Part shown: one piece after another, positions 1-64,000 of the stretch
Position numbering within the stretch: the first letter of the stretch is position 1
How the letters are laid out: each line of letters starts with the position of its first letter
Assembly (NCBI GenBank): GCA_963675665.1
Contig: OY776510.1
Span: forward strand, 139,840 to 203,839
Length of the DNA: 64,000 nt
Reading direction: 5' to 3'
From: Spirochaetia bacterium
GTDB taxonomy: Bacteria > Spirochaetota > Spirochaetia > UBA9216
Notes under the pieces: generated by a model
Databases searched by the model: none
What the model was told of the DNA's origin: nothing
The model's input: only the letters and a program-made list of their open reading frames with translations
Program-made: the position numbers and the translations under genes

Positions 1-46
1 GAAGTTCCGGGTTTTGGGAAAGTCCCGGAAACTTCAATCTTCACTA

Positions 47-1210
47 TTAAATAACCGGCCCAAGGCAGTAAAAGTCCATGGACTTTGTATATCTGATGGC
101 CTCGCCCTTGTTGGTTTCTCCGGAAGCAATCCTGAGAAGCAGTTCAAAGGTTTCCTCGCCTACTTCCTCTATGGATTTTTCACCTGTAACAATTCGTCCG
201 GCATTTATATCCATATCACCCTGCATACGCTCGTAGGTAACAGGATTGCCGCAGATTTTAACAACCGGTACTACAGGAAATCCCTGGGGGGCGCCGCGGC
301 CTGTTGAAAAAAGAATTACCTGGGCCCCGCCGACGGCCATTCCGGAAAGAAGCTCTATTTCACGGCCCGGCGAATCCTTTATCCAGAGGCCTTTTCCTGA
401 GGGCTGCTGCGTATAATCAATCACACCTTCAATTGTTTTTGAGCCTGATTTCACGATTGCACCAAGTGATTTTTCCTCGATTGTACTGAGCCCGCCTTCT
501 ATATTTCCCGGTGTAGGCTGGCCTTTACGCATGTCGACACCAATCGCTTTTGCACGGGCTTCCATTTCGTCTACAATCCGCTTGATTTCCGAAGAGACAA
601 AATCGTTTTTTGCCCGTCTCTGCAGAATATGTTCCGCTCCTATGAATTCCGTAGTCTCACCGAATATTACGGTTCCGCCCAGATCTACAACCTTGTCCGC
701 AACATATCCGATAACCGGGTTTGAAGCCACACCGGAGGTTGTATCGGAAGCGCCGCATTTTATACCCATAACGAAGGTCGACATGTCAACCTCAGTTCTC
801 TGCTGACCGGAAATCTGCATTACAAGTTTCTGGGCCTTATCAATCCCTTCCTTGATTGCAATACTTGTTCCGCCGAGTTCCTGGATATTTATTCTCTCTA
901 CAGGTTTGCCAGTGGCCCTGAGTTCGGCTTCAAGCCTGTCGGTATCAACTCCTTCACAGCCGAGACTGACAATCAGGGATGCGCCGACATTGGGGTTTTT
1001 ACCTATGCCTATCAGACACTCGGTAATCCTTTCAAGATCAGGAGGCGTCTGGCAGCATCCCTGATGGTGAATAATCCCCTGGGTCATAACTGTATTCGCC
1101 ACAATGCTTTCAACTACCTCATTCGCACATACGACCGAAGGTATTACCGCAACATGGTTCCGACTGCCTACAGAGCCGTCTTTTCTGATATATCCTGTAT
1201 AGGTAATCAT
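47..1210 (-). CDS. uxaA: UxaA-family altronate/galactarate dehydratase, large catalytic subunit (C-terminal part of a split UxaA)
   Basis: The 387-aa product starts with MITYTGYIRKDGSVGSRNHVAVIPSVVCANE, typical of the region that follows the SAF domain in UxaA/GarD hydro-lyases. Together with the upstream 105-aa SAF ORF it makes about 492 aa, close to single-chain UxaA length. The two ORFs overlap by 4 nt (ATGA). Confidence 0.8.
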   Translation of the reverse strand: MITYTGYIRKDGSVGSRNHVAVIPSVVCANEVVESIVANTVMTQGIIHHQGCCQTPPDLERITECLIGIGKNPNVGASLIVSLGCEGVDTDRLEAELRATGKPVERINIQELGGTSIAIKEGIDKAQKLVMQISGQQRTEVDMSTFVMGIKCGASDTTSGVASNPVIGYVADKVVDLGGTVIFGETTEFIGAEHILQRRAKNDFVSSEIKRIVDEMEARAKAIGVDMRKGQPTPGNIEGGLSTIEEKSLGAIVKSGSKTIEGVIDYTQQPSGKGLWIKDSPGREIELLSGMAVGGAQVILFSTGRGAPQGFPVVPVVKICGNPVTYERMQGDMDINAGRIVTGEKSIEEVGEETFELLLRIASGETNKGEAIRYTKSMDFYCLGPVI

Positions 1211-1524
1211 TCTGCTGCTCCCTCTTTTTCCCAGTCTCCGCGTCCGCGGATACTGTCGATGTTTTGAATGTGCACATGCTCTCCGGGTTTAATAGGCTTT
1301 GTTGCGATTCCTATTTCTTCACCGTATTTTGTAACCTGCTCTTTTATCCCTATTTCTTTCAGGGCAATTTTATGCCCATAGGGAATATCATTGAGTACTT
1401 TAACCTCAAAACTGTTTCCGTTCTTTTCCATTACGGTCACAGCGCTTCCTGCCGAAGCAGTACCGAACAGGGTTGCAACATTGTCATCATCATGATTTTT
1501 TATTGCTTTTACCATTTCCTGCAT
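1207..1524 (-). CDS. SAF-domain small subunit of UxaA-family dehydratase
   Basis: 105 aa, MQEMVKAIKNHDDDNVATLF...HVHIQNI, resembling the SAF/N-terminal domain of altronate dehydratase. It is translationally coupled to the large subunit through an ATGA overlap. Confidence 0.75.
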   Translation of the reverse strand: MQEMVKAIKNHDDDNVATLFGTASAGSAVTVMEKNGNSFEVKVLNDIPYGHKIALKEIGIKEQVTKYGEEIGIATKPIKPGEHVHIQNIDSIRGRGDWEKEGAAE

Positions 1525-1526
1525 TA

Positions 1527-2801
1527 CTATGCTCTCCTTACTATTACGCCGACACCGTCGGGGATAACCGTTATTCCAGCATCTTCGCCCTTTAAACTGC
1601 GTGCTGTACTTAAAGCATCCTCTATGGAATCAGCGTAGATAAAATTCATCTGTTCAACTGTTTTTTTGTCCAGACCATCCGAAACAAGAATTATCGTGTA
1701 TCTGCAAAGAGCATCTGAAAATCTCTGTGCACACCATTGTTCCGATATTGTCTTCTCAGGCGGGATCAAAAGAATTCGCTCCAGCAACTCCTGCGGCGGC
1801 GCCGACAGCATTAATTCACCGAAATTTTCGCCGCCTAGCCCCTCTGAACATTCGGCGGCCAGTATTATTACAGCATTCTCATTGGCACAGGCCAGCGCCG
1901 CATCAAGACCTTTCGGACATTGATAAAGGTTTTGATCAAGCGGATAGCCTCCGTTTGAAGTAACGACAATATCGGCCTTAACGGCATCTACCCCGCACCG
2001 GTCCATAAGGCTTGCACAGCCTGCCTTATGGGCTTCCCCGACATCGCCGCAGTAGGCTTCGATAATTTTCTTTTCATCATCAAGAAGAACGTTGCATATA
2101 AAAGCCAGATTCGCCATGCGCGCCGCTCTTATCATGTCCTCGTGAATCGGATTACCGTCCAGAACTCCTGTTGCCGCACCCGAATGTTTTATCGCATCCG
2201 CGCTGTGATTGATATTTACACAGTCCTGAGAGGCAATCCCCGGCAGCACACTTTTTCTGCCGCCGGAGTATCCTGCAAAAAAATGAGGTTCTATGAAACC
2301 TTCAGCTACAAGCAGATCAGCCTCTATGGCAATTTTGTTTATCTCGCATTTGCTGCCCGACGGCAGAGTTCCAAGGTTTATGAAACTGCTTTTATCGAAC
2401 GCATTATGATTAAGAATCTTCTCATTCTCAAAGATCTCGTCGCTGAAACGTTCCCTCATTTCTTCTTCAGTCATTCCCCGGTGCAGACCGGTTGCTACAA
2501 GAATTGAAATGTCGGCATCCGGGTTGCCTTTTCTTATTTCATCCAGCAACAGGGGCATTGTTATTCTGCTTGGAACAGCCCTTGTATGGTCGCTGGTAAT
2601 AATCACAATCTTTTTTTTACCTGCCGCCAGGGTATGGAGAGGTTCCGTTCCGATCGGATTCGCCAGAGCTTCAAGAACAATCCCACTTTCGGATAAATCC
2701 GAAGGCACTGCCTCTCCGCCTGTTAATACCGCTTTCAGATACCGCTTCTCGAGTTCACATTTAATTGTTCCCCGACCGTATACAAGATTTATTTGTTCCA
2801 T
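1527..2801 (-). CDS. LarA-family nickel-pincer-nucleotide-dependent 2-hydroxyacid racemase/epimerase homolog
   Basis: The 424-aa product is collinear with Lactobacillus plantarum LarA as I recall it: SDHTRAVPS (His108 region), HFFAGYSGGRKSVLPGIAS (the cofactor-tethering Lys184 motif), NINHS (His200 region) and SNGGYPLDQNLYQ. Its stop lies 3 nt from the start of the SAF subunit gene. Confidence 0.8.
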   Translation of the reverse strand: MEQINLVYGRGTIKCELEKRYLKAVLTGGEAVPSDLSESGIVLEALANPIGTEPLHTLAAGKKKIVIITSDHTRAVPSRITMPLLLDEIRKGNPDADISILVATGLHRGMTEEEMRERFSDEIFENEKILNHNAFDKSSFINLGTLPSGSKCEINKIAIEADLLVAEGFIEPHFFAGYSGGRKSVLPGIASQDCVNINHSADAIKHSGAATGVLDGNPIHEDMIRAARMANLAFICNVLLDDEKKIIEAYCGDVGEAHKAGCASLMDRCGVDAVKADIVVTSNGGYPLDQNLYQCPKGLDAALACANENAVIILAAECSEGLGGENFGELMLSAPPQELLERILLIPPEKTISEQWCAQRFSDALCRYTIILVSDGLDKKTVEQMNFIYADSIEDALSTARSLKGEDAGITVIPDGVGVIVRRA

Positions 2802-2903
2802 ATATCAATGTTCCATGTGTTATGCATCATGTATACATTATACCTGAAAAATAAATCCTGTCAAATTCTTTAGTCATTCAAACCGAAAACTCTATCCTGA
2901 ATT

Positions 2904-3578
2904 TTACTTAAGAAGGGAATTATTTTTAATATTGCGAAGTATTTCTTCTCTGGCAAGGGTCAGATGATTATCGCATGACGCAACAGCGGCGGCTTTATCC
3001 TTTTTCAGCAGATTGTCGATAATATCGGTATGCTCCCTGATGGAGTCATAAAACCGGTTCTGTTTTGACAAAGCAAGAACCCTGAACGGACTCACCATCA
3101 TGGAAACCTTATCAAGGGCTTCTTTTATTACCTTGTTACCGGAAATCTCAACAAGATACTCGTGAAACTCAGCATCTGTCGCAAGGTATTCCTTCATATC
3201 AGAAATATCACCATGCTCAATAAAAGTTTTCCTGAATTTCTTAAGCCGGGATATAATGCTGTCGTCCAGTTTGTCAACTATCTTCTCAACAGCAAATTTT
3301 TCTATAATCAGCCTGAATTCATACGACTCATTAATGTCCCGTACCGTAAACTGTTTTACACAGACATATTTATTGGGAATACTCTGAAGAAAACCTTCCC
3401 CTACAAGCTGATTGATTGCATTTCGAACAGGAGACCTGCTTACTTCCAGTTTTTCGGCGATCTGGACTTCCTGAATACGTTCACCGGGCTTGAGCTCACC
3501 GTTGAGAATGCCCGCTTTAAGGACTTCATAAACCTGATCTTTAATTGTTGAAGCTATTTTTGTATTACCAATACCCAT
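2904..3578 (-). CDS. GntR-family transcriptional regulator (FCD-type C-terminal domain)
   Basis: The N-terminus has a winged HTH (VYEVLKAGILNGELKPGERIQEVQIAEKLEVSRSPVRNAINQL) followed by a helical effector domain. I chose the internal ATG (MGIGNT...) as the start because the HTH then sits at its typical position. The longest ORF would start at 3605. Confidence 0.7.
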   Translation of the reverse strand: MGIGNTKIASTIKDQVYEVLKAGILNGELKPGERIQEVQIAEKLEVSRSPVRNAINQLVGEGFLQSIPNKYVCVKQFTVRDINESYEFRLIIEKFAVEKIVDKLDDSIISRLKKFRKTFIEHGDISDMKEYLATDAEFHEYLVEISGNKVIKEALDKVSMMVSPFRVLALSKQNRFYDSIREHTDIIDNLLKKDKAAAVASCDNHLTLAREEILRNIKNNSLLK

Positions 3579-3620
3579 GAATAAACAATAAACAAAAAGA
3601 ACCATCTGGGCAAGATAAAA

Positions 3621-4910
3621 TTAATTATCGTCCTCTTCCTCAAAAACCATATCGTAAAGAGTATGATGCCGGTTAACCTGAAAGCCGATTACTGCCGCAA
3701 GACCGGCAGGAAGACTGTAATACATGCCGAACAATTCGATCGTCAACACACTTACAGCAATCGGCGTATTCATCGTACTTGAAAAAACTCCGGCAAACCC
3801 GGCAGCCAATAATGCAAAATAATTCGGGGTGCCGGCAGAAATGCCAAAGAATGATGCAAACGCAGCCCCGGCAAGAAGGCCTATGAGCATTGACGGGCCG
3901 GCAAATCCGGCGCTCATACCAGAGCCCACTGTCAGGGAATTAGCTGCCGCCTTCAGGATCATAAGCAGGATTATAACCAGGAAAAGAGGCGCCGAATTGC
4001 TTATATTACCGTAGAGAAGATTGAAATCGCCCTCAAACACCGCCCTGAAAATATCGGGGCTTGTTCCGGCCAGAGCGGGATTTAAAAAATATACTGCAAA
4101 GAAAGCTGCGGTTGAACCGATTACCGCACGGACGGCAACACCGCAATGGGAAAGCTTGTGATCACGGTGAAACATGCGTGAGACCAGCGCGTAAAGCAAT
4201 GTAAAGCCGCGCCCTGCAAAACCTGCCGCAACGCTGAGCAGCAGAATAATTCCAGCTATTCGAAGATCGATCAATCCCCCGACGGCGTTCAGTGAAAACA
4301 TGGGCTTAAAACCAAAAAACCTTGATGTATAAACACTTACCGTGCTGGCAAGAATCGCCGGAAAGAGCTGCCTGTAACGCATACTGGATTTCTGCATAAT
4401 TTCCACGGCAAAGATTCCTGCGCCTATCGGGCTGTGAACAAGCGCGCCGAATGCCGCGGCAAGCCCGCAGATTGGAAAAAGCGGTTTGTGTTCCGCTGAT
4501 ATTATTTTACCGGGAATAATCCTGTACAGTGCAGACATTATACCGGCGGAAACCCGCCCGCCGGGACCGAGGAATCCCCCGTTTCCGAATGTTCCGAGCG
4601 TCAATAGCGCTGCCCAAAATTTAAAAAATGTTTCCGAGACGGACATTTCGCCGCCTCTTTCCCTCAGGCTTATAATATACGAAGGCATTCCTTCGCCCTT
4701 TGCCCGCGGTTCTATCCTGTAGATTAGCAGGCTGACTACTGCAGCTCCGGCCACCGGCCATATAAAAACCGGAACCGCGTTTACCGATCTTAAAAAACCC
4801 GACAGACAGCCGTAAAAAGCAAGAAATATATGAATAGTGATACTTCCTGTAATGCCGGCTATACACGCGATGATCAGCCATTGAAACAGAAAAATATATG
4901 ATTTTTTCAT
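3621..4910 (-). CDS. ClC-family chloride channel / H+-Cl- exchanger
   Basis: 429 aa with about 10 TM segments. It carries ClC-like selectivity motifs (KGEGMP, GGFLGPGG, GxFAP-like) and repeated G-rich helices. Confidence 0.65.
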   Translation of the reverse strand: MKKSYIFLFQWLIIACIAGITGSITIHIFLAFYGCLSGFLRSVNAVPVFIWPVAGAAVVSLLIYRIEPRAKGEGMPSYIISLRERGGEMSVSETFFKFWAALLTLGTFGNGGFLGPGGRVSAGIMSALYRIIPGKIISAEHKPLFPICGLAAAFGALVHSPIGAGIFAVEIMQKSSMRYRQLFPAILASTVSVYTSRFFGFKPMFSLNAVGGLIDLRIAGIILLLSVAAGFAGRGFTLLYALVSRMFHRDHKLSHCGVAVRAVIGSTAAFFAVYFLNPALAGTSPDIFRAVFEGDFNLLYGNISNSAPLFLVIILLMILKAAANSLTVGSGMSAGFAGPSMLIGLLAGAAFASFFGISAGTPNYFALLAAGFAGVFSSTMNTPIAVSVLTIELFGMYYSLPAGLAAVIGFQVNRHHTLYDMVFEEEDDN

Positions 4911-4935
4911 TCAGCTGTGCAATTCCTGATTCATT

Positions 4936-7101
4936 TCAGAATTTAAGCTTGCTTCCAAGCGTACTTTTTAATGTCTCCGCGGCATCTTCCGCGGCCTTTT
5001 CAACCTCATCGGGGACCGCATCCTGAAGCAATTTTTCCGCCTGTTTTGCGATATTGTCCTTTACCGACTGTTCAATTTCAGCAATTTTGTCATCAGCCAT
5101 CGATCTGTATTTATCGAGTTCCTGTTCATAATTTCTGATTTTATCAGCATAGGACTCAAACTGCTCCCTTGCCGAATCGAACTCCCGGAGCGGTTCTGCG
5201 AGCTCAGCGTCCAGATAATCCTTCAGCATCTGTAACCCCTCATCAGCGCCCTCTTTCAGCATGGCTGAAGCAGCATTGCCGAGGCTGTCATCCAGTTCGG
5301 TTTCAACCGAAATATCAAAACCGGTGCTATCGTTCCAGGTAAAACTGCCGATCGCCGTCAGGGGTTTTACCGATTCAAGGCTGGTGTTGACAAGCCTGTA
5401 TAAAAGTCCCTCCGGTTTTTCTGACTCGAGATTAAGCTCAACTGCTTCCAGACCGAAATCACCGGCAAATCCGTCTTCGTTCCACCCAAGGCCACTGTCA
5501 AGCGACAGCGAACCGGAAAATACGGAAATATCAAGCGCCGACAGGCTGCCGCCCAAATCAAACGGCACGGAAGGCACATCAAGCGTAAGGCTGCTCTCGG
5601 TAATCAGGGCTTCCGCGGCTCCTGTCGCCGGGGTATCTATCCCGATTTCGAGGCTGGTTTCGTTTTCCCATTTGTCCGGTTCGCTTACCAGATCATTTAA
5701 AGACAGGTTATAACTCAACCCTGGCTCTTCACCGGAAGCAAAAGCATGAACCAGAACAAAGCCCGGCGGGGCGTCTGCCGGAGGGGGAAGACTTCTGCCG
5801 GGCCTTCTTTTCTCCGGAGACTTTTCCTTTTTAAGATCTGAAAGACGTTTAAAACGTCCGTACCACTCAAGGCCGCGATCCAGGTACGACAGGTATTTCT
5901 GAAGCGGTGCGGACAGCTTTTCTTCAAGAATTGAAGCCGCCCAGTCAACCTTCTCACCGGCCGGCAATGTAACAAGACCTTCAATATAGTCATAATCGTT
6001 CGAGATTGCAGTCTTTATTGCATCAATCATTGATGAGGCTTCATTAATCCCGGCTTCAACGGCAGCCAAATCGTTTGCTGCGGATGAGTAATCCTGTTCC
6101 GCATCATTATATATCTTTTCAAGCTTTGAGATTGTGGACTGTGCGCTTTCAAGGGTCTGAAAGGAACCGGCGTTTACCGTTTTGATGTAATTAACGGAAG
6201 TCTCCCAGCCGTCAATCCTTGATTCCCATTCCCCGGCCTTGCCCTCCCACTGCCCTGCGTAGCCTTCAACTTTCATCTTTGAATCTTCAAGAACTGTAAA
6301 ACTTTCAAGGTTTTCCTTCTGCTGCGCAAGAATCTCTTCAACGTCGATTTCCCCGGCAATGGCCCCAAGCTGGTTGACAACATCCGTAATGGAATCCTTT
6401 CCGGCAGACACCAGTTTCCCGGCGGCCCCCTGCTTCTGATTTCCGGAAGACGCCTTGTCCGAATCTTCCGGTACAGCATCTCCGTCTTTGTCCGCAGGCG
6501 CTCCCGTTTCGGGAGCAGGAAGCAGCCCTGATTCGGCTCTTTCAGTGCCCCGCTTCAGTCCTGAAAACCCAAGCTCCTCTATAAGAACCCGGCCCTGAAG
6601 AAGTTCCGCCGTATCAAGATCAGCAGTAACCGATGAACATTCAAAAAGATTTTTCATAGGGTTCTGCGCGTCCGCTACAGCAAAGTATTCGAGCGAAAAT
6701 TCACCCTTGAAGATTGAAAGCTCAACGCCGTCCGTATCAACCTGTGCGAGAAATATCTTTTCAAGTTGAGTTTCCAGCAATCTCTGAACAAGCATATTCT
6801 TCAGATAGAATTCAAAGAAGACTATACCGCCTGCAACAATCACCAAGATAAAGATGAGTATGAAATTAAGACGCTTCCTGTTCTGTTTTATCGCTTTTCC
6901 GAGGGCTTTCAGTCGTTTCAGATCTTTTTTGGACAAACCCTCTGCATTCACCCTTACCATGCCGTTTTCTTCAACCAGCAGCGATTCAAGAAATTTCCGG
7001 TCCTCCGGCAGGTAAATTTTCTTTATATACTTTTTTTCCCATTTCTTCTTATCAACAGCCTTTGAAAATATTCCGGGCGCTTTCCTTTTTTTATCAGCCA
7101 T
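4936..7101 (-). CDS. Large membrane-anchored coiled-coil protein of unknown function
   Basis: 721 aa. It has a Lys-rich N-terminus, a single TM segment (LNFILIFILVIVAGGIVFF), then long acidic coiled-coil regions. It lies immediately downstream of the DUF2062 gene. Confidence 0.5.
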   Translation of the reverse strand: MADKKRKAPGIFSKAVDKKKWEKKYIKKIYLPEDRKFLESLLVEENGMVRVNAEGLSKKDLKRLKALGKAIKQNRKRLNFILIFILVIVAGGIVFFEFYLKNMLVQRLLETQLEKIFLAQVDTDGVELSIFKGEFSLEYFAVADAQNPMKNLFECSSVTADLDTAELLQGRVLIEELGFSGLKRGTERAESGLLPAPETGAPADKDGDAVPEDSDKASSGNQKQGAAGKLVSAGKDSITDVVNQLGAIAGEIDVEEILAQQKENLESFTVLEDSKMKVEGYAGQWEGKAGEWESRIDGWETSVNYIKTVNAGSFQTLESAQSTISKLEKIYNDAEQDYSSAANDLAAVEAGINEASSMIDAIKTAISNDYDYIEGLVTLPAGEKVDWAASILEEKLSAPLQKYLSYLDRGLEWYGRFKRLSDLKKEKSPEKRRPGRSLPPPADAPPGFVLVHAFASGEEPGLSYNLSLNDLVSEPDKWENETSLEIGIDTPATGAAEALITESSLTLDVPSVPFDLGGSLSALDISVFSGSLSLDSGLGWNEDGFAGDFGLEAVELNLESEKPEGLLYRLVNTSLESVKPLTAIGSFTWNDSTGFDISVETELDDSLGNAASAMLKEGADEGLQMLKDYLDAELAEPLREFDSAREQFESYADKIRNYEQELDKYRSMADDKIAEIEQSVKDNIAKQAEKLLQDAVPDEVEKAAEDAAETLKSTLGSKLKF

Positions 7102-7110
7102 TAAGTCCTC

Positions 7111-7641
7111 CTAGTACACTTCGCTGAACTGCCTGACCGCGGCAATCAGCTTTCCGAGAACAGGGGCTTTCTTTAAGGCGTTTATGAATTTTGATTTTGC
7201 TATCCTGGGCGAAATCTTCTCCCGGAAAAGTACAATTATCAGCCTTGCAAGAAAAAATAAAGGCAGCCACGCCGCAACGCCCGCTATAAGCCCGCCGACC
7301 ATCAGCGAATCATTCAACCCCAGGTATATCAGCCCGGGAATATCATTAATTCTGTATACGAAGGCGGATACAGTCTCCGATTGAAGTATTCTCCAGCCCA
7401 CAGGTTCGGTAAAAGTATCAATTAAAGGGACAATCCACTTAAAAAGCGCTATAAAAACAATCTCAAAGCCCCAGTTAAGCCTGGCAATGAGACTTATTAT
7501 AAACAGAACCGGCCAGAGCAGGTTTATTGAAGGAACAAGCGCCAGTAAAAAGGCAACAGCAACAGCGGCCGCTACAGCCCCCGGTTTTGAGTTCGAATTA
7601 AGCGCCGCAATCAATTTTGCAACAGGTCTGATAAAAAACAT
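7111..7641 (-). CDS. DUF2062-like small membrane protein
   Basis: 176 aa with SKPGAVAAAVAVAFLLALVP followed by a second hydrophobic hairpin, resembling DUF2062/TIGR03546-type proteins. There is a 9-nt gap to the downstream large gene. Confidence 0.5.
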   Translation of the reverse strand: MFFIRPVAKLIAALNSNSKPGAVAAAVAVAFLLALVPSINLLWPVLFIISLIARLNWGFEIVFIALFKWIVPLIDTFTEPVGWRILQSETVSAFVYRINDIPGLIYLGLNDSLMVGGLIAGVAAWLPLFFLARLIIVLFREKISPRIAKSKFINALKKAPVLGKLIAAVRQFSEVY

Positions 7642-7690
7642 TTTAAAACCTCACTTTATGTGATTATACCCCGGGCGGCAGCAGCCCGGC

Positions 7691-7731
7691 AAATAAAAAA
7701 GCTGTCTTAAATCCTGCGGGACAAAGACAGC
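7691..7731 (-). terminator. Rho-independent terminator downstream of the 7753..8124 gene
   Basis: On the minus strand, the hairpin gctgtctt / aagacagc (8 bp, 15-nt loop) is followed by a U-rich tract (the reverse complement of aaataaaaaa). Confidence 0.55.
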
Positions 7732-7752
7732 CTGGATTTCACTCAGCTAAAA

Positions 7753-8124
7753 TCAGCTTTTAAAAGGTAAATCTGTCTTGTAGTTTTCTCCCCATTCGGT
7801 ATCAATCGTCATTTCAAGATCAAGGTTTGTAGGGGGTTTCAGAAATTCGTAGTCCCTTCCGCTTTCTGCACATGAGAATTTAAGTGTGATCCCGTCCAGG
7901 GCTACTGAGACCTTAAAATTGGTAATGGTTTTCCCGCGAAAATCATAGTAAACACCGCCGTCGGCATCAAGAATTCTTATATTGTTTGAGCTGAATTCCC
8001 AGTAGGCATCATAGTTCTCATCCACCCATTTACCGAGAGGAAACTCGCCAAGTTCAATCCCCTGGGCAAAAGCCCCGACAGAAACAGCAATCAGTACCAT
8101 AGAAATAATTAAAATCTTTTTCAT
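7753..8124 (-). CDS. Small secreted protein (signal peptide), unknown function
   Basis: 123 aa. MKKILIISMVLIAVSVGAFAQG is a classical Sec signal. Confidence 0.5.
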   Translation of the reverse strand: MKKILIISMVLIAVSVGAFAQGIELGEFPLGKWVDENYDAYWEFSSNNIRILDADGGVYYDFRGKTITNFKVSVALDGITLKFSCAESGRDYEFLKPPTNLDLEMTIDTEWGENYKTDLPFKS

Positions 8125-8229
8125 AATTTGCCCCTTCCTTAAACAGTTTCATTAATTATAAAACACTTGATGAGGTATTTCTATTTCTTTTTCTACCATA
8201 TATTTCAATTTATGGAGAAAATATAACAC

Positions 8230-9234
8230 TCAGCCGAGAATATCCGATTCCACCGTCTTCAGCATCCGTGAAACTTCGTCGCGGTCGGCGGAATAATAGA
8301 TCCTTTTGCGTTCTCCCCGCTGGTAGCCTACCAGGTTCAGATTACTCAGCTTGCTCATATGATATGATACCGTAGCCGAAGTAAGATCAAGTTCATCGGC
8401 CAGTTCCCTGATAAACCACGGTTTCCGGCACAGCATGCGCAGAATAGTCCGCCTGCTTTCATCTGCAAGAAGACTGTAAATTTGATCCAGCGGAAGAGAA
8501 AATTCCCGAACAAGATCTTTCCGCCGCCGTCCGTAAACAATTGCCTGGGGGTTATCCAACTGGATAATGTCCGTTTCATCGTAGTAACTGATATAAATTT
8601 CCTGCCCTGCATCATCTTCAGAATAATTAATATGAAATACTTCCGAATAGAATGCAGCCGGATCCTGCTCAAACAGCAGTTGCTCCTCTGAAAGTTCCTT
8701 CTTCATCAGATCAAGCACTGCCTTTTCATACGGCGCTATTGCCGCGCTGTAAAAATCCTCCATAATTATAACCAGTCTTTGCCGGATGACATCCGGCCTG
8801 TGATAAAAGTCAAGAAAAAACTCAGGTTCATTCGCCCTGGTTGTCCCGCCTGCTTTTTGGATAGCATTTATAATTTTTTCAGGCTCATCCTTTACCGAGT
8901 TGAAATCTATATCGGTTTTATATGAATTAAAAAGTCTTTCAGGCAGACCGGCGGAAGGTAATTCTTTGAATGTTTTTATCAATTCAGCCGGTGAATTTAT
9001 TTCATTTTGTAAGGCTGTCTCGACAGGCAGGAACAAGAGTCCCAGAAAATTAGTGACGAGATATCGAATATCATTGTCGAGCAGACCCGGCAGATTCGAC
9101 TTTGCTGTTCTGTACCACTTCTCAAGTTCGGAACTGACACGGTATCCGGGAATATTAACCGCAAATTCATCCCAGTGTGCATACTGAAGCAATGCACAGC
9201 ACAGATCCACTGCCGGATTATATCTTATCTTCAT
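8230..9234 (-). CDS. ArsR-family transcriptional regulator with a long uncharacterised N-terminal domain
   Basis: The C-terminus (RRTILRMLCRKPWFIRELADELDLTSATVSYHMSKLSNLNLV) is an ArsR/SmtB-type winged HTH. The roughly 240 aa upstream have no recognisable motif. The gene overlaps the MFS gene by 17 nt. Confidence 0.65.
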   Translation of the reverse strand: MKIRYNPAVDLCCALLQYAHWDEFAVNIPGYRVSSELEKWYRTAKSNLPGLLDNDIRYLVTNFLGLLFLPVETALQNEINSPAELIKTFKELPSAGLPERLFNSYKTDIDFNSVKDEPEKIINAIQKAGGTTRANEPEFFLDFYHRPDVIRQRLVIIMEDFYSAAIAPYEKAVLDLMKKELSEEQLLFEQDPAAFYSEVFHINYSEDDAGQEIYISYYDETDIIQLDNPQAIVYGRRRKDLVREFSLPLDQIYSLLADESRRTILRMLCRKPWFIRELADELDLTSATVSYHMSKLSNLNLVGYQRGERKRIYYSADRDEVSRMLKTVESDILG

Positions 9235-10444
9235 TCGCAGGCTCCCTGATTAAGAGATAGGCGAAGGCTGATAATGCAAGCAGCCCTCCCGATAACATCC
9301 ATGCCGCCGGAATATTTGCCTTAAGCGCAATCTGACCGGCAACAACAGCGCCCGCAGCACCTCCGGCCTGAAGGAAAAGGGAATTGAGCGACAGCAGGCT
9401 GGAACGTTTGTCCGACGGAATATTCCGGTTAAAAACAGTCATTTCCGGCGATTCTGTAATGCCGTGTGTAAAGAAAAGTATAAAGTATATGGGCGCAAAA
9501 CTGCCTGTTGTGGATGTAAAAGAAAGTAGAATATAAAATACTCCCATTAATAACCTGAAAGACACCATTACCGGCACATATCTGTTTCCGGTCAGCTTCA
9601 GGATTCTGGAAGAAATCGCATTGCCCGCCGCCGCCGAAACAAAATACCCGGCGGCAAGCAGACCAAGGATCCAGGTGCCGGTCTCCGGCGAAATATTTCT
9701 GACATGCGGTTGCCACAGCTGTTCAAGACCCGAAAGACCGATACCCAACGCGCCTGTTGCCATCAGAACTGCAAAAACATTGCGCTGCCGTATACCGAAT
9801 TTCATTGCGGAGCCGAGCACATGAGGGAAGTTCTGAAACCCGGCGGCAATGTTTTTTGAAAAGCCGTCCCTGCTTTCCTTTATGACGACCACCGTCAGAA
9901 AAATTTGAATAATATAAAGCAGAATAAGAACAACAATATTTGTACGAATGGTACCGGATATATCGGGAATAATACCGCCGGCCAAAGTCCCCGCCCCCAA
10001 GGCCGCAGGGATTACAACACCGGCCGCGGCAAGATCTTTCTGCAGTTGCCGGTCGTCGCCGCCCAGGCGCTTGTGTTCATCCACAAACCAGGCATCAATC
10101 GAACCGGACGACAGCGCGCGTCCGGTACCTGCAAGAATTACTGCAGCAAGCAGAATAATAAAAGTACCGGCGGCAAGTATCAGCGAATATCCGGCTATAT
10201 AAAAGACAACTGCAATGATATAAACCCGTTTTCTACCGAGAGTATCTGATAATCCTCCGGTAGGCAGTTCCAGCACCAGAACTGTAGTTCCCATCACTGC
10301 CATGGCGATTCCTACCTGCCCGATATTAAATCCCAAATCCATCAGAGCAAGAATCATCACGGGGATAACAATACCCATTGAAAACCAGTGCATCCCCTGG
10401 TTTATGCTGTAACGAATTAACAGTTCTTTATGCGAACGGACCAT
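9218..10444 (-). CDS. MFS transporter
   Basis: 408 aa with 12 predicted TM segments and an MFS signature-like GRKRVY motif after TM2. Confidence 0.7.
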   Translation of the reverse strand: MVRSHKELLIRYSINQGMHWFSMGIVIPVMILALMDLGFNIGQVGIAMAVMGTTVLVLELPTGGLSDTLGRKRVYIIAVVFYIAGYSLILAAGTFIILLAAVILAGTGRALSSGSIDAWFVDEHKRLGGDDRQLQKDLAAAGVVIPAALGAGTLAGGIIPDISGTIRTNIVVLILLYIIQIFLTVVVIKESRDGFSKNIAAGFQNFPHVLGSAMKFGIRQRNVFAVLMATGALGIGLSGLEQLWQPHVRNISPETGTWILGLLAAGYFVSAAAGNAISSRILKLTGNRYVPVMVSFRLLMGVFYILLSFTSTTGSFAPIYFILFFTHGITESPEMTVFNRNIPSDKRSSLLSLNSLFLQAGGAAGAVVAGQIALKANIPAAWMLSGGLLALSAFAYLLIREPANEDKI

Positions 10445-10477
10445 AAAAACCCCATTTCAGGATTAAAACAAAATACT

Positions 10478-10491
10478 TATCATGATAGATA
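10478..10491. promoter_or_regulatory. Perfect 10-bp palindrome TATCATGATA, candidate operator
   Basis: It lies about 35 nt upstream of the MFS/ArsR operon start and next to the -35 box of the divergent amidohydrolase promoter. A half-site (CTATCAT) repeats 20 nt away. Confidence 0.35.
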
Positions 10492-10539
10492 TTTATTATA
10501 TTAGACTATCATCTAATATAATATATTCAAACTTACCGT

Positions 10540-10567
10540 TTGTCAATTAAGTTATCTGCGCTATAAT
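10540..10567 (+). promoter_or_regulatory. Sigma70-like promoter for the adenosine-deaminase-like gene
   Basis: TTGTCA, a 16-nt spacer, then TATAAT. The GAGGT Shine-Dalgarno sits 5 nt before the ATG at 10584. Confidence 0.55.
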
Positions 10568-10583
10568 ATTTTATGAGGTCAGT

Positions 10584-11552
10584 ATGAAAAAAACAGAAAG
10601 CAGCAATTTTAAAACCTCTCTTGAAACAGGCAACAGGCTGTTAATGAAAAGCGTTCCCAGGGCGGACGTGCATAATCATGCGGGGCTGGGAGGCAGCTTT
10701 GAAGAATGGAGAAAAAAGGAAGGGCTGAATATTGAAGACAACTCCCACAACTTCCCCGATTTCACCGATTTCCAGAGGTTTGTAGACAAAATATACTTCT
10801 ACCCCAACAAGAATCCGACTAATGAACAAAACCGCGCAAGAATCCTCAGTCTTTATGAAGCAACTTATGATCTCGCCGTTTCCGACGGCGTAACCTATAT
10901 AGAGCCCGGAGTAGACGCATTAATTCTCGACTACTTTGAAGGCGATATTGAAAAAATGGTTTCGGCCCTGCAGAACCAGATATCCCGGTATTCAGGAAGA
11001 CTGATTATAAAACCGGACGTTGGAATGGTCAGGGTGTTCAGTCAGAAAGAAATAGAAAGGACTATCTACCCATGCATCGAATCCGGGTTTTTCAGTGCCC
11101 TGGACGTTTTTGCTGATGAGAGGCATGGTCCTCCCGAACAATTCAGGCAGATTTACCGTGATGCAAAAAAGGCCGGGATGAAACTGAAAGCCCATGCCGG
11201 AGAGCTTCTTGACGCCGACTTTGTTCGAAAAAGCGTTGAAATACTTGAACTGGACGAGGTCCAGCACGGCATAGCCGCGGCAACATCTTCTGAAGTGATG
11301 CGTTTTCTGGCGGACAACAGCATAAGGCTGAATATATGCCCGTCCAGCAATATTCAGCTATGCCAGGTAGAATCGTTTAAAACACACCCGATGCGGGTCC
11401 TGATGGATAACGGCGTGAAAGTCAGCCTGAATACCGATGACGCCATAATATTCGGGCAAAAATCTTCGGATGAGTTCTTTAACATGTATGAAACAGGACT
11501 CTACACGACTGAAGAACTTGACAAAGTGCGTTTAGACGGCTTCCCGGATTGA
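10584..11552 (+). CDS. Adenosine/adenine deaminase-family amidohydrolase
   Basis: It has DVHNHAG (HxH metal ligands), HAGE and SLNTDD motifs of the adenosine deaminase family. The product is 322 aa. Confidence 0.7.
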   Translation: MKKTESSNFKTSLETGNRLLMKSVPRADVHNHAGLGGSFEEWRKKEGLNIEDNSHNFPDFTDFQRFVDKIYFYPNKNPTNEQNRARILSLYEATYDLAVSDGVTYIEPGVDALILDYFEGDIEKMVSALQNQISRYSGRLIIKPDVGMVRVFSQKEIERTIYPCIESGFFSALDVFADERHGPPEQFRQIYRDAKKAGMKLKAHAGELLDADFVRKSVEILELDEVQHGIAAATSSEVMRFLADNSIRLNICPSSNIQLCQVESFKTHPMRVLMDNGVKVSLNTDDAIIFGQKSSDEFFNMYETGLYTTEELDKVRLDGFPD

Positions 11553-12232
11553 AAGTCTCACGGCTTCTGCAGCATGAAGCTCCATAGTGTTGAAAACAGG
11601 GATATCAACATCTTTCTGTTTTATCAGCAGCGGGATTTCCGTACAGCCCAGAACAACCCCTCGGCGCCGGCCTTTTCCAATTCGGAGATTATATTACGAA
11701 AAAGATCTCTTGACTTGTCCTTTAACTCGCCGAGGCAGAGTTCATTATATATCACGCTGTGAACAATATCCATCTCGCTGCTTTCAGGAATAATTACATC
11801 TATACCGTGCCGGTCTTTTAACCTTCCCCTGTAGAAATCCTGCTCCATGGTGAACCTGGTGCCGAGAAGCCCTACGGTATGAAATCCGCGACGTTTTATT
11901 TCTTCGGCTGCGGCATCGGCAATATGAAGCAAAGGTATACCAATGTTTTTCTGCACGTCATCAGCCATTTTATGCATCGTATTTGTACATATCATAAGCA
12001 TATCCGCACCCGCATTCTCCAGCATGATCGCAACCTCAGTCATCTGCCTGCTGAGTTCACCCCAGTCTTCTTTATGCTGGAGGGCTTCAATTTCTTCAAA
12101 ATCAACAGAATACATCAAAGTCTTTGCCGAATGAAGTCCGCCGAGCGCTGATTTGACCCCGGTATTCAGCAGCCGGTAGTATTCAAGAGAAGACTCCCAG
12201 CTCATTCCGCCTATCATTCCTATTGTTTTCAT
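11532..12232 (-). pseudogene. Asp/Glu/hydantoin-racemase-family amino-acid racemase (YgeA/RacX-like), interrupted by a -1 frameshift in a poly-G run
   Basis: The ORF 11624..12232 encodes MKTIGMIGGMSWESSLEYYR...AEG, then leaves the family pattern (LFWAVRKSRC*). Inserting one G into the cccc run at 11657..11660 (gggg on the coding strand) restores GVVLGCTEIPLLIKQKDVDIPVFNTMELHAAEAVRLSIREAV*, which matches the conserved C-terminus of E. coli YgeA (GVIFGCTEIGLL...LPVFDTAAIHAEDAV) as I recall it. The restored frame ends at 11532. Confidence 0.7.
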
Positions 12233-12409
12233 ATGCCCTCCTGATTCCGGTATCAGTACATCTTCTTACAATACAGTCCTTTTTTCAAGCAGAAATACCG
12301 GTTTTAAAGTGAGGCCTCCATATTGGACAGTAACATCTCTGCCGGCTACAGGGTTATATAACAGGAAATGTGTGCTTTTCCAATCGCAATGTGATAACAT
12401 TACGGCTGA

Positions 12410-13351
12410 ATGCAGAACAATGAATATTTCTCACAGTTATTATATCTTCTTGTCTATTCCAGCGCGCTTATCTGTGTCGCAGCAGTAGTCGTATTCAGGA
12501 CAAGACTGAAAACCGAACCAGGCGTGCATCTGAACAGGTTTATACTTTCGCTTGCATTCACCGGGTCACTGGTTTCAATTCAGGTCTTTCTGAATGCGGT
12601 AGGAATCCTTGACCGGTTGAACGAATCAAGCACTTCAAGACTAATTATAATAATGAATATGCTCATAATAGCTGCAATTTCTTTGATTGTTCATTCGGCC
12701 GTTTCAATTTCTCTGTTAACAAGGCCTTCCGGATTCAACCGCAGGATTATTTTTACCGTATCAGTCGTTATTACTGCAATGCTTATAAATACCGCCGCGC
12801 TTCAGATCCTGACTCTTGTTTCTCACTCAACTGCTGCCTCGGCACTTCTGGAGATAGTAATGTCGGCGGGGATCATCCTGTATGCCGCAGGCATAACCTT
12901 CTCGGCGATCCGGCTGTTTATACCTCTCAGGATGAAAGACGACCCCGTGATTCTACCGGCAATCAGACTGAATCTGCTGTTCATTTTGATTCTGCCGGCG
13001 TTTTATATAATTTCTGACAGTTTAATAGGCGCCCTCCTTGCGCCCGCGGGGTTTATCGCAATTAATATCCTCAGCCTCAGAATTCTGTACTTGAGATTAA
13101 ATACTCATCCGAAGGACCACGCAAAAAAGGATGAACCGGAAACAGCAGCAACCTGCAGGGAACTGGGCCTTTCGGGAAGGGAAACCGATGTTGCGCTTCT
13201 GCTTGCAGAGGGAAGATCGTATAAAGAGATCGCAGCCGACTTGTGTATATCAATGTCTACTACCCAGACGCATGTCGGCAGGATATATACGAAACTGGGA
13301 ATAAACAGTAAAACTGAACTGGCAAACCTTTTATTCTACAAAAAAACCTGA
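12410..13351 (+). CDS. Membrane-integral LuxR/GerE-family transcriptional regulator (about 7 TM + C-terminal HTH)
   Basis: The first roughly 240 aa are seven hydrophobic helices. The C-terminal 65 aa (LSGRETDVALLLAEGRSYKEIAADLCISMSTTQTHVGRIYTKLGINSKTELANL) are a canonical LuxR-type HTH. Confidence 0.7.
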   Translation: MQNNEYFSQLLYLLVYSSALICVAAVVVFRTRLKTEPGVHLNRFILSLAFTGSLVSIQVFLNAVGILDRLNESSTSRLIIIMNMLIIAAISLIVHSAVSISLLTRPSGFNRRIIFTVSVVITAMLINTAALQILTLVSHSTAASALLEIVMSAGIILYAAGITFSAIRLFIPLRMKDDPVILPAIRLNLLFILILPAFYIISDSLIGALLAPAGFIAINILSLRILYLRLNTHPKDHAKKDEPETAATCRELGLSGRETDVALLLAEGRSYKEIAADLCISMSTTQTHVGRIYTKLGINSKTELANLLFYKKT

Positions 13352-13442
13352 TTATACGACAAAAATCATACAAACATACGACTGTTTAGCAACCGATAAC
13401 AAGCCTATATTAAATGCAGACAACTGATAAGGAGTATTCAGA

Positions 13443-14582
13443 ATGAAAAAGATGATATTGATTTTACTTGCAGTTCTGCTTTCACCAACAGGAGTGTTTG
13501 CAGCCTCTTTCAATATCAATGAAAATAAAAATGAGGATCTGGCGGATATCAGAAAAATAGTTTTTGATTTGAAGTCGCCGAATTGTGCAATCTGCATAAG
13601 TACAGGCCGTCAGTCGTACAGCTTTACCGGCGGAGGCAGGCCGGGGATTCTTTCGCTTTCACTTGAAGGAGATTTAAAATCAAACAATAAAAAGGCCGTG
13701 CCCTCAATTATCACCAGCAGGGAAGGAGATATCCTCTATATAAGGCTTTTCGGCAACAACAATCTTTTCTTCGGCCTTGTTCAAAGCGGGTCTGTTCATA
13801 TGCACGCAGAATTTCCTGATTACTTTAACGGCGATATCACTATAAAAACCTCATCCGGGAATTCAACTGTTGCTGATCTGAATCTGAAGTCCTTTATGCT
13901 TGATTCCAGCTCCGGAGATAATGAACTCAGAGACATTGAGGCTGAAAAGATCGGAATCGAACTGAGCTCGGGAAATGTAACTGCTGAAAATCTTGCATCG
14001 GTCGGTGGAATCAGCATCAAATCATCTTCGGGAGACCTGAACCTCGATGAGCTGCTGTCGGAATCGGCGGAAATCAGGGCCAGCTCGGGACGAATTAATA
14101 TACAAAGACTCAGATGCACCGGCAATCTTGATATCCATGCAAGCTCCGGCAGAATTTCCGCCGGATATCTTGAAGGAGGCGCAGTAGCGGTAGATGCAAC
14201 CTCGGGCAGCATAACCATAAAAGAGCTGCAGGGCAAGAATGTACAGATAGAAGCCTCGTCGGGTGACATTACCCTGGGAGCCCTTGCTGCCGAATCATCC
14301 GCATTTGAAGCCTCGTCAGGAAACACGGTAATAGGTGTAGAACCTTTTAACGGTGATATTTCCGTAAAAAGCAGCTCAGGGGATGTAACTATTGAACTGC
14401 CGGCTGATGCTTCATTTACAGCAGACCTTAATGCTTCCTCAGGCAAAATAAGAAGCGATTTCCCTCTGCTTGCTGAAATAACCGGCGACAGAAAGAACGA
14501 AATAAAAGGCGAAGCCAACGGAGGCGGCTATTCAGTCAGAGTTAAAGCTTCAAGCGGAAACATAACTATCAAGGAAAGATAA
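13443..14582 (+). CDS. Secreted DUF4097 (LiaF-like) beta-helix repeat protein
   Basis: It has a signal peptide (MKKMILILLAVLLSPTGVFA). It then carries at least nine tandem repeats of about 20 aa built on (S/T)SG(D/N/R)(I/V)x(I/L) (SSGDLNL, SSGRINI, SSGRISA, TSGSITI, SSGDITL, SSGNTVI, SSGDVTI, SSGKIRS, SSGNITI), typical of DUF4097 putative adhesin domains. Confidence 0.7.
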   Translation: MKKMILILLAVLLSPTGVFAASFNINENKNEDLADIRKIVFDLKSPNCAICISTGRQSYSFTGGGRPGILSLSLEGDLKSNNKKAVPSIITSREGDILYIRLFGNNNLFFGLVQSGSVHMHAEFPDYFNGDITIKTSSGNSTVADLNLKSFMLDSSSGDNELRDIEAEKIGIELSSGNVTAENLASVGGISIKSSSGDLNLDELLSESAEIRASSGRINIQRLRCTGNLDIHASSGRISAGYLEGGAVAVDATSGSITIKELQGKNVQIEASSGDITLGALAAESSAFEASSGNTVIGVEPFNGDISVKSSSGDVTIELPADASFTADLNASSGKIRSDFPLLAEITGDRKNEIKGEANGGGYSVRVKASSGNITIKER

Positions 14583-14614
14583 AACCGGCTGAATTTTATC
14601 GGTAACAGTTTGTC

Positions 14615-14649
14615 CGGCAGCCGAAAAACGGCTGCCGTTATGTTTTTTT
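14615..14649 (+). terminator. Rho-independent terminator after the DUF4097 gene
   Basis: The hairpin cggcagccg-aaaaa-cggctgccg is followed by TTATGTTTTTTT. Confidence 0.7.
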
Positions 14650-14659
14650 GCCGTACGAA

Positions 14660-15544
14660 TTACACAGCTTTCCAGTACATCCTGTTGTCGCGGAATTTGT
14701 ATTCCGCCTTTCCGTTATTATAAAGATAAGATAAAAAAGATTTCACAGTGCTGCCGACAAGGACGTACTGCCCGTGATTCAGGGTTATTTTTCTTTCGTC
14801 ACAGAAAAACTTCAATAAATCTTCAAAAATAATTTCATCACAAATCAAACGCAGTATGTCGCGAACGGCTTCTGCAACCGTATTCAGATTAAGCGCGGCT
14901 ATTTTAGAAACATCATTTACCAAATCGCCGTGGCAGGGCACATAATAATCCGCTTTTACTGCCATAATCTTCTCTATGCTTCCGATAAAGGCTTCAACAT
15001 CGTAGATAAACGGAAGCCCGTATTTTTTTATTATATCCTCGCCGAAAAGACTGTCTCCCAGGAAAAACACGCCGTCGTCGGTAAGAATTCCGTACTGATT
15101 AAAAAAATGTCCCGGAAGCCCGATAAAATTCAATCCTTCAATCTTCGAATCTTCGGAGATAATCCGGTCAACATGAGAAGCTTTCGCTTCAAAAAACTTG
15201 GAACGCAGTTCCTTAAAAGGAAAGCCTCCCCATAAAAAACTCGGCTCAAGAAGCGGGGTTTCGGTAAATGAGGCTTCTGTTTGAGATGTCCAGATTTCAC
15301 ATCCGGCATTATTCTGAAGATAAGCATTGCCTCCGATATGGTCCGCATTTGAATGGGTATTTATTACAGCCTTGATCTTTCGGCCGCTCTCCCTGACTAC
15401 CTTGTACAGTTTTCGTCCGGCGTCCTTGTCGCCTCCGCTGTCTATCAGGTAAACTCCGTCGCTGCCTTCAATAATACCTATATTGACCGCTCCCCTTGAT
15501 ATGAACGTACTTCCTTTCAATTGCTCAAAAAACCCTTCTGACAT
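14660..15544 (-). CDS. MBL-fold metallo-hydrolase
   Basis: It has the HxHxDH motif (INTHSNADHIGG) and downstream His/Asp ligands. The product is 294 aa. Confidence 0.7.
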   Translation of the reverse strand: MSEGFFEQLKGSTFISRGAVNIGIIEGSDGVYLIDSGGDKDAGRKLYKVVRESGRKIKAVINTHSNADHIGGNAYLQNNAGCEIWTSQTEASFTETPLLEPSFLWGGFPFKELRSKFFEAKASHVDRIISEDSKIEGLNFIGLPGHFFNQYGILTDDGVFFLGDSLFGEDIIKKYGLPFIYDVEAFIGSIEKIMAVKADYYVPCHGDLVNDVSKIAALNLNTVAEAVRDILRLICDEIIFEDLLKFFCDERKITLNHGQYVLVGSTVKSFLSYLYNNGKAEYKFRDNRMYWKAV

Positions 15545-15660
15545 TATTCTGTTATTCTCCGTATTCTATTCCTCTTCCTTTTTTAGAATACCTTTTTTTT
15601 TAAAACTGCGCAATTTATTGATTTGACATCCGGTTGAAATAGATTATAGTTAATAAAAAG

Positions 15661-18630
15661 ATGAAAAACAGTATAACTAAAGTATCAAAAATACACCTTA
15701 GATTTCAGATAAGCCTGCTTTTTTTGATTCTGGTTATGCTGATCATTTTAACATTTTCAATTCTTTTCGCAGTACTGTCGGTCAATAAAAATATCAGCAG
15801 GCAAAGAGCTGAGCAGTTATTCAGCAAAACAGGGCAGTCAATAATACTAAAACTTGATTCACAGCTTGAAAAGGCTATTCAGTTTGCCGGCCTGATGACG
15901 CATCTGCAGCAGTTTTCAGCAGAAATTGAAAACAACGGCCAGTCCCATCCGGGACTTCCTTTCATGTTCGAGGCGCTTAAACACAACAGCTATTTTTATT
16001 CTGTTTATGCAGGCTTTGAAAACGGAGATTTTATCCAACTTATCAACACCTTGGGAAGCCCATTAATCATCAATGCCCACTCGGCCCCGGACGAGACCGC
16101 TTTTATCCTGAGAGCCATCAACAGCTCAGAAGGCAACCGCACGGAATACTGGACGTTTTTCGATTCCTCATATAGAACCCTGGGTTCGGCGATTAACAAC
16201 TCTCCTGATTATTTTCCTTCAGAGAGGCCATGGTATATATCAGCCGACCAAAACAGAGGAGAGGTAATTCTTACCGAACCCTATGTTTATAATTCGTTGA
16301 AGCAACCCGGAATAACAGCCGCCTCATCTGTTTCCGGACTCTCTGTCGCCGGAATTGATATTACCCTTTCAGGTCTGAATACGTTTCTCGACAGCATGTT
16401 TATTTCACCGGGCACCGGCATTATTGTTCTTACCGGCGAGAACAGGGTTCTGGCATCCAGTCGGCAAATGAGCGAAAAACTTGGAATATCGGGAACTGAA
16501 CTTTCAAAAACGGACCCGATTCAGCACGAGAGGAATCAAATGCTTTGGGAAAATCCATGGACCACTCCCGGCGGGCAGAATTACAGACTTGTCATTACAG
16601 CACCCGCATCGGACTTCCTTCAGCATCAGTATATAATTCAGAGACAAATAATATTGATTTCCATAATTATTTTTGTCCTTTTTCTTCCGGCAATAATAGT
16701 CTCAAGCAAATATCTGAGCCGTTTTCTGGAAAATCTTGCCGATGACGCTGAAAAAATTCAGAATCTGGTTTTCGACGAAAAGGATGAGGAACATTCATTT
16801 ATTATTGAGTTTGACAAGCTTGCAGAAGCCTTCAGGGTTATGAAAAAGGCAATTGCCGCCAAAACTAAAGCGCTTCAGGATGCGAAAACAAAGCTTGAGC
16901 GAATAATCAACCTCGGCATTGCCATGACAGTAGAGGAAGATACCGATAAGCTTATTGAGATGATTCTTACCGGAGCAAAAGAGATTTCTCATGCGGACGG
17001 AGGAAGCCTGTATCTGAAAGGTGATAAGGACGAACTTGATTTCAGGATTGTTTTTAACGACAGTCTTGGTTTTATCCAGGGAGGAACCAGTAAAAACCGG
17101 ATTACAATGCCGCCTGTATGTCTGTATGATGAAGACGGTACACCCAACTTTCATAATGTTGTTTCCTGTGCTTTTCATAAGGGAAAAACAATCGTAATAG
17201 AGGATGCTTACAAAGATCCCGACTTTGATTTTTCGGGAACAAGAAAATTCGACGAACTTAACAATTACCGATCAAAATCCTTTATCACAGTACCACTCAA
17301 GCTTGAAGGAAGCGAAATCCTCGGCGCGCTTCAGCTTATAAATTGTATGCCTGACAAAACCGGCGGAATTGTCCCTTTCAATAGTGAGATCCGCAGCTTT
17401 GTAGAAGCCCTGAGCGCGCTTGCTGCAGTTATTCTGTACAACAGAAGCCTGATGGAATCACAGGAAGCACTGTTTGAAGCCCTGATACGCCTGATTGCAA
17501 GCGCCATAGACACAAAAAGTCCGTACACGGGAGGCCACTGCGAACGTGTTCCAGTTCTGGCGACAATGCTTGCCGATGCGGCAGAAAAAGCAGAGACAGG
17601 GTCTCTCGGTAATTTTCGGTTTCAATCACAGGAAGACAGAAAAGCTTTTATTATCGGGGCATGGCTTCATGATGCCGGCAAAATGACAACTCCGGAATTT
17701 GTTGTCGATAAAGCTGTCAAACTTGAAACAATATACAACAGAATACATGAGATAAGAACAAGGTTTGAAATACTTCTGCGAGATGAACTTCTAAAACAGA
17801 AAGAAGCTCTTCTGGCCGGCAGGAACCCCGAAGCGGCAACAGCAGAACTTGAAGCTGCAGTTGCCAGGCTGCATGATGATTTTAATTTTATCGCCAGCTG
17901 CAATACCGGAGAAAATCCTGTAGCGGAAGAATGTGAAAAACGGATAACAGAATTAAGCCGTATAACATGGACAAGCCATTTTGATCATACAATCGGCTTG
18001 TCGCGGGAAGAAGCAGAAAAAACCGAAACACCGTTTGTAATGGGAAAAACAATTGAAGAACCTCTGATAGCGGACAAACCGGCACATATTATCGCAGACA
18101 GGGGGAAAACCAAAGCCCTGTATGAAAGTTACGGTTTTGCACTTCCAAAACCGTCATATCTTTACAACAGAGGTGAAATCCATAACCTGATGATATGGAA
18201 AGGAACACTCACTGATGAAGAACGCTTCAAGGTAAATGAACATATAATGCAGACCATAGTCATGCTGGATCAGCTCCCGTTTCCGAAAGGCCTTCACAAA
18301 ATTCCGGAATATGTAGGAACACATCATGAAACATTATCGGGTAAAGGTTATCCGCGGGGCCTGGATGCTTCAAAACTTTCCATACCGTCAAGGATAATGG
18401 CAATTGCAGATATTTTTGAAGCCTTGACTGCCGCTGATCGGCCGTATAAAAATGCTTATAAATTGTCAAAAGCAATCGCGATACTGCATGAACTTGCAGT
18501 TTCAAGGCATATTGATTCTGATCTTTTCGAACTGTTTCTGACGTCAGGTATTTACCGGAAATATGCGGAACAGTACCTGCCTCCTGAAATGATTGATGAA
18601 GTAGATATAAATAAATATCTGGGTCAATAA
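15661..18630 (+). CDS. Membrane sensor HD-GYP c-di-GMP phosphodiesterase (periplasmic Cache-like domain - TM - HAMP - GAF - HD-GYP)
   Basis: Two TM segments flank a roughly 280-aa extracytoplasmic region. A HAMP-like linker and a GAF-like region follow. The C-terminus has HD (WLHDAGK) and HHETLSGKGYPRGL, the HD-GYP hallmark. Confidence 0.75.
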   Translation: MKNSITKVSKIHLRFQISLLFLILVMLIILTFSILFAVLSVNKNISRQRAEQLFSKTGQSIILKLDSQLEKAIQFAGLMTHLQQFSAEIENNGQSHPGLPFMFEALKHNSYFYSVYAGFENGDFIQLINTLGSPLIINAHSAPDETAFILRAINSSEGNRTEYWTFFDSSYRTLGSAINNSPDYFPSERPWYISADQNRGEVILTEPYVYNSLKQPGITAASSVSGLSVAGIDITLSGLNTFLDSMFISPGTGIIVLTGENRVLASSRQMSEKLGISGTELSKTDPIQHERNQMLWENPWTTPGGQNYRLVITAPASDFLQHQYIIQRQIILISIIIFVLFLPAIIVSSKYLSRFLENLADDAEKIQNLVFDEKDEEHSFIIEFDKLAEAFRVMKKAIAAKTKALQDAKTKLERIINLGIAMTVEEDTDKLIEMILTGAKEISHADGGSLYLKGDKDELDFRIVFNDSLGFIQGGTSKNRITMPPVCLYDEDGTPNFHNVVSCAFHKGKTIVIEDAYKDPDFDFSGTRKFDELNNYRSKSFITVPLKLEGSEILGALQLINCMPDKTGGIVPFNSEIRSFVEALSALAAVILYNRSLMESQEALFEALIRLIASAIDTKSPYTGGHCERVPVLATMLADAAEKAETGSLGNFRFQSQEDRKAFIIGAWLHDAGKMTTPEFVVDKAVKLETIYNRIHEIRTRFEILLRDELLKQKEALLAGRNPEAATAELEAAVARLHDDFNFIASCNTGENPVAEECEKRITELSRITWTSHFDHTIGLSREEAEKTETPFVMGKTIEEPLIADKPAHIIADRGKTKALYESYGFALPKPSYLYNRGEIHNLMIWKGTLTDEERFKVNEHIMQTIVMLDQLPFPKGLHKIPEYVGTHHETLSGKGYPRGLDASKLSIPSRIMAIADIFEALTAADRPYKNAYKLSKAIAILHELAVSRHIDSDLFELFLTSGIYRKYAEQYLPPEMIDEVDINKYLGQ

Positions 18631-18647
18631 ATCAGGATCGTCTGAAC

Positions 18648-19364
18648 CTATTCAACTATAATTTTTATAGCTTCAATCATTTCTGCAGCACTATCTATTC
18701 CGGTTAAATCCGTATAAAGCCCTGGATTTTCATCCAGAGAACCTCCGTGACCGACCAGCGAAAGAGAAACCGATTGCCCTTTTTCAATACAGCTGATATC
18801 AGCAGAATATATAATTGACGGTTGCCCTGCCCAATCATTATTGTCCTCTGTATATACAGCGTTTACATCATCCGATTTGTTCAGTTCTGCAAAAACTCTG
18901 GTTGCAGACGGAAGTTCATCTGTTGAAGTTTCAAGAGAAAAATCCGCCATGGGTGTTGCGGACGTCAAAGTATCAGGATACGGATATTCCCTGCACGGCA
19001 GCCGGCTTCCGGAGTTTTTGAGTTTAAAACTCCAGAACGGCAGGCATTCAGAATAAAAGGCCTCTCCGTCTTCATTCTTTGCGGAATGATTTACCTCAGT
19101 AAAATCCGCTCCGGTTACATAAAGGGTCTGAACAAGCTCACCTTCCGCATTCTCAAGCCAGACAGCCATTTGTGGAAGTACATTAAAGATGAACGGTCCT
19201 ATATGCATTTGACTGCTCCACTCATCTCCGGTATCTGTATCGATAGTCAGAAGACGCTCTGCAGAATCGTCCAGTTGTATTACGGTATAAGAGGTATCCA
19301 GTTTATTCATTACACAACCTGAAAAAGTCAAAGTTGCAGCAACAACAATCAGTATTATTTTATT
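18648..19364 (-). CDS. Lipoprotein, unknown function
   Basis: MNKIILIVVAATLTFSGC has a lipobox (LTFSGC). I prefer the internal ATG at 19364 over the longest ORF start at 19379. Confidence 0.5.
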   Translation of the reverse strand, partial: NKIILIVVAATLTFSGCVMNKLDTSYTVIQLDDSAERLLTIDTDTGDEWSSQMHIGPFIFNVLPQMAVWLENAEGELVQTLYVTGADFTEVNHSAKNEDGEAFYSECLPFWSFKLKNSGSRLPCREYPYPDTLTSATPMADFSLETSTDELPSATRVFAELNKSDDVNAVYTEDNNDWAGQPSIIYSADISCIEKGQSVSLSLVGHGGSLDENPGLYTDLTGIDSAAEMIEAIKIIVE

Positions 19365-19450
19365 CATTTCTGCTCCCAAATATATTGCTTCAGTATTATT
19401 TCAACTGAATATTACAACAATTGAAGCAGTTAAAAATGTTACCTTATTTT

Positions 19451-19852
19451 TCAGGAATTGCTTTTTTCCTCTTCCTTAATCATTTTTTCGATTCTCTGAA
19501 CTCTTTTACCTACATCGTTTACCCGGTATTCAATTGTATTGAGAATCCAGAAAATGAAGTGGTTGTATTTATGCTGGGAATGGATCATCCAGACAATCTT
19601 TATTGACACAAGCAGCACAGAGATCTCCAGGGAAATAAAAGCCGGAAGCCAGTGGGTTGTGGTTTCCAGAATAAACATCAGGAGAATCAGTCCCAGAAAA
19701 ACCAGGTTTATTATATTATCCCGGTTGGAATAGCTTTTACCGCCGATATTGCCGATGAGAGCCTTTATCTCTTCCTTTTCCTTATTGAATTCGGCTATTT
19801 CGGCTTCCAGCTGCGCCTTGTTCTGTTCCCATTCAGAATGATCGATACTCAT
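19451..19852 (-). CDS. Small 2-TM membrane protein with N-terminal coiled coil
   Basis: The longest ORF (to 19933) would overlap the upstream HAD gene by 60 nt. I prefer the internal start MSIDHSEWEQNK. Confidence 0.4.
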   Translation of the reverse strand: MSIDHSEWEQNKAQLEAEIAEFNKEKEEIKALIGNIGGKSYSNRDNIINLVFLGLILLMFILETTTHWLPAFISLEISVLLVSIKIVWMIHSQHKYNHFIFWILNTIEYRVNDVGKRVQRIEKMIKEEEKSNS

Positions 19853-19872
19853 AAATTGCCTCCACCGAATTA

Positions 19873-20661
19873 TTACATAATTGGAATCTCTAACAGCTTT
19901 TCTGAAATTTCCACAAAACCCTTTCCGCCGCATAACGACGCAACATAAGCAGGTTCGTTTTCAAGTATATCAGCAAAATCCAGAATATTGGCAACAGCAA
20001 ATGAATTGGGCAGTAATCCAAACAGGGGTTCGTCATTCGGCGAATCACCGCAAAACACAGCTTCTGCCTTGAACTCATCTTCATCTAATCCGTAACGCTC
20101 TTTCATAAACAGAATCGCCATATCGCGCTTGCTGTAATTTCCAAACCAGGTATTAACGTGAATTGAACTTACTTTGGCCTCCGCGCCGAAGCTTTCACAG
20201 ATTTCTTTAATACGCACGGCTGTCTCGTACCCCAGGCGCGGCGGGTCTTCGTTAAAATCAATGGCCAGATCATATATTCTTGCAAACTGGTCTCTTGCTT
20301 TTCTTACAAGCGGAATCTCGGTTTTTACAGCCCGATAAACCTGCTCAAGCTTTTTTATACTTTCACCGTCGGCAACAGAAGGATGGATAAAACTTTTAAG
20401 CTGCAAATTATCGAAGAAATAAACAAAAGCGCCGTTCTCGCCGATAACTGCATCAACCGGCCACTGGCGTATTATCATGTCGCACCATCCGGCCGGTCTG
20501 CCGGTTACCGGGATGATCTTCATTCCTGCATTTTGAAGCTGCCACAACGCTTTATATGCTTCAGCGCTCAGCTTGCCGTTGTCCGTAAGAGTGTCGTCTA
20601 TATCCGTAAGTATAAAACGTACACCGTTTGCCGGCGGTAAAAACTCCTTAAGAGGCTTCAT
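19873..20661 (-). CDS. HAD-IIB (Cof-type) phosphatase
   Basis: It has motif I DIDDTLT, GDSPNDEPLF (motif IV), and a cap insert typical of HAD-IIB. Its start overlaps the upstream CDP-alcohol phosphatidyltransferase gene by 14 nt. Confidence 0.7.
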   Translation of the reverse strand: MKPLKEFLPPANGVRFILTDIDDTLTDNGKLSAEAYKALWQLQNAGMKIIPVTGRPAGWCDMIIRQWPVDAVIGENGAFVYFFDNLQLKSFIHPSVADGESIKKLEQVYRAVKTEIPLVRKARDQFARIYDLAIDFNEDPPRLGYETAVRIKEICESFGAEAKVSSIHVNTWFGNYSKRDMAILFMKERYGLDEDEFKAEAVFCGDSPNDEPLFGLLPNSFAVANILDFADILENEPAYVASLCGGKGFVEISEKLLEIPIM

Positions 20662-21238
20662 CGCTTTTAAAAATCTTTCTTACGGCAACAATATAGGTGA
20701 TGAATGATAAAAGTGAAGCAAGCGCTGAAAGAATGAAAAACAGCGTTACAATCGCTTCAAATATTCCGATGCCGCTGAAACTGAGTTCCAGGCGATAAAC
20801 CGAAATCAGTAAAATGCCGAGAGCGCTTGATACCGTATAGGTTACAGCCTTGGCCTTGCCCCATATGCTGGCTGCCATTGCAGTGCCGCGTCCCATCATC
20901 ATCATTCTGACAAATGTTATTCCAAGTTCACGATAAATTATTACAAGCAGGGCCCACAACGGCATAATTCCCGTAAAGGCAAAACAGATAAAAAATGTAA
21001 CCCTGCTGATTACGTCCGAAAAAGGGTCCAGAATCTTTCCCAGATCGGTCACCATATTGTATTTTCTCGCTATATAGCCGTCGAGAACGTCCGAGAGTTC
21101 CATCACAATCAGCATGGGTATCATTATAAATACCGAAGCAGCAGCAAAACTGCCGGTCCATTCCGGAATGAAATATACAAGGAAAAATACAGGAGCAAGA
21201 ATAATCCTGAAAACAGTTATTTTTGTCGGTAGATTCAT
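20648..21238 (-). CDS. CDP-alcohol phosphatidyltransferase (PgsA-like)
   Basis: It has D-G-x2-A-R-x8-G-x3-D-x3-D (DVLDGYIARKYNMVTDLGKILDPFSDVISR). The product is 196 aa with about 5 TM segments. Confidence 0.75.
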   Translation of the reverse strand: MNLPTKITVFRIILAPVFFLVYFIPEWTGSFAAASVFIMIPMLIVMELSDVLDGYIARKYNMVTDLGKILDPFSDVISRVTFFICFAFTGIMPLWALLVIIYRELGITFVRMMMMGRGTAMAASIWGKAKAVTYTVSSALGILLISVYRLELSFSGIGIFEAIVTLFFILSALASLLSFITYIVAVRKIFKSDEAS

Positions 21239-21458
21239 AATCTGAGGTTATGATTTAAACCGGATTATGTCAATGTAGGCCTAATTAAATCAACCCATGG
21301 CTGCCTTTGAACCATAAATCACAGCCGGAATCATCGCCAGCCGAAAACTACTGTCGAAAGACTCCAGATGTTTTCAGCCGTCGATGCTGCCGGCAGTTAT
21401 ACCTGGGAAATTGCAGCCTTAGGTTCAATTAATCTATTTATCTGAAATATTACAAGAA

Positions 21459-21749
21459 TCAGGCATGTTTCCGGGAGGCTTCTTTGAACATTTCCTGATA
21501 TCTTGTTTTTTTTGCGTAGGAATAAAGAACCTTATAACCCTTTTCGGTACGTTCCCTGAATATTTCACGCAGTTTGTCATCCATTTCACGTCTTGTTTTA
21601 AAAGTATAGACCTTTTCACGACCGGAGCCCTGATCCATTCCGTATATGGTACTGAATGAATATTTTGAAAAAAGATGCGACTGCCTGTCATGAATTGAGT
21701 AGTAGCGGATGCTTGAATCATTCATAGTCTTGAAAAAGGTAATCATCAT
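21459..21749 (-). CDS. Small hypothetical protein, weak WGR-domain-like C-terminus
   Basis: 96 aa. The ...KLREIFRERTEKGYKVLY ending resembles the end of WGR domains. The assignment is tentative. Confidence 0.3.
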   Translation of the reverse strand: MMITFFKTMNDSSIRYYSIHDRQSHLFSKYSFSTIYGMDQGSGREKVYTFKTRREMDDKLREIFRERTEKGYKVLYSYAKKTRYQEMFKEASRKHA

Positions 21750-21785
21750 ACATTTTGAGTATCGACCGGTTTGCCTATAAACTAT

Positions 21786-22514
21786 TCACTCGATATGACG
21801 AATTATTACAGGTTTATTCATTTTATCAAAGCGAATGCGGTATTCAATGCTTGGTGTAATTGCGGCGGCTTCAGCCATTCCTGAAGAAACAGAAAACCCC
21901 GGCAAAGACAATAATCTTTTTAGAAGGAAACTTCCGGCGGCATCCTGCGGATCAGTCTCCGACTGGCTGAAACCCTCAAACCGGTATACAGAGCCGGATC
22001 CGGTAATAAAAAAATAATCCGGAAACTCTATAAGAACCAGCTGAGGATAAACCGTTTTGCTTTCTATACTGTCGATTCCGGTCCGGCCGTCCGGTGTTTC
22101 AAACTGAATCCGGGTAAAATCACTTCCTTCCGAAATGGTACGGTAAGTACAGACCTCGGCTCCCGGCACAACGCACAGCCAACCGTAAAGAGAATACCAG
22201 GTACCGCTTATAAACAGCACAAGAATAAACAGCAGCGGAAGTCCTGCTGCTTTCCAGAACAGAACTCCAAGGTACCCTGCAGCCGTACTTCCCGCCAGCC
22301 AGTACAGCATAAAAGAAAGCGCCGTAAAATCAAAACCGGCGACAAACATCGCAGCCAGAACAGATAAAATTGCCAGGCTTAACAGAACTGATGCCGCAGG
22401 AGCGCTGCGTCTTTTCCGCGGAGACAGAACAAAACTAAGACCGCCTCCGAGCAGCAACCCGCCGAGGGTCAGCCAAAGATAAGTGTTTCCGGGATCAATT
22501 ACCCCGCAATTCAT
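21786..22514 (-). CDS. Integral membrane protein, unknown function
   Basis: 242 aa with 4-5 TM helices in the N-terminal half. It overlaps the upstream M32 gene by 20 nt. Confidence 0.45.
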   Translation of the reverse strand: MNCGVIDPGNTYLWLTLGGLLLGGGLSFVLSPRKRRSAPAASVLLSLAILSVLAAMFVAGFDFTALSFMLYWLAGSTAAGYLGVLFWKAAGLPLLFILVLFISGTWYSLYGWLCVVPGAEVCTYRTISEGSDFTRIQFETPDGRTGIDSIESKTVYPQLVLIEFPDYFFITGSGSVYRFEGFSQSETDPQDAAGSFLLKRLLSLPGFSVSSGMAEAAAITPSIEYRIRFDKMNKPVIIRHIE

Positions 22515-24018
22515 AGATTCCGCCGTATTTGTTTTCCAGGTAATCGCTGAAATAGCGGGGGTTCAGGCTTTCCCCTGTTACCCTTCGGCAAAGCTCGTCC
22601 GCCGGATAAACCATTCCGTACTGATGAATGTTTTCCCTCAGCCAGCCCAGGATTTTATCGAATTCTCCGCGCCGGACCAAAGCATCTAGATCATTAAATT
22701 CATTCATCATTGAATTTCTGAACTGTGCGGCATACAGATTGCCGAGCGCGTAAGTGGGGAAGTACCCTATAAGGCCCGCAGACCAGTGAACATCCTGCAG
22801 GACCCCTTCTGAATCGGTTTTTGGTTTAATACCCAGAAGCTCTTTCATTCGCCGGTTCCACTCATCCGGAAGCGACGATACTGCAAGCTCGCCCGAAAGC
22901 ATCGCTTTTTCAATCTCAAAACGCAGGATTACATGCAGACTGTATGTAACCTCGTCGGCTTCCACACGGATAAACGAAGGAGAAACCCTGTTTACAGCCC
23001 GGTAAAAATCATTAATTTCTACGCCTTCAGTCTGACTTCCGAATATTTTCTGAAATTCCGGAAAAAACAGTTCCCAGAAAGCAAGACTTCGGCCTACCAT
23101 ATTTTCCCAAAACCTGGACTGCGATTCATGAATACCCAGAGAAACTCCTGTTGCAAGAATTGTCCCTGCAATATTTTTACCCGTTCCAAGCTCATACAAC
23201 GCATGTCCGCATTCATGAATATTACTGAACAGCCCGCTGGTAACCAGCTTTTCGTCGTAACGGGTTGTAATTCGTACATCGTTTGTTCCCAAGGTTGTAG
23301 TAAAAGGATGGGCTGATATATCAAGACGGCCCCTGTCCATCGGGAATCCTATTTTGTCTATTACGCTTCGTCCGAACCGGTCCTGCAGATCAGCCGGGTA
23401 ATTCTTTCTAAGAAATGAAGTGTCGACCTGCTTCGATTTTGCAATTCTCGCCGTCAGATCCGCAAGTTCTCTGCCGAGAGGTCCGAAAACATCCTGGACC
23501 TGCGAGGACGTCATCCATGGTTCATATTCGTCAAGCAGCGCATCGTACGGGTGTTCCCTGTAGCCGATTTTCTCCGCTTTTTCACGGTTCAGCTCAATTA
23601 TCCTTGTAAGACTGTCCTCAAAAATTGTGAAATCGGCATTTTCCCTGGCGTTCACCCAGAAGGTATGTGCAAGACCCGTCTGCCTGGCCATCTCGGTAAC
23701 AAGAGATTCAGGCAAACGTGAAGCACGCCTGTAGTTGCGGTACATTTCGCGAATAAAGGCTTTATCCTCCGCAGGAAAGTCGCCCTTGCCTTCGGGTTTA
23801 TCGTCATCCGCGCCCAGCACCGATAACAGGCGGCCGATTTCAGGAGAGGTGAGTTTCTGATGCATTATACCCTCAAGAAGCGCAAGCTGATCGGCACGTT
23901 CTTCATTACCCGCATCGGGCATATTGGTTTCCTGGTCCCAGGAGACAATTGCCTGAGTATGCTCAAGCAGATAGAGATCACGCGCAGATTTCTTCAGATT
24001 AACAAGGCTGTCTTTCAT
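22495..24018 (-). CDS. M32-family carboxypeptidase (carboxypeptidase Taq-like)
   Basis: It has the HEXXH motif HECGHALYE plus IHESQSRFWEN, characteristic of M32 metallocarboxypeptidases. The product is 507 aa. Confidence 0.8.
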   Translation of the reverse strand: MKDSLVNLKKSARDLYLLEHTQAIVSWDQETNMPDAGNEERADQLALLEGIMHQKLTSPEIGRLLSVLGADDDKPEGKGDFPAEDKAFIREMYRNYRRASRLPESLVTEMARQTGLAHTFWVNARENADFTIFEDSLTRIIELNREKAEKIGYREHPYDALLDEYEPWMTSSQVQDVFGPLGRELADLTARIAKSKQVDTSFLRKNYPADLQDRFGRSVIDKIGFPMDRGRLDISAHPFTTTLGTNDVRITTRYDEKLVTSGLFSNIHECGHALYELGTGKNIAGTILATGVSLGIHESQSRFWENMVGRSLAFWELFFPEFQKIFGSQTEGVEINDFYRAVNRVSPSFIRVEADEVTYSLHVILRFEIEKAMLSGELAVSSLPDEWNRRMKELLGIKPKTDSEGVLQDVHWSAGLIGYFPTYALGNLYAAQFRNSMMNEFNDLDALVRRGEFDKILGWLRENIHQYGMVYPADELCRRVTGESLNPRYFSDYLENKYGGIYELRGN

Positions 24019-24163
24019 TCTTCCCCCTATTCCAATTCGATTACATTTTACCGAATTCCCTGTAAATTCGATGTTGTCTATTTACCGAAGCGTATGTATA
24101 TTCTACAGATAATTTATGCAAAATTCAAACAATAGATTATTTTTCTGTTATATTGGAGATTAT

Positions 24164-24889
24164 ATGAATAAAAGCCAGGTTACAAATTTGGCAGCTGCGG
24201 GCATTATTGCCGCCGGATACATTGTATCTATTTATGCCAGCCCTGCAATCGGTTCACATATTAAAACGGTCGGTTATTTTGCTCTTTCGGGAGCAATAAC
24301 AAACTGGCTTGCAGTCTATATGCTGTTCGACAAGGTTCCCGGGCTTTACGGTTCCGGCGTTATTCCGGCGCATTTTGAGGAAATCAAGGGATGGATTCGC
24401 GGAATGGTCATGGAACAGTTCTTTACCAGGGAAAATCTTGATCGTTATTTTGCCGAGGGACAGACGCTGCTGCTTGAATCCTTCGACTTTGAAAAAGCTG
24501 TCGACAAGCTTGATTATGACCGGATATACGACACAGTAAAGGGCGAGATCCTGTCCAGCACCCTCGGAGGAATGCTGGGAATGTTCGGCGGATCAGGCCT
24601 GTTCGAAAAATACCGCGATCCGTTTAAAATCAAAATCCGCGAATACATTCTTATCGAAATTACATCTCCACAGTTCTTTGAAACCATTACCGCCTCGGGA
24701 AACCTGGATATTACATCGATTGTAATGGAAAAGGTAACCGAAATAGTTCAGGCAAGGCTTGATGAGCTGACTCCGGTGATGATAAAGGAAATCGTTCAGG
24801 AAATGATCAGAGTTCATCTGGGATGGCTTGTAGTATGGGGCGGCGTTTTCGGCGGGGTAATAGGCCTTGCAATGAGCTTTGTAAGCTGA
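24164..24889 (+). CDS. DUF445-family membrane protein
   Basis: GAITNWLAVYMLFDKVPG near the N-terminus and a C-terminal HLGWLVVWGGVFGGVIG are both typical of DUF445. I chose the internal ATG at 24164 because GGAGAT sits 5 nt upstream. Confidence 0.6.
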   Translation: MNKSQVTNLAAAGIIAAGYIVSIYASPAIGSHIKTVGYFALSGAITNWLAVYMLFDKVPGLYGSGVIPAHFEEIKGWIRGMVMEQFFTRENLDRYFAEGQTLLLESFDFEKAVDKLDYDRIYDTVKGEILSSTLGGMLGMFGGSGLFEKYRDPFKIKIREYILIEITSPQFFETITASGNLDITSIVMEKVTEIVQARLDELTPVMIKEIVQEMIRVHLGWLVVWGGVFGGVIGLAMSFVS

Positions 24890-25456
24890 ATGAATTCTGC
24901 ACTGATTCTTGCCGGAGGTAATAGCTCGCGTTTCGGGAGTAACAAAGCCATTGCCGGATTGAATGGAAAACCAGTGATTGCACATATTCTATCTCAGCTT
25001 GAACCGCTTTTTTCAGAAATAATCATATCAGCAAAAGATTCAGAAGAATATTCTGGACTGGGCCTTCCTGTCTGTACCGATATTTTGCAAGGATTCGGCC
25101 CGCTTGCAGGAATACACGCAGGGCTTAAAGCAGCCTCATCTGAACATGTTTTTGTTACCGCCTGCGATATGCCGTTTATATCTAAGAAACTTATCCACCG
25201 AATGAAGAAACAGATATACAGATCAAAACCGGCAGCAGTCGTTTCCAGTCGTGGAGATTTCATAGAGCCCTTTCACGGGTTCTATTCAAAAAGCCTTGTT
25301 CCTGTAATTGAAGAAACAGCAAAGACAGGTCACTGTGGAATATTCTCATTCCTGAAAAAAATATATCCGGCGGTAATAGAATCTTCGGATGAATATATTT
25401 TTTATAATGTAAACCGGCCTGAAGATCTTGAAAAGCTTACTATTACCACCCTGTAA
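24890..25456 (+). CDS. mobA: Molybdenum cofactor guanylyltransferase MobA
   Basis: It has the LILAGGNSSRFGSNKA motif. The product is 188 aa. Its ATG overlaps the TGA of the upstream gene. Confidence 0.7.
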   Translation: MNSALILAGGNSSRFGSNKAIAGLNGKPVIAHILSQLEPLFSEIIISAKDSEEYSGLGLPVCTDILQGFGPLAGIHAGLKAASSEHVFVTACDMPFISKKLIHRMKKQIYRSKPAAVVSSRGDFIEPFHGFYSKSLVPVIEETAKTGHCGIFSFLKKIYPAVIESSDEYIFYNVNRPEDLEKLTITTL

Positions 25457-25558
25457 TTCTTTAAACATAACCATCTGGACCACTTAAATGGTTATTATAG
25501 AAGTCTTCTTAAGAACTTTCGCACGATTTATATTTTTTTCACTGTTGTCCATATGGGA

Positions 25559-26491
25559 CTATAAAGCACCGATTTTAATTTTTACTCCGCAGTCTCTGCC
25601 GATATCAACAAGGTACTGCAGATCTTCCTTCTTTACAGGCTGCAAATCATGCAGTTTGTATTTCCTTCCAAGGCCTTTGTATTTCATGTTGCCGAGCCTG
25701 TGATACGGAAGGATCTCTATCCAAAGCAAATTCTTCAATTTCGAAGCCCATTCGAAAATTTCGCGCTGAATATCCGGCTGATCATTAATTCCGGGAATGG
25801 AAGGAACCCGTATAATCATTTTCTTATTGAACCCGTCCAGTTTAATGATATTTTTAAGAATTTGATCATTATTGACGCCGGTATACTTTTTATGAAGAAC
25901 GCTGTCACTGTGCTTAATATCAACATAGATCAAATCAGCGTCCCGTAAAATGTGTAACGAGCTGTCTTCGTTAGTGTAGAGACATGTTTCAACTGCAACA
26001 TGAAAATGATAGTCTTTGCAGGCTTTAATCAGCTCTGCTAAAAACTTTGACTGAAGAAGAGGTTCTCCCCCGGAAAAAGTAACACCCCCTCCTGATTCTA
26101 TATAAAAGTCCCGGTCTTTTAAAACTTCCGCCATAACCTCGTTTACGGACATTTCCCTGCCTGTAAACTCGCGCGCACCGTAATAACATGCGCTTACACA
26201 CTCGCCGCATAATACGCATTTTGAAAAATCTGTATAAATTCCGTATTTATCATCGTACCGAACAGCCCCGACCGGACATTTTTCAACACACCGACCGCAT
26301 AGACTGCATTTATTGGGAAAGTATATAATCTGCGGTTTTTTTATCTGAGATTCGGGATTTGCGCACCAGTCGCATCTTAACGGACAGCCCTTCATAAAAA
26401 CAACCGTCCTTATTCCCGGGCCGTCTTCAAGACCATAACGTTCAATATTAAAAATTATACCCTTCATCTGCCCCATCCTGCTTTCAGGCAT
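25559..26491 (-). CDS. Glycyl-radical enzyme activating enzyme (radical SAM, with two extra ferredoxin-like clusters)
   Basis: It has GCPLRCDWCANPES (CxxxCxxC) plus CSLCGRCVEKCP and CVLCGECVSACYYG. It overlaps the 3' end of the GRE gene by 8 nt. Confidence 0.85.
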   Translation of the reverse strand: MPESRMGQMKGIIFNIERYGLEDGPGIRTVVFMKGCPLRCDWCANPESQIKKPQIIYFPNKCSLCGRCVEKCPVGAVRYDDKYGIYTDFSKCVLCGECVSACYYGAREFTGREMSVNEVMAEVLKDRDFYIESGGGVTFSGGEPLLQSKFLAELIKACKDYHFHVAVETCLYTNEDSSLHILRDADLIYVDIKHSDSVLHKKYTGVNNDQILKNIIKLDGFNKKMIIRVPSIPGINDQPDIQREIFEWASKLKNLLWIEILPYHRLGNMKYKGLGRKYKLHDLQPVKKEDLQYLVDIGRDCGVKIKIGAL

Positions 26492-28895
26492 TTACCTCCG
26501 CCCTTCCGATAAGATCGTCCTGGCAGGCGCTGTCCAGCAGGGTGAACAGACAGCTGTATCCGGAAACCCTGACCATCAGGTCTCTGTACATATCCGGATT
26601 GGCTTTTGCGGCCTTCAGGGTTGAATTGTCAACAACATTGAACTGGATCTGCTGGCCGTATTTATCAAAAAACACCTTTATCAGCGCGGCAATCCGCTTC
26701 CGCCCTTCAAGCGATTTCAAAATACCGTTTGCAAGCCTCATATTCAGTATGGCGCCCTTCTGGAACCATTCCGTCGGCATTTTACTGACGGAAAGCACTG
26801 TGGCAGTTGCACCCATTTTCTCCGCCCCGTTGCACGGTGAAATACCGTTGTTGACCGGCTGACCGGCTTTTCTTCCGTCGGGAGTTGCTCCGATTAACTT
26901 GCCGAACGCAACATTTCCGGTAACGGGGCTGATATTGGTTGAGAAACACCCGGGAACCGGTCCTTTGCCGTACCTTGAATTCCTGAAATCCTTGTGAAAA
27001 CTGCTGCCTATAAAGTCGGCGATTCTTACAGACCATTTATCAACTGAATCTTCATCGTTTCCGAATTTAGGAGCCTTGTTTATCAGAAGCTGCCTTATTT
27101 CCTCACCGGTTGGAGATGTTGTCGTATCCTCGAAATTTGAGGACAGGGCATGCATCAACTGCTCTGAGGTTACCAGATTTTTATCAAATACAGCGTATTC
27201 GATTGCCCCGAGAGAATCTCCGGCTGTATTTATTCCGGCTGTCGGCCCTCCGTCTGCGGAATAAACGGAACCTCCTTCAATCAGTGAAAGCCCCCGCTCT
27301 ACGCAGTCTGCTATCAGCGATGATGAAAACGCGTTTATGTCCCGTTCCCTGTGCAGGTCGTCGCTGATATGTTCCATGATAACAATCAAACTCATGTAAT
27401 AATTCAGCTGCTTTTTAAACGACTCGAATAATTCTTCAGTACTTTTCAGTTCAGTCAGATCTCCGTCGCCGGGCAGCAGGGTTATTCCTTTAGCAGGGTC
27501 CGTCCCGTTATTCAGGGTTATTTCGAGGACCTTTGCGATATTTAAGCCGCCGCCTTTTGCCGCAAAATCCCATTTTCCCGGAATAGAAGCTTCAATGCAT
27601 CCTACCGGGGCCCAGTTTACGGCATCTTCACGGCTAACCCCCATACCTGTAAGGGTTCGTATGAAAGCCTTGTCATTATAGAATGCAGGCATACCGCCTT
27701 TATGCTTCTGTACAGCCTCCAGAGCCCTTGTTATAAAACCGTCATCGGTACCTTCAAACCACTTAACGGAAAGTGATGACGTAAAAAGCTTTACATCCTC
27801 ATAGGCTTCGATACAGAGCCAGGAAAGATCATTAACAGCGTCCTTTCCGTCAACGGTCTGTCCTCCGATGGAAAGATTTATTGCCATATGGTAATTCGGC
27901 ATCATCTGGGTTTCATCCCAGCAGCGCAGTTTATTCAGCGAATTCATTTTTATAACGAACAGTTCAATTAATACAAGCGCTTCCTCTCTGCTCAAAGAAC
28001 CGTCTTCAATGTCCGCTGAATACAGCGGATACAGGTACTGATCAAATCTACCGACAGAATTTGAATGACCGTTGGACTCAATATAATACATCAGAAGTAT
28101 GAACCAAACGCTCTGAACACCTTCCCTGAAATTCCGCGCGGGATTTTCCGGGACGTTCGCACAGCTTTCCGCCATTCGCATCAGTTCCGCTTTTCTTTCA
28201 GGATCCTTTTCCTGTTTCGCTTCTTTCAGACATAACTCTGAATAGCGATTTGCAAACCGGATAACAGCTTCATTTGAGATAACAACGGCATTTAAAAACC
28301 AGTGTTTTTTTATTGCATCCGGCTGCGTCAAATCGAGTTCTTCAAGCTTCTTTTTTGCATGATTGATAACATATCTCAATCCCTTCCTGACGACCAGCTC
28401 AAAATCAGGAAGCATATTCCCCAGAGCTGCAACTATAACCCAGGTATTGTCTATTACGCCCATCTCCCAGGCCTGAGTGCATTCAGGCGGCAGCCGTTTT
28501 TTATAGCTTTCAAAAAGGGTCTTTCCTTCCCAGTATTGTATTATTTCCAGCAATTCAGCCCTTACTTCGTCGCTGCAGATGAACCTGTCGGCAGGTCTCC
28601 GGTCCAGCGGATAGGGGATCCCGTTAAGATCATTTTTAAGCCATTCGGTTGAATATTCAGGGTAGATAGGTGCAGCCCAGGGCCTGCTTGTCTGATTGCC
28701 GACAATAAGTTCGCCTTCCGATACAAAAAGCGACATATTATCAAGTACATTTGCAAATGCCTTTGCTCTTCTTACCGCTATATTTTCGCCCTCGGTCTGC
28801 TTCATTGACTGTGTAAAAAACCTGGCCCTTTCGCTGCAGATTTCGGGTACTGTTTCAAAAAAACGGCTTCGTAAACTTTCGATTCTTGTATCCAT
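26484..28895 (-). CDS. Glycyl radical enzyme, eliminase/dehydratase class (PFL2/glycerol-dehydratase-like), substrate unknown
   Basis: 803 aa. The C-terminus has RVSGYS (Gly radical). There is a single-Cys loop VGCIEASIPG (Cys-x-Glu rather than the Cys-Cys of PFL). The N-terminus, RIESLRSRFFETVPEICSERARFF, is like GRE dehydratases. Confidence 0.85.
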   Translation of the reverse strand: MDTRIESLRSRFFETVPEICSERARFFTQSMKQTEGENIAVRRAKAFANVLDNMSLFVSEGELIVGNQTSRPWAAPIYPEYSTEWLKNDLNGIPYPLDRRPADRFICSDEVRAELLEIIQYWEGKTLFESYKKRLPPECTQAWEMGVIDNTWVIVAALGNMLPDFELVVRKGLRYVINHAKKKLEELDLTQPDAIKKHWFLNAVVISNEAVIRFANRYSELCLKEAKQEKDPERKAELMRMAESCANVPENPARNFREGVQSVWFILLMYYIESNGHSNSVGRFDQYLYPLYSADIEDGSLSREEALVLIELFVIKMNSLNKLRCWDETQMMPNYHMAINLSIGGQTVDGKDAVNDLSWLCIEAYEDVKLFTSSLSVKWFEGTDDGFITRALEAVQKHKGGMPAFYNDKAFIRTLTGMGVSREDAVNWAPVGCIEASIPGKWDFAAKGGGLNIAKVLEITLNNGTDPAKGITLLPGDGDLTELKSTEELFESFKKQLNYYMSLIVIMEHISDDLHRERDINAFSSSLIADCVERGLSLIEGGSVYSADGGPTAGINTAGDSLGAIEYAVFDKNLVTSEQLMHALSSNFEDTTTSPTGEEIRQLLINKAPKFGNDEDSVDKWSVRIADFIGSSFHKDFRNSRYGKGPVPGCFSTNISPVTGNVAFGKLIGATPDGRKAGQPVNNGISPCNGAEKMGATATVLSVSKMPTEWFQKGAILNMRLANGILKSLEGRKRIAALIKVFFDKYGQQIQFNVVDNSTLKAAKANPDMYRDLMVRVSGYSCLFTLLDSACQDDLIGRAEVNA

Positions 28896-28910
28896 ATAAC
28901 CCCCCTCTCC

Positions 28911-30437
28911 TCAGGCTCCGCAGGCAGCTAATTCTTCGCTTACCATTGGCGTAAGCAGATCTGTCTTACACAGGAACCTCTCACTGTTATCAAATTCATG
29001 AACAACTTTACCTTTTTTCAGGACAAGTATCCTGTCTGAGAGGCTTAAAATTTCTTCAAGTTCATCTGATATGAATATTATGGATGTTCCTTCTTTTGCC
29101 AGGGAATCGATAAGACTATATATCTCTTCCTTGGCACCGACATCAACACCCCTGGTCGGCTGATCCAGTATTATCACTCTTGAACCGATGGAAAGCCACT
29201 TTCCGATTACTACTTTCTGCTGGTTTCCGCCGCTTAAAAAACGGACTTCCTGTTCTTCCGAATGACATTTTATGCAAAGGAAATCTATCATTCTGCGGAT
29301 CGATTTCCGCATCGCCCCGTAATTTATAACACCATATTTCGTGCTTTTTTTCAGGGATGCAAGCGAGATATTATCCCTGATTGTTCTTTTCAAAACAAGC
29401 CCTTCTGTTTTCCGGTCTTCAGGTATAAATGCCAGTTTGGCCGACACCGCCTTTGCGGGGGAACTAACATTTATCTTTTTACCGTCGAGGATTATTTCTC
29501 CGGAGGCGGTCTCTTCAGCTCCAAAAATCATCCGCGCCAGTTCCGTTCTGCCGGAGCCGACAACTCCCGCTATTCCCAGAACTTCTCCCTTTCTCAGGTT
29601 AAAAGACACATCCTTTACGATTCCGTTCTTCTGGGTCAACTCCTTTACCTGAAGAACGGAATCTTCCGACAGGTTGTCCCGGATATATTTTTTCTCGGAG
29701 TCCGAACAGTGACCTATCATGCATTCAACAATCTGCTTTTTTGTAAAGTCTTCGATATTCCGGGTTGTTACATTCTTTCCGTCACGAAGCACCGTCACCC
29801 TGTCCGCCACAGTAAAGATCTCTTCAAGAAAATGTGAAATATAAATAACAGATATACCTTGATTACTAAGATCTTTTATTACTGAAAATAATTTTTCCGT
29901 TTCGCTGATTGAAAGCGACGAAGTAGGCTCATCCATTACCACAACACTTGATTGAATTGCCACAATTCGTGCAATAAGAACAAGCTGCTGCATTGCCGGA
30001 GATAACGATTCTACTTTCCGGTTAGCGTCAATTGGAAAACCGAGGGAATCCAGCAGCGCCTGAGCTTCCTTTCTCATCGAGGGTCTGTCGATTACAGGAA
30101 TGTTTTGCCCTTTTTTTTCCCTGCCTAAAAATATATTCTCGCTTACATCGAGATTTGTTACTAAATCCAGTTCCTGATGAATCATGGTTATGCCGTGGTT
30201 AAGTGCATCAATGGGATCATTAAAATTCAATATTTCATTTTTTAAAACAATTTCTCCAGTATAATTAACATAGATACCGTTCAGTATTTTCATCAAGGTT
30301 GACTTTCCAGCGCCGTTTGCTCCTACAATCGCATGGACTTCCCCTCGTTTAACATCAAGATTGACGCTGTCAAGCACCCGCACTTTATCAAATTCTTTTG
30401 TGATATTTTTCATCTGAAGAACATAACTGTCATTCAT
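28911..30437 (-). CDS. Sugar ABC transporter ATP-binding protein with two nucleotide-binding domains (RbsA/MglA-like)
   Basis: It has two Walker A motifs (GANGAGKST, GVVGSGRTE) and two LSGG signatures. I chose the MNDSYVLQMKNITKEF start because GAAGG sits 9 nt upstream. The longest ORF start at 30494 would overlap the permease gene. Confidence 0.8.
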   Translation of the reverse strand: MNDSYVLQMKNITKEFDKVRVLDSVNLDVKRGEVHAIVGANGAGKSTLMKILNGIYVNYTGEIVLKNEILNFNDPIDALNHGITMIHQELDLVTNLDVSENIFLGREKKGQNIPVIDRPSMRKEAQALLDSLGFPIDANRKVESLSPAMQQLVLIARIVAIQSSVVVMDEPTSSLSISETEKLFSVIKDLSNQGISVIYISHFLEEIFTVADRVTVLRDGKNVTTRNIEDFTKKQIVECMIGHCSDSEKKYIRDNLSEDSVLQVKELTQKNGIVKDVSFNLRKGEVLGIAGVVGSGRTELARMIFGAEETASGEIILDGKKINVSSPAKAVSAKLAFIPEDRKTEGLVLKRTIRDNISLASLKKSTKYGVINYGAMRKSIRRMIDFLCIKCHSEEQEVRFLSGGNQQKVVIGKWLSIGSRVIILDQPTRGVDVGAKEEIYSLIDSLAKEGTSIIFISDELEEILSLSDRILVLKKGKVVHEFDNSERFLCKTDLLTPMVSEELAACGA

Positions 30438-30450
30438 TCCAAACCTTCTT

Positions 30451-31440
30451 TTAATCTCTCTTTGTATTGGATAAACTGTCAATACCGACTGCACCGAGAA
30501 TTATCATTCCGGTAATTGCTGACTGCCAGAAGGGATTAACCCCGAGCAGCTGAATAAGATTGAGTATCAGCCCCAGAATTATAGTTCCTATAACGGAACC
30601 CAGGATATTTCCGCGACCTCCTTCCAGCGAAATTCCCCCGACGATACACCCGGCTATTGCAGTAAGCTCATACCCCTGACATGCGTCCGCAGTCGCCATC
30701 AATACCCTTAAATTTAATAAAACCCCTCCGAGAGACGCTAACATTCCACAGTACATAAACGCCAGAATTCTCAGTTTTTGAGTCTTCACCCCGGAAAGCC
30801 ATGATGCGTTTTCATTTCCGCCTATTGCATACAGATACTGACCGAAGGTGGTGTATCTCAGGACAAAGAACAGAACAACAGCAAGAACAATCCATATTGA
30901 CGCTGAAATTGGAAAAGGTCCTATTTTTCCGAGACCAATCACGCCGTATGCCCTTGGAACCCCCATTACAGGAAAACCGTTGGTTACAATATAAATAATA
31001 CCCCTTCCGATAGTCATTGTTCCCAGAGTCGTTACAAAATAGTTGATTTTAGCTTTGGTTATTAATAGACCGTTTACAAGACCCATAATGCAGCCTACCG
31101 ACAGGCCGCCTGCAACACCAATAACAAATCCGAACTCACGGAAAAGGTGTGTTGAAACTATTGCCGTCAGCGCTGCCGTTGAGCTGACTGATAAATCAAT
31201 CGCTCCAGTTATAAGAACAAAAGACATTCCCAGAGCAATGGTTCCATATACTGCATTATGGTTAAAAATATTAAAAATGTTTTCAATAGAACGAAATGTA
31301 GGTGAAATTATTCCGCTTACAATAAACATACCTATTAAAACGAAGAACATGGTATTTTCTCTTTTCTTCAACACCCTGCCGAGTCCAAGAGCGTTTTGCT
31401 TTATAAAACTACCCTCAACTCCGTTTATGATTTCTGACAC
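30451..31440 (-). CDS. Sugar ABC transporter permease (RbsC/AraH-like)
   Basis: 329 aa with about 9-10 TM segments. It has a GTG start with AGGAG 9 nt upstream. Confidence 0.75.
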   Translation of the reverse strand: MSEIINGVEGSFIKQNALGLGRVLKKRENTMFFVLIGMFIVSGIISPTFRSIENIFNIFNHNAVYGTIALGMSFVLITGAIDLSVSSTAALTAIVSTHLFREFGFVIGVAGGLSVGCIMGLVNGLLITKAKINYFVTTLGTMTIGRGIIYIVTNGFPVMGVPRAYGVIGLGKIGPFPISASIWIVLAVVLFFVLRYTTFGQYLYAIGGNENASWLSGVKTQKLRILAFMYCGMLASLGGVLLNLRVLMATADACQGYELTAIAGCIVGGISLEGGRGNILGSVIGTIILGLILNLIQLLGVNPFWQSAITGMIILGAVGIDSLSNTKRD

Positions 31441-31497
31441 TTTAGCATCTCCTTATCTCAACCGGAAAACCGGCTTTTCCTTCATTATGCATCTAAC

Positions 31498-31530
31498 GGG
31501 AACCTCAGAACAAAGTGCTCTGAGGTTCCC
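31498..31530 (-). other. Intercistronic stem-loop between the SBP and permease genes (12-bp perfect stem)
   Basis: The 12-bp perfect stem gggaacctcaga-acaaagtgc-tctgaggttccc is not followed by a U-run. Two smaller hairpins flank it (31464..31480 and 31541..31559) within the 145-nt spacer. Confidence 0.5.
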
Positions 31531-31585
31531 TCATTAGAAGCCGGTTTTTCTGAAACCGGCCCGTTAATATACAATCTTTTGATCT

Positions 31586-32557
31586 CTACCAGGCTGCTCC
31601 ATAATTCCCGATATTATCAACAGTTACTTTCGGCAAATCAGTCCAGGTCTGTTTTTCTATGTTCCTGTCTCCGTTTAGGTAGCGAACAGCCACCTCTATA
31701 CCGAGATTACCCTGTTCCTGTGGATCCTGAAGAACCGTACCGTAGATTTCTCCTTCATGGATTGAATCAACAACTTCCTGAGGCAGATCAAAACATACAA
31801 TTTTACCAAGAAGTTCATCTCTTCCTGAAGACTTTACCGCTTCAACAGCGCCAAGGGCTTCGTAAGGCCCCTGCAATACGATTGCGTCAATTTCTCCCTT
31901 TTTATACTTTAAAAGGAAATTCTCAACTACAACTATTGTTTTAGCCTTATCCCAGTCTTCCGGCTGTTTTGCAAGGATATTGATACCCGGAGCATTTTTG
32001 GAAATATAATCCTCAAGCCCCTGTTCCCTCATTACCTGAGGCGAACTTCCGAGGGAGCCCTGACAGAGGACGATATTTCCATTACCAGCCAGCAATTCAT
32101 CAAGGATTTCCCCCTGAATAGAGCCTCCGGTACGGTCATCACATCCTACATATGTTACTATATCAGGACCTTCTCCGAGCTGACGGTTTACTGTTACTAT
32201 AGGAATACCCGCCGCGATGCATTTATCAGCTACAGGAACCAGTGCATCAAGCTGCGCTGCGACAATGATAACAAGATCTTTCTTCTGAATGATAAAAGTT
32301 TCAATCTGGCTCATCTGAACATTCGGATCTGATTTTCCGTCCTGAATATCAAGATTTGCGCCCAACCTGTCTGCAGCACCTTCCATACCCTTCATCATAC
32401 GAACAAAAAAGGGAATTTTGAAATCGGCCATAGCAACGCCGATGTTATACCCCTGACTGGATGTTCCTGTATCTTCCTGTGATCCGTTTGCAAAACTAAC
32501 CCCGCATACCAGCAGCATTGCAGTTGCCATCACGATTACCAGCATCTTTCTTTTCAT
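31586..32557 (-). CDS. Periplasmic sugar-binding lipoprotein (RbsB-like, CUT2 family)
   Basis: It has a lipobox (LLVCG) followed by a periplasmic binding protein type I fold with sequence resembling ribose-/monosaccharide-binding proteins. AAGGAGG sits 8 nt before the ATG. Confidence 0.75.
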   Translation of the reverse strand: MKRKMLVIVMATAMLLVCGVSFANGSQEDTGTSSQGYNIGVAMADFKIPFFVRMMKGMEGAADRLGANLDIQDGKSDPNVQMSQIETFIIQKKDLVIIVAAQLDALVPVADKCIAAGIPIVTVNRQLGEGPDIVTYVGCDDRTGGSIQGEILDELLAGNGNIVLCQGSLGSSPQVMREQGLEDYISKNAPGINILAKQPEDWDKAKTIVVVENFLLKYKKGEIDAIVLQGPYEALGAVEAVKSSGRDELLGKIVCFDLPQEVVDSIHEGEIYGTVLQDPQEQGNLGIEVAVRYLNGDRNIEKQTWTDLPKVTVDNIGNYGAAW

Positions 32558-32664
32558 GCTAATCCTCCTTAAAATAATTACCCTGCCCTGATTTTCCAGG
32601 ACTTAATACTTTACGATTACCACGTCATTTCCGGAAATAATTTCTCATGGTTGATGTATTATAG

Positions 32665-32720
32665 ATTACGTTTACATATAAGTAAAATAAATATATTTAA
32701 TGTTTACTATGCATTAAACT
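32665..32720. promoter_or_regulatory. Candidate LysR-type operator sites in a divergent AT-rich intergenic region
   Basis: The GTTTAC motif occurs twice, about 32 bp apart. The second copy lies within the dyad GTTTA-N8-TAAAC (32702..32719). Confidence 0.3.
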
Positions 32721-32737
32721 TATACTATAATAATTAT

Positions 32738-33622
32738 ATGAACCTGGATTGGTACAGAGTATTTTTTCAATTAGCTAAAAGCGGCAGTTTTTCAAAAGCC
32801 TCAAAGGAACTGTTTGTAACCCAGCCTGCCGTCAGTAGAACAATCGCACAACTGGAAGACTTTTTAGGGTGTGAATTATTTTACAGATCGCGTCAGGGTG
32901 TAACTTTAACAGAACAGGGAAAGGTCTTGTATGAGAACCTAGAAAATGCATTCGATTCAATCTCAGCTGCGGAAAAAGCTATTGAAGAAATACAAACCCT
33001 GAAAAAAGGGGAAATAAAATTCGGAGCAAGCGATATTTTATTTAGAAACTATCTTGTTGAGATTCTAAAACTGTTTAAATCGGAGTATCCTAATATAAAA
33101 ATAAAAATTGTCTCACATAGTACTTCAAATATTATAAACCTGCTAAAAAGAGGAGAAATCGATTTCGGCATAGTAAATTTACCGGTTGCTACTGACAAGA
33201 AACTAGCATTTAAACCCATCATAACAGTACAGGACTGCTTTATAGTGGGCGAAAAATATAAACATCTGGTTGAAAAAAGAATTCATCTTAATGAATTAGT
33301 TGATTATCCTTTTATACTATTGAATAATTCAACAAATACCAGAAAACATATAAACCAGCATTTTAAAAATAATTCCATCTCGATTATTCCTGATTTTGAA
33401 TTTGGAAATACTGATTTGCTTGTAGAATTTGCAAAAAATGATTTTGGTATTGCTTATGTCTGCAAAAATTTTGTTAAACAAAATCTTGAATCAGGCCAGG
33501 TTTATGAAATAAATCTTTATGAAGAGATACCTCCACGAGAAATCAGTGTTGCCTGGTTAAACAGCATACCTCTTTCGGTAGTGTCAAAAGCCTTTATTGA
33601 GATGCTGGATAAACCTGTATAA
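32738..33622 (+). CDS. LysR-family transcriptional regulator
   Basis: It has an N-terminal HTH (MNLDWYRVFFQLAKSGSFSKASKELFVTQPAVSRTIAQLE) followed by a LysR substrate-binding domain. I chose the internal ATG at 32738 because the longer ORF adds a non-homologous N-terminal extension. Confidence 0.75.
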   Translation: MNLDWYRVFFQLAKSGSFSKASKELFVTQPAVSRTIAQLEDFLGCELFYRSRQGVTLTEQGKVLYENLENAFDSISAAEKAIEEIQTLKKGEIKFGASDILFRNYLVEILKLFKSEYPNIKIKIVSHSTSNIINLLKRGEIDFGIVNLPVATDKKLAFKPIITVQDCFIVGEKYKHLVEKRIHLNELVDYPFILLNNSTNTRKHINQHFKNNSISIIPDFEFGNTDLLVEFAKNDFGIAYVCKNFVKQNLESGQVYEINLYEEIPPREISVAWLNSIPLSVVSKAFIEMLDKPV

Positions 33623-33668
33623 AAACCAGGTGTGAATTATTAACAGTCCAATAAATATCTGTATCTCT

Positions 33669-34283
33669 CTAGAAATTTAAATCAAATATATCCTGCGGTT
33701 GTTTAAAAATATATTCTGCATTAATATCTGTAATTGTTTTAGCACCCCAGGATGCCAAACCGAAATCTATTTCCGCATTTATGGCACAAAGGCTGTCATA
33801 CAGAGTATCTCCAATATAGATCACGGAAGACGGATCAGCTCCTGATAATTCCAAATATTTCAATAATGGAGCCGGCTGCGGTTTATGGTTTAGAGTGTCA
33901 TCCACACAAACGGTATATTTAAAATATTTTTTTAAATCAAGATTATCAAATAATTTATCCAGAGCATTTCTCGTTCTGGAGGTTACAATTCCCATAGTGA
34001 TGTCTTTATTATATAAGGCGTCAAGCATGTTTCTTATACCGTTAAATAAAACAAGCGATTTACTTTCATGTCTTAAATAAAAATCCCATTCCTCCTTGGC
34101 CTGTTTAATATTCTTAATTCCCAATAGTCTCAAAGCCTCTACGCCGGGAATACCTAATACAAAAGACAATTCTTTATTTTCTTTTTTTATTCCATATTTT
34201 TCGACAACTTTACTCAATGTTGAGATAATTACATTTTCAGAATCAATCAATGTACCGTCTACATCGAAAACAAAATTTAGATA
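33669..34283 (-). CDS. HAD-IA family hydrolase (phosphatase / beta-phosphoglucomutase-like)
   Basis: Motif I MYLNFVFDVDGTLIDSE lies at the N-terminus after trimming to the internal ATG. GDTLYD matches motif IV. Confidence 0.65.
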   Translation of the reverse strand, partial: YLNFVFDVDGTLIDSENVIISTLSKVVEKYGIKKENKELSFVLGIPGVEALRLLGIKNIKQAKEEWDFYLRHESKSLVLFNGIRNMLDALYNKDITMGIVTSRTRNALDKLFDNLDLKKYFKYTVCVDDTLNHKPQPAPLLKYLELSGADPSSVIYIGDTLYDSLCAINAEIDFGLASWGAKTITDINAEYIFKQPQDIFDLNF

Positions 34284-34383
34284 CATAAAAACATCCTTAT
34301 ACAACAATAAACAATTGCTATAAACATATACAGGGAGTATCCGGGCGATCATAAATGATATATCCAATCAGGTATGAAGCTTT

Positions 34384-35325
34384 TCATTGGCCGCTGCCGC
34401 CAACACTTACCATAAACCCAAAATCCGTGAGAATATTTGCTGTTTTTGTAATCTCTTCAAGGCTTATCCCCTGCTGGTTTTTAAAACTGTAATCCTTATC
34501 CAACCCTTCCCATTTTGTCTCTCCGGCCTGATGGAAAGGCATCAGATGTATTTCCTCAATTCCCGCAGCTTTACAAAAGTTCCCCATAGTCTCAATTTCC
34601 CGTGTCGAATTGTTTACACCGGGAATTAAGGGATATCTTACAATAATCTTTTTCCCCTTGTCCACGGCATCACGTAAATTTTGCCGGATCAGCTTGTCAT
34701 CAACTCCTGTATATTCTCTGTGCATATCTGCATTCGGGTGTTTAATATCAAAGAGTATTAAATCAGCGGGAAGGATAACACGACGAAAATTTTCAGTTGA
34801 AGCATACCCACAGGTCTCTATTGTGATATGGATATCGTCTTCTTTCAGAGAAATTATAAGCTGTTCCGCGAAAATACTTTGTAAGGTTACCTCCCCGCCG
34901 GACAGCGTAACACCGCCGCCGCTGTTCATATAGAAAACAAGATCGCGACTGACAATTTCTCTGAGCTCATCAACCGTATAAAATTTCCCTATCAGCCTCC
35001 GCGCCTCCGACGGACATACTTTTGCGCACTCACCACAGTCGGTACATTTTAAACGATCAGTTATCAGTTTTTCATCACTGATGTATATTGCGTCAGATTT
35101 ACAGACTTCGGCACACTTTCCACAACCGATACAGGCATCCTGATCATAAATTATTTCAGGCATCATTCTGAACGTTTCAGGATTATGACACCATTTACAC
35201 CTAAGAGGACACCCCTTGAAAAAAACTGTGGTCCGGAGCCCCGGACCGTCATGGACACAGTATCTCTGAATATCCGAAATTACAGCAATGGTGCCGGATT
35301 TTATTCTATCTTGCTCCCTCATCAT
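34384..35325 (-). CDS. Glycyl-radical enzyme activating enzyme (second copy)
   Basis: It has GCPLRCKWCHNPET plus CIGCGKCAEVCKSDAI and CTDCGECAKVCPSEA. It overlaps the GRE2 stop by 4 nt. Confidence 0.85.
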   Translation of the reverse strand: MMREQDRIKSGTIAVISDIQRYCVHDGPGLRTTVFFKGCPLRCKWCHNPETFRMMPEIIYDQDACIGCGKCAEVCKSDAIYISDEKLITDRLKCTDCGECAKVCPSEARRLIGKFYTVDELREIVSRDLVFYMNSGGGVTLSGGEVTLQSIFAEQLIISLKEDDIHITIETCGYASTENFRRVILPADLILFDIKHPNADMHREYTGVDDKLIRQNLRDAVDKGKKIIVRYPLIPGVNNSTREIETMGNFCKAAGIEEIHLMPFHQAGETKWEGLDKDYSFKNQQGISLEEITKTANILTDFGFMVSVGGSGQ

Positions 35326-37598
35326 ATACCATGCTTTACCCTTTTTATCATAATATCCTGATGCATCTTCGGCAGTGCGACAAAATACCCCGAATACCCC
35401 CCTATGCGCACTCTGAGCCCCTTATAAGCCTCCGGTTGTTTCTGGGCATTACGCATCATTTCCTCACTGACTCCGGTAACAGTCAAGATGTTTCCTCCCA
35501 ACTCCATAAAGGAGCGGATAATTCCTGTTAGCCTTTGTATCCCTTCATCACCAGCTGCCTCATTTGCATTAATTTGTATATCCAGCGGGCAACCGCCGAA
35601 ATACGGCAGAAGATCCGGCTTGGTGCATGATAAAATAGCTGCTGTCGGACCGTTTGTATCACAACCGACTGACGGAGAATAATTACTGGATATTGTGGTT
35701 TCTGCACTGCGTCCGTCCGGAGAAGCCCCGCAGCGACCTCCCAATTTTGCGTAATGCTCAAATGTGCCCAACGCGAGAGGAAGCATCATCTTCGGGTCTT
35801 CCGCCTGTAAATCCTTCACATAAGCAGCTAAATCACCCAATATACGTATCATCAGCTCATCCGCATAATTATCATCGTTTCCGAATTTTAAGCCCCTTGA
35901 TGCAAGTGTTTCACGAAGAACCTCATAACCTTTAAAATTTTCACTGGTAGCATTTATTATCTGCTTCATAGTGAATTTATTTTCCTCAAAAACAAATTTC
36001 CTGATTGCGGCAAGAGAATCGACGGTATTTGCCATTCCGGAGATTATAGGCGGATACATCATATACCTGGCCCCGCCGTTCGTAATATCCAGACCGTTTT
36101 CAATACAGTCGTCAATAAATATCGACAGCATCGGGTCCGGTGCGATTGTGCTGTGCACCCCGTAGATATTTCTTCTTGTTCTGATTCCATCGCTTATCGC
36201 TTTCTTCATATGGGAAAGATAAGCATCATACAGCTGCTCAAAAGCCGTAAATTCTTTCGCATCCCCGGTATCGAGCTCACATTCTCTTGTCTTCCGAACC
36301 AGGCTGCAGCCGTTATGAAGCGTATATTCCAGCTGTAGAAGGGATTCAATATCAACATGGTTGTGATCAGTACATCCGGGGATAAGCGTTTCCCAGCACC
36401 CGTCATTTGAATAATCGCGCGCATCCTCCAGCGGCACGCCCTTTTCGGTAAATCCCGGTATTATTTTTTCATCATTATAAATGGCAGGTTCGCCGCTTCC
36501 CGAACGCAGTATTCGTGCACATTCCTCATATAAACGCGGTGGAGATCCTTTAAAAAACCGGACTGACATCACTGGAGCTATCAGTTCAAGCTTATTCCAT
36601 AACCGCAAGATCATATAAGTCAGCTCGTTTGTCGCATCGTTGCCATCCCTTTTCTGACCGCCGATTATTGCATTCATAAACCAGGAATTTGCTCCGATTC
36701 CGTAGTTCCCGGTTCCGGGCGCAGTAAAATACGGAGGGACCTTTTCTGAAAGATCGATAGCCTTTCCGCCCGGGGCAAAATCCGTTACCTCTGCATGGCT
36801 TTCCCAGGAATCCGGACTTGTCTGGATGCGTTCACTGAATTTTGCAAGCCAGGAGGCTAAAAGCTCTTCCGCATATTCCTGTGATATCAAACCGCTTTCA
36901 GTGTCCTCTTTATAGAAAGGATAGAAGTACTGGTCGCAGCGCCCGACAGGAATCAAATCCATTGTGGATTGGAGGGCAATATAAACAATCCAGAAACACT
37001 GTAATGCTTCATGAAGCGTCTCCGGCGCATTTTCCGGTGTTTTTTCAAGGATCCTTGCGATTTCCAGAAGTTCATTGCGCCTGGCTGCATCGGATTCATT
37101 CAACGATTCAAACTGCGCGATTTTAGCGTAACGTTGAGCGAAACGTTTCAGGGCATCCAGAGATATAAACATCGCTTCATATTCAGATATCTTTCTTTCA
37201 TCACTTTCAAGCTTTAATTTTTCTAAAATCTTTTCACGATAACCATGCAATCCAAGCTTTAGAAGCTTCTCAAAATTTATAGGCAGATGAGCCCATACAG
37301 AGTTTACCCCGACCCCTTTTTTTGCTGCCTCCTCTTTTTCTTCAGGGGTGGCATATTCAGGGAATTCACGTCCCAGTTCGCTGCTGGCCATTCCGGCGAT
37401 GCCGACAATCAATTCGTAAGGTCTGATATATGCCGGCATGTTATTTATCATTAAATCTATTGCCATTGCCTTGCGTATAACAATCGGCAAAGATCCGGCC
37501 TTTTCGTCCGTCAATACAGTGAGCTCACTGCCCCACCATTCTTTTTTTTCTTTGAAACCGTCAAACATGCTTTTTTTTATTTTTTCTATTCTGGTCAT
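35322..37598 (-). CDS. Glycyl radical enzyme, eliminase-class, with non-canonical radical loop (second copy, 758 aa)
   Basis: It is collinear with GRE1 (Cys loop DGCWETLIPG aligned to GCIEASIPG). The C-terminus reads LRVRIGGYSGYF rather than the canonical RVSGY. Confidence 0.75.
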   Translation of the reverse strand: MTRIEKIKKSMFDGFKEKKEWWGSELTVLTDEKAGSLPIVIRKAMAIDLMINNMPAYIRPYELIVGIAGMASSELGREFPEYATPEEKEEAAKKGVGVNSVWAHLPINFEKLLKLGLHGYREKILEKLKLESDERKISEYEAMFISLDALKRFAQRYAKIAQFESLNESDAARRNELLEIARILEKTPENAPETLHEALQCFWIVYIALQSTMDLIPVGRCDQYFYPFYKEDTESGLISQEYAEELLASWLAKFSERIQTSPDSWESHAEVTDFAPGGKAIDLSEKVPPYFTAPGTGNYGIGANSWFMNAIIGGQKRDGNDATNELTYMILRLWNKLELIAPVMSVRFFKGSPPRLYEECARILRSGSGEPAIYNDEKIIPGFTEKGVPLEDARDYSNDGCWETLIPGCTDHNHVDIESLLQLEYTLHNGCSLVRKTRECELDTGDAKEFTAFEQLYDAYLSHMKKAISDGIRTRRNIYGVHSTIAPDPMLSIFIDDCIENGLDITNGGARYMMYPPIISGMANTVDSLAAIRKFVFEENKFTMKQIINATSENFKGYEVLRETLASRGLKFGNDDNYADELMIRILGDLAAYVKDLQAEDPKMMLPLALGTFEHYAKLGGRCGASPDGRSAETTISSNYSPSVGCDTNGPTAAILSCTKPDLLPYFGGCPLDIQINANEAAGDEGIQRLTGIIRSFMELGGNILTVTGVSEEMMRNAQKQPEAYKGLRVRIGGYSGYFVALPKMHQDIMIKRVKHGI

Positions 37599-37635
37599 AT
37601 TGCTCTCCTGATGTTTAGTTTCATGCCTGCTAAGA

Positions 37636-39531
37636 TTACTGCTGACTTATATACTCCCCGACCCAGTCAAGATTTAAGGACATCAGGCGGGTTTTTGAAG
37701 GCTCACCTTTTTCTCCGACCCACCCCGCCATTTCGTAATACTGCTCTCTTGTTTCATTAAAATCGGCTTCATTAACGACCTTCCCTTCCGAAATACCATC
37801 CGCTAAAGGAGTCGACAGTTTAAGCGGTAATTTATCGTCATCCTTATCAAATCCTTCGCGGATATTGAATGCGCGCATCATCTGCAAACCGCGCTCTCCA
37901 ACCATCAGCATCTCGTAAAGATTTGTTTCCCACCCTGTCGCAAAGTTGATAGCGTCCACCAGTTCATCAAAGCTGTACGCTCCGCCGAAACCGAATATCA
38001 TAATGCATACCGATGCTGTATCAACCAGAGCGTATGCTCTTTGAGTCCGCCAGAACAATTTCGCTTTTTCGGAGTTAAGCTCATCAGGAGCTTCAATCCT
38101 GTCGAATCCAAAACTTTTCAGCCTATTCGACAGAGGATAGGTCCCAAGGCTCGGATCCATTTCCACTGAAACATGATCCGAGCCGAAAGATACCAATGCA
38201 TATGACAACCCTAAAACGGCTTTAGTCTGCGGCATATGCGCAGGAAACTCTTTCTTTTTAACCGTGATTAAAAGCTTACTGCTGTTATTTCCGAAAATTC
38301 CGGAAAGCCTCTCCGAGCCGAGAGCGATAAGCTTGCCGAATCCAGTTCCAGTACCAGTCATTTCAGCCAACCGGATTACTGATTCGGAATTACCGAAATG
38401 GCAGTCGAATCCTTCCGTATCTTCCGCAGTGATAATTCCCTTCTCAAAACATTCCATGATAAAGCCCATTGTTGCACCGAACGAGACTGTATCCATTGCA
38501 TACATGGCGCAAATCTCATTGATTTTACAGATAGCGAGCTTATCGGATATCCCGAGATTGGAACCGCACATTCCGATTGTTTCATATTCAGGTCCACCGT
38601 ACTTTGCATCTATCCGGTCGGTCTTGCTTTTGTCCACATGACGCTTGCAGCTTTGTGCACAGGCATAACACGTGCCCGGTTTGATTATTTCTTCATTCCA
38701 GGCTTCCGGCATCAGTTTATCAACATTTTCGAATGTTCCTGATGTCCAGTTTCTGGTCGGCAATCCCCCCAGGGCGGAATTTTCCACAACACAGCCTATT
38801 GTTCCGTTCTGTTTGAAACTCTGAAGACCGACGCTTTCACGTATTCTGTTAATTCCCTTCCGGGCAAAGATTTTCATACCTTCCGGATCAAAAAAATCCG
38901 GTTTCTGCGTTCCGCGAACGGCAATGGCTCTTAAATTCTTGGAACCCATCACCGCACCGAGCCCCCCCCTGCCGTTAAAATGCGCAAGTTCATTTACAAT
39001 ATTAGCGTATCTACACAATGTTTCGCCCGCGCAGCCTATTTGTGCTACTCTGATTTTTTGATCTTCATGATAATTTCTGATATGTGCTTGCGCTTCTCCT
39101 GTTGTTTTTCCCCATATTTCCGCTGCATCAAGCAGTGAATATTCTCCGTCACAGATCCACAGATACGAAGGAGTTTCCGCTTTTCCGGTCAGAACTATCG
39201 CATCAAAACCGGCTTTTTTCATCTCAGGCGCAAAGTAACCGCCGCCCTCACTTGTCGCAATCCCGCCGGTAAGCGGAGATTTGGCTGTTACGGAATGCCT
39301 GGAAGCACCGGAAATATTTGATCCTGTAAGCGGACCGACTGTAAAAGCAATAACATTGTCCGGCGATAATGGATCAACACCCTGTTCTGTTCCCTGCATT
39401 ACATAGTAAACACCCATACAGCTGCCGCCGACATACTTACGATAGAAATCTTCATTTGGTCTTTCTATTTCAAATTTCTGTTCAGTTAAATTAATATGCA
39501 GTATTTTACCGTTGTATCCTTTCATCCTCAC
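37636..39531 (-). CDS. Tungsten-type aldehyde:ferredoxin oxidoreductase (AOR family)
   Basis: 631 aa. The N-terminus MKGYNGKILHINLTEQKFEIERPNEDFYRKYVGGSCMG is typical of AOR. It carries multiple Cys for the 4Fe-4S cluster. Confidence 0.8.
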   Translation of the reverse strand: MRMKGYNGKILHINLTEQKFEIERPNEDFYRKYVGGSCMGVYYVMQGTEQGVDPLSPDNVIAFTVGPLTGSNISGASRHSVTAKSPLTGGIATSEGGGYFAPEMKKAGFDAIVLTGKAETPSYLWICDGEYSLLDAAEIWGKTTGEAQAHIRNYHEDQKIRVAQIGCAGETLCRYANIVNELAHFNGRGGLGAVMGSKNLRAIAVRGTQKPDFFDPEGMKIFARKGINRIRESVGLQSFKQNGTIGCVVENSALGGLPTRNWTSGTFENVDKLMPEAWNEEIIKPGTCYACAQSCKRHVDKSKTDRIDAKYGGPEYETIGMCGSNLGISDKLAICKINEICAMYAMDTVSFGATMGFIMECFEKGIITAEDTEGFDCHFGNSESVIRLAEMTGTGTGFGKLIALGSERLSGIFGNNSSKLLITVKKKEFPAHMPQTKAVLGLSYALVSFGSDHVSVEMDPSLGTYPLSNRLKSFGFDRIEAPDELNSEKAKLFWRTQRAYALVDTASVCIMIFGFGGAYSFDELVDAINFATGWETNLYEMLMVGERGLQMMRAFNIREGFDKDDDKLPLKLSTPLADGISEGKVVNEADFNETREQYYEMAGWVGEKGEPSKTRLMSLNLDWVGEYISQQ

Positions 39532-39546
39532 CTCAATTCTTTAGAA

Positions 39547-39807
39547 TCAGCCGCCTGATAAAAAAGGTATTATCATAAAAGAATCCCCTTCTTTTACCGT
39601 AATATCTTCCTTAATCGCTCTAGCCAAAGGAATCCCTCTGATCATCATGGTATACGGGGTCTCGATTCCGTAATTTGTATCCAAAAAACTCGAAACATAT
39701 TGTGAAGCATTTCTGATTTCATCATCAACATAAAGCGTTTCGAATTTTACACCTGTTATATTTTTATATTCACCAATATATTCAATCGTGATTTTGACAC
39801 CTTTCAT
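39547..39807 (-). CDS. MoaD/ThiS-like small sulfur-carrier-fold protein (C-terminal GG)
   Basis: 86 aa ending ...PFLSGG. It is the first gene of the AOR-GRE2 operon. Confidence 0.55.
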   Translation of the reverse strand: MKGVKITIEYIGEYKNITGVKFETLYVDDEIRNASQYVSSFLDTNYGIETPYTMMIRGIPLARAIKEDITVKEGDSFMIIPFLSGG

Positions 39808-40111
39808 ATGGCCTTTGTATGAAATTCCTTTTATATCAATAATCTGCTTTGTATTATATTTCAGAATTATATATAAGTAAAATGCATATTTTTTATAATA
39901 TATATAATTATTATTTATATATCAGGATATATAAAACAATAATCAATTTCAAATTTGCAAACAGAATTTTATCATGTGCATACATTGATACTGCTAACAA
40001 AGCCCAACTATGGAAGAAGTTAATAGTAGTATTCATATTGAAGTGTTTTCAATAAAAATCAGTAACACTAAAAAAATTACAGCATGACACCGGGCCCCGA
40101 AAATAAATAAC
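39808..40111 (-). promoter_or_regulatory. About 300-bp strongly AT-rich promoter/regulatory region upstream of the moaD-like/AOR/GRE2 operon
   Basis: It is about 80% AT against roughly 50% for the window and is full of TATA-like repeats. I would not call a specific -10/-35. Confidence 0.4.
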
Positions 40112-41242
40112 TTAGTAACTTCCCCTGTCGGCGCTGTAGGCATCTTTCTTCAGCTCTTTCGCCTCGTCTTTGTGCAGTGTAAACCCGTCCCCCTGGTAAC
40201 AGGCTTTGTAGGCGGCGATTGCCTCCTGACGGCGGCCGGTAATATCAAGCAATTTGCCCATCTCAAGGTTGATTTCCGAAGCAGTATAACCGCTTATTTC
40301 ATCAAAACTCAGCGACTCCCGGTAAAGCTCCACCGCACTGTTATAATCTCCCAGGGCATTACACAGGTTGCCCGTCATCTGGATATACCTTGGAAGCCAC
40401 TTGCCGGCAAGCTCTCCGCTACCCGGAGCCGTCTCATAAAAGGACAGCAGTTTTTCAGCTTCGGAAAGCCTGCCGGTGCGCAGCAGAAGATCGATATAAA
40501 AAAAGCGTACAGACAGGTTTCCCGGGAACTCCCCTAAAAACGACTCCGCAGTCCTGATGGCGGAATCGTAATCTTTTTCTATGTAGATACAGGAACTGAT
40601 ATACATCAGATTTGCCTCGTACCGGGTCAAACCGCCTTCTTTTGCCGCCCGTGCAATACCGGCAAGGCCTTCCGCCTGATCAGGTGAAAAATTGAGCCCC
40701 TTGAGCAGGGGTTTCAGATAATCCGGGGCCAGTGAAGTTGTGTAATCCTGTTCGCCCAGAATAAAATACATTTCGGGCGGAAAATTCCCCCTCTCCAGGA
40801 GTTCCACTGAAAGTTTTCGGGCCTCCACAGCAGAGGCTGCAGTATGTATCCATCGCTCACTGAGAGCATAACTCTTCATGCGGTAATAACAGAGAAAACA
40901 GGCGGCAAACGTCCCGTCAACGCCGCCGGAGTTATCCGTTTCATCGACTTTGTCTTCGGCAGTCTTCAGATCGCTGAAGATTCTGTTGAAATTTTCATCT
41001 CCGGGATCCTGCTTGACTTTCAGAAAATCATAGACAACCTGTCCGAGATCTCCCCACACATCCGCCGGATTCTCACTTCTATACTCCGCCAGAACCTCTT
41101 CAGCCTGATCAAACTTAAGATTGTAAGCCAGCTGAATAGCGTCATCGACCCGAATCGGCGCGGAAAAGGCCGATATACCCGTCAAAACCATAAAAAGAGA
41201 CAGTAACAGCCCTGTATTTTTTTTTATTTTGTGGAATTCCAT
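40112..41242 (-). CDS. Secreted TPR-repeat protein
   Basis: It has a signal peptide (LLLSLFMVLTGISAFSAP). Alternating Ala/Tyr/Leu-rich helix pairs are consistent with TPR-like repeats. Confidence 0.5.
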   Translation of the reverse strand: MEFHKIKKNTGLLLSLFMVLTGISAFSAPIRVDDAIQLAYNLKFDQAEEVLAEYRSENPADVWGDLGQVVYDFLKVKQDPGDENFNRIFSDLKTAEDKVDETDNSGGVDGTFAACFLCYYRMKSYALSERWIHTAASAVEARKLSVELLERGNFPPEMYFILGEQDYTTSLAPDYLKPLLKGLNFSPDQAEGLAGIARAAKEGGLTRYEANLMYISSCIYIEKDYDSAIRTAESFLGEFPGNLSVRFFYIDLLLRTGRLSEAEKLLSFYETAPGSGELAGKWLPRYIQMTGNLCNALGDYNSAVELYRESLSFDEISGYTASEINLEMGKLLDITGRRQEAIAAYKACYQGDGFTLHKDEAKELKKDAYSADRGSY

Positions 41243-41340
41243 TATTAGAATTATAATGACAGGAATAAGTACCTGTAAATGATTTTCTTCTTTGCCTTAT
41301 ACTTGAACTATGGGAACATTTAAAAGCTGAAGGATGAGAA

Positions 41341-44300
41341 ATGGAAAAAATGATGGAAAGTCACGGCCCCTTTTATGTCGGCTTCGATGTAGGCTCTGAT
41401 ACAATTCATACGGCAGTGGTTGACTCGCAGGGCCGCCTGGTCTGGAGCCCCGACTCTCTAATGCACTTCGGTAACCCTGTGGACGCACTGAAAGAAGCAT
41501 ACGAGGGAATTCAAGAATATTTTGAAAAAGACAGCATTGCATCATATTCGTTTACCGGCACGGCCGGGAAGCTGATTGCAGAGGTTTCAGAATCTCCCTT
41601 TTATTATGATACCATAGCCATCTCGGAGGGCGCCCGCGTTATAGCTCCCGAGTCGGAATACATCATCCATGTCGGGTCAAAGGACCCGTATTTTTTTGAA
41701 AGGGAAACCGATACGGTGATCACCGGCAAATCCTTCATATCGGACCATGGAACAGGAACCAAATGCGGCGGCGGCAGCGGCATTCTGATAAACAAACAGG
41801 TCCGCAGGTTCTTTGCAGAAGATTGTCCCGTGGAACTGGAAGACCCGCAGGCTCAGGGCAGCGATGGCGCAGCGTACCAGGCCAGGATGCGAAACAGGCG
41901 CAAGCTGCAGAAGCAGGTGGAAGAAATTCACGAAAAAGCCATTGAGACCATTAATGCCTCCAACAAGGATCTTGATGTGGGCGGACGCTGCGGCGTTATC
42001 ATTCAGTCCGATATGATACACATGCAGAATTCCGGCGAACAGATAAAAAATATCCTGAAAGGGATGTATGTACGTATAGCACGCAACTACCGAAGCGACG
42101 TTCTCGGCACGCGCACAATAGATCCGTCAAAACGGGCGGTAGCTACAGGAGGAATATTCCTTAACGGCAACCTCGCCGAGATGTTCAGCAGCGAACTAGG
42201 CATCAATCTGGAACGGCCCGACGAGCTTGAAAAGATAGGGGCAGCAGGAGCAGCCTTAAAAGCGCTTGATGATAAAAAGGAATCCGGTTTCACCATTGAA
42301 TCCCTGGACAAACTAATCGAAGCCCAGATGCGTGAAATAAAATTCGCCCCCGCCCTGAAATCAGTCCTTCATAAAGTTAAAAGTTATGATGAAGAAGATG
42401 CGGTATTCAAGTCATCCGGGGGGCTTGTAATTTTCAAGGAGCTTTCCGGAACCACAGAGGTCGTAATCGGTATTGACGGCGGGTCAACCACAACCAAAGC
42501 CCTGATAGCCGGAGCGGATGACCTGGACATTATTGCCGAAATCTGTCTTGACACCGACGGAAAGCCCCTTGAAACGGCCCAGCGGCTTTTCGCAGAAATT
42601 CGCACTTATCTGGGGAAAAAAATAAATATTCGGGGAATAGCCTATACCGGATCTTCCGGGCAGTTTTACCACCGCCTTTTTACCGACTTTTCCCTGCCGG
42701 CGGCAGACTGTGAAACCGATATTGTAAAAGACGAAATCACCTGCCATGCACAGGGCGTCAGGCACTTCAACGACAAGGTTGATACAATATTCGAGTGCGG
42801 CGGACAGGATGCAAAATTTACCGTATTCAACAAAGACGGCACGGTAAAAAAAGCCAAAATGAACCTGTCATGCATGGCAGGAACCGGGCAATCGATGAAG
42901 AACATGCTGGACATGCTCGGATATGACTTTAAAACATTCAAAGAGTACGCCCTTGCTGCAGAAAGAACTCCAATTACGGATGAAATGTGCGCCATATTCA
43001 CCGAAGCAGGGGTACTGAAACTTCTGGCATTGAACTTTCCAAAAGAAGAGATTGCCGCCGCCATAGCCCACGGCTTCATGGGCGGTTACGCAAATAAATT
43101 TGTCGGCAGCGAAACCTTCGGAGAATTTGCGTCAGCACAGGGCGGGCCCTTTAAGGGCCTGGACTGCCTGGCGGCGCTGGCGCTTCATACAGGAATTGAA
43201 ATCCACGCCTTTCCCCACCGGCAGCTTTTCGGCGCCATGGGCGCGGCCATAGTTGTCTATAATGAGATCAGACAGGCGGCCGCCGACGGGAAGAAAGCCG
43301 GTTCCAGGTTCCGCGGACTCGACCTGGCCGATGCTGCTTTTGAGAAGCGGGTTGAGAACTGTTCATCAATGATTGAAGATTCCTGCGGAACCCGCGACTG
43401 CAAGCTTCAGGTTTACAAAATCGGCGATGACGAGATTTTTTCCGGCGGGCTCTGCCCCAAGGGAAATACCGAATCTTCAACCAGGCGGAGCCCCGATTAC
43501 GTCAACCTCTACAAGAAGTTAATGAACCGTGAGCTTGAAAAATACTCGACAAGCCCCGATAACATCCTTGAAAGCGACGGAACACGTATTCTGATTCCCA
43601 GAACCCTGCACTTCCTTAACCAGCGGGGAATCTTTTTCACCTCTCTTTTTAAAGAACTTGGATTCAAAGTTATAGTCAGCCCCGAATCTAACGATGAAAT
43701 AGCCAACCTCGGGCTGGCGACATCTCATTCCGAGGCATGCTTTCCGTCAAAACTGCAGCACGGGCATGTAGCCTATCTTAAAAATTTCCTCCGACCGGGA
43801 ATCGATAAAATGTTTCTGGTTAACTACCTCGGACAGGGAGAGAAGGGCGCCCCGCAGGACCAGTCAAAGACCTGCCCCTTCATCTCGGGAGCCGGATATT
43901 CCGCAAAAGAAGCTATAAAAATAGCTACCGAAGATGCGCTGCTGCCTTTGATTCTCTTCGATGATCCTATCTACAAGCTTGAGGAAGACATCTGGCAGGA
44001 TTTCAAGCGGGCGTTCCGCAACACCCCGACACCGGGAAAAATAACGAAAAAGATAGTAAAAAAGGCTGTTATAAAGGCCATGAACAACCAGAACAGCTTT
44101 AACCGATCCGTATGGGACCAGGGGGCAAAAATAGTCGAGGGACTCAAAGCAAAGGGCCATAAAATATTTATAGGAATCGGCCGCGGTTATACCCTTTTCG
44201 ACGACAAGGCGAACTCAAAGGTCCATGAGCTGTTCGTTTCAAACGGCCTGCATTTCATTCCCGCCTTTTTTCTTGAACAGCCGGATATTGATTTTTCGGA

Positions 44301-45891
44301 TATCGTTCATCATATGTACTGGTTCCAGGGAAGGGAAATGACACGTTATAACCTGATGGTGGCCCTGGATCCCCAGCTTTACGGCGTCCGGGAAACCAAT
44401 TTCAACTGCGGTCCCGACGCAATGCTCAGTTACCATGAAACGGAAATATTCAACCGTGCCGACAAGCCGTATCTTACCCTGCAGACCGACGGCCATAATT
44501 CCAATGCCCAGTTCGGCACCCGCACCATGGCCAACTGGGAGGTTGTAAAAAACCATTGCCCCGGAAACGTCACGCTTGAAGATCTTAAAACAGCCGGTTC
44601 CGGCGAAGGAGAACTGCTCAAAAGAGTAATGGGCGTTCCGAATATGGGGCTCCAGAGTTCACAGGCCCTGGCGGCTGTCTTCCGTTCGGTCGGCGTGGAA
44701 TCAGAAGTCATGCCCACAAAAAATACCGAGACCGAATATTACAGCCGGAAATACCTGATCACCAACAACTGCCTGCCCATGCATATCCTGTTCGGGGACT
44801 GTATGGCCTGGATTCACAACAAGGTAAAAGAAGGCTATGATGCCAATAAGGACCTGGCCCTGTTTATTCCGATGGCAGGAGGCCCCTGCAGACTGGGCCA
44901 GTACCATATTATTACAAGGTATTTCCTGGACCAGAACGGTTATGGCGGGGTGCTGATTGTTAACCCGGCAGCCTACCTTGACTGGGAAAACATCCCGGTC
45001 CCGGCAAAAGAGAGAGGGATGATCCGGAAAGGTCTTGCAAAAGCAACTATAGCCAACGACATTCTCTACAATGCAAGGCTTCGCACCCGCCCATACGAGC
45101 TTAACCCCGGCGAGACCGACCGGGTAATGGATGAAATCGGCAGAGAGTTTATCGGTATAGTCAGCAACGGAAGTGATTTTGCAGACATGAAGGCCCTGAT
45201 GAACAAGGCTGCCGGGGCCGTTCAGAGAATCCCCGTAAGCAATGAGCGTTATCCGAAGGTAGGTATGTTCGGCGAAATCTTTGTCCGTTCCCACGACGGT
45301 TCAAACGAGGAATCTATCCGCAAACTTGAATCTCACAAACTTGAAGTGGCGCCCAGGCTTACCGCCGACATGCTTGAGTATAACAACAAAATGCAGCGGG
45401 CCGCATATATCAAGGAACGCAGGTTCGGTCACTGGTTTGTCTCCTACATAAAAGGCGTGTACATGCATAACGCGGAAACGGCATTCATGAAACCCTTTGA
45501 AGAGTACCTGGCGGACCGCAAACAGAAACGCCCCATTGAGATATACGACCTTTTAAGGAAATTCAATATTTTCGATATCAGGATCAAGGGAGAAGCCGGA
45601 ATATCAATAGGAACATCCTATATGTTTATGACGGACAATCCTGAAGATCTCTGCGGGGTTTATCATCTTGAGCCCTTCGGCTGTATGCAGGAATGTGTCG
45701 CCACATCCAAGATTCAAAGCCTGATAGACGTTCAGCGCGGAAAGGAAACAGATGTTTCACGGAAGGTAATCCCGTACCTGGTCGGAGTTTTCGGCGATTC
45801 GGAATTGCCCAACCTGGAAGCGGAAATGGCCATGTTTGCCGAGAAATGCTACGCCAGGCGGGAACTGATTCAGTCAAGGAGGGGAGAATGA
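41341..45891 (+). CDS. Giant fusion protein: two BadF/BadG/BcrA/BcrD-type (HgdC-like activase) ATPase domains + DUF2229-like + 2-hydroxyacyl-CoA dehydratase D-component (HgdB)-like domain
   Basis: 1516 aa. The second ATPase domain has VVIGIDGGSTTTKALI (phosphate-1), ITCHAQGV (cluster Cys) and FECGGQDAKF. The first ATPase domain (FYVGFDVGSDTIHTAVV...) lacks the Cys. The C-terminal third is HgdB-like with conserved Cys (CPKGNTE, GGPCRLGQY). AAGGA lies 6 nt before the ATG. Confidence 0.7.
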   Translation: MEKMMESHGPFYVGFDVGSDTIHTAVVDSQGRLVWSPDSLMHFGNPVDALKEAYEGIQEYFEKDSIASYSFTGTAGKLIAEVSESPFYYDTIAISEGARVIAPESEYIIHVGSKDPYFFERETDTVITGKSFISDHGTGTKCGGGSGILINKQVRRFFAEDCPVELEDPQAQGSDGAAYQARMRNRRKLQKQVEEIHEKAIETINASNKDLDVGGRCGVIIQSDMIHMQNSGEQIKNILKGMYVRIARNYRSDVLGTRTIDPSKRAVATGGIFLNGNLAEMFSSELGINLERPDELEKIGAAGAALKALDDKKESGFTIESLDKLIEAQMREIKFAPALKSVLHKVKSYDEEDAVFKSSGGLVIFKELSGTTEVVIGIDGGSTTTKALIAGADDLDIIAEICLDTDGKPLETAQRLFAEIRTYLGKKINIRGIAYTGSSGQFYHRLFTDFSLPAADCETDIVKDEITCHAQGVRHFNDKVDTIFECGGQDAKFTVFNKDGTVKKAKMNLSCMAGTGQSMKNMLDMLGYDFKTFKEYALAAERTPITDEMCAIFTEAGVLKLLALNFPKEEIAAAIAHGFMGGYANKFVGSETFGEFASAQGGPFKGLDCLAALALHTGIEIHAFPHRQLFGAMGAAIVVYNEIRQAAADGKKAGSRFRGLDLADAAFEKRVENCSSMIEDSCGTRDCKLQVYKIGDDEIFSGGLCPKGNTESSTRRSPDYVNLYKKLMNRELEKYSTSPDNILESDGTRILIPRTLHFLNQRGIFFTSLFKELGFKVIVSPESNDEIANLGLATSHSEACFPSKLQHGHVAYLKNFLRPGIDKMFLVNYLGQGEKGAPQDQSKTCPFISGAGYSAKEAIKIATEDALLPLILFDDPIYKLEEDIWQDFKRAFRNTPTPGKITKKIVKKAVIKAMNNQNSFNRSVWDQGAKIVEGLKAKGHKIFIGIGRGYTLFDDKANSKVHELFVSNGLHFIPAFFLEQPDIDFSDIVHHMYWFQGREMTRYNLMVALDPQLYGVRETNFNCGPDAMLSYHETEIFNRADKPYLTLQTDGHNSNAQFGTRTMANWEVVKNHCPGNVTLEDLKTAGSGEGELLKRVMGVPNMGLQSSQALAAVFRSVGVESEVMPTKNTETEYYSRKYLITNNCLPMHILFGDCMAWIHNKVKEGYDANKDLALFIPMAGGPCRLGQYHIITRYFLDQNGYGGVLIVNPAAYLDWENIPVPAKERGMIRKGLAKATIANDILYNARLRTRPYELNPGETDRVMDEIGREFIGIVSNGSDFADMKALMNKAAGAVQRIPVSNERYPKVGMFGEIFVRSHDGSNEESIRKLESHKLEVAPRLTADMLEYNNKMQRAAYIKERRFGHWFVSYIKGVYMHNAETAFMKPFEEYLADRKQKRPIEIYDLLRKFNIFDIRIKGEAGISIGTSYMFMTDNPEDLCGVYHLEPFGCMQECVATSKIQSLIDVQRGKETDVSRKVIPYLVGVFGDSELPNLEAEMAMFAEKCYARRELIQSRRGE

Positions 45892-46232
45892 GTCTGAAAG
45901 GAGCGCTTTTACTGCTTGCTACGGTTTCCTTCACAGTCACCGGGCAAATTCTGATGAAGAAAGGAGTAACCGCCGCAGGCAATCTTACAGCAAAAACAGC
46001 CCTTGCGTCCCCGTTTATGATCATAGGCATATTATGCTATATTTCCGGGTTTCTGGTCTGGATTAATGTTCTCAGCATACTGCCGCTTTCGATAGCCTAC
46101 CCGTCCTCCAGTATTTCGTACGTGCTTGTTATCTTTGCATCTGCAATTGTGCTGGGAGAACCGTTGAATATCTTTAAGGCAATCGGCATAGCTTTTATTC
46201 TTGCAGGGGTTTTCTTTATAAGCCGCAGCTGA
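45888..46232 (+). CDS. Small 4-TM DMT-superfamily (EamA/ArnE-like) membrane protein, translationally coupled to the giant ATPase/HgdB fusion
   Basis: Its ATG overlaps the TGA of the giant gene, and AGGAGG sits 6 nt upstream. The 114 aa have 4 hydrophobic helices and no TM1 Glu, so it is not EmrE-like. The longer 45693 start is a spurious upstream extension. Confidence 0.6.
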   Translation: MSLKGALLLLATVSFTVTGQILMKKGVTAAGNLTAKTALASPFMIIGILCYISGFLVWINVLSILPLSIAYPSSSISYVLVIFASAIVLGEPLNIFKAIGIAFILAGVFFISRS

Positions 46233-46247
46233 ACCGGACTTCGGGAC

Positions 46248-46850
46248 TCAGCTCTTCCTTCCGGTGAGCCTCGAAAACAGCGACTGCCGCTTTCCCCCTT
46301 CGGAAGCTCCGCTTTTCCCGGAAAGTTCCGAATCGGAAGATATGGCTGAAGATGTGTCCCTGTCGCCTTCTGCGGGAAGCGTGTTATCCGCCCAACCGGT
46401 GCCTACCGCAGGCACAATTCGCCTGATGAAGGGCACTGTTCCGTCAAGGCTTCTTCCCGCCTCCTGCTCACATTCCTGAAGCACTATATGCCAGGCAGGA
46501 GCAAACCCCGGGGCTCTTACCGACATTTTTTCTATTGCCGACTGGTAAACCTGAAGCTGAAGCTTCTCTCTTCTGCCCGGTTTCGCCGAAAGGTTCTGCA
46601 GCGATGTCTTAAGGTTCGAGTTCCTGTTTTTCAGGTCGTCCATTTCTTTCTTCATACCGTTGATTGACGCAGCCTCCAGGTCAATACGGTTGACAAGACT
46701 GTTTCGAAGTTCACGAACTTCTCGCTTATTCCTGGATTTAAGCACCAGGATTCTGATCCCGAAAATAAGCCATGCTATTAAAAACCCGGCTGCAAAAGCA
46801 TATACTACATTCTGATCAACCGGTCCGATTTCAAATACTGGTACTGCCAC
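46248..46850 (-). CDS. Single-pass membrane protein with coiled-coil (LapA-like topology), unknown function
   Basis: It has an N-terminal TM (VVYAFAAGFLIAWLIFGI) followed by a Lys/Arg/Glu-rich coiled coil. Confidence 0.4.
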   Translation of the reverse strand: MAVPVFEIGPVDQNVVYAFAAGFLIAWLIFGIRILVLKSRNKREVRELRNSLVNRIDLEAASINGMKKEMDDLKNRNSNLKTSLQNLSAKPGRREKLQLQVYQSAIEKMSVRAPGFAPAWHIVLQECEQEAGRSLDGTVPFIRRIVPAVGTGWADNTLPAEGDRDTSSAISSDSELSGKSGASEGGKRQSLFSRLTGRKS

Positions 46851-46935
46851 CCATCGCTCTCCTTTAATAAAAATATATCATTTAAAACAGATTTATCACA
46901 GTAGATCAAAAACGGTAAAAGAGCTGACCCGACAA

Positions 46936-49900
46936 TTAAAAGAGACCGATCCGGGCTCCGACGCTTGGAAGAAGCACTACTTCCGGGCTGACATCCGAGG
47001 AGATCAACCAAAGCTGCCCTTCCCAAAAAACCGAAATGTATTTTAAAAAACGCCTATCTTTAAAACTTATTTTGGGCAATTCAAATTGCCCGACAACTCC
47101 AGCAAGAACAACCCCCCAGCTGTCTTCCGAATCAACGGAATTACTGCTGAAATATGAAAAATTTGCGCCCAGCGCAGCTGTTGCGGACAATGCGGAAAAC
47201 TCGGGTCCGAAAAGCCAGGAAAATGGAACCTGCGCAAGGTTTGCAAGAAGCTTGGCCCCAAATACATTACCTCCAAAACGGGAGGCACGTTCATACCCCG
47301 TATCAGGATCAATCACGGTTTCTGGCGCATAACCGTACTGCATCTGAAGTTTTACGTTGTCATCCATAAAGGTCAGACCGAGCCCGGCTGTAAAATATGT
47401 AGCGCCAAGCGCCGAGGCGTCAAAGTACATGCCCTGAATAAAACTCGGCGTACTGTAATTATCCTTGTCACCATCACGAAGATTCAGCCATACGCCTGTT
47501 AATCCGCCGTCATCTGATGCGCTTCCTGATAAAAGCAAATTCCCGAACTGCCGGGAATTTTCCTCGGGGCTTAACAGATATAAATTCGGAGCTTTTGTAT
47601 CCATAACTACGCTGCATCGCGAGTATACCATGCTGTCTTCACCGGAAATTCTAACCGCCAGATTTAACTCTCCGTCGGGTACTTCTTCGCTGTATAAAGT
47701 GAATTCCCATTTCCCGTCTTTTATTCTCAATTTTCTGAAGGTTATGCCTCCGTCAAGGCTGAATTCCAGTTTGCCCGGCTGCAGTTTTTCAGGATCCTCC
47801 GGATCAGATTCAGCCTGTTCATAACCGGCGCTTCCTTCAATTGTAAAACGGTCGGTCACATACTGCTTTTCTGACAGATTGTCAAATGTTACCCACAGGC
47901 CGGTATCGGAATAATCAAGTTCGATACTTTCACTTTCAACTTCACTGCCATACTCGTCCGTCATAAGAGATAATCTGCCCCAACCTGCAGTATAATCATC
48001 ATCCTGCAGGACGTCACAGCGAAAAAATCCGGAGGAATCTACCTCAACCGTTTTAAACAGCCTGTCGTTTAATTTAAGATGTACCCTGGAAGCCTTGTCG
48101 GGCAAAAACCCCTGAACAGAAAATCTCGGCCCGACTGATTCCCCGGGCAGGGGCGCCAGAAGTTCAGGCGGCCTGATTCCCTCAGGCAACACTTCTATTA
48201 CCCTGCTTACAGTACCGGTATTATCTGCTGAATCTACAGCCTCCGCCCTGAAGCTGTAGAATCCGGGGGACAAACCATTAATATCAAGAGTCTCCCGGAT
48301 TGTCCCCCTTGAAGAAATATCTTTTACCGTTTCCATGCCGCTTTCTTTATCATCAAGGGGCGTCAGAATTGCGGTAAGGCTTTTTAAGCTGCTGTTGTCG
48401 AACACCCTTCCGCTCAGCTCAAGGCTGCCCCTGACAGCCTCGCCGTCGGAAGGTTTTGAAAAGGTTATTTCCGGAGAAGTATTGTCGGTGTTTATAAGAG
48501 TTGTAATCATGCTGCTTACCCCGGCATTATCTACAGCCCTGATAAGGATGGATGTTATTCCGTCGGACAGAAGGCTGGTATCCAGCGGATATGTCCACAG
48601 TTCAGTCCCCTCCGCCTTCTGGAAAGTGTTGCCGTTATCATGAGATATTAAAATCGCGGCAATCCCGTTTACATCGGAGGATACTCCTTCGAGTAATACG
48701 GAACCTTTTACAACCGAATCAAGATCCGGTTTGTTTATTTGTATGAAAGGGGGATCAAGAGATACGATAAATTTTCTTTCAACTTCTTCACTCTCAAGAC
48801 CGTTAAGATCAACAGCTTTGACCCTTACCGTATTAATATCATCTTGCAGTTCGGAAAGCTTCAACGGAACCGTGAAAAGGTTGCCGCTGCCGGCTTCAAG
48901 GTAAGCGCCGTCATTAAGACTGTAACTGACGGAAGCAACACCCTCCTGATCCAGTATCAAACCGGACAGCTCAAACCCTGTTTCCGTCGCACTCATTTCT
49001 TCGGGAACCTGAATGTCCACAACCGGCATACCCGCAGAAAAATCCAAATCAAGAAGAAGAGGCTGCTCAACTTTATTTCCTGCATTATCAACAGCTGAAA
49101 CAAGGACCTGCTCCGGATTAAACCCGAGAGAAGTAAGGTTGACATCAAGATAAAAAACATTTCCATCCTGTACTGCATCAAAAATAACAGGATCGGTTTC
49201 CTGTTTTATAAAGCTTATTTCTATCTTTGAACAGGAATCAATATCGTCCACTTTGCCTGATACGGTTATCTGTTCGGCCCCTTTACTGAACGACGATGTA
49301 ATAAAAGATAACGAAGGCGCTTTTGTATCCTTCAACAGCGGAATAGAAACAATTTCGGTATTACCAAAAATATCCCCGGCTTCAAGTATTACCGTAACTT
49401 CACCATCCTCTTGATGTAGTACCGAAACCTCAACCGGATCGCTGCCTGATAAATCGGTATAAGTTTTTCCCCCGTCGACAGAAAATTTCAGGAAACCGAG
49501 AGCGGTGTTATCTGAAGCTGCCGTATCAAGCAGAAAATGTTCGCCTATTATGCTGCCGGGAGACGGCTGAGTTATTTCTATAACCGGAGAAGTTCTGTCG
49601 GAAGCTATATTCATCGGTTTGGATATCAATTCTTTTCCGTTTTCAAGAGTTGCTGTCAAAATGATGTCTTCAGCTGCGCCTTCTTCGGAAGCTGTTATCC
49701 TGAACCCGTTTCCTGAAAAGGATACATCCAGAAATTCGCCGCCCGACAGATTCATACTTTTTATCCCGCCGCCGCCCGTCCATCCGCCTAAATAATCCCC
49801 TTCGCCCAATACAATATAATCGGACGCAGCAGATTCGGGATATACAAAATACAACCCTTCCGGATCAGACAGAGAGTTGTAATAAAAGGTTGTTTGCGCG

Positions 49901-51579
49901 CTGAATTTCGTTCCGGATCCGTCCTGTCCGGTAACGGAAATATCAATCCTGTCTTCACCGGCATATCTGGGAAGTTTGATATCAAAATACGCTTCGTCAG
50001 GATTATCACCGCTTTTTGGTACAAGCTTTTTTGGAGCGCTATTGTTGAAACTCCATTCCAGACCGGAAATTCCGGCGCCCCGGACAGTTCCTGCAAGTTT
50101 CGCCTGAATTTCTGAATCAATAACCATACCGGGAAACCATTTTTCATCCTGCTCGTCAATTGTCAACGAATCAAAGATGATTTCAGGAACCGGATATGCC
50201 GTTCTGATATTCCGGCGTATTGTTTCTCCGACCATGCCGAAACTGTCCACCGCACGAATTTCTATCCGGTTATCTCCGGCGACAACCTGGTCAAGCTGCA
50301 AACTCCATGGGCCTGAAACATCAACAGATTTCCAGTCCCCACCGTTAAGTGAGTACTCAATCTTTCCGGTAGAACCGTCGTCGTCTTTCATCATGCCGGT
50401 CAAAACCGGCATGATGCCGTATATCATTTCATCAACGCTATCGGACACGCCCGGGACAGGAAGGTCCGCTTCAAGATTCAGCGGGATTCGGAATTTCCCG
50501 GATATAACATTGCCGACAATATCAGTCAACAGCATATTGATCCGGGCTTCTTTCTTTTCTCCCGTTCCGTAATCGAGCGGAAGGACCCATACCGGGTTTC
50601 CCGGGCTTAACGAAATCTCGCCTGCAGTCCCGTTGTCAGCCTCGTAGCTTAGAGAAGATATTCCTACTTCATCATATGCCCGGCCTATTAGAACAATTCT
50701 GCCGTTTACAGATTTTTCAGCTTCCGGATAAATAAGCGTCAATTCCGGCGGCCGATTGTCTATATAAAAAAGAAACGACTGTTTTGAGCGTGAACCCAAA
50801 CCGTCTACTGCTTCCAGCCAGAAAACAAATGAACCGTCCTGATGCAACCGGGTGTCTATCTTCCTGGAAAATGTCCACTGCCCGTCCGTTGTCCCTTTGG
50901 AAAGTTTTATTTCATTATACGTCTTCCCGCCGTCTTCAGAGCATGATAATTTCTCAATACCGTTTAAATCTGTAACGGTTCCTTCCAGAGCTATCTTTCC
51001 TGTTACATAACTTCCGCCGGTATGGGAAATTATATCTATCACAGGTTTAACCGTATCTTTAAAAAAGGAAACACTTACAGACTCGCTCTCGTTTTGATCC
51101 TCATCCCAGGCCCTGGCTTTTATCGTATGTTCTCCATCGTCCCACGCGGAGCAGTCTATATTCATTCTCCAGAACGAAGTTCCTTCAGCAGGGCTGAATT
51201 CCCCCTCGTCCACCGCAATTTCCACGCGCTCGATTAGTTTATCATCTACGGCCGTGCCGAGAACATTAAGTGAATTTCCTGCCCGGCTCCCCCGGGAAGG
51301 CGTTGAAATTGAAACTTTGGGAATCTGAACAGAGGGATCAATATAAATATTATACGGCCCGCCCGAACCGGAGTTTCCGGCCTTATCAACTGCATGCAGC
51401 AGAATATTATACTCTCCCGGCGGAAGATCCGAAATATCAATACTGTGCTCCCAGTTATCAAGGCCCGAAACCGGTTGCGTTTCAGAATCATCAGCCTTCC
51501 CCATTGCCCACAGGCTGATTGAAAAGAATATAAATATTATTAAAAAACCCAGTCTGCTCCTGTAGTAATTAATCATCAA
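46936..51579 (-). CDS. Giant secreted surface protein with at least 7 Ig-like repeat domains and a C-terminal beta-barrel-like domain
   Basis: 1547 aa with a signal peptide (FFSISLWAMG). There are recurring modules of about 90 aa: P(P/S)x(I/L)x(I/F)xxPxxGxxVxGxxxLxGxxxD..GIxx(I/V)xxSxDxGxT(F/Y). The C-terminal roughly 250 aa alternate hydrophobic and polar residues and end ...GARIGLF. Confidence 0.6.
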   Translation of the reverse strand: MMINYYRSRLGFLIIFIFFSISLWAMGKADDSETQPVSGLDNWEHSIDISDLPPGEYNILLHAVDKAGNSGSGGPYNIYIDPSVQIPKVSISTPSRGSRAGNSLNVLGTAVDDKLIERVEIAVDEGEFSPAEGTSFWRMNIDCSAWDDGEHTIKARAWDEDQNESESVSVSFFKDTVKPVIDIISHTGGSYVTGKIALEGTVTDLNGIEKLSCSEDGGKTYNEIKLSKGTTDGQWTFSRKIDTRLHQDGSFVFWLEAVDGLGSRSKQSFLFYIDNRPPELTLIYPEAEKSVNGRIVLIGRAYDEVGISSLSYEADNGTAGEISLSPGNPVWVLPLDYGTGEKKEARINMLLTDIVGNVISGKFRIPLNLEADLPVPGVSDSVDEMIYGIMPVLTGMMKDDDGSTGKIEYSLNGGDWKSVDVSGPWSLQLDQVVAGDNRIEIRAVDSFGMVGETIRRNIRTAYPVPEIIFDSLTIDEQDEKWFPGMVIDSEIQAKLAGTVRGAGISGLEWSFNNSAPKKLVPKSGDNPDEAYFDIKLPRYAGEDRIDISVTGQDGSGTKFSAQTTFYYNSLSDPEGLYFVYPESAASDYIVLGEGDYLGGWTGGGGIKSMNLSGGEFLDVSFSGNGFRITASEEGAAEDIILTATLENGKELISKPMNIASDRTSPVIEITQPSPGSIIGEHFLLDTAASDNTALGFLKFSVDGGKTYTDLSGSDPVEVSVLHQEDGEVTVILEAGDIFGNTEIVSIPLLKDTKAPSLSFITSSFSKGAEQITVSGKVDDIDSCSKIEISFIKQETDPVIFDAVQDGNVFYLDVNLTSLGFNPEQVLVSAVDNAGNKVEQPLLLDLDFSAGMPVVDIQVPEEMSATETGFELSGLILDQEGVASVSYSLNDGAYLEAGSGNLFTVPLKLSELQDDINTVRVKAVDLNGLESEEVERKFIVSLDPPFIQINKPDLDSVVKGSVLLEGVSSDVNGIAAILISHDNGNTFQKAEGTELWTYPLDTSLLSDGITSILIRAVDNAGVSSMITTLINTDNTSPEITFSKPSDGEAVRGSLELSGRVFDNSSLKSLTAILTPLDDKESGMETVKDISSRGTIRETLDINGLSPGFYSFRAEAVDSADNTGTVSRVIEVLPEGIRPPELLAPLPGESVGPRFSVQGFLPDKASRVHLKLNDRLFKTVEVDSSGFFRCDVLQDDDYTAGWGRLSLMTDEYGSEVESESIELDYSDTGLWVTFDNLSEKQYVTDRFTIEGSAGYEQAESDPEDPEKLQPGKLEFSLDGGITFRKLRIKDGKWEFTLYSEEVPDGELNLAVRISGEDSMVYSRCSVVMDTKAPNLYLLSPEENSRQFGNLLLSGSASDDGGLTGVWLNLRDGDKDNYSTPSFIQGMYFDASALGATYFTAGLGLTFMDDNVKLQMQYGYAPETVIDPDTGYERASRFGGNVFGAKLLANLAQVPFSWLFGPEFSALSATAALGANFSYFSSNSVDSEDSWGVVLAGVVGQFELPKISFKDRRFLKYISVFWEGQLWLISSDVSPEVVLLPSVGARIGLF

Positions 51580-51591
51580 GATGTACTCCTT

Positions 51592-54500
51592 CTAATCGGT
51601 CAACTCATCAAGCAGCCTTACATACTCCAGTCCGTCGGCAGTATAGCCTACAACCGGCAGACCGGCGGAATCTACTCCCATATTAAATCTGTTTGAATCC
51701 GTATCCTGAATAAGGTTCGGAACAGTCTGAATCTCCCAGTTCCCTGTAAAAACATCAGACGTCACGCCGGGGCCTTCAGCGCCTGTATTCCAGGCCACCC
51801 TGGCGCTGTTGCCCAAACCTTTGTAAGCTATATAGGGAACTCCGGCTGAACTGACATCGATTGTAAGTTTTGAGCCTACAATCAGATAACTGTCGATAGT
51901 ATATACATCTACATCTGCGGCGGCACTGTTGTATGCCGGAATATACGCATATTTCACATCACCGTTATAACTGTCGTAATATGCAAGATGAATATGGTTG
52001 CTGCTGTCCACCTTAAGATCAATATATTCAGCATTAATAAAACTCTCTATGGTTATCGGGATCGACCAGGTACCGCTGTTGTCCGGGGTTTCATTATAGC
52101 TGAATACCAGCTGACCACTGCCGGTGGTATCCAGATAAGCCAGAACGGCTGTTGAACCGTCCGAAGTAGCCCCGACCGCTGAAAAACTTCCGGAAGAAGA
52201 TGATACATACTGTGCCCCCGGCGGCGTTGCCCCTGGCTGGGCGGATCCGGCGCTTGCGAAACGATTGTCGCCGCTATAATCCGGCCAGGCTCCTCCCCGA
52301 TCCTGCTGTTCGACATTGGTATAGAGTTCGGTGGAGCTGCCGGTATCATTCAGCATCCCTCCGGATGAATCGTCGATGGCATCTGATGTTCCGACAAGAA
52401 AATGCCTGAATATCAGCCGTTGCTCAAGATTGTCATAGACAGAATAGAAAACATCGGTAGATGCCGAATTACCGCTGACGGCAAGATCCGGGTACAGATA
52501 ACGGTTCAGCACTGCAGACGTTACAGGCACTGTTGTATCAACAAGATTCTCAAGCCATAGTCCGTTATCAATAAAATCATATGTAAAATCCGAATTACTG
52601 AGATCAGTATACGGCGGGGCTGTTGAATCATAAAAGAAATTTGTAAATATACCGCCGTAATTACCGGCATTGCTGTCTCCGAAATTACCATTAACTACGT
52701 TTACATCAACAAGGGCAGCGTGCTCTCCGTCGGTATTCAAATCAACCGCTGTAAAGGTGAAAAGGTCCCAGTTTGTCACTACATAATTATTTTCCGTATC
52801 ATCCAGGTAAAACGCCTGCCCGAAACCTTCCGAATTATTGACATATACAAAATGCGGGTCATCTCCGTCCATAACCATAGACGGGTAAACAGCATGATCA
52901 GCCGGAGTTATTGTCCGCCAAGGCCTTGTAATATTCCAGACGCTGATATACCTGTCATCAGAGAGAGCCTGATGCACATCCGAATCTTCCTTGTTATAGA
53001 CCTCATCATTATCATTTATATTATTGCCGGACGGGACACCGTCCACAATTACGGTAAGATTACCTGAACCGGCGGCATCAAGCTCAACGAGGAGTTGTTG
53101 ATCATTATCGCCCGCATCGCTATGAGCCAGAAGAGTCCCCGTCTGCGTAATACCGTCCTCATTCAGGGCATCGGGATCAACACTCAGCCGCACGGACGTC
53201 GAGCCGGCTGCGGAAGAATCGATATTCCATCCGTGAACCACAAGGGTTTCAAATGTCGACTGCGAACTTTCGGTTAATACCGGATATTTCCCTGATGCTG
53301 ATCGGGCAAAAGTATCTGAAAATGCAGACGACAGCATTGTCTCGATCTTTGAAATATAAGGCACAACATCATATGTACGGGTAACGGAGTCGGTTCTTCC
53401 GGCTGAATCGGTTACAATAAACTCAACCGTTGTTCCCAACCCGGTCGGCAGCGCGGAAGAATCCCAGTTGTAGATCCAGTTCGCCCGGTGAAGTATAACA
53501 CCGGAATCTTCAACAAACCCCGATCCGCTTTCAAGCGGTGTATTGTCGGCGGTATATTCCAGCCTGTCGTCAACCTCATCCCATTGGGCAAAGACAACAG
53601 CTGCCGTTCCATTAATACTGACGGCCAGCGATTCTATCTGTTGATTATCTTCCGCCTGCCCCGAGAAAGGGGCCGTTCCACTGATAGATATACTTCCGCC
53701 CATTTCAATGTGTCCCTCACCGGAAGTTTTTACATTAATAGCATCAGCTGAAGTTAATTCGTAAAAATCCATATCCGGGTCTGCAATATCAGTATTTTCA
53801 ACGGTAACAGTCAGAGTGAGAGTCTCTTCATACCCCTTGGGATCGGTTACGGAAAACTCAATCTCATAATCGCCGTCTCCGTCGGCAAAAACATCTGTTG
53901 ATGAAGTATCCAGGGTACCTGTTGAAGAGACTGAACCCAAATCAGTCCAGCTGCCGGCGGGAAGGGGCCGGATCCGTATACCGTATGTTTCAGCTCCGTT
54001 TGCCCCGTCATATACAATATTAAACTGATAATCAAGGTCACCGAAAACAGTGTTGTTTTCGGTGCTGTCCGTTCCGTATGTTCTGATTTCTCCCGCTTCG
54101 ATATAAGAGTCATGATCATAATCCCAGCCGGCTTCAACAGAGGTTATTTCAGGCGCATGATTCTTGATATTGCCGCCTGTTACAGTTTCCGTGAAAGAAT
54201 TCCCTGAGTTATCGAAGATCCCGTAAAGAACTTCAAGTGTTCCGTCATCAAATGATGTCGAATCAAATTTCGCCCACCATGTCCAGGTAGAACCGGAAAT
54301 TGCCATTGATTCGTTAAATCCGTCGTCGTCACCATTGCTTGAACCATCATTGCCGACTTCGGTGCGGGAATCGATAACAATCGGAGTTCGTATCCCTTTG
54401 GAATTAAGCGGGTTTACAGGGGTTCCGTCAAGTTCAAATGTAACTTCTATGCGATCAATTCCGGAAACAGTCCCGGTATCAACTGCAGTCCCCTGTACAA

Positions 54501-57021
54501 GAGCCGTTCCTGAAAGGTCGGTCACCCCGGCAGTATATGTCCCTGAAGGCAAAAGATTGTCTATATTAAGATTAATTCCCGTAAGCGTTTTGTAATCGGC
54601 GGTATCGAGAGCTTCAAGTCTTAAATAAAGTATCCCCGAACTGCCGATAATATCATCGGAATCAATTGAATGAGAAAAATAATATGTCGCTCCAAGGTTG
54701 TTTCCGATAGTAGTCCAGTCAACTCCGCCGTTATAACTTATCCTCAGTCTTTTAACTGAATCATCGTCGTTGACATATCCGGTAAGATTAAAGGTCCCTT
54801 TTTCGTAATCTCCCGACGCATGACTTAAATCGCTGAAATATGGAACTGTATCATCAAAAGTAACCTGTACGGTTTCAATATTCCCGGCGAGATCAGGCAC
54901 TCCGTCTTTCTGGTCTACTGCCCGCACATCAATTTTTACTGTTCCGTTATGATCTATACCGTTCGGATAAAATTCTCCGTCCGCATTCAGTTCAACCTGC
55001 CAGGTTCCTGTTCCGCTTATCTCATACCACGAATCGTCGCCGTATACATCATCAAGACCGAGCAATGCGTCAAGCTCAAAAAGTTCGGTAAAAACACTTC
55101 CTCCGGCAGAGTCCTCTCCTTTCCAGATTCTAAGTTCAATATGATCCAGCGCCTCGTCCAACTCGTTTTTGTCATCCCAGGCACTTCCCGAAAGCATTAC
55201 AGAACCGGCAAGAATTGCTCCATCCGATGGTGATGCAATATTTATTCCGGGACGGTCAAGACTGTTGTCTATATAAATTCGGTGTTCCGCAAGTGTAATA
55301 TTATCCGCCTTGTCTGTTGCTTCCGCCCAGATCTTCAGCTCCCAGATACCTGTGCCTGATTCAGGCAATCCCGAACCGTTCACCTCTACGGCCATACTGG
55401 TGTTCTCATAATCAGAACTGACTATACTCCGCTGCCAACTGTAAAATTCCGAAGGCGAAAGAACTTCTGCTGCCGCGGGTGCCCAGGCCAGGCCGCCTAT
55501 CTGAAGTTTTACCTGCTTAAGAGACCAGTTATCTGAAGAAACTCCCTGAAGAGTTGTTGTTCCGTTTATAAAAAGATCCGCTGCAGGCGAAAGGAATTCA
55601 ACCGAGGGAGCTGAAATATCTACAAAAACCTGCATACTGTAATGAGAGGTTTTCCCTGAATTGTCAATTGCATCAACTCTGATATCTACAGCTCCGGCTG
55701 CAGCATCTTCCACGTCATGGCTCCAGCTTATACTCTCTCCGGGAACAATGGAAACTTCTTCATATTCATTGTTATTAATGCTGATTTCAATGCTTTGAAT
55801 AGCTCCGCCTGTATCCTCGGCAGTTCCGGTAATCGTAAAATTGCCTGAAGAAAGATAAGCGCCCTGAGCCGGCGAATCAACATTTACAGACGGAGCCGTT
55901 TTATCGATTGTAAACGGGACCACTGAGGAATAGCCGGTAAGCGAAGCATCCCCCGCTGATTTGCCGGTATCTGCAGCTTTTACCTGTAAAGCATAAATTC
56001 CGTTATCAAGAGAAGAAAGATCATAACTCCAGCGGACAAAACCGCCGCTTCCGTTAAGCTGTTCTCCGCTTAGAGACTGCCAGGAACTTCCGCCGTCCGT
56101 GCTCAACTCAACCGAATCAACATCCACTTCATCATCATCTTCTATATAACCTACCGCTACCGAAGTACCGCCCATGATATTGTCTTCCGCACTTCCGCCC
56201 TCTTCAGGATTGCTGATTACGACCCTTGGTTCATCAAGACTCAGATCAACTTCAACTTCCTGCTCAGTCATCCTTAAAGGAGCCAGGTTCTGGGTTCCCA
56301 GTTTGCCGCTGAGCTCTGCAGCCGCAATGTCTTCAATCTTTGCATCAGAGGTAAAATCCGAGGAATGATAAAGCCAGCTGTTTGAATTTCCGGCCGAGTC
56401 ATAAGCTTTAATCCTTACAGAGTAGGTTCCGGTGCCGATGGTATTAAGAACAAAGCTCCATCCGTTTGTACCCTGAAAGGATGAAACTGTTGCAGAACCG
56501 GTGACTACTGTTGCTTCAAGATGATCTATACGGCTGAAAAGATAATCATATGCTTCACCCCGGATTACCGGAGAATTCGTTGAAGCGCCCGAGGTAATAC
56601 CCTCGCTGCTTGTAACCAAAACAGTAGGCGGCGTATTATCAAAATAAAGCAGAAGTCTTTTTTCGGTTTCACGTCCTGAGGAGTCGGTTATATACAGGAT
56701 TATTGTATATTCTCCGTCATCGTATAATGACGTATCCAGGGCCAGCGACCAAAGGGTTATTTCTCCCTGCAGCAGTTCTGCATCGAAAACCTCTGTTCCA
56801 AGCACCATTCGAACAGATTCAATTTTAACATCATCAGTTGAAGTTCCGTTAAGAACAATTTTTCCGCGTACGTAATCACCGTTTTCATAGGTATCAATTA
56901 CACCGGTCGGGTTTTCTATATCGGCGGCAGGGCCAAGACCCAAAATTGGATTTTTACATCCTGAAGTAAAAACTGCCGTAATTAGTAACGTTAAAACAAG
57001 TAAATATATTATTTTTTTCAT
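51592..57021 (-). CDS. Giant surface lipoprotein with multiple Ig-like repeat domains and a C-terminal beta-propeller-like repeat region
   Basis: 1809 aa with a lipobox (AVFTSGC). It repeats the same Ig-like module as the downstream gene (e.g. KTAPSVNVDSPAQGAYLSSGNFTITGTAEDTGG..., ISAPSVEFLSPAADLFINGTTTLQGVSSD...). The C-terminal blades read NHIHLAYYD / VPYIAYKGLG / LPVVGYTADG. Confidence 0.6.
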   Translation of the reverse strand: MKKIIYLLVLTLLITAVFTSGCKNPILGLGPAADIENPTGVIDTYENGDYVRGKIVLNGTSTDDVKIESVRMVLGTEVFDAELLQGEITLWSLALDTSLYDDGEYTIILYITDSSGRETEKRLLLYFDNTPPTVLVTSSEGITSGASTNSPVIRGEAYDYLFSRIDHLEATVVTGSATVSSFQGTNGWSFVLNTIGTGTYSVRIKAYDSAGNSNSWLYHSSDFTSDAKIEDIAAAELSGKLGTQNLAPLRMTEQEVEVDLSLDEPRVVISNPEEGGSAEDNIMGGTSVAVGYIEDDDEVDVDSVELSTDGGSSWQSLSGEQLNGSGGFVRWSYDLSSLDNGIYALQVKAADTGKSAGDASLTGYSSVVPFTIDKTAPSVNVDSPAQGAYLSSGNFTITGTAEDTGGAIQSIEISINNNEYEEVSIVPGESISWSHDVEDAAAGAVDIRVDAIDNSGKTSHYSMQVFVDISAPSVEFLSPAADLFINGTTTLQGVSSDNWSLKQVKLQIGGLAWAPAAAEVLSPSEFYSWQRSIVSSDYENTSMAVEVNGSGLPESGTGIWELKIWAEATDKADNITLAEHRIYIDNSLDRPGINIASPSDGAILAGSVMLSGSAWDDKNELDEALDHIELRIWKGEDSAGGSVFTELFELDALLGLDDVYGDDSWYEISGTGTWQVELNADGEFYPNGIDHNGTVKIDVRAVDQKDGVPDLAGNIETVQVTFDDTVPYFSDLSHASGDYEKGTFNLTGYVNDDDSVKRLRISYNGGVDWTTIGNNLGATYYFSHSIDSDDIIGSSGILYLRLEALDTADYKTLTGINLNIDNLLPSGTYTAGVTDLSGTALVQGTAVDTGTVSGIDRIEVTFELDGTPVNPLNSKGIRTPIVIDSRTEVGNDGSSNGDDDGFNESMAISGSTWTWWAKFDSTSFDDGTLEVLYGIFDNSGNSFTETVTGGNIKNHAPEITSVEAGWDYDHDSYIEAGEIRTYGTDSTENNTVFGDLDYQFNIVYDGANGAETYGIRIRPLPAGSWTDLGSVSSTGTLDTSSTDVFADGDGDYEIEFSVTDPKGYEETLTLTVTVENTDIADPDMDFYELTSADAINVKTSGEGHIEMGGSISISGTAPFSGQAEDNQQIESLAVSINGTAAVVFAQWDEVDDRLEYTADNTPLESGSGFVEDSGVILHRANWIYNWDSSALPTGLGTTVEFIVTDSAGRTDSVTRTYDVVPYISKIETMLSSAFSDTFARSASGKYPVLTESSQSTFETLVVHGWNIDSSAAGSTSVRLSVDPDALNEDGITQTGTLLAHSDAGDNDQQLLVELDAAGSGNLTVIVDGVPSGNNINDNDEVYNKEDSDVHQALSDDRYISVWNITRPWRTITPADHAVYPSMVMDGDDPHFVYVNNSEGFGQAFYLDDTENNYVVTNWDLFTFTAVDLNTDGEHAALVDVNVVNGNFGDSNAGNYGGIFTNFFYDSTAPPYTDLSNSDFTYDFIDNGLWLENLVDTTVPVTSAVLNRYLYPDLAVSGNSASTDVFYSVYDNLEQRLIFRHFLVGTSDAIDDSSGGMLNDTGSSTELYTNVEQQDRGGAWPDYSGDNRFASAGSAQPGATPPGAQYVSSSSGSFSAVGATSDGSTAVLAYLDTTGSGQLVFSYNETPDNSGTWSIPITIESFINAEYIDLKVDSSNHIHLAYYDSYNGDVKYAYIPAYNSAAADVDVYTIDSYLIVGSKLTIDVSSAGVPYIAYKGLGNSARVAWNTGAEGPGVTSDVFTGNWEIQTVPNLIQDTDSNRFNMGVDSAGLPVVGYTADGLEYVRLLDELTD

Positions 57022-57118
57022 AAACCAGGTTTCCTGCTTAAGATTACATATAATTTATCTCATTAAAATATAAATTCATTAATCTTTTAATTTTCGGCAT
57101 GATTTTTGTTATGGATTA

Positions 57119-57151
57119 GAAAAAAAGCCGACTTCTCAATAGCAGTCGGCT
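57119..57151 (-). terminator. Rho-independent terminator of thrS
   Basis: On the minus strand, the hairpin agccgact / agtcggct (8 bp, 10-nt loop) is followed by a 6-7 U tract (the reverse complement of the A-run at 57120..57126). It lies about 50 nt downstream of the thrS stop. Confidence 0.65.
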
Positions 57152-57203
57152 GAGTAAAAAAGAATATATTTTTGTAAAAACGAAACAATTACTTTTATCG
57201 GTT

Positions 57204-58949
57204 CTATTCCTTGTTCTCTATCTTCTCATTTATCATTGACAGAAAATCGGCAAAAGGTACGCCGTTTGTCTGTTTCCCGGTGCGCAGCCTGACGGAAACA
57301 GCTCCTTCCAGTTCTTCCTTTTCGCCGATAATCAGCATATACGGAATCTTCTGGTTCTGGGCGTTTCGTATCTTTGCATTCATCCTTGAATCGGAAAGGT
57401 CCGCATCAACCCTGATTCCTTCAGCCTTAAGGTCCGCCGCCACTTTTTTGGCATAGTCGTCAAAGGCTGAGGCAACCGGGATCACACTGACCTGTACCGG
57501 CGAGAGCCAGACAGGAAAGGCGCCGCCGAAATGCTCGATAAGAACACCGAAAAACCTTTCTATTGAACCCAGCAGGGCACGATGAACCACGTACGGCTGC
57601 TTTTCCTTTCCGTCGTGATCAACAAAAGTCATTTTAAACCGCTCGGGCAGGTTAAAATCAAACTGTATTGTCGAAAGCTGCCAGTCGCGGCCCATGGCGT
57701 CTTTAACCTTGAGATCAATCTTGGGACCGTAGAACGCCCCGCCGCCCTCGTCAACATCGTAATCGAGCCCCTGTGCCTCAATGGCCTTTCGCAGCGATTC
57801 GGTTGCCGCATCCCACTTTTCCGGAGCGCCCACGCTCTTGTCTCCCAGCGGCATTGTAGAGAGATATGCCTTGAATTCGGAAAAACCGAATGATCGCAGC
57901 ATAAACAGCGAAAACCGAAGGGTCTCGGCAATTTCGTTCTCCATTTGCTCCGGAGTACATATTATATGCGCATCATCCTGGGTGAATCCCCGGACACGCA
58001 TAAGCCCGTGAAGAACTCCGGATTTTTCATAGCGGTAAACCGTTCCCAGCTCGGCCCACCGGCATGGAAGCTCGCGATATGAACGCTTTGAGTTGTTGTA
58101 AATCATAATATGAAAAGGACAGTTCATCGGCTTTGCGTAATAGTCGCTGGCATCCATTTCCATCGAGTTGAACATTCCTTCCTTGTAAAAATCAAGGTGT
58201 CCGGAAGTTTCCCACAGCCAGGACTTGCCGACATGGGGTGTATAAACCATCTCGTAACCGTTTTTGTAGTGTTCTTTTCTCCAGAAATCCTCGATGGCAA
58301 GTCTTATTCTGGCGCCTTTTGGGTGCCAGTAAACAAGCCCCGGACCGGCATCTTCATGCAAGCTGAACAGATCAAGCTCTCTGCCCAGTTTGCGGTGATC
58401 GCGCTTTTCCATTTCTTCAAGGTGCTGCAAATGCATACGCAGGTCTTTGGGATTGGTCCAGGCGGTTCCGTAAATTCGTTGCAGCATAGGGCGGCTCTCG
58501 TCGCCGCGCCAGTACGCGCCTGCAATACTCAACAGTTTAAATGACTGCGGGTTAAGCTTTCCCGTATTTTCCACATGCGGGCCTCGGCAGAGATCGGTAA
58601 ACCCGCCCTGGTTATAGGTTGTGATAACCTCGTTTTCGGGCAGTTCATTGATGAGCTCAATCTTATAAGGCTGATCCTTGAACATTTCAAGGGCCTCGGT
58701 TTTGGTAACCTCTTTTCTGATGAAATCCTTGCCGGCTTTCATGATCCCGCGCATACCGTCGCTGATTTCTTCCAGATCTTCCGGCGTCAATGATCTGGGC
58801 AGTTCAAAGTCATAGTAAAAACCGTTTTCAATCGAAGGCCCGATTGCAATCTTTGCCTCCGGGAATTTCTCAAGAACAGCCTCCGCCATGATATGCGCGG
58901 TAGAATGCCTGATCAAATCAAGTTTTCCCTGTTTCTCGTCGTTTTTCAT
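57204..58949 (-). CDS. thrS: Threonyl-tRNA synthetase (short form lacking the N-terminal TGS domain)
   Basis: 581 aa. It is collinear with E. coli ThrRS from the N2 editing domain onward (LIRHSTAHIMAEAV..., MNCPFH, RVRGFTQDDAHI, anticodon-binding C-terminus). It starts right after the region where the TGS domain would be. Confidence 0.85.
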   Translation of the reverse strand: MKNDEKQGKLDLIRHSTAHIMAEAVLEKFPEAKIAIGPSIENGFYYDFELPRSLTPEDLEEISDGMRGIMKAGKDFIRKEVTKTEALEMFKDQPYKIELINELPENEVITTYNQGGFTDLCRGPHVENTGKLNPQSFKLLSIAGAYWRGDESRPMLQRIYGTAWTNPKDLRMHLQHLEEMEKRDHRKLGRELDLFSLHEDAGPGLVYWHPKGARIRLAIEDFWRKEHYKNGYEMVYTPHVGKSWLWETSGHLDFYKEGMFNSMEMDASDYYAKPMNCPFHIMIYNNSKRSYRELPCRWAELGTVYRYEKSGVLHGLMRVRGFTQDDAHIICTPEQMENEIAETLRFSLFMLRSFGFSEFKAYLSTMPLGDKSVGAPEKWDAATESLRKAIEAQGLDYDVDEGGGAFYGPKIDLKVKDAMGRDWQLSTIQFDFNLPERFKMTFVDHDGKEKQPYVVHRALLGSIERFFGVLIEHFGGAFPVWLSPVQVSVIPVASAFDDYAKKVAADLKAEGIRVDADLSDSRMNAKIRNAQNQKIPYMLIIGEKEELEGAVSVRLRTGKQTNGVPFADFLSMINEKIENKE

Positions 58950-59312
58950 ATTTATCTCCTACAGGCAGGATTACCCGGACATAAAAAAACCCTTATACCT
59001 GCCGTCCTTACATTATTGTAAGGACGAAAAGCATAAGAGCTCTAAAAAGCCCCGCTTTCCGCGGTCCCACCTTACTTCGAAAAACTAAAGTGAGGCGTAG
59101 CCGAACTTTAGTTTTCGCACTCTCAGAGTTTACGCCTTCAGGGCGGCCTGAATTACTGGAAACATTCGAAGGATGACAGCATCCTGAGAATGTCTCGTTC
59201 CGACAGGCAGCTCGGGAGTGGTTTTCACAGGGTATCGGTCCACATCTTCCAGCCGCAGGATGCGTTCTCTGTTCACCGGAAAGCCCTCTTACTCGTCTCC
59301 GTCAATGCTGTT
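58950..59312 (-). promoter_or_regulatory. T-box riboswitch-like leader of thrS
   Basis: On the minus strand, AAGGUGGGACCGCGG (the reverse complement of 59059..59073) matches the T-box consensus AGGGUGGNACCGCGG. A 13-bp hairpin precedes it. An antiterminator can be drawn as GUAAGG[UGGGACC]GCGGAAAG...CUUUUCGUCCUUAC. The competing downstream hairpin CGUCCUUACA-auaau-UGUAAGGACG uses the same 5' arm. AGAGA lies near the 5' end. A candidate ACC specifier sits in GAAAACCAC. Confidence 0.55.
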
Positions 59313-59315
59313 GTT

Positions 59316-59348
59316 TATAATATGCTCATTTGAAACAAATCTGTCAAG
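59316..59348 (-). promoter_or_regulatory. Sigma70-like promoter for the thrS leader
   Basis: On the minus strand, TTGACA is followed by a 17-19 nt spacer and CATATTATAA. Confidence 0.45.
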
Positions 59349-59407
59349 ATGATCTTCTTCAGCTTATATTCTTCAGCGAAGCCCCGCAAGACAACAGGGG
59401 TTGATTA

Positions 59408-60292
59408 TCAGTTGATTTCGGAAGTCAGTTCAACGGATATAAAATGTATATCAACAGGTTCTTCATTAAAATCCGTCCAGCTGTCGGTTAGTCTCTCGAC
59501 ACCCAGATACAATGCGGCCCTGCCTGTTTCTCCTGAAACGGCGATCCCTCCGCGCAGGCTGCAGTCGATTCCCAGGGGCGCCAGACCTGTTACCAAAGTG
59601 TCTTCCGTTCGTTGTGTAAGTGAAACGGAACCGTCGGCCAATACGGCCAGCTGCGGTTCCGATAAAAACTCGCCGCAAATCCTGAAAAATCCCGCGGCAT
59701 GCCGCAAATCCGGCTGGGGCGGAGCTTCCTGAAAAACCGCGGGCAGGTTGATTCCTCCCTCAACCGCCATGTTTGCGGTTAAAAGAAACCGTCCGGCATC
59801 AACAAGTTTAAAATCGTCCCCTGGTCTGACGGCAAGGAACAGGAGATCATGAATCTGCAGCCGGACGGAACGCCGGTCAACCTCATGTTTGCAGTCGTGC
59901 TGAAACCCGGATTCAATTAGTACAGGGTTCAGATTGATGTACATTAAAAGACGTAAATCGGAAATAATCGAGCCTGCATTGAATATCCATTCACTTAAAG
60001 GTTCGGGCGCCGCGGAGAAATGAAAAGTTTCTTCGGCAAGCCCTGAAACTGCAAAAAAACTGCTCGAGAATATGTTGATATTAACTCCGCATTTCCAGTC
60101 ATGGCCGAAATCCGGAACCTGCTGCTGATTAAGAACATGCCGGAAAGAAACCCAGCTGCCTGCTCCCGTCATTACCCCGGGGGTTTCGGAAAAAACAGGG
60201 GTATAAAAGATTTGAGGAGTTTTTACTACCTGGGCAAAGAGGGGGATAGCCATAAGCAGTAATAAAAATGATATGTATGTTTTCTTTCTCAT
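59408..60292 (-). CDS. Secreted/outer-membrane-associated protein, unknown function
   Basis: 294 aa with a signal peptide (FLLLLMAIPLFAQ). It has amphipathic beta-like segments and no recognisable catalytic motif. Confidence 0.4.
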   Translation of the reverse strand: MRKKTYISFLLLLMAIPLFAQVVKTPQIFYTPVFSETPGVMTGAGSWVSFRHVLNQQQVPDFGHDWKCGVNINIFSSSFFAVSGLAEETFHFSAAPEPLSEWIFNAGSIISDLRLLMYINLNPVLIESGFQHDCKHEVDRRSVRLQIHDLLFLAVRPGDDFKLVDAGRFLLTANMAVEGGINLPAVFQEAPPQPDLRHAAGFFRICGEFLSEPQLAVLADGSVSLTQRTEDTLVTGLAPLGIDCSLRGGIAVSGETGRAALYLGVERLTDSWTDFNEEPVDIHFISVELTSEIN

Positions 60293-60365
60293 TCTTTTAT
60301 CATATTATATCATATAAAATATCGGGAGCGACAATCTTCAACATTAGAGCGAGGTTCTATCAGCA

Positions 60366-61391
60366 ATGTACAGTTTTAAAAATGATTACTCCGACGGTGC
60401 ACATCCGGCAATACTGAAAGCGCTTGCCGAATCAAACGATGTTCAAACGGAAGGCTACGGCGAAGACAGGTTCAGCCTTGAAGCGACAAACCTGTTAAAG
60501 CGTAAAATCGGCAGGAAAGATGTTGATGTTCATTTTATAACCGGAGGGACTCTTACAAACCAGGTCGCAATATCAGCTTTTCTGAAGCCGCATGAGGCGG
60601 TGATTTCAGCAAAATCAGGGCACATCTACGTTCATGAAACCGGAGCAATTGAAACAACCGGGCACAAGGTTATCCCGGTAGAGTCTTCGGACGGCAAGCT
60701 TTATCCAAAACAGATTGTGGATGTAGTTACGGAACATCATTTTGAGCATATGGTTAAACCCAGGCTTGTATATATTTCACAGCCCACGGAAACAGGAACC
60801 CTTTACTCCAGGACGGAACTTGAAGAACTTTGGAAATTATGCGGCAAACTCAACCTTCTGTTATACATCGACGGTGCAAGACTGGCTTCGGCAATTGCTT
60901 CCCGAAAAAGCGATACAACCTTACCCGATTATGCAAATCTGTGCGACTCTTTTTACATCGGAGGAACAAAAAACGGAGCCCTTTTCGGAGAGGCTCTTGT
61001 AATATGCAACGATCATCTTAAAAAAGATTTCAGATATCACCTGAAACAGAAGGGGGCTCTCTCGGCAAAAGGAAGGGTTCTGGGAATCCAGTTTCTGACG
61101 CTTTTCACTGATGATCTATATCTGAAGCTTGCAGCCCATTCAAATAAAATGGCCGAAAAACTGCAAAGCGGGATAGAATCGGCGGGTTTTAAAATGCTGT
61201 TTCATTCATATACCAATCAGATTTTTCCAATCATGCCGGAAGAGGTTATTGCCGGGCTTGAAAAGAAATATCTTTTTTACCGCTGGGAAAAAACAGCAGA
61301 CGGCAGCCCGACTATCAGGCTTGTATGCTCATGGTCTACGGAAGAAAAATACATAGACGACTTTATCAAATCCTGTTCGGAATTCTCATAA
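60366..61391 (+). CDS. ltaE: Low-specificity threonine aldolase (PLP, beta-eliminating lyase fold)
   Basis: The N-terminus FKNDYSDGAHPAILKAL, together with the HETGAIE and YIGGTKNG(A) regions, matches threonine aldolase/Beta_elim_lyase. The product is 341 aa. Confidence 0.75.
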   Translation: MYSFKNDYSDGAHPAILKALAESNDVQTEGYGEDRFSLEATNLLKRKIGRKDVDVHFITGGTLTNQVAISAFLKPHEAVISAKSGHIYVHETGAIETTGHKVIPVESSDGKLYPKQIVDVVTEHHFEHMVKPRLVYISQPTETGTLYSRTELEELWKLCGKLNLLLYIDGARLASAIASRKSDTTLPDYANLCDSFYIGGTKNGALFGEALVICNDHLKKDFRYHLKQKGALSAKGRVLGIQFLTLFTDDLYLKLAAHSNKMAEKLQSGIESAGFKMLFHSYTNQIFPIMPEEVIAGLEKKYLFYRWEKTADGSPTIRLVCSWSTEEKYIDDFIKSCSEFS

Positions 61392-61469
61392 CAGGAGAAG
61401 CGCAGACCACGCTTCTCCTCCGGCTGTTTATACCTTTTCAAGCATTTTTATTTGCATCCAGGTTAATAT

Positions 61470-62300
61470 TTACTTCATTACATCACAGTCTGCGGTAAAC
61501 TCCTGATTGACCCCGTATTCCCAGGGTTTATTGGGAGTTTCAGTTACATCGAAATATTTGAAACCTTCTTCATAATCGATGAGCTTTACATCCATGCCTT
61601 CATCTTCCGCTTTTTCCATAAAACTGCTTATTGAACTTTTAATGTTGTCTTCAAGCCCCTTTCCGGGTTTAACTACAAGCATCGAAGTATCCTTTCGTAG
61701 TTCATCATTCCAGGGCATCGTACCATAAAGAAAAACACCTGTATTCAGACAGTCCGAAAACGGGCAATCCTCGCCGATGAAGGCCCTCAAAACATCAGGG
61801 CAGCACCCGCAATAGCCGACCATTCCAAGATTATCAGCTTGTATACAGAGTTCGTCAGTTCTGTTGACGAGATCGGTTATAAGCAGCTCCAGATCTTTGT
61901 CCGGATACGTAGGGTCATAGGTTACGGCAATCATTCCGTGTGCAGCAACAAGCGCCCCCCAGTCAATATGCCTGCCTGTATTCTTGGCTTTCAACCCGGC
62001 AAATCCATTATAAATCACAACTGCCGGAAGCTTGCTGTCAAACGAGAAACCTGGCGGATAATAAATATCCATAAATTTATCCTGTGCATAACGGTCATTA
62101 ACTTTAACCTGCACAAGATCCATCTGCGGTACCGTGTAAACTGTGCTTGCAACATTCAGCAACAGCTCCTTCTCTTTCTGGCTTCGCCTTTTTGCTCCCG
62201 AAATTAAAGCTGTACCCGAATCGTCCCCGCTGCAGGCCTGTAAAACAAGTATTGATATCATAACCAGGCCAAACAGTTTTTCTTTTTTCAAGATTTTCAT
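61470..62300 (-). CDS. Lipoprotein, unknown function
   Basis: It has a lipobox (LVLQACSG). The product is 276 aa with no clear catalytic motif. Confidence 0.45.
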   Translation of the reverse strand: MKILKKEKLFGLVMISILVLQACSGDDSGTALISGAKRRSQKEKELLLNVASTVYTVPQMDLVQVKVNDRYAQDKFMDIYYPPGFSFDSKLPAVVIYNGFAGLKAKNTGRHIDWGALVAAHGMIAVTYDPTYPDKDLELLITDLVNRTDELCIQADNLGMVGYCGCCPDVLRAFIGEDCPFSDCLNTGVFLYGTMPWNDELRKDTSMLVVKPGKGLEDNIKSSISSFMEKAEDEGMDVKLIDYEEGFKYFDVTETPNKPWEYGVNQEFTADCDVMK

Positions 62301-62504
62301 GCTTTCCTCCTCATGAATTGTGTTATTTTACATTCCGGGCGCACCACAAGCATAACACTGAACGTACCCGTAAGCATATCCAGCAATTCTAATTATTAGC
62401 TTCGGAAGCGTTTGAATAATTATAGAATCTCTGAAAGATTATTAAAATTCTCTTTTCCTAGCATTTATTAGTACAAAATCACGCTTCCGGGCAGTCAGTA
62501 TTAC

Positions 62505-62640
62505 TCAATATGGCTGCAGCTGTGTGCCGCAGCTGGGGGCCCCTGTGCTGACGGAAAACATAGCAGGCTTCTGCTCAAGTTTTTCGTCAGTGCAGGGGTC
62601 AGTAAGGGCTGTGTATTCATTTGATCGCAAGCCATATTGA
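62505..62640 (+). repeat. About 135-bp intergenic element with nested inverted repeats (structured RNA or MITE-like)
   Basis: The outer 12-bp perfect inverted repeat is ctcaatatggct ... agccatattgag. The inner roughly 20-bp inverted repeat (cccctgtgctgacggaaaac / gttttcgtcagtgcagggg) has mismatches that become G-U pairs only on the + strand. Further hairpins include cagctg-N7-cagctg and agcag-N5-ctgct. Confidence 0.4.
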
Positions 62641-62763
62641 GAATTGCTGAAGAATATCAATATGAATTGTAAAAATTTTGGTTTCCATTTATAATTTTAG
62701 TACGGAAACCTCTAATAACTGCAGTTTTTAGAATTTCCCATATATAAAAGAGGAAATTTTATT

Positions 62764-64000
62764 GTGAAGGATATTTATATCCGGTGCATGGGTTGCCCTT
62801 CCCTTCAGATAAACGGAACCCCGATCAGCTTTCATAGAAGCAAAGCTTTCGTATTGATAGCCTATCTTCATATCACCAGCCGGGCATACAGCAGGGACGA
62901 GCTTGGCGCCTTTTTCTGGCCCGATCTGGACTCCAAAAAAGCAAAAGCCAACCTGAGGAATATATTATCCGAATGCAGGACAATTCTCGGCCCGGAAGTT
63001 CTGAAGACGGACAACCGGACGGTTTCTCCCGGATCATTTGAGATAAAAAGCGATTATTCGGATTTCTTGCGTCTTGCAGAATCCAGGGATCTGGAGGATC
63101 TGCAAAGAGCTTCAGAAATCTACCGGGAAGGATTTCTCAAAGGTATTGAGATCAGCAAGGCTCCGCAGTTTGACGACTGGCAGTTTGAAATCCAGCAACA
63201 ACTTGAAGTCAGATATATTAACCTGCTGGAAAAACTTGTATCCGAAGCTCATAAATGTAAAAATATTTCGTTGGAAATTTCCTGGTTAAGGAAACTTATC
63301 CATACCAACCCGCTTTATGAAGAATACCACAGGTTACTTATTCAACGCTTTTCCGAATCAGGAGACTATAATTCGGCTGTTCATCAGTATGAAATACTGA
63401 AAAAATACCTGAAAGAAGACGGCAGCGGGCCGCCTGAATCCGAAACAATGAAATTGATTCAAATAATCAGAAAGGGGAAAAAGCAGAAAAACAGAACACA
63501 GGCAGATTCTCCGGATATAGAGAAAAATCCTAAAAAAAGGAATTCAATACCCGGAAAAAGGACATATATCGGAATTGCTTCTATCTGCATTCTTATAATC
63601 TCCATATTTCTCCTGTTAGTGATTCATCCATGGTTACCATCTCCACAGCAAAAAATTTCAATCGCTGTTTTACCCTTTGATTTTCTTTGTGATGATGACA
63701 ATGCTCAAAAATTCGCAGAAAACTTCACTATAGAAATGATTAACAGCCTGGCAAAAGAAACTTATATATCGATAACTCCTGCACAATCAGTTGTTAAATA
63801 CAAAGAATCGATACTAAGTGTTAAACAGATAGCCGATGAGCTGGATGTTGAGTATATCATCGACGGTTCAGCTATGAGCTTTGCAGAATGTGTAAGATTT
63901 TCTGTTCAATTGATTGATATATCCACCGACGAATGCATCTGGACCGGTTCATATAACTGTGATATGGACAACAGTCTTAAAACCCAACTTGAGGTGATAC
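62764..64000 (+). CDS. Membrane-bound SARP/BTAD-type winged-helix transcriptional activator with periplasmic TolB-N-like domain (ToxR/CadC topology), 3' end outside window
   Basis: The GTG start at 62764 has AAGAGGA 10 nt upstream. The frame is open after TAG 62698 and runs at least 412 codons to the window edge. The N-terminus is winged-helix (IRCMGCPSLQINGTPISF...KAFVLIAYL). A BTAD-like helical region follows (YEEYHRLLIQRFSESGDYNSAVHQYEILKKYL). Then come a TM segment (YIGIASICILIISIFLLLVI) and a periplasmic VLPFDF...FAENFTIEMINSLAK...VEYIIDGS domain. Confidence 0.65.
   Translation, partial: MKDIYIRCMGCPSLQINGTPISFHRSKAFVLIAYLHITSRAYSRDELGAFFWPDLDSKKAKANLRNILSECRTILGPEVLKTDNRTVSPGSFEIKSDYSDFLRLAESRDLEDLQRASEIYREGFLKGIEISKAPQFDDWQFEIQQQLEVRYINLLEKLVSEAHKCKNISLEISWLRKLIHTNPLYEEYHRLLIQRFSESGDYNSAVHQYEILKKYLKEDGSGPPESETMKLIQIIRKGKKQKNRTQADSPDIEKNPKKRNSIPGKRTYIGIASICILIISIFLLLVIHPWLPSPQQKISIAVLPFDFLCDDDNAQKFAENFTIEMINSLAKETYISITPAQSVVKYKESILSVKQIADELDVEYIIDGSAMSFAECVRFSVQLIDISTDECIWTGSYNCDMDNSLKTQLEVI

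Follow-up and report, generated by a model that had tools for sequence, protein, structure and literature searches.

A predicted glycyl radical enzyme of a Spirochaetia bacterium and its widespread clade, putative dehydratases of sugar-derived diols

The 64-kb stretch of Spirochaetia DNA that we analyzed (64,000 nucleotides, hereafter the window) carries two glycyl radical enzyme (GRE) operons, and we will focus on the enzyme termed GRE2. Its open reading frame has the coordinates and the 758 aa given by a first-pass annotation, and its strand is the minus strand (Table 1); a reading off the plus strand was rejected, as many stop codons fall within these coordinates. An AGGAG ribosome-binding site precedes the ATG, and the product matches the Pfam families PFL-like (PF02901, 439.6 bits) and Gly_radical (PF01228, 62.2 bits, residues 638-740). 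The start of the cognate radical-SAM activase gene overlaps the stop of GRE2 by 4 bases, and the two are translationally coupled. This activase carries a CPLRCKWC motif of the CX3CX2C type (C39-X3-C43-X2-C46), as well as two ferredoxin-like Cys motifs. Directly upstream of GRE2, and co-directional with it, lies the gene of an aldehyde:ferredoxin oxidoreductase (AOR), the predicted consumer of an aldehyde produced by GRE2. The head of the operon is an 86-aa ORF with no Pfam match, preceded by a promoter-like site; judging only from its C-terminal GG and its location ahead of the AOR, we tentatively regard it as a MoaD/ThiS-like small protein.

Downstream of the activase lies a HAD-family phosphatase gene, which also follows GRE2 and its activase in two related loci (L004 and L005). 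Since its orthologues have 199-207 aa, translation probably starts downstream of the TTG, from which the product would have 232 aa. The presence of this phosphatase in the GRE2 sub-clade is not explained by the dehydratase model that we develop below. The divergent LysR-type regulator holds the same position in L004 and L005, and the pairing of GRE2 with GRE1 recurs in both. GRE1 and its own activase form a regulon-like block with a CUT2-type ABC transporter, the binding protein of which is nearest in the PDB to ribose-type and CUT2 binding proteins; these matches are generic (CUT2 ribose-, xylose- and polyol-type), and similarity does not identify the ligand. GRE1 is 28% identical to GRE2, and its nearest solved structures are the B12-independent glycerol dehydratase (GD, 540 bits), the B12-independent 1,2-propanediol dehydratase (PD, 527 bits) and 9rco.

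Table 1. Features of the two GRE operons in the window (positions counted from its first letter)
Feature	Position	Strand	Evidence
GRE1 activase	25559-26491	-	Pfam and NCBIfam matches
GRE1, 803 aa	26484-28895	-	Pfam and NCBIfam matches
CUT2-type monosaccharide/polyol ABC transporter	28911..32557	-	Pfam and NCBIfam matches
CUT2 ATPase	28911-30494	-	
CUT2 permease	30451-31440	-	
CUT2 binding protein	31586-32557	-	
LysR-type regulator, divergent, between the two GRE operons	32651..33622	+	HTH_1, LysR_substrate
HAD-family phosphatase	33669..34367	-	HAD_2 135.5 bits
Cognate radical-SAM activase of GRE2, 313 aa	34384..35325	-	TIGR02494 339 bits (cut-off 174)
GRE2, glycyl radical enzyme of the NDGCWE / RVRxGG clade, 758 aa	35322..37598	-	Translation
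Gly loop LRVRIGGYSGYF, residues 728-739	35382..35417	-	Translation
Cys loop DGCWETLIPG, residues 399-408	36375..36404	-	Translation
AOR, 631 aa	37636..39531	-	AFOR_N 246 bits, AFOR_C 328 bits
86-aa ORF ending ...FLSGG	39547..39807	-	Translation
Promoter-like site	39881-39853	-	

The first-pass annotation had singled out two loops, and both motifs, LRVRIGGYSGYF and DGCWETLIPG, are present in the minus-strand translation of GRE2; the residues of GRE1 aligned with the Cys loop are indeed GCIEA. HMMER and BLAST alignments with PD, choline trimethylamine-lyase (CutC), trans-4-hydroxy-L-proline dehydratase (HypD), GD and GRE1 all match G734 to the radical glycine (G763 in GD) and C401 to the catalytic cysteine (C433 in GD, C438 in PD), which rules out the mis-assignment of the motif that had been raised as a concern. 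G734 is the predicted radical site, preceded by the unusual glycine G733, and C401 is the predicted thiyl site, where C401-W402-E403 reads as the CXE motif of GRE eliminases. The AF2 model of GRE2 is a confident GRE fold (pLDDT 91.5, pTM 0.92); in it, the Gly loop is a beta-hairpin (strands 729-732 and 735-738) with the two glycines at its tip, and the Cys loop is also a hairpin (strands 397-398 and 404-405). The PROSITE-style pattern of the Gly loop is [CSA]-G-Y, which the loop of GRE2 fails. The claim that Ser, Ala or Cys precedes the radical glycine in almost all GREs holds for the characterized enzymes, but is otherwise overstated: among the 142 nearest 50%-identity cluster representatives, this residue is A in 66, G in 32, W in 17, S in 14, T in 6, F in 3, H in 2, and V and R in 1 each. 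The GRE fingerprint of a 2026 review, RVxG[FWY]x6-8[FL]x4Qx2[IV]x2R, leaves this position free (PMC13450708). The C-terminus of GRE2 (R731-I-G-G734-Y, x6, L742, x4, Q747, D-I-M750, I-K, R753) follows it except for two conservative changes, Ile for V at 732 and Met for [IV] at 750, the former being the only point at which RIGGY differs from the RVxG[FWY] core.

We considered the idea that Gly733 simply makes room for Trp402. In the same 142 representatives, the two residues show a strong co-occurrence: both are present in 26, the glycine only in 6, the tryptophan only in 8, and neither in 102. This idea of steric compensation is weakened by two observations: the co-occurrence signal comes mostly from one clade, and a separate RVWGF group has Trp at both positions.

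The clade in question is a broad one. GG and CWE are clade-wide and near-invariant in 185 distinct relatives from several phyla: 184 of the 185 carry G733, the same number G734 and W402, all of them carry C401 and E403, and at least 179 carry T612, F613 and E614. GRE2 is a member of a coherent clade, the marks of which are NDGCWE, RVRxGG and T-F-E (residues 612-614), and in which G733 and W402 are a conserved signature and not damage or a one-off; chance is not at issue for motifs that are clade-wide. The residue after the radical glycine is Leu in 146 relatives, Phe in 18, Tyr in 16, Met in 3 and Trp in 2, so most relatives deviate more than GRE2 at this position. A relative is present in 256 species-representative genomes, the hosts including Diplocloster, Faecalicatena, Agathobaculum, Clostridium tyrobutyricum, Enterococcus and many Spirochaetota.

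These data bear on whether GRE2 could be a decaying or non-catalytic paralogue, with an altered Gly loop unable to hold a radical. The departure from the PROSITE-style pattern and the presence of a second GRE nearby would fit such a decay. However, GRE2 is under purifying selection, with a dN/dS of 0.075 against its 88% orthologue, and on this ground the degenerate paralogue was rejected; the intact reading frame with its dedicated, translationally coupled activase, the near-invariance of GG and CWE and the confident fold also speak against it, and we hold this reading to be extremely improbable. Conversely, the Pfam domains, the aligned G734 and C401, the fold, the coupled activase and the dN/dS all argue for an intact GRE.

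GRE2 stands far from every characterized GRE. It scores below every NCBIfam equivalog cut-off tested, including HypD (396 bits for a cut-off of 1100), CutC (TIGR04394, 333 for 1050), HpsG (383 for 1000), HpfG (334 for 1000), the PflD-type NF007437 (321 for 1109), indoleacetate decarboxylase (281 for 1100), HPA decarboxylase (212 for 1150) and PFL (46 for 994). On TIGR01774, the PFL2/glycerol dehydratase subfamily, it reaches 419.5 bits, under the cut-off of 678.2, and GRE1 reaches 639.6 bits. Its identity to all solved GREs is 23-29%, while its model aligns with 50 of the 50 GRE chains among the Foldseek matches listed at TM 0.76-0.86 (0.81-0.86 for PD, GD and HypD). The distinctness of the clade rests on these sub-cut-off scores, on the near-invariant signature residues and on its spread over 256 genomes. 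GRE2 is also shorter than most eliminases, as first reported: solved eliminases and isomerases have 776-850 aa, and the clade about 747-806 aa. Relative to PD, about 53 aa are missing between residues 83 and 103, which accounts for the short length, and an insertion of about 32 aa (residues 253-300) makes up for part of the loss.

The closest of these enzymes is PD of Roseburia inulinivorans (5I2A/5I2G), which is both the best sequence match (342 bits) and the best fold match (TM 0.86, 5i2g) of GRE2. Both share the ten-stranded PFL-like barrel, the aligned Gly and Cys hairpins, C-x-E and a histidine (H166 in PD, H104 in GRE2), and the product of PD is an aldehyde, as that of GRE2 may be. They are, however, only 28-29% identical, and from PD to GRE2 Val becomes Trp after the cysteine and Ala becomes Gly before the radical glycine. 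Likewise, G763, C433, E435 and H164 of GD of Clostridium butyricum (1R8W/1R9D) align with G734, C401, E403 and H104 of GRE2 (TM 0.84, 28% identity). The CXE motif and the alignment of H104 with GD H164 point to an eliminase-type site; H104 is conserved across most PFL2-type GREs and is therefore no discriminator of dehydratases. The glycerol-binding residues of GD are reportedly H164, H281, S282, Y339, D447 and Y640. By pairwise sequence alignment only, H164 alone is kept in GRE2, H281 being replaced by D214, S282 by L215, Y339 by F307 and Y640 by G611, with D447 in a variable stretch; clade-wide, these four positions hold D/E, L/Y/F, F/L and G, respectively. At several positions of the candidate pocket, the GRE2 sub-clade differs from the clade consensus: from sub-clade to consensus, the residues are L/H at 105, D/E at 214, L/Y at 215, S/H at 305, F/L at 307, C/K at 409 and H/N at 615.

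GRE2 could be seen as a divergent B12-independent dehydratase of glycerol, 1,2-propanediol or another small diol such as ethylene glycol, in which the tryptophan merely narrows the pocket. Its top matches, the CXE motif and the histidine are those of such enzymes, the bulky conserved W402, F613 and W306 (the last in 155 of 185 relatives) could shrink the pocket, aldehyde-oxidizing neighbours are compatible with it, and glycolaldehyde or ethylene glycol might be provided by the transketolase neighbours. Yet the low identity to PD and GD, the score under the TIGR01774 cut-off and the replaced glycerol contacts all go against this view, and GRE1, in the same block and much closer to GD and PD, would already fill the role. 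The surroundings are also different. PD is accompanied by a CoA-acylating aldehyde dehydrogenase, a phosphotransacylase and microcompartment-shell genes (glycol-waste review), whereas a Pfam scan of the 64-kb window saw no shell genes around GRE2, and its clade appears to keep other neighbours: sugar transporters, AOR or non-acylating aldehyde dehydrogenase (ALDH), transketolase and polyol dehydrogenases. Some operons of the clade, described below, combine DeoC with a kinase and need a product larger than C2-C3. We consider a small-diol substrate unlikely.

Two further relatives widen the comparison. HypD (6VXC, 27% identity) provides the top-scoring equivalog model for GRE2 and the best activase model (343 bits), and its D278 aligns with D214 of GRE2, a position with an acidic residue (E or D) in 163 of the 185 relatives. 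Its C-O cleaving CXE chemistry can be likened to that of GRE2, which, unlike HypD, has no proline-metabolism neighbours. CutC (324 bits to 9f3w) shares its fold and CXE eliminase logic with GRE2 and yields an aldehyde, but neither a cut-type microcompartment nor an amine context surrounds GRE2. With CutC and IslA, which both rely on CXE chemistry and produce acetaldehyde (PMC13450708), as models, one may think of GRE2 as a C-N, C-S or C-P lyase giving an aldehyde and a leaving group other than water; the aldehyde-oxidizing neighbours would fit, and the HAD phosphatase could be a sign of phosphorylated compounds. This is very unlikely in our opinion, given the scores far under the CutC, HpsG and HpfG cut-offs, transporters of the CUT2 sugar type and annotated neighbourhoods with no sulfite reductase, sulfite exporter or amine-handling genes.

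We then come to the gene neighbourhoods, counted over the 56 related loci flanked on each side by 5 kb or more of sequence. Of these loci, 50 have an activase beside the GRE, 40 a non-acylating ALDH or an AOR, 37 a sugar transporter and 19 a split transketolase. The AOR is directly upstream of the GRE in L006 too, and an Aldedh gene replaces it at this position in the loci of the 88% (L004) and 74% (L087) orthologues. The neighbouring ALDHs resemble non-acylating ALDH families, scoring best, though below cut-off in every case, on models of lactaldehyde, betaine-aldehyde and succinate-semialdehyde dehydrogenase. Besides the split transketolase, the recurrent neighbours are Zn-ADH, SDR, GFO, PfkB, FBP-aldolase, a KduI/IolB-family gene and an MMSDH gene. 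Operons combining an ABC transporter, the deoxyribose-phosphate aldolase DeoC, a ROK sugar kinase, the GRE and its activase are found in Faecalicatena (L012, L075) and Nostocoides (L014), and in all three DeoC is above the TIGR00126 equivalog cut-off. The contexts vary by sub-clade (DeoC and ROK; Iol-like genes; a 4-hydroxybutyrate module; transketolase), and the clade probably covers several substrates, so that context from 40-50% relatives transfers only loosely to GRE2.

Such neighbours recall YbiW and PflD (8ID7, 8ID0), which convert 1,5-anhydro-hexitol-6-phosphate to 1-deoxyfructose-6-phosphate and are the only carbohydrate-acting characterized GREs in the 2026 review (PMC13450708). By analogy, GRE2 may be an isomerase or ring-opening lyase of a sugar phosphate, with a ketone product subsequently cleaved by an aldolase. 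Isomerases keep the CXE motif as well, the fold similarity is high (Foldseek TM 0.83-0.86 to 8id0 and 8id7), aldolase and kinase genes are common beside the clade (PfkB or ROK kinases, class II FBP-aldolase or DeoC in several related loci), and the HAD phosphatase follows the activase in the GRE2 sub-clade. On the other hand, the identity to YbiW and PflD is only 25-26% and the NF007437 score is far under its cut-off. The transport systems are of the ABC type and import unphosphorylated sugars, with no PTS gene among the annotated neighbours of GRE2 and related loci, and a ketone would not explain the aldehyde-oxidizing enzyme that adjoins the GRE in the closest loci and is found in 40 of 56 overall. 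We therefore regard an isomerase as improbable.

In full-text searches of the literature outside subscription journals, we found no published characterization of this clade, and none of the GRE activities listed in the June 2026 review fits its carbohydrate-type gene context (PMC13450708). The glycol-waste review names no such enzyme besides the known PD. According to this review, the CXE motif is noted in every 1,2-eliminase and isomerase described, and its glutamate hydrogen-bonds a substrate hydroxyl wherever a structure exists (PMC13450708). The suggestion that GRE2 stands for a divergent subfamily, the substrate of which may be novel, is supported by the clade signature, the sub-cut-off scores, the 23-29% identity and the gene context. 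The reading that we favor, though with confidence only a little better than even, is that GRE2 is a working GRE of a distinct, widespread clade, acting as a 1,2-eliminase that dehydrates sugar-derived vicinal diols to aldehydes. We infer the aldehyde product from the AOR or Aldedh directly upstream and from the ALDH or AOR of 40 of the 56 loci, and the carbohydrate substrate from the sugar transporter in 37 and the recurrent sugar-metabolism genes; a monosaccharide-derived vicinal diol (alditol, aldose or aldonate) is the most likely candidate.

In this dehydratase model, the adjacent activase would create the radical on G734, at the tip of the C-terminal hairpin, by removing a hydrogen, and the radical would move to C401 on the facing Cys loop. 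The resulting thiyl radical would take a hydrogen from the carbinol carbon of the substrate, E403 would take the proton of the carbinol hydroxyl, and the substrate would lose the adjacent leaving group, most probably a hydroxyl. The product radical would then regain the hydrogen to give the aldehyde, which the co-transcribed AOR, or a non-acylating ALDH in orthologues, would oxidize to the acid. On the more doubtful clade-wide reading given below, the glycine before the radical glycine and the tryptophan after the thiyl cysteine would represent a co-adapted remodelling of the radical-transfer interface, which may come with altered activase recognition, since most clade members have no aromatic residue after the radical glycine.

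Because of the DeoC and ROK kinase operons, the conversion of an alditol to a 2-deoxyaldose is the leading specific candidate for the clade. We can tentatively extend this to the whole clade, as a possible but doubtful generalization, in which its members would be radical alditol or sugar dehydratases converting C4-C6 terminal vicinal diols to 2-deoxy-aldoses, in a new anaerobic sugar-alcohol route. The 2-deoxyaldose could be phosphorylated and then cleaved by DeoC, or oxidized to a 2-deoxyaldonate and processed by Iol-like or transketolase steps. In the genome of GRE2, the two different GREs would serve a single pathway under LysR control, together with a tungsten-type AOR.

GREs, the radical of which is sensitive to oxygen, perform chemically hard anaerobic reactions, and earlier assignments of their functions exposed gut and environmental pathways for choline conversion to TMA, hydroxyproline, sulfonates and anhydro-sugars. 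The present clade is broad, and its gene context is consistent in associating carbohydrate transporters and aldehyde-oxidizing enzymes; its assignment would probably reveal an anaerobic fermentation of sugar alcohols, or related compounds, that requires neither oxygen nor B12. The clade is also a natural test of the variation tolerated in the residues flanking the radical glycine and the thiyl cysteine. Its operons give specific predictions, in which the co-encoded AOR, ALDH or DeoC could be used as substrate reporters. If the clade-wide 2-deoxyaldose reading is true, there would exist a previously unknown anaerobic sugar-alcohol catabolism in gut Clostridia and Spirochaetes.

The glycyl radical enzyme (GRE) GRE2 is encoded by a single intact open reading frame on the minus strand (ORF call and translation), with an AGGAG ribosome-binding site 5' of its ATG; the plus-strand reading of the same interval was rejected for its many stop codons. 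The protein carries a PFL-like domain (439.6 bits) and a Gly_radical domain (62.2 bits), and the RIGGY and GCWE loops that the first-pass annotation had singled out are present exactly as quoted at their translated positions (see the table). Independent HMMER and BLAST alignments to the B12-independent 1,2-propanediol dehydratase (PD, 5i2a), choline trimethylamine-lyase (CutC, 9f3w), trans-4-hydroxy-L-proline dehydratase (HypD, 6vxc), glycerol dehydratase (GD, 1r8w) and GRE1, the second GRE of the window, all agree in placing G734 on the radical glycine (GD G763), which had thus been correctly assigned. C401 aligns with the catalytic cysteine (GD C433, PD C438), E403 with the eliminase glutamate and H104 with GD H164 and PD H166. 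The AlphaFold2 model, for which 60 relatives were the input, is confident (pLDDT 91.5, pTM 0.92): a hairpin of strands 729-732 and 735-738 is predicted to carry G733-G734 at its tip, and a second one (strands 397-398 and 404-405) D399-E403. Foldseek matches this model to PD, GD, HypD, CutC, PflD, YbiW and others with TM scores of 0.79-0.86, at an identity of just 23-29%.

GRE2 almost certainly works as a GRE and belongs to a distinct clade. That it could be a dead paralogue, no longer functional, is effectively excluded by a dN/dS of 0.075 against an 88%-identical orthologue. The gene downstream, at 34384-35325, encodes a genuine GRE activase, which scores 339 bits with TIGR02494 (cut-off 174) and has a CX3CX2C motif and two ferredoxin-like motifs; the start of this gene overlaps the GRE2 stop.

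The two loops are the signature of this clade. The best 120 database relatives of GRE2 are about 750-800 aa long, the exception being P0082, a 437-aa fragment. C401 and E403 do not vary among 185 distinct relatives; 184 of these have W402, 184 G733 and 184 G734, while T612, F613 and E614 occur in at least 179. The GG and CWE motifs are shared by nearly all of them. The residue following the radical glycine is Leu in 146, Phe in 18, Tyr in 16, Met in 3 and Trp in 2; some 80% of these close relatives thus depart from the GRE fingerprint RVxG[FWY] of a 2026 review (PMC13450708). GRE2 itself retains Tyr. When one genome per species was scanned with a pattern, 256 genomes contained a relative; they span Clostridia, Spirochaetota, Enterococcus, Propionispira, Nostocoides, Chloroflexota and Planctomycetota. 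Among the carriers that can be cultured are Faecalicatena fissicatena KCTC 15010 (L012), Diplocloster agilis (L009), Clostridium tyrobutyricum (L024) and Propionispira raffinosivorans (L070). In the 50%-identity representatives, searched exhaustively with HMMER, the clade makes up approximately the top 35 clusters, after which it grades into general GREs.

The residue preceding the radical glycine had been described as Ser, Ala or Cys in almost all GREs. This holds for the characterised enzymes but not across sequence space, where 142 representatives carry A (66), G (32), W (17), S (14), T (6), F (3), H (2), V (1) or R (1). Among them, Gly before the radical glycine mostly accompanies a Trp after the cysteine (both in 26, Gly alone in 6, Trp alone in 8, neither in 102). 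Simple steric compensation is nevertheless unproven, since a single clade supplies most of this count and since Trp occupies both positions in a separate group. That group consists of short GREs (about 710-765 aa, several of the relatives P0156-P0254) with RVWGF, that is, Trp before the radical glycine, and with GCWE in 5 of 17 representatives; it is another uncharacterised loop variant. Two other cluster representatives among the GRE2 matches, P0191 and P0248, have Ala (RVAAY) or Thr (RVATY) in place of the radical glycine, and are similar to the aminoacyl radical enzymes reported in 2024 (PMC13450708).

GRE2 scores far below every NCBIfam equivalog cut-off (HypD 396/1100, HpsG 383/1000, CutC 333/1050, others likewise), and reaches 419 against a cut-off of 678 with the PFL2/glycerol-dehydratase subfamily model. 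Of the residues that we take to be the glycerol contacts of GD, H281, S282, Y339 and Y640 are replaced, as judged by sequence alignment, by D214, L215, F307 and G611 in GRE2. The June 2026 review lists as characterised classes GD, PD, HpfG, HypD, HpyG, HpzG, CutC, IslA/IseG and HpsG, the isomerases HplG, YbiW and PflD, and the formate lyases, decarboxylases, X-succinate synthases and new aminoacyl radical enzymes (PMC13450708); GRE2 fits none of them. A full-text literature search outside subscription journals returned no published work on the clade. The proposal that GRE2 represents a divergent subfamily and may act on a novel substrate is supported.

Features of the GRE2 region and of the orthologous locus L004
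Feature	Sequence	Position	Strand	Remark
LarA-type (lactate racemase family) protein	window	1527-2801	-	424 aa; near a CLC channel gene
GRE1 block	window	25559-32557		GRE1 (803 aa) and own activase, behind a CUT2 sugar ABC transporter
LysR gene	window	32651-33622		divergent
HAD phosphatase ORF	window	33669-34367	-	232 aa from TTG start
GRE2	window	35322-37598	-	758 aa
Glycine loop	window	35382-35417	-	LRVRIGGYSGYF, residues 728-739
Cysteine loop	window	36375-36404	-	DGCWETLIPG, residues 399-408
86-aa ORF	window	39547-39807	-	ends ...FLSGG; no Pfam match
Promoter-like site	window	39881-39853	-	head of GRE2 operon
BcrAD_BadFG ATPase + DUF2229 protein	window	41341-45891	+	1516 aa
Two adjacent giant proteins	window	46936-57021	-	1547 and 1809 aa
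Microcompartment cluster	L004	1175-8193		just upstream of Aldedh-GRE2
GRE1 orthologue	L004	18749-21072		two ORFs, 471 and 303 aa

The GRE2 operon runs from the promoter-like site through the 86-aa ORF, an aldehyde:ferredoxin oxidoreductase (AOR) directly downstream of it, GRE2 and the activase to the HAD phosphatase, whose true start is probably further downstream because its orthologues have 199-207 aa. The 86-aa ORF may encode a MoaD/ThiS-like sulfur carrier tied to tungsten/molybdenum cofactor supply; in L006, whose GRE is 51% identical to GRE2 and has an AOR immediately 5', a 90-aa ORF precedes the AOR. The LysR gene separates this operon from the transporter, GRE1 and the GRE1 activase. 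GRE1 is nearest to the glycerol and propanediol dehydratases (527-540 bits). Locus L004 (88% identity to GRE2) has the layout of the window with an aldehyde dehydrogenase (Aldedh) in place of the AOR, L005 (76%) retains LysR, GRE2, activase, HAD, GRE1, activase and ABC transporter, and L087 (74%) has an Aldedh immediately 5'. The recurrence of the GRE1-GRE2 pairing in L004 and L005 suggests a two-GRE pathway. L004 is a metagenome locus, and the split of its GRE1 orthologue into two called ORFs may reflect a frameshift, a pseudogene or faulty assembly. The L004 microcompartment cluster (BMC and EutN shell genes, Aldedh, RpiB, DeoC and a MOFRL glycerate kinase) resembles the sugar-phosphate-utilising type, and no such cluster is present in the window.

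Elsewhere in the window, the 1516-aa protein resembles a fused activator of enzymes of the 2-hydroxyacyl-CoA dehydratase or benzoyl-CoA reductase type. The two giant proteins, presumably located at the cell surface, match solely the bacterial Ig-like families Big_7 and Big_13, with Big_3_3 as well in the first.

Neighbours were clustered over 76 loci and counted in the 56 that have 5 kb or more to either side: an activase is found in 50, an aldehyde dehydrogenase (ALDH) or AOR in 40, a sugar transporter in 37, a Zn-ADH in 20, a split transketolase in 19, an SDR in 15 and an Fe-ADH in 13. The ALDHs score best with non-acylating family models, all below cut-off. This context of ALDH/AOR and transporter points to an aldehyde made from an imported carbohydrate and oxidised to a carboxylate. 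We lean towards a radical 1,2-elimination of the Cys-x-Glu type, most likely a dehydration, by which GRE2 would turn a sugar-derived vicinal diol into an aldehyde that the AOR then oxidises; the rival readings would make it a sugar-phosphate isomerase, a small-diol dehydratase or another C-X lyase. The HAD phosphatase is left unexplained by the dehydration pathway.

The most informative operons are those of Faecalicatena fissicatena (L012), F. faecalis (L075) and Nostocoides (L014), which consist essentially of an ABC transporter, DeoC (exceeding its equivalog cut-off in each case), a ROK kinase, the GRE and its activase. By the simplest logic, a pentitol would be imported and dehydrated by the GRE to 2-deoxyribose, which the kinase would phosphorylate and DeoC would then cleave to glyceraldehyde-3-phosphate and acetaldehyde; the specific conversion of an alditol to a 2-deoxyaldose is a tentative and rather doubtful assignment. 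Other loci hold PfkB, a class II FBP aldolase, a KduI/IolB-family gene and a methylmalonate-semialdehyde-dehydrogenase gene, which would suit a 2-deoxy-aldonate feeding the lower inositol pathway. In further loci a module combines an Fe-ADH, an acetyl-CoA hydrolase/transferase-family protein, a 3-hydroxyacyl-CoA dehydrogenase and a protein of the HpaB family, which includes 4-hydroxybutyryl-CoA dehydratase, and this module may serve 4-hydroxybutyrate fermentation. The sub-clade of the window departs from the clade consensus at several candidate pocket positions. Given these differing context modules, the clade probably spans several substrates.

Follow-up and report, generated by a model that had tools for sequence, protein, structure and literature searches.

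The window, a 64,000-nucleotide stretch of contig OY776510.1 from a Spirochaetia bacterium, carries a very long gene whose stop codon overlaps the start codon of a gene for a small membrane protein, with a divergently oriented gene on the upstream side. The features of the locus are as follows, with coordinates counted from the first nucleotide of the window.

40112..41242, minus strand: gene of a 376-aa TPR protein, divergent, with an N-terminal segment resembling a signal peptide and matches to Pfam TPR families
41341..45891, plus strand: large gene, with an open reading frame and translation of 1516 aa, a putative fusion of the PlsA/PlsR-Ger type (ATP-dependent Fe-S lipid ester reductase family)
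41341..42450, plus strand: ATPase domain 1 (aa 1–370) of the large protein, a divergent HgdC/HadI-like ASKHA domain with invariant C142 and C217
42457..43275, plus strand: ATPase domain 2 (aa 373–645), a canonical acyl-CoA dehydratase activase domain with C511 and C550
43360..43455, plus strand: four-Cys motif C-X7-C-X4-C-X17-C (C674, C682, C687, C705), between the activator and catalytic modules
43558..44625, plus strand: catalytic half 1 (aa 740–1095, DUF2229 included), with invariant C800, C845 and C1023
44626..45888, plus strand: catalytic half 2 (aa 1096–1516), a diverged duplicate of half 1, with invariant C1144, C1183 and C1448
45877..45891, plus strand: coupling site, with the Shine-Dalgarno-like element AAGGAGGGG at 45877–45885 inside the end of the large gene, followed by an ATGA stop/start overlap
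45888..46232, plus strand: small gene, for a 114-aa ArnE-like protein of SMR fold with four transmembrane (TM) helices, a single EamA domain and no acidic residue in TM1

The original prediction of a 1516-aa open reading frame was borne out by its translation, and the same holds for the claim of two BadF/BcrAD-type ATPase domains in one chain, as Pfam BcrAD_BadFG was detected in two stretches of the protein, followed by DUF2229 (PF09989) at residues 750–974 (E 2.6e-39), and NCBIfam reported a CoA_E_activ domain. The large protein has 697 homologues at E ≤ 1e-10, with full-length identities of 35–76%, and homologues from all phyla align over the full length (99–100% coverage) and exhibit the same invariant cysteines.

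The second ATPase domain was matched by Pfam at residues 376–637 and scored 136 bits against TIGR00241, over its cutoff, and its PDB sequence matches were HadI, HgdC, DCCP-R and MbdQ (1e-14 to 1e-16). The first domain, taken alone, gave BcrAD_BadFG at 1.1e-8 and matched HadI (4eht) at 5.5e-9, with C217 aligned to the cluster cysteine of HadI. The two domains also align with each other in hhalign (probability 96.9%, E 1.8e-10), where C142 and C217 pair with C511 and C550. Both cysteines of domain 1, C142 (TKCGGGSG) and C217 (GRCGVIIQS), are invariant across 15 homologues, and C511 and C550 are likewise invariant, so that each ATPase domain possesses the two putative cluster-ligating cysteines that are typical of HgdC and HadI; the earlier claim that only the second domain had kept such a cysteine is therefore incorrect. 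By analogy with these activators, the two domains would form a pseudo-dimer in which two cysteines from each hold one bridging [4Fe-4S] cluster.

All four cysteines of the C-X7-C-X4-C-X17-C motif were invariant in a set of 15 homologues and in one of 48; they lie in a segment of low pLDDT in the metal-free model and likely constitute an extra metal or Fe-S site. The invariant cysteines of the catalytic module are split three and three between its halves in the same sets of 15 and 48 homologues. DUF2229 was found in all 15 aligned homologues, and a local hhalign match between the halves (E 1.6e-3) places C800 opposite C1144. Residues 1001–1516 gave no Pfam match and the C-terminal half found nothing in the PDB by sequence, and structure prediction was therefore needed for this half. 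The model of the catalytic part (aa 644–1516, pLDDT 89.8) returned long structural matches to DCCP, HadC, MbdN/O and BzdNO only, with identities of just 8–14%. A Cys-containing, HgdB/D-like C-terminal domain had been proposed originally; the DCCP/dehydratase/benzoyl-CoA reductase fold and the invariant cysteines agree with it, as they do with the BCR/HAD-like C-terminal module with conserved cysteines of the PlsA/PlsR-Ger family, but sequence gave it no usable support, with HGD-D detected by Pfam in one of 15 homologues (E 0.04). The chain thus combines an HgdC-type, ATP-driven electron-injecting module with a BCR/HAD-type Fe-S catalytic module, as expected of the self-contained enzyme that had been suggested.

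PlsA/PlsR has been described as the anaerobic plasmalogen synthase and Ger as glycerol ester reductase, and the substrates of both are the sn-1 ester of membrane glycerolipids (PMC12838417, PMC13159169, PMC8788747). The 'BBD' architecture, that is, two BcrAD_BadFG domains and DUF2229, is found in the confirmed Ger of T. maritima and D. alkenivorans (PMC13159169), and single-gene PlsA proteins of about 1415–1640 aa follow an Act1-Act2-Red1-Red2 layout (PMC12838417). The large protein, with two tandem BcrAD_BadFG domains at the N-terminus and DUF2229 after the ATPases, exhibits the published PlsA/PlsR-Ger architecture, so the class of its probable substrate is known (the sn-1 ester of a membrane glycerolipid), and the 'unknown substrate' of the original prediction can be dropped. 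Its closest relatives belong to Spirochaetes, Woesearchaeota/Nanoarchaeota, Methanosarcinales, Desulfobacterota and Planctomycetota; these taxa agree with those from which Ger homologues have been published (Spirochaetes, Woesearchaeota, Methanosarcinales, deltaproteobacteria and Planctomycetes; PMC13159169), and the agreement supports the Ger-family reading. On the basis of architecture, predicted fold and the taxa of its relatives, the large gene is assigned as a spirochaete member of the PlsA/PlsR-Ger family, and the enzyme is thus a new member of an already known family. The likeness to Q8XL48/Q8XL47, Q835P9, AGL49404 and SHJ90043 is one of architecture and taxa, taken from published descriptions, and a search with the Desulfatiferula homologue P0072 and the members of its cluster contained no characterised or named reference, D. 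alkenivorans Ger included.

Alternatively, the large protein could act on something other than lipids, the ATP-driven Fe-S machinery of the family being put to use in this clade on acyl-CoAs, aromatic compounds or DCCP-like small molecules. Against this, to our knowledge, PlsA/PlsR and Ger alone among characterised proteins have the full architecture of BBD and a duplicated C-terminal part, and the full-length alignment across phyla, the agreement of the taxa with the published Ger tree and the recurrence of a lipid-type SMR protein as partner speak against it as well. This alternative is considered very improbable, and it draws on the family link being made through architecture and taxa, on the structural neighbours being reductases of CoA esters and small molecules, and on the homologues of Kuenenia and Thermodesulfobacterium, whose expression in E. 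coli yielded no ether lipid (bioRxiv 10.1101/2022.04.21.487849 supplement).

Within the PlsA/PlsR-Ger family, Ger (T. maritima Tmari_0479/AGL49404 and D. alkenivorans SHJ90043; 'modified PlsA') resembles the large protein as a single polypeptide of about 150 kDa with two BcrAD_BadFG domains, DUF2229 and a C-terminal part barely seen by Pfam, and it is strictly anaerobic and has reported homologues in the same taxa as the relatives found here, whereas no partner membrane protein has been described for it. PlsA/PlsR of C. perfringens (CPE1194-1195) shares the Act1-Act2-Red1-Red2 order, the conserved cysteines for [4Fe-4S] and the BCR/HAD ancestry, and the single-gene PlsA of E. faecalis (EF1327), L. 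cremoris and B. longum shares the fused form, although the PlsA/PlsR enzymes are from Firmicutes and Actinobacteria. According to the published papers, plasmalogen-type enzymes have a second DUF2229-like match, and none was detected in the large protein, which is weak evidence for the Ger type. The distinction between PlsA and Ger in the literature leans on weak Pfam fragments and is not reliably applicable here because of the single HGD-D match. The activator-reductase systems HgdC/HadI with HgdAB/HadBC, BzdNOPQ, MbdONQP and DCCP/DCCP-R are similar in ATPase sequence, catalytic fold and ATP-driven injection of low-potential electrons; they differ in that here all modules are in one chain, an additional four-Cys motif is present, the activator would consist of two diverged domains in a covalent pseudo-dimer and not be a homodimer, and the substrate is presumed to be a membrane lipid ester rather than a CoA thioester.

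For the small protein, the 114-aa, four-helix, EamA/ArnE-like description given earlier was confirmed by a Pfam EamA match (8.6e-9) and by an AF2 model with four TM helices (pLDDT 90.9). NCBIfam scored it at 52.5 bits for ArnF (cutoff 99) and 44.8 bits for ArnE (cutoff 92), and hhalign aligned it with E. coli ArnE at 97% probability (E 7.5e-11) and with ArnF at 95%. Because both equivalog cutoffs are missed, it is classed from its sequence as homologous to ArnE and not as an orthologue of ArnE or ArnF. It belongs to a narrow spirochaete subfamily, with three 50%-identity clusters at 128 bits or more and the next best match at 98 bits. In common with ArnE/ArnF (PmrL/PmrM; the undecaprenyl-phosphate-L-Ara4N flippase, a lipid SMR subtype), the small protein has about 110 aa, four TM helices, the SMR fold, a TM1 GQ motif, a P(L/V)xIAYP motif and an uncharged residue in place of the TM1 glutamate, and SMR lipid flippases are typically without the central glutamate (PMC9574504). 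It differs from them in being a singleton rather than an E/F pair and in being linked to an ether-lipid enzyme gene instead of arnBCADT; an arn-type operon (polyprenyl-phosphate glycosyltransferase, ArnT; arnBCADT) was absent from the window neighbourhood and from the related loci that were read. The best PDB matches in Foldseek were the SMR drug and guanidinium exporters EmrE and Gdx (probability 1.0, TM 0.6–0.73; EmrE 0.71–0.73), but their proton- and substrate-binding TM1 glutamate is missing, with neither E nor D in TM1 of any of the 32 small-protein members, and the NCBIfam SMR models gave just 16–21 bits. Because the central glutamate is absent, export of cationic drugs is unlikely, and this candidate was rejected.

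At the junction, the TGA of the large gene (45889–45891) lies over the ATG of the small one (45888–45890), and within the preceding element GGAGG stands 5 nt ahead of this ATG; the overlap and a strong Shine-Dalgarno site had been described originally. Overlapping junctions (ATGA, GTGA or TGATG) were read directly at five independent loci (L002, L081, L083, L087 and L090), those at further loci being deduced from coordinates, and AAGGAG, AAGGGG or AAGGAA precedes the junction in four of these five, with a different Shine-Dalgarno-like element (cGAGGAAG) in L083. The same gene arrangement was found in L091, an independent assembly of a 99%-identical strain, and a frame or assembly error is ruled out by this second strain and at least five other loci with the same overlap. 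A scan for promoters and terminators found no pattern at the junction and nothing over shuffled expectation.

Different gene orders were observed for the pair among related spirochaetes. Of the 20 informative contexts of the small gene, 16 have a ger-like gene next to it: the small gene overlaps it from downstream in 8, lies upstream of it in 1 and is divergent in 7. Ger identities span 62–76% across the linked loci, and the persistence of the pair through three gene orders implies that both genes take part in lipid remodelling. No copy of the small gene was found within 6 kb of six spirochaete ger loci with good flanks (at least 60% identity; one 76%) or at any non-spirochaete ger locus examined, and an HMM of the small protein had no match in the flanks of 76 other ger loci. 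Of the membrane coupling proposed originally, the gene linkage is real and recurs in relatives, but only part of one spirochaete clade has it, and it does not characterise the family; in the same way, the small ORF is kept downstream of the closest homologues and missing for most. A membrane neighbour is also less surprising than had been assumed, because the substrate of the family is a membrane lipid. A clade-restricted, flippase-like neighbour of ger appears to be unreported, and no further lipid-synthesis gene lies near the pair in the window. Other recurrent neighbours were rejected as counterparts of the small gene: in Planctomycetota, the 6-TM gene downstream is convergent and encodes an ABC-2 permease, accompanied by its ATPase, and not a DMT protein, and the small downstream ORFs in Desulfobacterota and other clades are unrelated.

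Four loci carry the small gene without ger, namely L088 and L095, where it is beside a TPR gene, and L097 and L098, where it is beside two SDR genes; two SDR epimerase/dehydratase genes lie 3' of the small gene in L090, L097 and L098. These four loci would fit a sugar-lipid flippase role independent of Ger, in which the small protein is unrelated to the enzyme and flips a polyprenyl-phosphate-sugar or similar glycolipid for envelope glycosylation, the adjacency reflecting lineage gene order and tight packing. The nearest relatives outside the subfamily point in the same direction, being beside a GT2 glycosyltransferase and an NTP-transferase or beside a UbiA prenyltransferase, which are lipid-linked contexts, and so do the six spirochaete ger loci and all others that lack the small gene. 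However, the linkage has outlived three rearrangements where chance adjacency is not expected, the stop/start overlap is kept at several independent loci, and no glycosyltransferase or sugar-nucleotide gene is beside the pair in the window, L002, L081 or L083, and such an independent flippase is regarded as possible, though on the doubtful side.

Since no 19-residue window of the large protein exceeds a Kyte-Doolittle mean of 1.35, it is predicted to be soluble. An enzyme without a hydrophobic segment of its own that must nevertheless reach a membrane lipid could be tethered by the small protein, acting in a stoichiometric complex as a membrane anchor and not as a transporter, which was the reading of the original prediction. 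Translational coupling often goes with complex formation, and the linkage in 16 of the 20 contexts would suit an anchor equally. Coupling is nevertheless not required, given seven divergent contexts and one with the small gene upstream; the small gene is missing from the loci of most homologues; and no such partner is needed for the activity of characterised PlsA and Ger in E. coli (PMC13159169, PMC12838417), all of which makes an anchor quite unlikely.

The reading preferred here, which is held to be fairly probable, is that of a lipid ester-reducing PlsA/PlsR-Ger enzyme with a co-transcribed ArnE-like accessory protein in lipid remodelling. ATP hydrolysis at the ATPase pseudo-dimer would pass a low-potential electron into the duplicated BCR/HAD/DCCP-like module, where, by analogy with the characterised members, the sn-1 acyl ester of a membrane glycerolipid would be converted under anoxic conditions into an sn-1 ether, giving either a vinyl ether (plasmalogen) or a saturated alkyl ether. 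The small gene is co-transcribed and translationally coupled with the large one, and its product, most likely a dimer handling a lipid substrate, would translocate or present a lipid as an accessory and not as a core part of the enzyme, so that ger and the small gene would together serve membrane or envelope lipid remodelling in one spirochaete lineage. The narrower proposal, that the ArnE-like SMR protein is the dedicated partner of the ether-lipid enzyme and either presents the sn-1 ester region or flips the ether lipid or ether glycolipid outward, is judged unlikely; if true, the PlsA/Ger pathway would gain its first accessory factor, and glycerolipids would for the first time be the substrate of an SMR-fold protein.

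The anaerobic synthesis of ether lipids (plasmalogens and alkyl ethers), so far presented as the work of a single enzyme, is of interest for the bacterial-archaeal 'lipid divide', for lipid biomarkers in the environment and for the production of plasmalogens by microbes. The flippase-like protein, whose gene repeatedly lies with that of the enzyme, is a concrete candidate for explaining how a soluble, oxygen-sensitive Fe-S enzyme gets to a lipid in the bilayer, and it raises the possibility that the minimalist SMR fold has a further class of substrates. The new point is that a small ArnE-like gene stays beside the ether-lipid enzyme gene in many related spirochaetes; should this linkage be incidental, the locus represents one more Ger/PlsA homologue in a spirochaete.

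The upstream side of the locus also differs from that of PlsA in facultative anaerobes, where a TetR/AcrR regulator is found upstream, whereas the TPR protein gene takes this position here. TPR homologues were observed beside ger and/or the small gene in L002, L003, L011, L081, L083, L088, L095 and L101, which makes the TPR gene the neighbourhood's third recurrent component among the closest relatives.

The gene pair lies on the forward strand of the window, as follows:

41341-45891, + strand, large ORF, 1516 aa
45888-46232, + strand, small ORF, 114 aa, in a reading frame different from that of the large ORF

The large gene ends with the sense codon GAA (45886-45888) and the stop TGA (45889-45891), and the small-gene ATG occupies 45888-45890, forming an ATGA stop/start overlap, with AAGGAGGGG located at 45877-45885 and its GGAGG 5 bases 5' of that ATG. 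The overlap and SD-like site of the original prediction were thus observed at 45877-45891, and the same layout was found in L091, a 5.38-Mb contig publicly assembled from a closely related strain (large protein 99.1% identical, small protein 100%), so that a frame or assembly artefact abolishing the coupling is excluded. A simple scan for promoter and terminator patterns found none at the junction, and its totals were no higher than the shuffled expectation. A 200-aa ORF at 46248-46850 (-) is convergent with the small gene, its stop 15 nt away; its product has a single hydrophobic segment near the N-terminus and a weak match to the LapA domain, and the related loci yielded no homologue.

Pfam BcrAD_BadFG was detected in two stretches of the large protein and DUF2229 at aa 750-974, and the NCBIfam acyl-CoA dehydratase activase domain scored above cutoff. 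ATPase domain 2 (aa 373-645) matched the solved activators HadI, HgdC, DCCP-R and MbdQ at 1e-14 to 1e-16, and ATPase domain 1 (aa 1-370), although further diverged, is clearly homologous (HadI match 5.5e-9); hhalign paired the two domains (E 1.8e-10, 255 columns), placing C142 (TKCGGGSG) opposite C511 and C217 (GRCGVIIQS) opposite C550. All four cysteines are invariant in 15 of 15 homologues (36-75% identity range) and the HadI cluster cysteine aligns with C217, so the earlier statement that only the second ATPase domain keeps the cluster-ligating Cys is wrong. Judged by sequence, the two ATPase domains look like the covalent counterpart of the activator homodimer, and we infer that a single [4Fe-4S] cluster bridges them, held by two Cys from each.

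No solved relative of aa 644-1516 (873 residues) was found by sequence search. The AlphaFold2 model of this C-terminal part, built on 48 homologues (mean pLDDT 89.8, pTM 0.87), placed BzdNO (8s02_B) and DCCP (7yzm_A) in the top Foldseek ranks with probability 1.0; the predicted HgdB/D-like domain is partly borne out, by fold but not by Pfam, which gave zero matches in the last 516 residues and HGD-D in 1 of 15 homologues (E 0.04). The catalytic module is an internal duplication, with half 1 (aa 740-1095) matching half 2 (aa 1096-1516) locally in hhalign (E 1.6e-3, C800 opposite C1144). Three Cys are invariant in each half (800/845/1023 and 1144/1183/1448), a pattern matching the three-Cys cluster sites of dehydratase alpha/beta subunits. 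A C-X7-C-X4-C-X17-C motif at aa 674-705 (window 43360-43455), between the second ATPase domain and DUF2229, is invariant in 48 of 48 aligned homologues and lies in a segment poorly modelled by AlphaFold2; metal sites are usually modelled poorly when the metal is absent, and the motif may be an additional Fe-S or Zn site, of which no discussion was found in the PlsA/Ger literature searched. The large protein contains no hydrophobic segment (highest 19-residue Kyte-Doolittle mean 1.35).

The anaerobic plasmalogen synthase of C. perfringens consists of PlsA and PlsR, and E. faecalis, L. cremoris and B. longum carry a one-gene PlsA of 1415-1640 aa, drawn as Act1-Act2-Red1-Red2 with the Cys for [4Fe-4S] conserved (PMC12838417; PMC9702350). 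Ger (glycerol ester reductase), a PlsA homologue, yields saturated sn-1 alkyl ethers, as demonstrated by expressing the T. maritima and D. alkenivorans genes anaerobically in E. coli, and its conserved core 'BBD' comprises two PF01869 and one PF09989 domain (PMC13159169; PMC8788747), an architecture common to Ger/PlsA and the large protein. Published Ger homologues come from Spirochaetes, Woesearchaeota, Methanosarcinales, deltaproteobacteria, Planctomycetes and other taxa (PMC13159169), and the full-length relatives of the large protein belong to the same groups. They include ones annotated as Spirochaetales or Spirochaetaceae, from which the source of the window is taken to be an anaerobic spirochaete.

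Relatives of the large protein and their identity to it
Spirochaetes: 60-76%
Woesearchaeota, Nanoarchaeota, Methanosarcinales MAGs: 51-57%
Desulfoluna, Desulforapulum, Desulfatiferula: 44-49%
Planctomycetota: 35-37%

Based on this published architecture and these taxa, with characterised members compared by description, the large protein was filed as a putative Ger/PlsA-family lipid ester reductase; the original prediction called the substrate unknown, but the architecture is one already published for the lipid-ester enzymes PlsA/PlsR and Ger, and the enzyme adds a member to a known family. The single DUF2229 match leans towards the 'Ger architecture' by a weak criterion from a 2026 preprint, and the product may be an alkyl or a vinyl ether. 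The full-length archaeal MAG homologues (related loci L010, L013, L014, L015 and L029; 51-57%) resemble the spirochaete large protein more closely than do those of Desulfobacterota (44-49%), a pattern suggestive of transfer between domains.

Distinct small-gene contexts with sufficient flank were sorted into four groups, where L numbers denote related loci from other genomes and TPR a divergent gene for a 376-aa TPR protein (window 40112-41242, -).

Contexts of the small gene
Downstream of the ger-like gene, start overlapping or abutting (n=8): window/L091, L002, L081, L083, L087, L090, L093, L100
Upstream, same strand, order TPR-small-ger (n=1): L101
Divergent, 0.2-1.2 kb from the ger start (n=7): L001, L006, L019, L084, L085, L089, L105
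No ger in available flanks (n=4): L088, L095 (TPR + small only); L097, L098 (two SDR genes follow)

Overlap junctions were read directly in five of the eight loci (ATGA, GTGA or TGATG), the remaining being inferred from coordinates; AAGGAG, AAGGGG or AAGGAA precedes four of these five, and a differing SD-like element, cGAGGAAG, precedes that of L083. Overlap-type coupling is concentrated in a subclade 72-77% identical to the window large protein, and the divergent layout occurs in loci 62-69% identical. The pairing is largely conserved from the small-gene side, since ger adjoins in most contexts, but only partly from the enzyme side, the small gene lying within 6 kb of ger in 4 of 80 species-representative ger loci, all 4 spirochaete (0 in archaeal, Desulfobacterota and Planctomycetota loci), and being absent from six well-flanked spirochaete ger loci (L003, 76% identity; L004; L007; L008; L009; L026). 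The TPR gene, with a secreted-looking product, is a recurrent third neighbour in the closest relatives; in L088 (1838-3529) and L095 (418-2043) the TPR and small genes are divergent neighbours with no intervening ger, as though that gene had been deleted or had never entered the locus. Unlike the spirochaete loci with their small ArnE-like gene, Planctomycetota-type ger loci (L035, L046, L050-L052, L057, L059, L060, L070) have as recurrent membrane neighbour a convergent 6-TM ABC-2 permease gene (~280 aa) directly downstream, followed by an ABC ATPase gene in L070, the sole locus checked.

The small protein matched Pfam EamA at 8.6e-9 and the NCBIfam ArnF and ArnE equivalogs well under their cutoffs, and a profile of 32 family members aligned near end-to-end with E. 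coli ArnE (97% probability, E 7.5e-11) and matched ArnF at 95% probability. Its model contains four helices (pLDDT 90.9), with EmrE (TM 0.71-0.73) and Gdx as best Foldseek structural matches; the Lys/Arg content differs little between the two membrane faces (+2). None of the 32 members has an acidic residue in TM1. According to a review of the SMR family, proteins of the glycolipid-flippase subtype typically lack the central Glu and are mostly singletons (PMC9574504). When 1.84 billion representatives were scanned exhaustively with HMMER, a narrow subfamily of three clusters stood out at 128-171 bits, followed, after a gap down to 98 bits, by a continuum of ~1400 small EamA proteins (E<=1e-10). 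Of the two nearest outsiders examined, one adjoins a GT2 glycosyltransferase and a sugar nucleotidyltransferase and the other a UbiA prenyltransferase, so the wider family is found in lipid-linked contexts.

Linkage kept through differing gene orders is a classical mark of functional connection, and the ger-small linkage, kept in three gene orders, argues for one, against the main rival reading, in which the small protein would be a flippase for an unrelated polyprenyl-phosphate sugar and its gene would just happen to lie near ger. That rival is favoured by the SDR contexts, where two extended-SDR epimerase/dehydratase genes lie 3' of the small gene on the same strand (L090 5858-7862, after ger-small; L097 ~6350 onward and L098 1195-3206, with no ger near). 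From the patchy absence of the small gene and the four contexts lacking ger it follows that the small protein is an accessory, dispensable for catalysis, consistent with the activity of PlsA and Ger on their own in E. coli (PMC12838417; PMC13159169). A stoichiometric membrane tether for the large enzyme, as first proposed, is possible, but the data do not require it. In the best reading, both genes would take part in remodelling membrane or envelope lipids in this spirochaete lineage, with the SMR-fold protein translocating or presenting a lipid, either the ether lipid or a glycolipid derived therefrom. The literature searched yielded no mention of a partner membrane protein of PlsA or Ger, and the clade-specific ArnE-like neighbour of ger is therefore a modest new feature that merits a simple co-expression test.

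No further lipid genes were found in the 64-kb window, which also holds two separate glycyl-radical enzyme and radical-SAM activase pairs, at 25559-28895 (-), adjoining a sugar ABC transporter, and at 34384-37598 (-), adjoining a HAD phosphatase and the aldehyde:ferredoxin oxidoreductase (AFOR) gene (37636-39531). Immediately upstream of the latter gene, an 86-aa ORF (39547-39807, -) has zero Pfam matches and a C-terminus ...SGG resembling MoaD/ThiS sulfur carriers. Two adjacent giant proteins, at 46936-51579 (-), 1547 aa, and 51592-57021 (-), 1809 aa, exhibit bacterial Ig-like Big_7 / Big_13 domains and are probably surface proteins.

Follow-up and report, generated by a model that had tools for sequence, protein, structure and literature searches.

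Background

The closest described counterparts of the leader analyzed here are those of the Bacillus subtilis thrS and thrZ genes, which belong to the T-box family (Rfam RF00230) and are of the transcriptional type (class I). The translational T-boxes (class II) of actinobacterial ileS genes share the tRNA-sensing principle and the UGGN bulge with the transcriptional ones, but their stem I is truncated and the Shine-Dalgarno (SD) sequence is covered by a sequestrator. The published surveys consulted confine T-boxes to Firmicutes, Actinobacteria, Chloroflexi, Deinococcus-Thermus and a few deltaproteobacteria (PMC2494555, PMC3766115). In particular, Wels et al. (2008) detected T-boxes in none of six Spirochaetes genomes (PMC2494555), and the TBDB preprint describes the same distribution, with horizontal gene transfer (HGT) to other phyla (10.1101/2020.06.17.157016). 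No report of a spirochaete T-box was retrieved by a search of the literature; a mention might be found in other major surveys, and Rfam or RefSeq records for genomes such as that of Rectinema subterraneum may well exist already.

Here we describe a leader encoded on the minus strand of the window, i.e., the whole 64,000-nt stretch of spirochaete DNA that was analyzed. We hold with high confidence that this leader is a threonine-specific transcriptional T-box located ahead of a thrS gene whose product, threonyl-tRNA synthetase (ThrRS), lacks the TGS domain.

Results

The approximately 400 nt between thrS and the stop codon of the preceding gene (59408) contain the T-box sequence. A scan of positions 58900..59450 (551 nt) at an E-value threshold identifies a match to RF00230 at 59314..59017 on the minus strand, which covers model positions 1-219 with a score of 83.6 bits (E = 1.1e-18); when the entire window is scanned with Rfam at the default gathering thresholds, nothing is reported. 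The score is below the curated gathering score of RF00230, which is 93, and is probably lowered by long insertions relative to the Rfam model: the stem II loop is extended by 34 nt and stem III by about 20 nt, and the antiterminator loop has 27 nt instead of 3. In the RF00230 alignment, every conserved model position is aligned in the window leader, which has every defining structural feature of a class I T-box. The leader is still assigned to RF00230, the gathering cut-off being an operational score threshold and not a matter of T-box biology.

The first-pass annotation of this DNA had reported a T-box consensus on the minus strand about 120 nt before the thrS ATG and had proposed a check against the RF00230 covariance model. 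The consensus is indeed found, as AAGGUGGGACCGCGG at 59073..59059, within a conserved T-box sequence that extends over 59077..59059 of the minus strand; its core, GGTGGGACCGCG (59071..59060, minus strand), is located 122 nt before the ATG, and the covariance model match is full-length although it remains under the gathering score. By itself, the 12-nt core does not reach significance: 0.92 chance matches are expected in the window when one mismatch is allowed; the T-box assignment is based on the covariance model, covariation, and conservation in orthologous loci, and not on this core.

A promoter-like site (59319..59347, minus strand), consisting of TTGACA (59347..59342), a 17-nt spacer and CATATT (59324..59319), with 10 of 12 matches, ends about 5 nt 5' of the start of the T-box match. 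TTGACA is present at an equal distance from stem I in the related loci L001, L002, L003, L017, L032, L014, L022, L039, and L045-L049. Stem I (59209..59309, minus strand), as delineated by the Rfam alignment and RNAalifold, carries a GA/K-turn motif at its base, where UGA...GAG is aligned to the model consensus. It contains the AGAGA bulge (59270..59266, minus strand) and the distal loop CUGCGGCUGGAAG (59258..59246, minus strand); AGAGA and GGCUGGAAG, the elements of the tRNA-elbow platform, are aligned to the RF00230 consensus. In the specifier loop, the 5' strand is ACGAGUA, with an AGUA S-turn, and the 3' strand is GAAAACCA; the specifier triplet ACC (Thr; 59220..59222, minus strand), followed by A, is at the 3' end of the loop. 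Stem II (59146..59208, minus strand) has the base helix GCCUG/CAGGC and an internal loop with GAA...AGUA, and its distal hairpin is longer by the 34-nt insertion than that of the Rfam model. The stem IIA/B element CGCCCUGAAGGCGUAA (59130..59145, minus strand) is supported by both the Rfam alignment and the fold, and stem III (59078..59120, minus strand), where about 20 nt are inserted, is a stem of approximately 15 bp. Thus, the AGAGA near the 5' end, the long stem III-like hairpin and the ACC triplet, all noted in the first-pass annotation, are present. The SD sequence AGGAG (58956..58960, minus strand) is separated from the ATG by 6 nt and from the upstream U-run of the terminator by 22 nt, and thus lies outside the switch.

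The antiterminator (59018..59075, minus strand; -24.6 kcal/mol) is formed by helix A1, GUAAGG/CCUUAC, and helix A2, GCGGAAAGC/GCUUUUCGU, which flank the 7-nt bulge UGGGACC (59069..59063, minus strand); the enlarged 27-nt loop contains a small hairpin. The intrinsic terminator (58983..59040, minus strand) comprises a 23-bp hairpin (59040..58989) with a 12-bp lower stem, an 11-bp upper stem and an AUAA loop, and a U7 run (58989..58983) that directly abuts the hairpin. With a folding energy of -30.5 kcal/mol (z = -8.97), the terminator is more stable than the antiterminator. The 5' arm of the terminator takes up nucleotides of both the loop and the 3' arm of the antiterminator, so that 23 nt (59040..59018) are common to the two structures, which are mutually exclusive.

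The antiterminator folds as it had been drawn before, with GUAAGG, the UGGGACC bulge and GCGGAAAG facing CUUUUCGU-CCUUAC. The competing hairpin of the earlier drawing is mutually exclusive with the antiterminator, as claimed, but its length of 10 bp has to be replaced by the 11 + 12 bp found by folding. The accompanying claim that the U-run lies 12 nt past the hairpin falls with it: this 12-nt stretch, AGGUAUAAGGGU, is base-paired to GCUCUUAUGCUU in the antiterminator loop and 3' arm and makes up the 3' strand of the lower stem.

Just 5' of the SD sequence, at 58965..58975, there is a CUGCC motif whose complement, GGCAG(G), is part of the terminator 3' arm; this arm, once freed in the read-through state, could pair with the motif. 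An equivalent of the motif is present in L003, L004, L005, L017 and L032 (the longer form CCUGCC is found in the window, L004, L005 and L017), and it is missing from L001 and L002.

The relatives of the window were collected by scanning one genome per species for ThrRS; 296 relatives were found and the best 80 were taken. Ranks 1-52 belong almost exclusively to Spirochaetota (Spirochaetaceae, 'Thalassospirochaeta', Oceanispirochaeta, Sediminispirochaeta, Treponemataceae and Rectinemataceae), with 62-92% ThrRS identity, and ranks 53-80 are Anaerolineae (Chloroflexota), with 60-63% identity; there are no Firmicutes among the best 80 of the 296. The first-pass annotation had read the T-box as a taxonomic hint, T-boxes being characteristic of Firmicutes and a few other phyla, but the ThrRS (up to 92% identity) and the neighboring genes match metagenome-assembled genomes (MAGs) of Spirochaetota, which indicates that the window is spirochaetal.

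Of the 80 loci, 60 have a single copy of the core GGTGGNACCRCG, which is on the same strand as thrS and 64-414 nt 5' of this gene, and 6 further loci contain it with one mismatch (UGGUAAC or UGGAAUC), which brings the T-box core to 66 of the 80; in the rest, 3 loci have no upstream sequence and about 10 truly have no T-box. The RF00230 gathering score is reached in 6 of the 19 loci scanned. These are L001 (98.0 bits) and L017 (94.6 bits), the nearest relatives of the window; L014 (95.3 bits); L039 (94.9 bits), from the cultured isolate Rectinema subterraneum; and L056 (101.3 bits) and L066 (98.3 bits), from Anaerolineae. Among the spirochaete leaders, 4 of the 16 scanned are at or above the Rfam threshold.

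Covariation was analyzed in two alignments, one of the expression platform from 18 spirochaete leaders (alignment A1) and one of stem I from 20 spirochaete leaders (alignment A2). For stem I, RNAalifold recovers four helices unaided (the one at the base, GGAG/CUCC, the one above the specifier loop, and the distal one), with compensatory changes in 12 of the 18 pairs; AGAGA, GGCUGGAAG and UGA...GAG are invariant or nearly so, and the flanking helices covary. In alignment A1, 95.9% of the antiterminator cells are paired, compared to 47-56% in a control in which the partners are slid by 1-3 columns, and 7 of the 15 pairs show two-sided changes. For the terminator, the respective values are 88.9% and 42-54%, with two-sided changes in 15 of the 23 pairs. 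Most of these changes are in the lower stem, which comparatively is the best-supported part of the structure (e.g., column pair 61/123 is CG in 8 leaders, UA in 6, UG in 2 and GC in 1, and column pair 67/117 is CG in 5, GC in 5, UA in 3 and UG in 3). Because the terminator and the antiterminator each covary, both mutually exclusive structures are under selection, as is characteristic of a switch.

At the N of UGGN, the window, L001 and L002 have G; L003-L007, L017 and nearly all Anaerolineae have A; L032, L014, L019, L022 and most of the Rectinema-like group (L039, L045-L047) have U; and one group of Treponemataceae has C. This base thus differs (G, A or U) among the window, L001-L005, L017 and L032, even though the ThrRS of these relatives is about 85-92% identical to that of the window. 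Both A and G at this position would be able to pair with a U73 discriminator. No tRNA genes were found in the window and no tRNA-Thr genes in 60 related loci.

Two further observations were made in the loci of the related genomes. The spirochaete thrS orthologs of L028, L030, L031, L035 and L036, which have no T-box core, are preceded by an alternative conserved leader (130-200 nt upstream) of the form ...GAGCACAACA...CUCC...GGAGA.GCCUU.GUA...GAAGGC-UUUUUUAUUAUCCGGAGGUAAAUG, with a hairpin and a U-run immediately before the SD sequence; it may represent another kind of thrS attenuator. In L053, an Anaerolineaceae MAG, a group II intron (5470..5754; RF02001, 123.7 bits, and RF01998, 49.6 bits) is located about 700 nt downstream of thrS.

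The gene downstream of the leader, thrS (57204..58949, minus strand, with the ATG at 58949), encodes a 581-aa threonine--tRNA ligase as identified by TIGR00418 and Pfam. The thrS equivalog model TIGR00418 matches this ORF with 737 bits against a cut-off of 384. The Pfam matches are to tRNA_SAD, tRNA-synt_2b and HGTP_anticodon only, that is, to the N2 editing domain, the class II core and the anticodon-binding domain; there is no Pfam match for the TGS (N1) domain. Residue 9 of the protein is aligned with residue 69 of the Staphylococcus aureus ThrRS (1NYQ) and residue 67 of the E. coli ThrRS (1QF6), so that the N-terminal N1/TGS domain of about 60 aa is missing, and the N2 editing domain, with the HSTAH and CRGPH motifs, is kept. 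A longer ORF is impossible because the T-box fills the sequence immediately 5' of the ATG; the start point is the same in all 80 orthologs, with in-frame stops just upstream.

The absence of the TGS domain, which had been noticed already in the first-pass annotation, is therefore borne out by Pfam and by the alignments but is not peculiar to this locus. As judged from the lengths and alignment offsets of cluster representatives, about 40 of the 150 best representatives of 50%-identity ThrRS clusters (about a quarter) begin no more than 37 residues from the start point of the window protein, and most of these are 570-620 aa long. A literature search on TGS-less ThrRS retrieved nothing specific. 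The TGS-less form is thus a clade-wide and common architecture with no special tie to the T-box leader.

The 294-aa ORF 5' of the leader (59408..60292, minus strand) has no Pfam or NCBIfam match and is found at the same position in L032, with 51% identity. Beyond this gene, about 1.1 kb upstream of the thrS leader and divergent to thrS, there is a gene for a PLP-dependent Beta_elim_lyase/threonine-aldolase-like protein (60366..61391, plus strand), which scores 65 bits with the model for low-specificity L-threonine aldolase (cut-off 312) and is also present upstream of thrS in L017 (15..1022; 68% identity). The proximity of a threonine-related gene is suggestive, yet the gene is not downstream of the T-box. 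Still further, a 276-aa ORF (61470..62300, minus strand) has no Pfam or NCBIfam match. On the other side, thrS is directly followed by an 1809-aa ORF (51592..57021, minus strand) and then by a 1547-aa ORF (46936..51579, minus strand). The 1809-aa protein shows a weak match (E = 4e-8, below the cut-off) to the OmpL47-type beta-barrel surface-protein domain of Leptospira, and this similarity is consistent with a spirochaete surface protein.

Discussion

Mechanistically, the leader is a textbook T-box that introduces no new principle; the unusual part is the host phylum. By analogy with the established T-box mechanism, we infer the transcription start and stop points, tRNA binding and the response to charging as follows. 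Transcription would begin just 3' of the TTGACA-17-CATATT promoter, and the nascent stem I would fold, with the specifier ACC pairing with the anticodon of tRNA-Thr and the platform formed by the AG bulge and the distal loop stacking on the tRNA elbow. In the case of an uncharged tRNA, the 3' NCCA end would pair with UGGG in the 7-nt bulge and stabilize the antiterminator (59075..59018), so that RNA polymerase would continue into thrS. With a charged tRNA, the more stable 23-bp terminator (59040..58989) followed by U7 would form, and transcription would end about 35 nt before the start codon.

Several alternatives to a functional threonine-specific T-box that acts at termination have to be considered. 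That the leader merely resembles a T-box by chance, or is a decayed relic that has lost any regulatory role, could be argued from the Rfam score below the gathering threshold, from the expectation of about 0.9 occurrences of the 12-nt core per window by chance with one mismatch allowed, and from the absence of Spirochaetes among the T-box-bearing phyla in published surveys (PMC2494555, PMC3766115). Such a reading is highly improbable in the face of an E-value of 1e-18 over the full RF00230 model, a leader whose position is conserved in 66 of 80 orthologous loci, compensatory changes that preserve stem I, the antiterminator and the terminator, an invariant ACC specifier, and orthologous leaders that exceed the gathering score. 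The identity of the specifier itself deserves scrutiny given that ambiguity of the specifier frame is a known problem of T-box annotation (PMC7778990), and here the G of the window's UGGG comes without a matched discriminator base. A frame shifted by one base in either direction within ...GAAAACCAC... would make the T-box read AAC (Asn) or CCA (Pro). However, the 32 extracted stem I sequences of spirochaetes have ACC without exception, and the base that precedes it varies (A, G or U), which breaks AAC, as does the base that follows it (A, C or G), which breaks CCA; furthermore, the regulated gene is thrS, which speaks against reading of either tRNA-Asn or tRNA-Pro. The Anaerolineae leaders, with the specifier loop GAAAACC(A/C), include ACC as well. 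The frames AAC and CCA were accordingly discarded, invariance being limited to ACC, and a shift of frame retains next to no chance of being correct. The threonine specifier suggested by the first-pass annotation is thereby upheld: ACC is a Thr codon, the regulated gene is thrS, and the triplet is expected from its sequence to pair with the GGU anticodon of tRNA-Thr.

The remaining alternative concerns the read-out of this threonine-specific leader. In a translational (class II-like) or dual T-box, a sequestrator would hide the ribosome-binding site, and control would be exerted at the initiation of translation, as the first-pass annotation had envisaged on the basis of its mis-drawn terminator. 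Some properties of the window sequence fit such a scheme: a weak hairpin past the U-run pairs GGA of the SD sequence with UCC, and in constrained folding, performed with either the terminator or the antiterminator forced for the window and 17 relatives, the probability of the SD core of the window being unpaired is about 0.2 in the former case and about 0.63 in the latter. In addition, the long GC-rich hairpins past the antiterminator in a number of GC-rich Treponemataceae and Rectinemataceae leaders (L025-L029, L034, L037, L041-L043 and L052) are not followed by a U-run of at least 5 nt. Against this, the supposed 12-nt gap is occupied by one strand of the covarying 12-bp lower stem, with U7 abutting the hairpin, and the SD sequence, 22 nt beyond the U-run, is outside the switch helices. 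In the 17 relatives, the difference in SD accessibility between the two states has no consistent sign, the accessibility being mostly high in both, and stem I, which is complete and bears a distal platform, differs from its truncated counterpart in actinobacterial translational T-boxes (PMC7778990). Translational control as the main mechanism was rejected given the lack of a conserved effect on the SD sequence in the 17 relatives, and we consider it very unlikely; folding suggests that a minor translational contribution may exist in the window sequence alone. The reading preferred here, transcription termination, relies on a terminator hairpin with a U-run that is mutually exclusive with the antiterminator, as in class I T-boxes, and on the immediate succession of a hairpin and U5 or a longer U-run in 44 of 61 leaders. 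The terminators in the clade of the window are long (-30 to -35 kcal/mol) and those of Anaerolineae are short and canonical. As modeled from these structures, the conserved read-out appears to be transcription termination.

The GC-rich leaders of Treponemataceae and Rectinemataceae that have no U-run might use another read-out, be it translational, Rho-dependent or other; this does not concern the window leader.

A threonine T-box is conserved ahead of thrS in the cultured Rectinema subterraneum as well as in dozens of MAGs of spirochaetes. Routine annotation will under-report spirochaete T-boxes because only 4 of the 16 spirochaete leaders scanned pass the Rfam threshold and that of the window itself is below it. 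The link of the T-box with TGS-less ThrRS in both Spirochaetota and Anaerolineae provides a test case for horizontal spread together with genes for aminoacyl-tRNA synthetases. Tentatively, and with more doubt than conviction, we propose that these leaders represent an undescribed phylum-level extension of the T-box to Spirochaetota, shared with Anaerolineae along with the TGS-less ThrRS, in which pairing with the discriminator base is possibly relaxed, given that the UGGN base varies (G, A or U) among ThrRS orthologs of about 90% identity. If true, this would imply either an ancient transfer of the gene together with its riboswitch between phyla or an ancestral distribution of T-boxes wider than is now assumed.

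Comparison with known systems

With the B. subtilis thrS and thrZ leaders, the window leader shares the regulated gene, the overall architecture and the Thr specifier ACC. The common elements are stem I with the K-turn, the specifier loop, the AG bulge and the distal loop; stem II, the stem IIA/B element, stem III, the UGGN bulge, and the competing antiterminator and terminator with a U-run. The differences are the host, which belongs to Spirochaetota and not to Firmicutes; stems II and III, which are enlarged by insertions of 34 and about 20 nt, respectively; the 27-nt antiterminator loop, which contains a hairpin and is partly recruited into an unusually long 23-bp terminator; the score below the Rfam gathering threshold; and the ThrRS without TGS.

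The thrS leaders of Anaerolineae (e.g., Leptolinea tardivitalis, L066, and Leptolinea sp. HRD-7, L075) resemble that of the window in their association with a TGS-less ThrRS, the closest one outside the spirochaetes (60-63% identity), in the GAAAACC(A/C) specifier loop, in the thrS-proximal position, and in the terminator with a U-tract. Unlike the window leader, they are compact, with a short canonical antiterminator loop and terminators of -10 to -20 kcal/mol; 64-130 nt separate the core from the start codon; the core reads CUGGGUGGAACCGCG, in which N is nearly always A; and both leaders that were scanned (L056 and L066) are above the Rfam threshold. The actinobacterial ileS T-boxes, with their truncated stem I and the sequestrator over the SD sequence, differ from the window leader, which combines the same tRNA-sensing principle with a full-length stem I, a terminator with a U-run, and an SD sequence that lies outside the switch.
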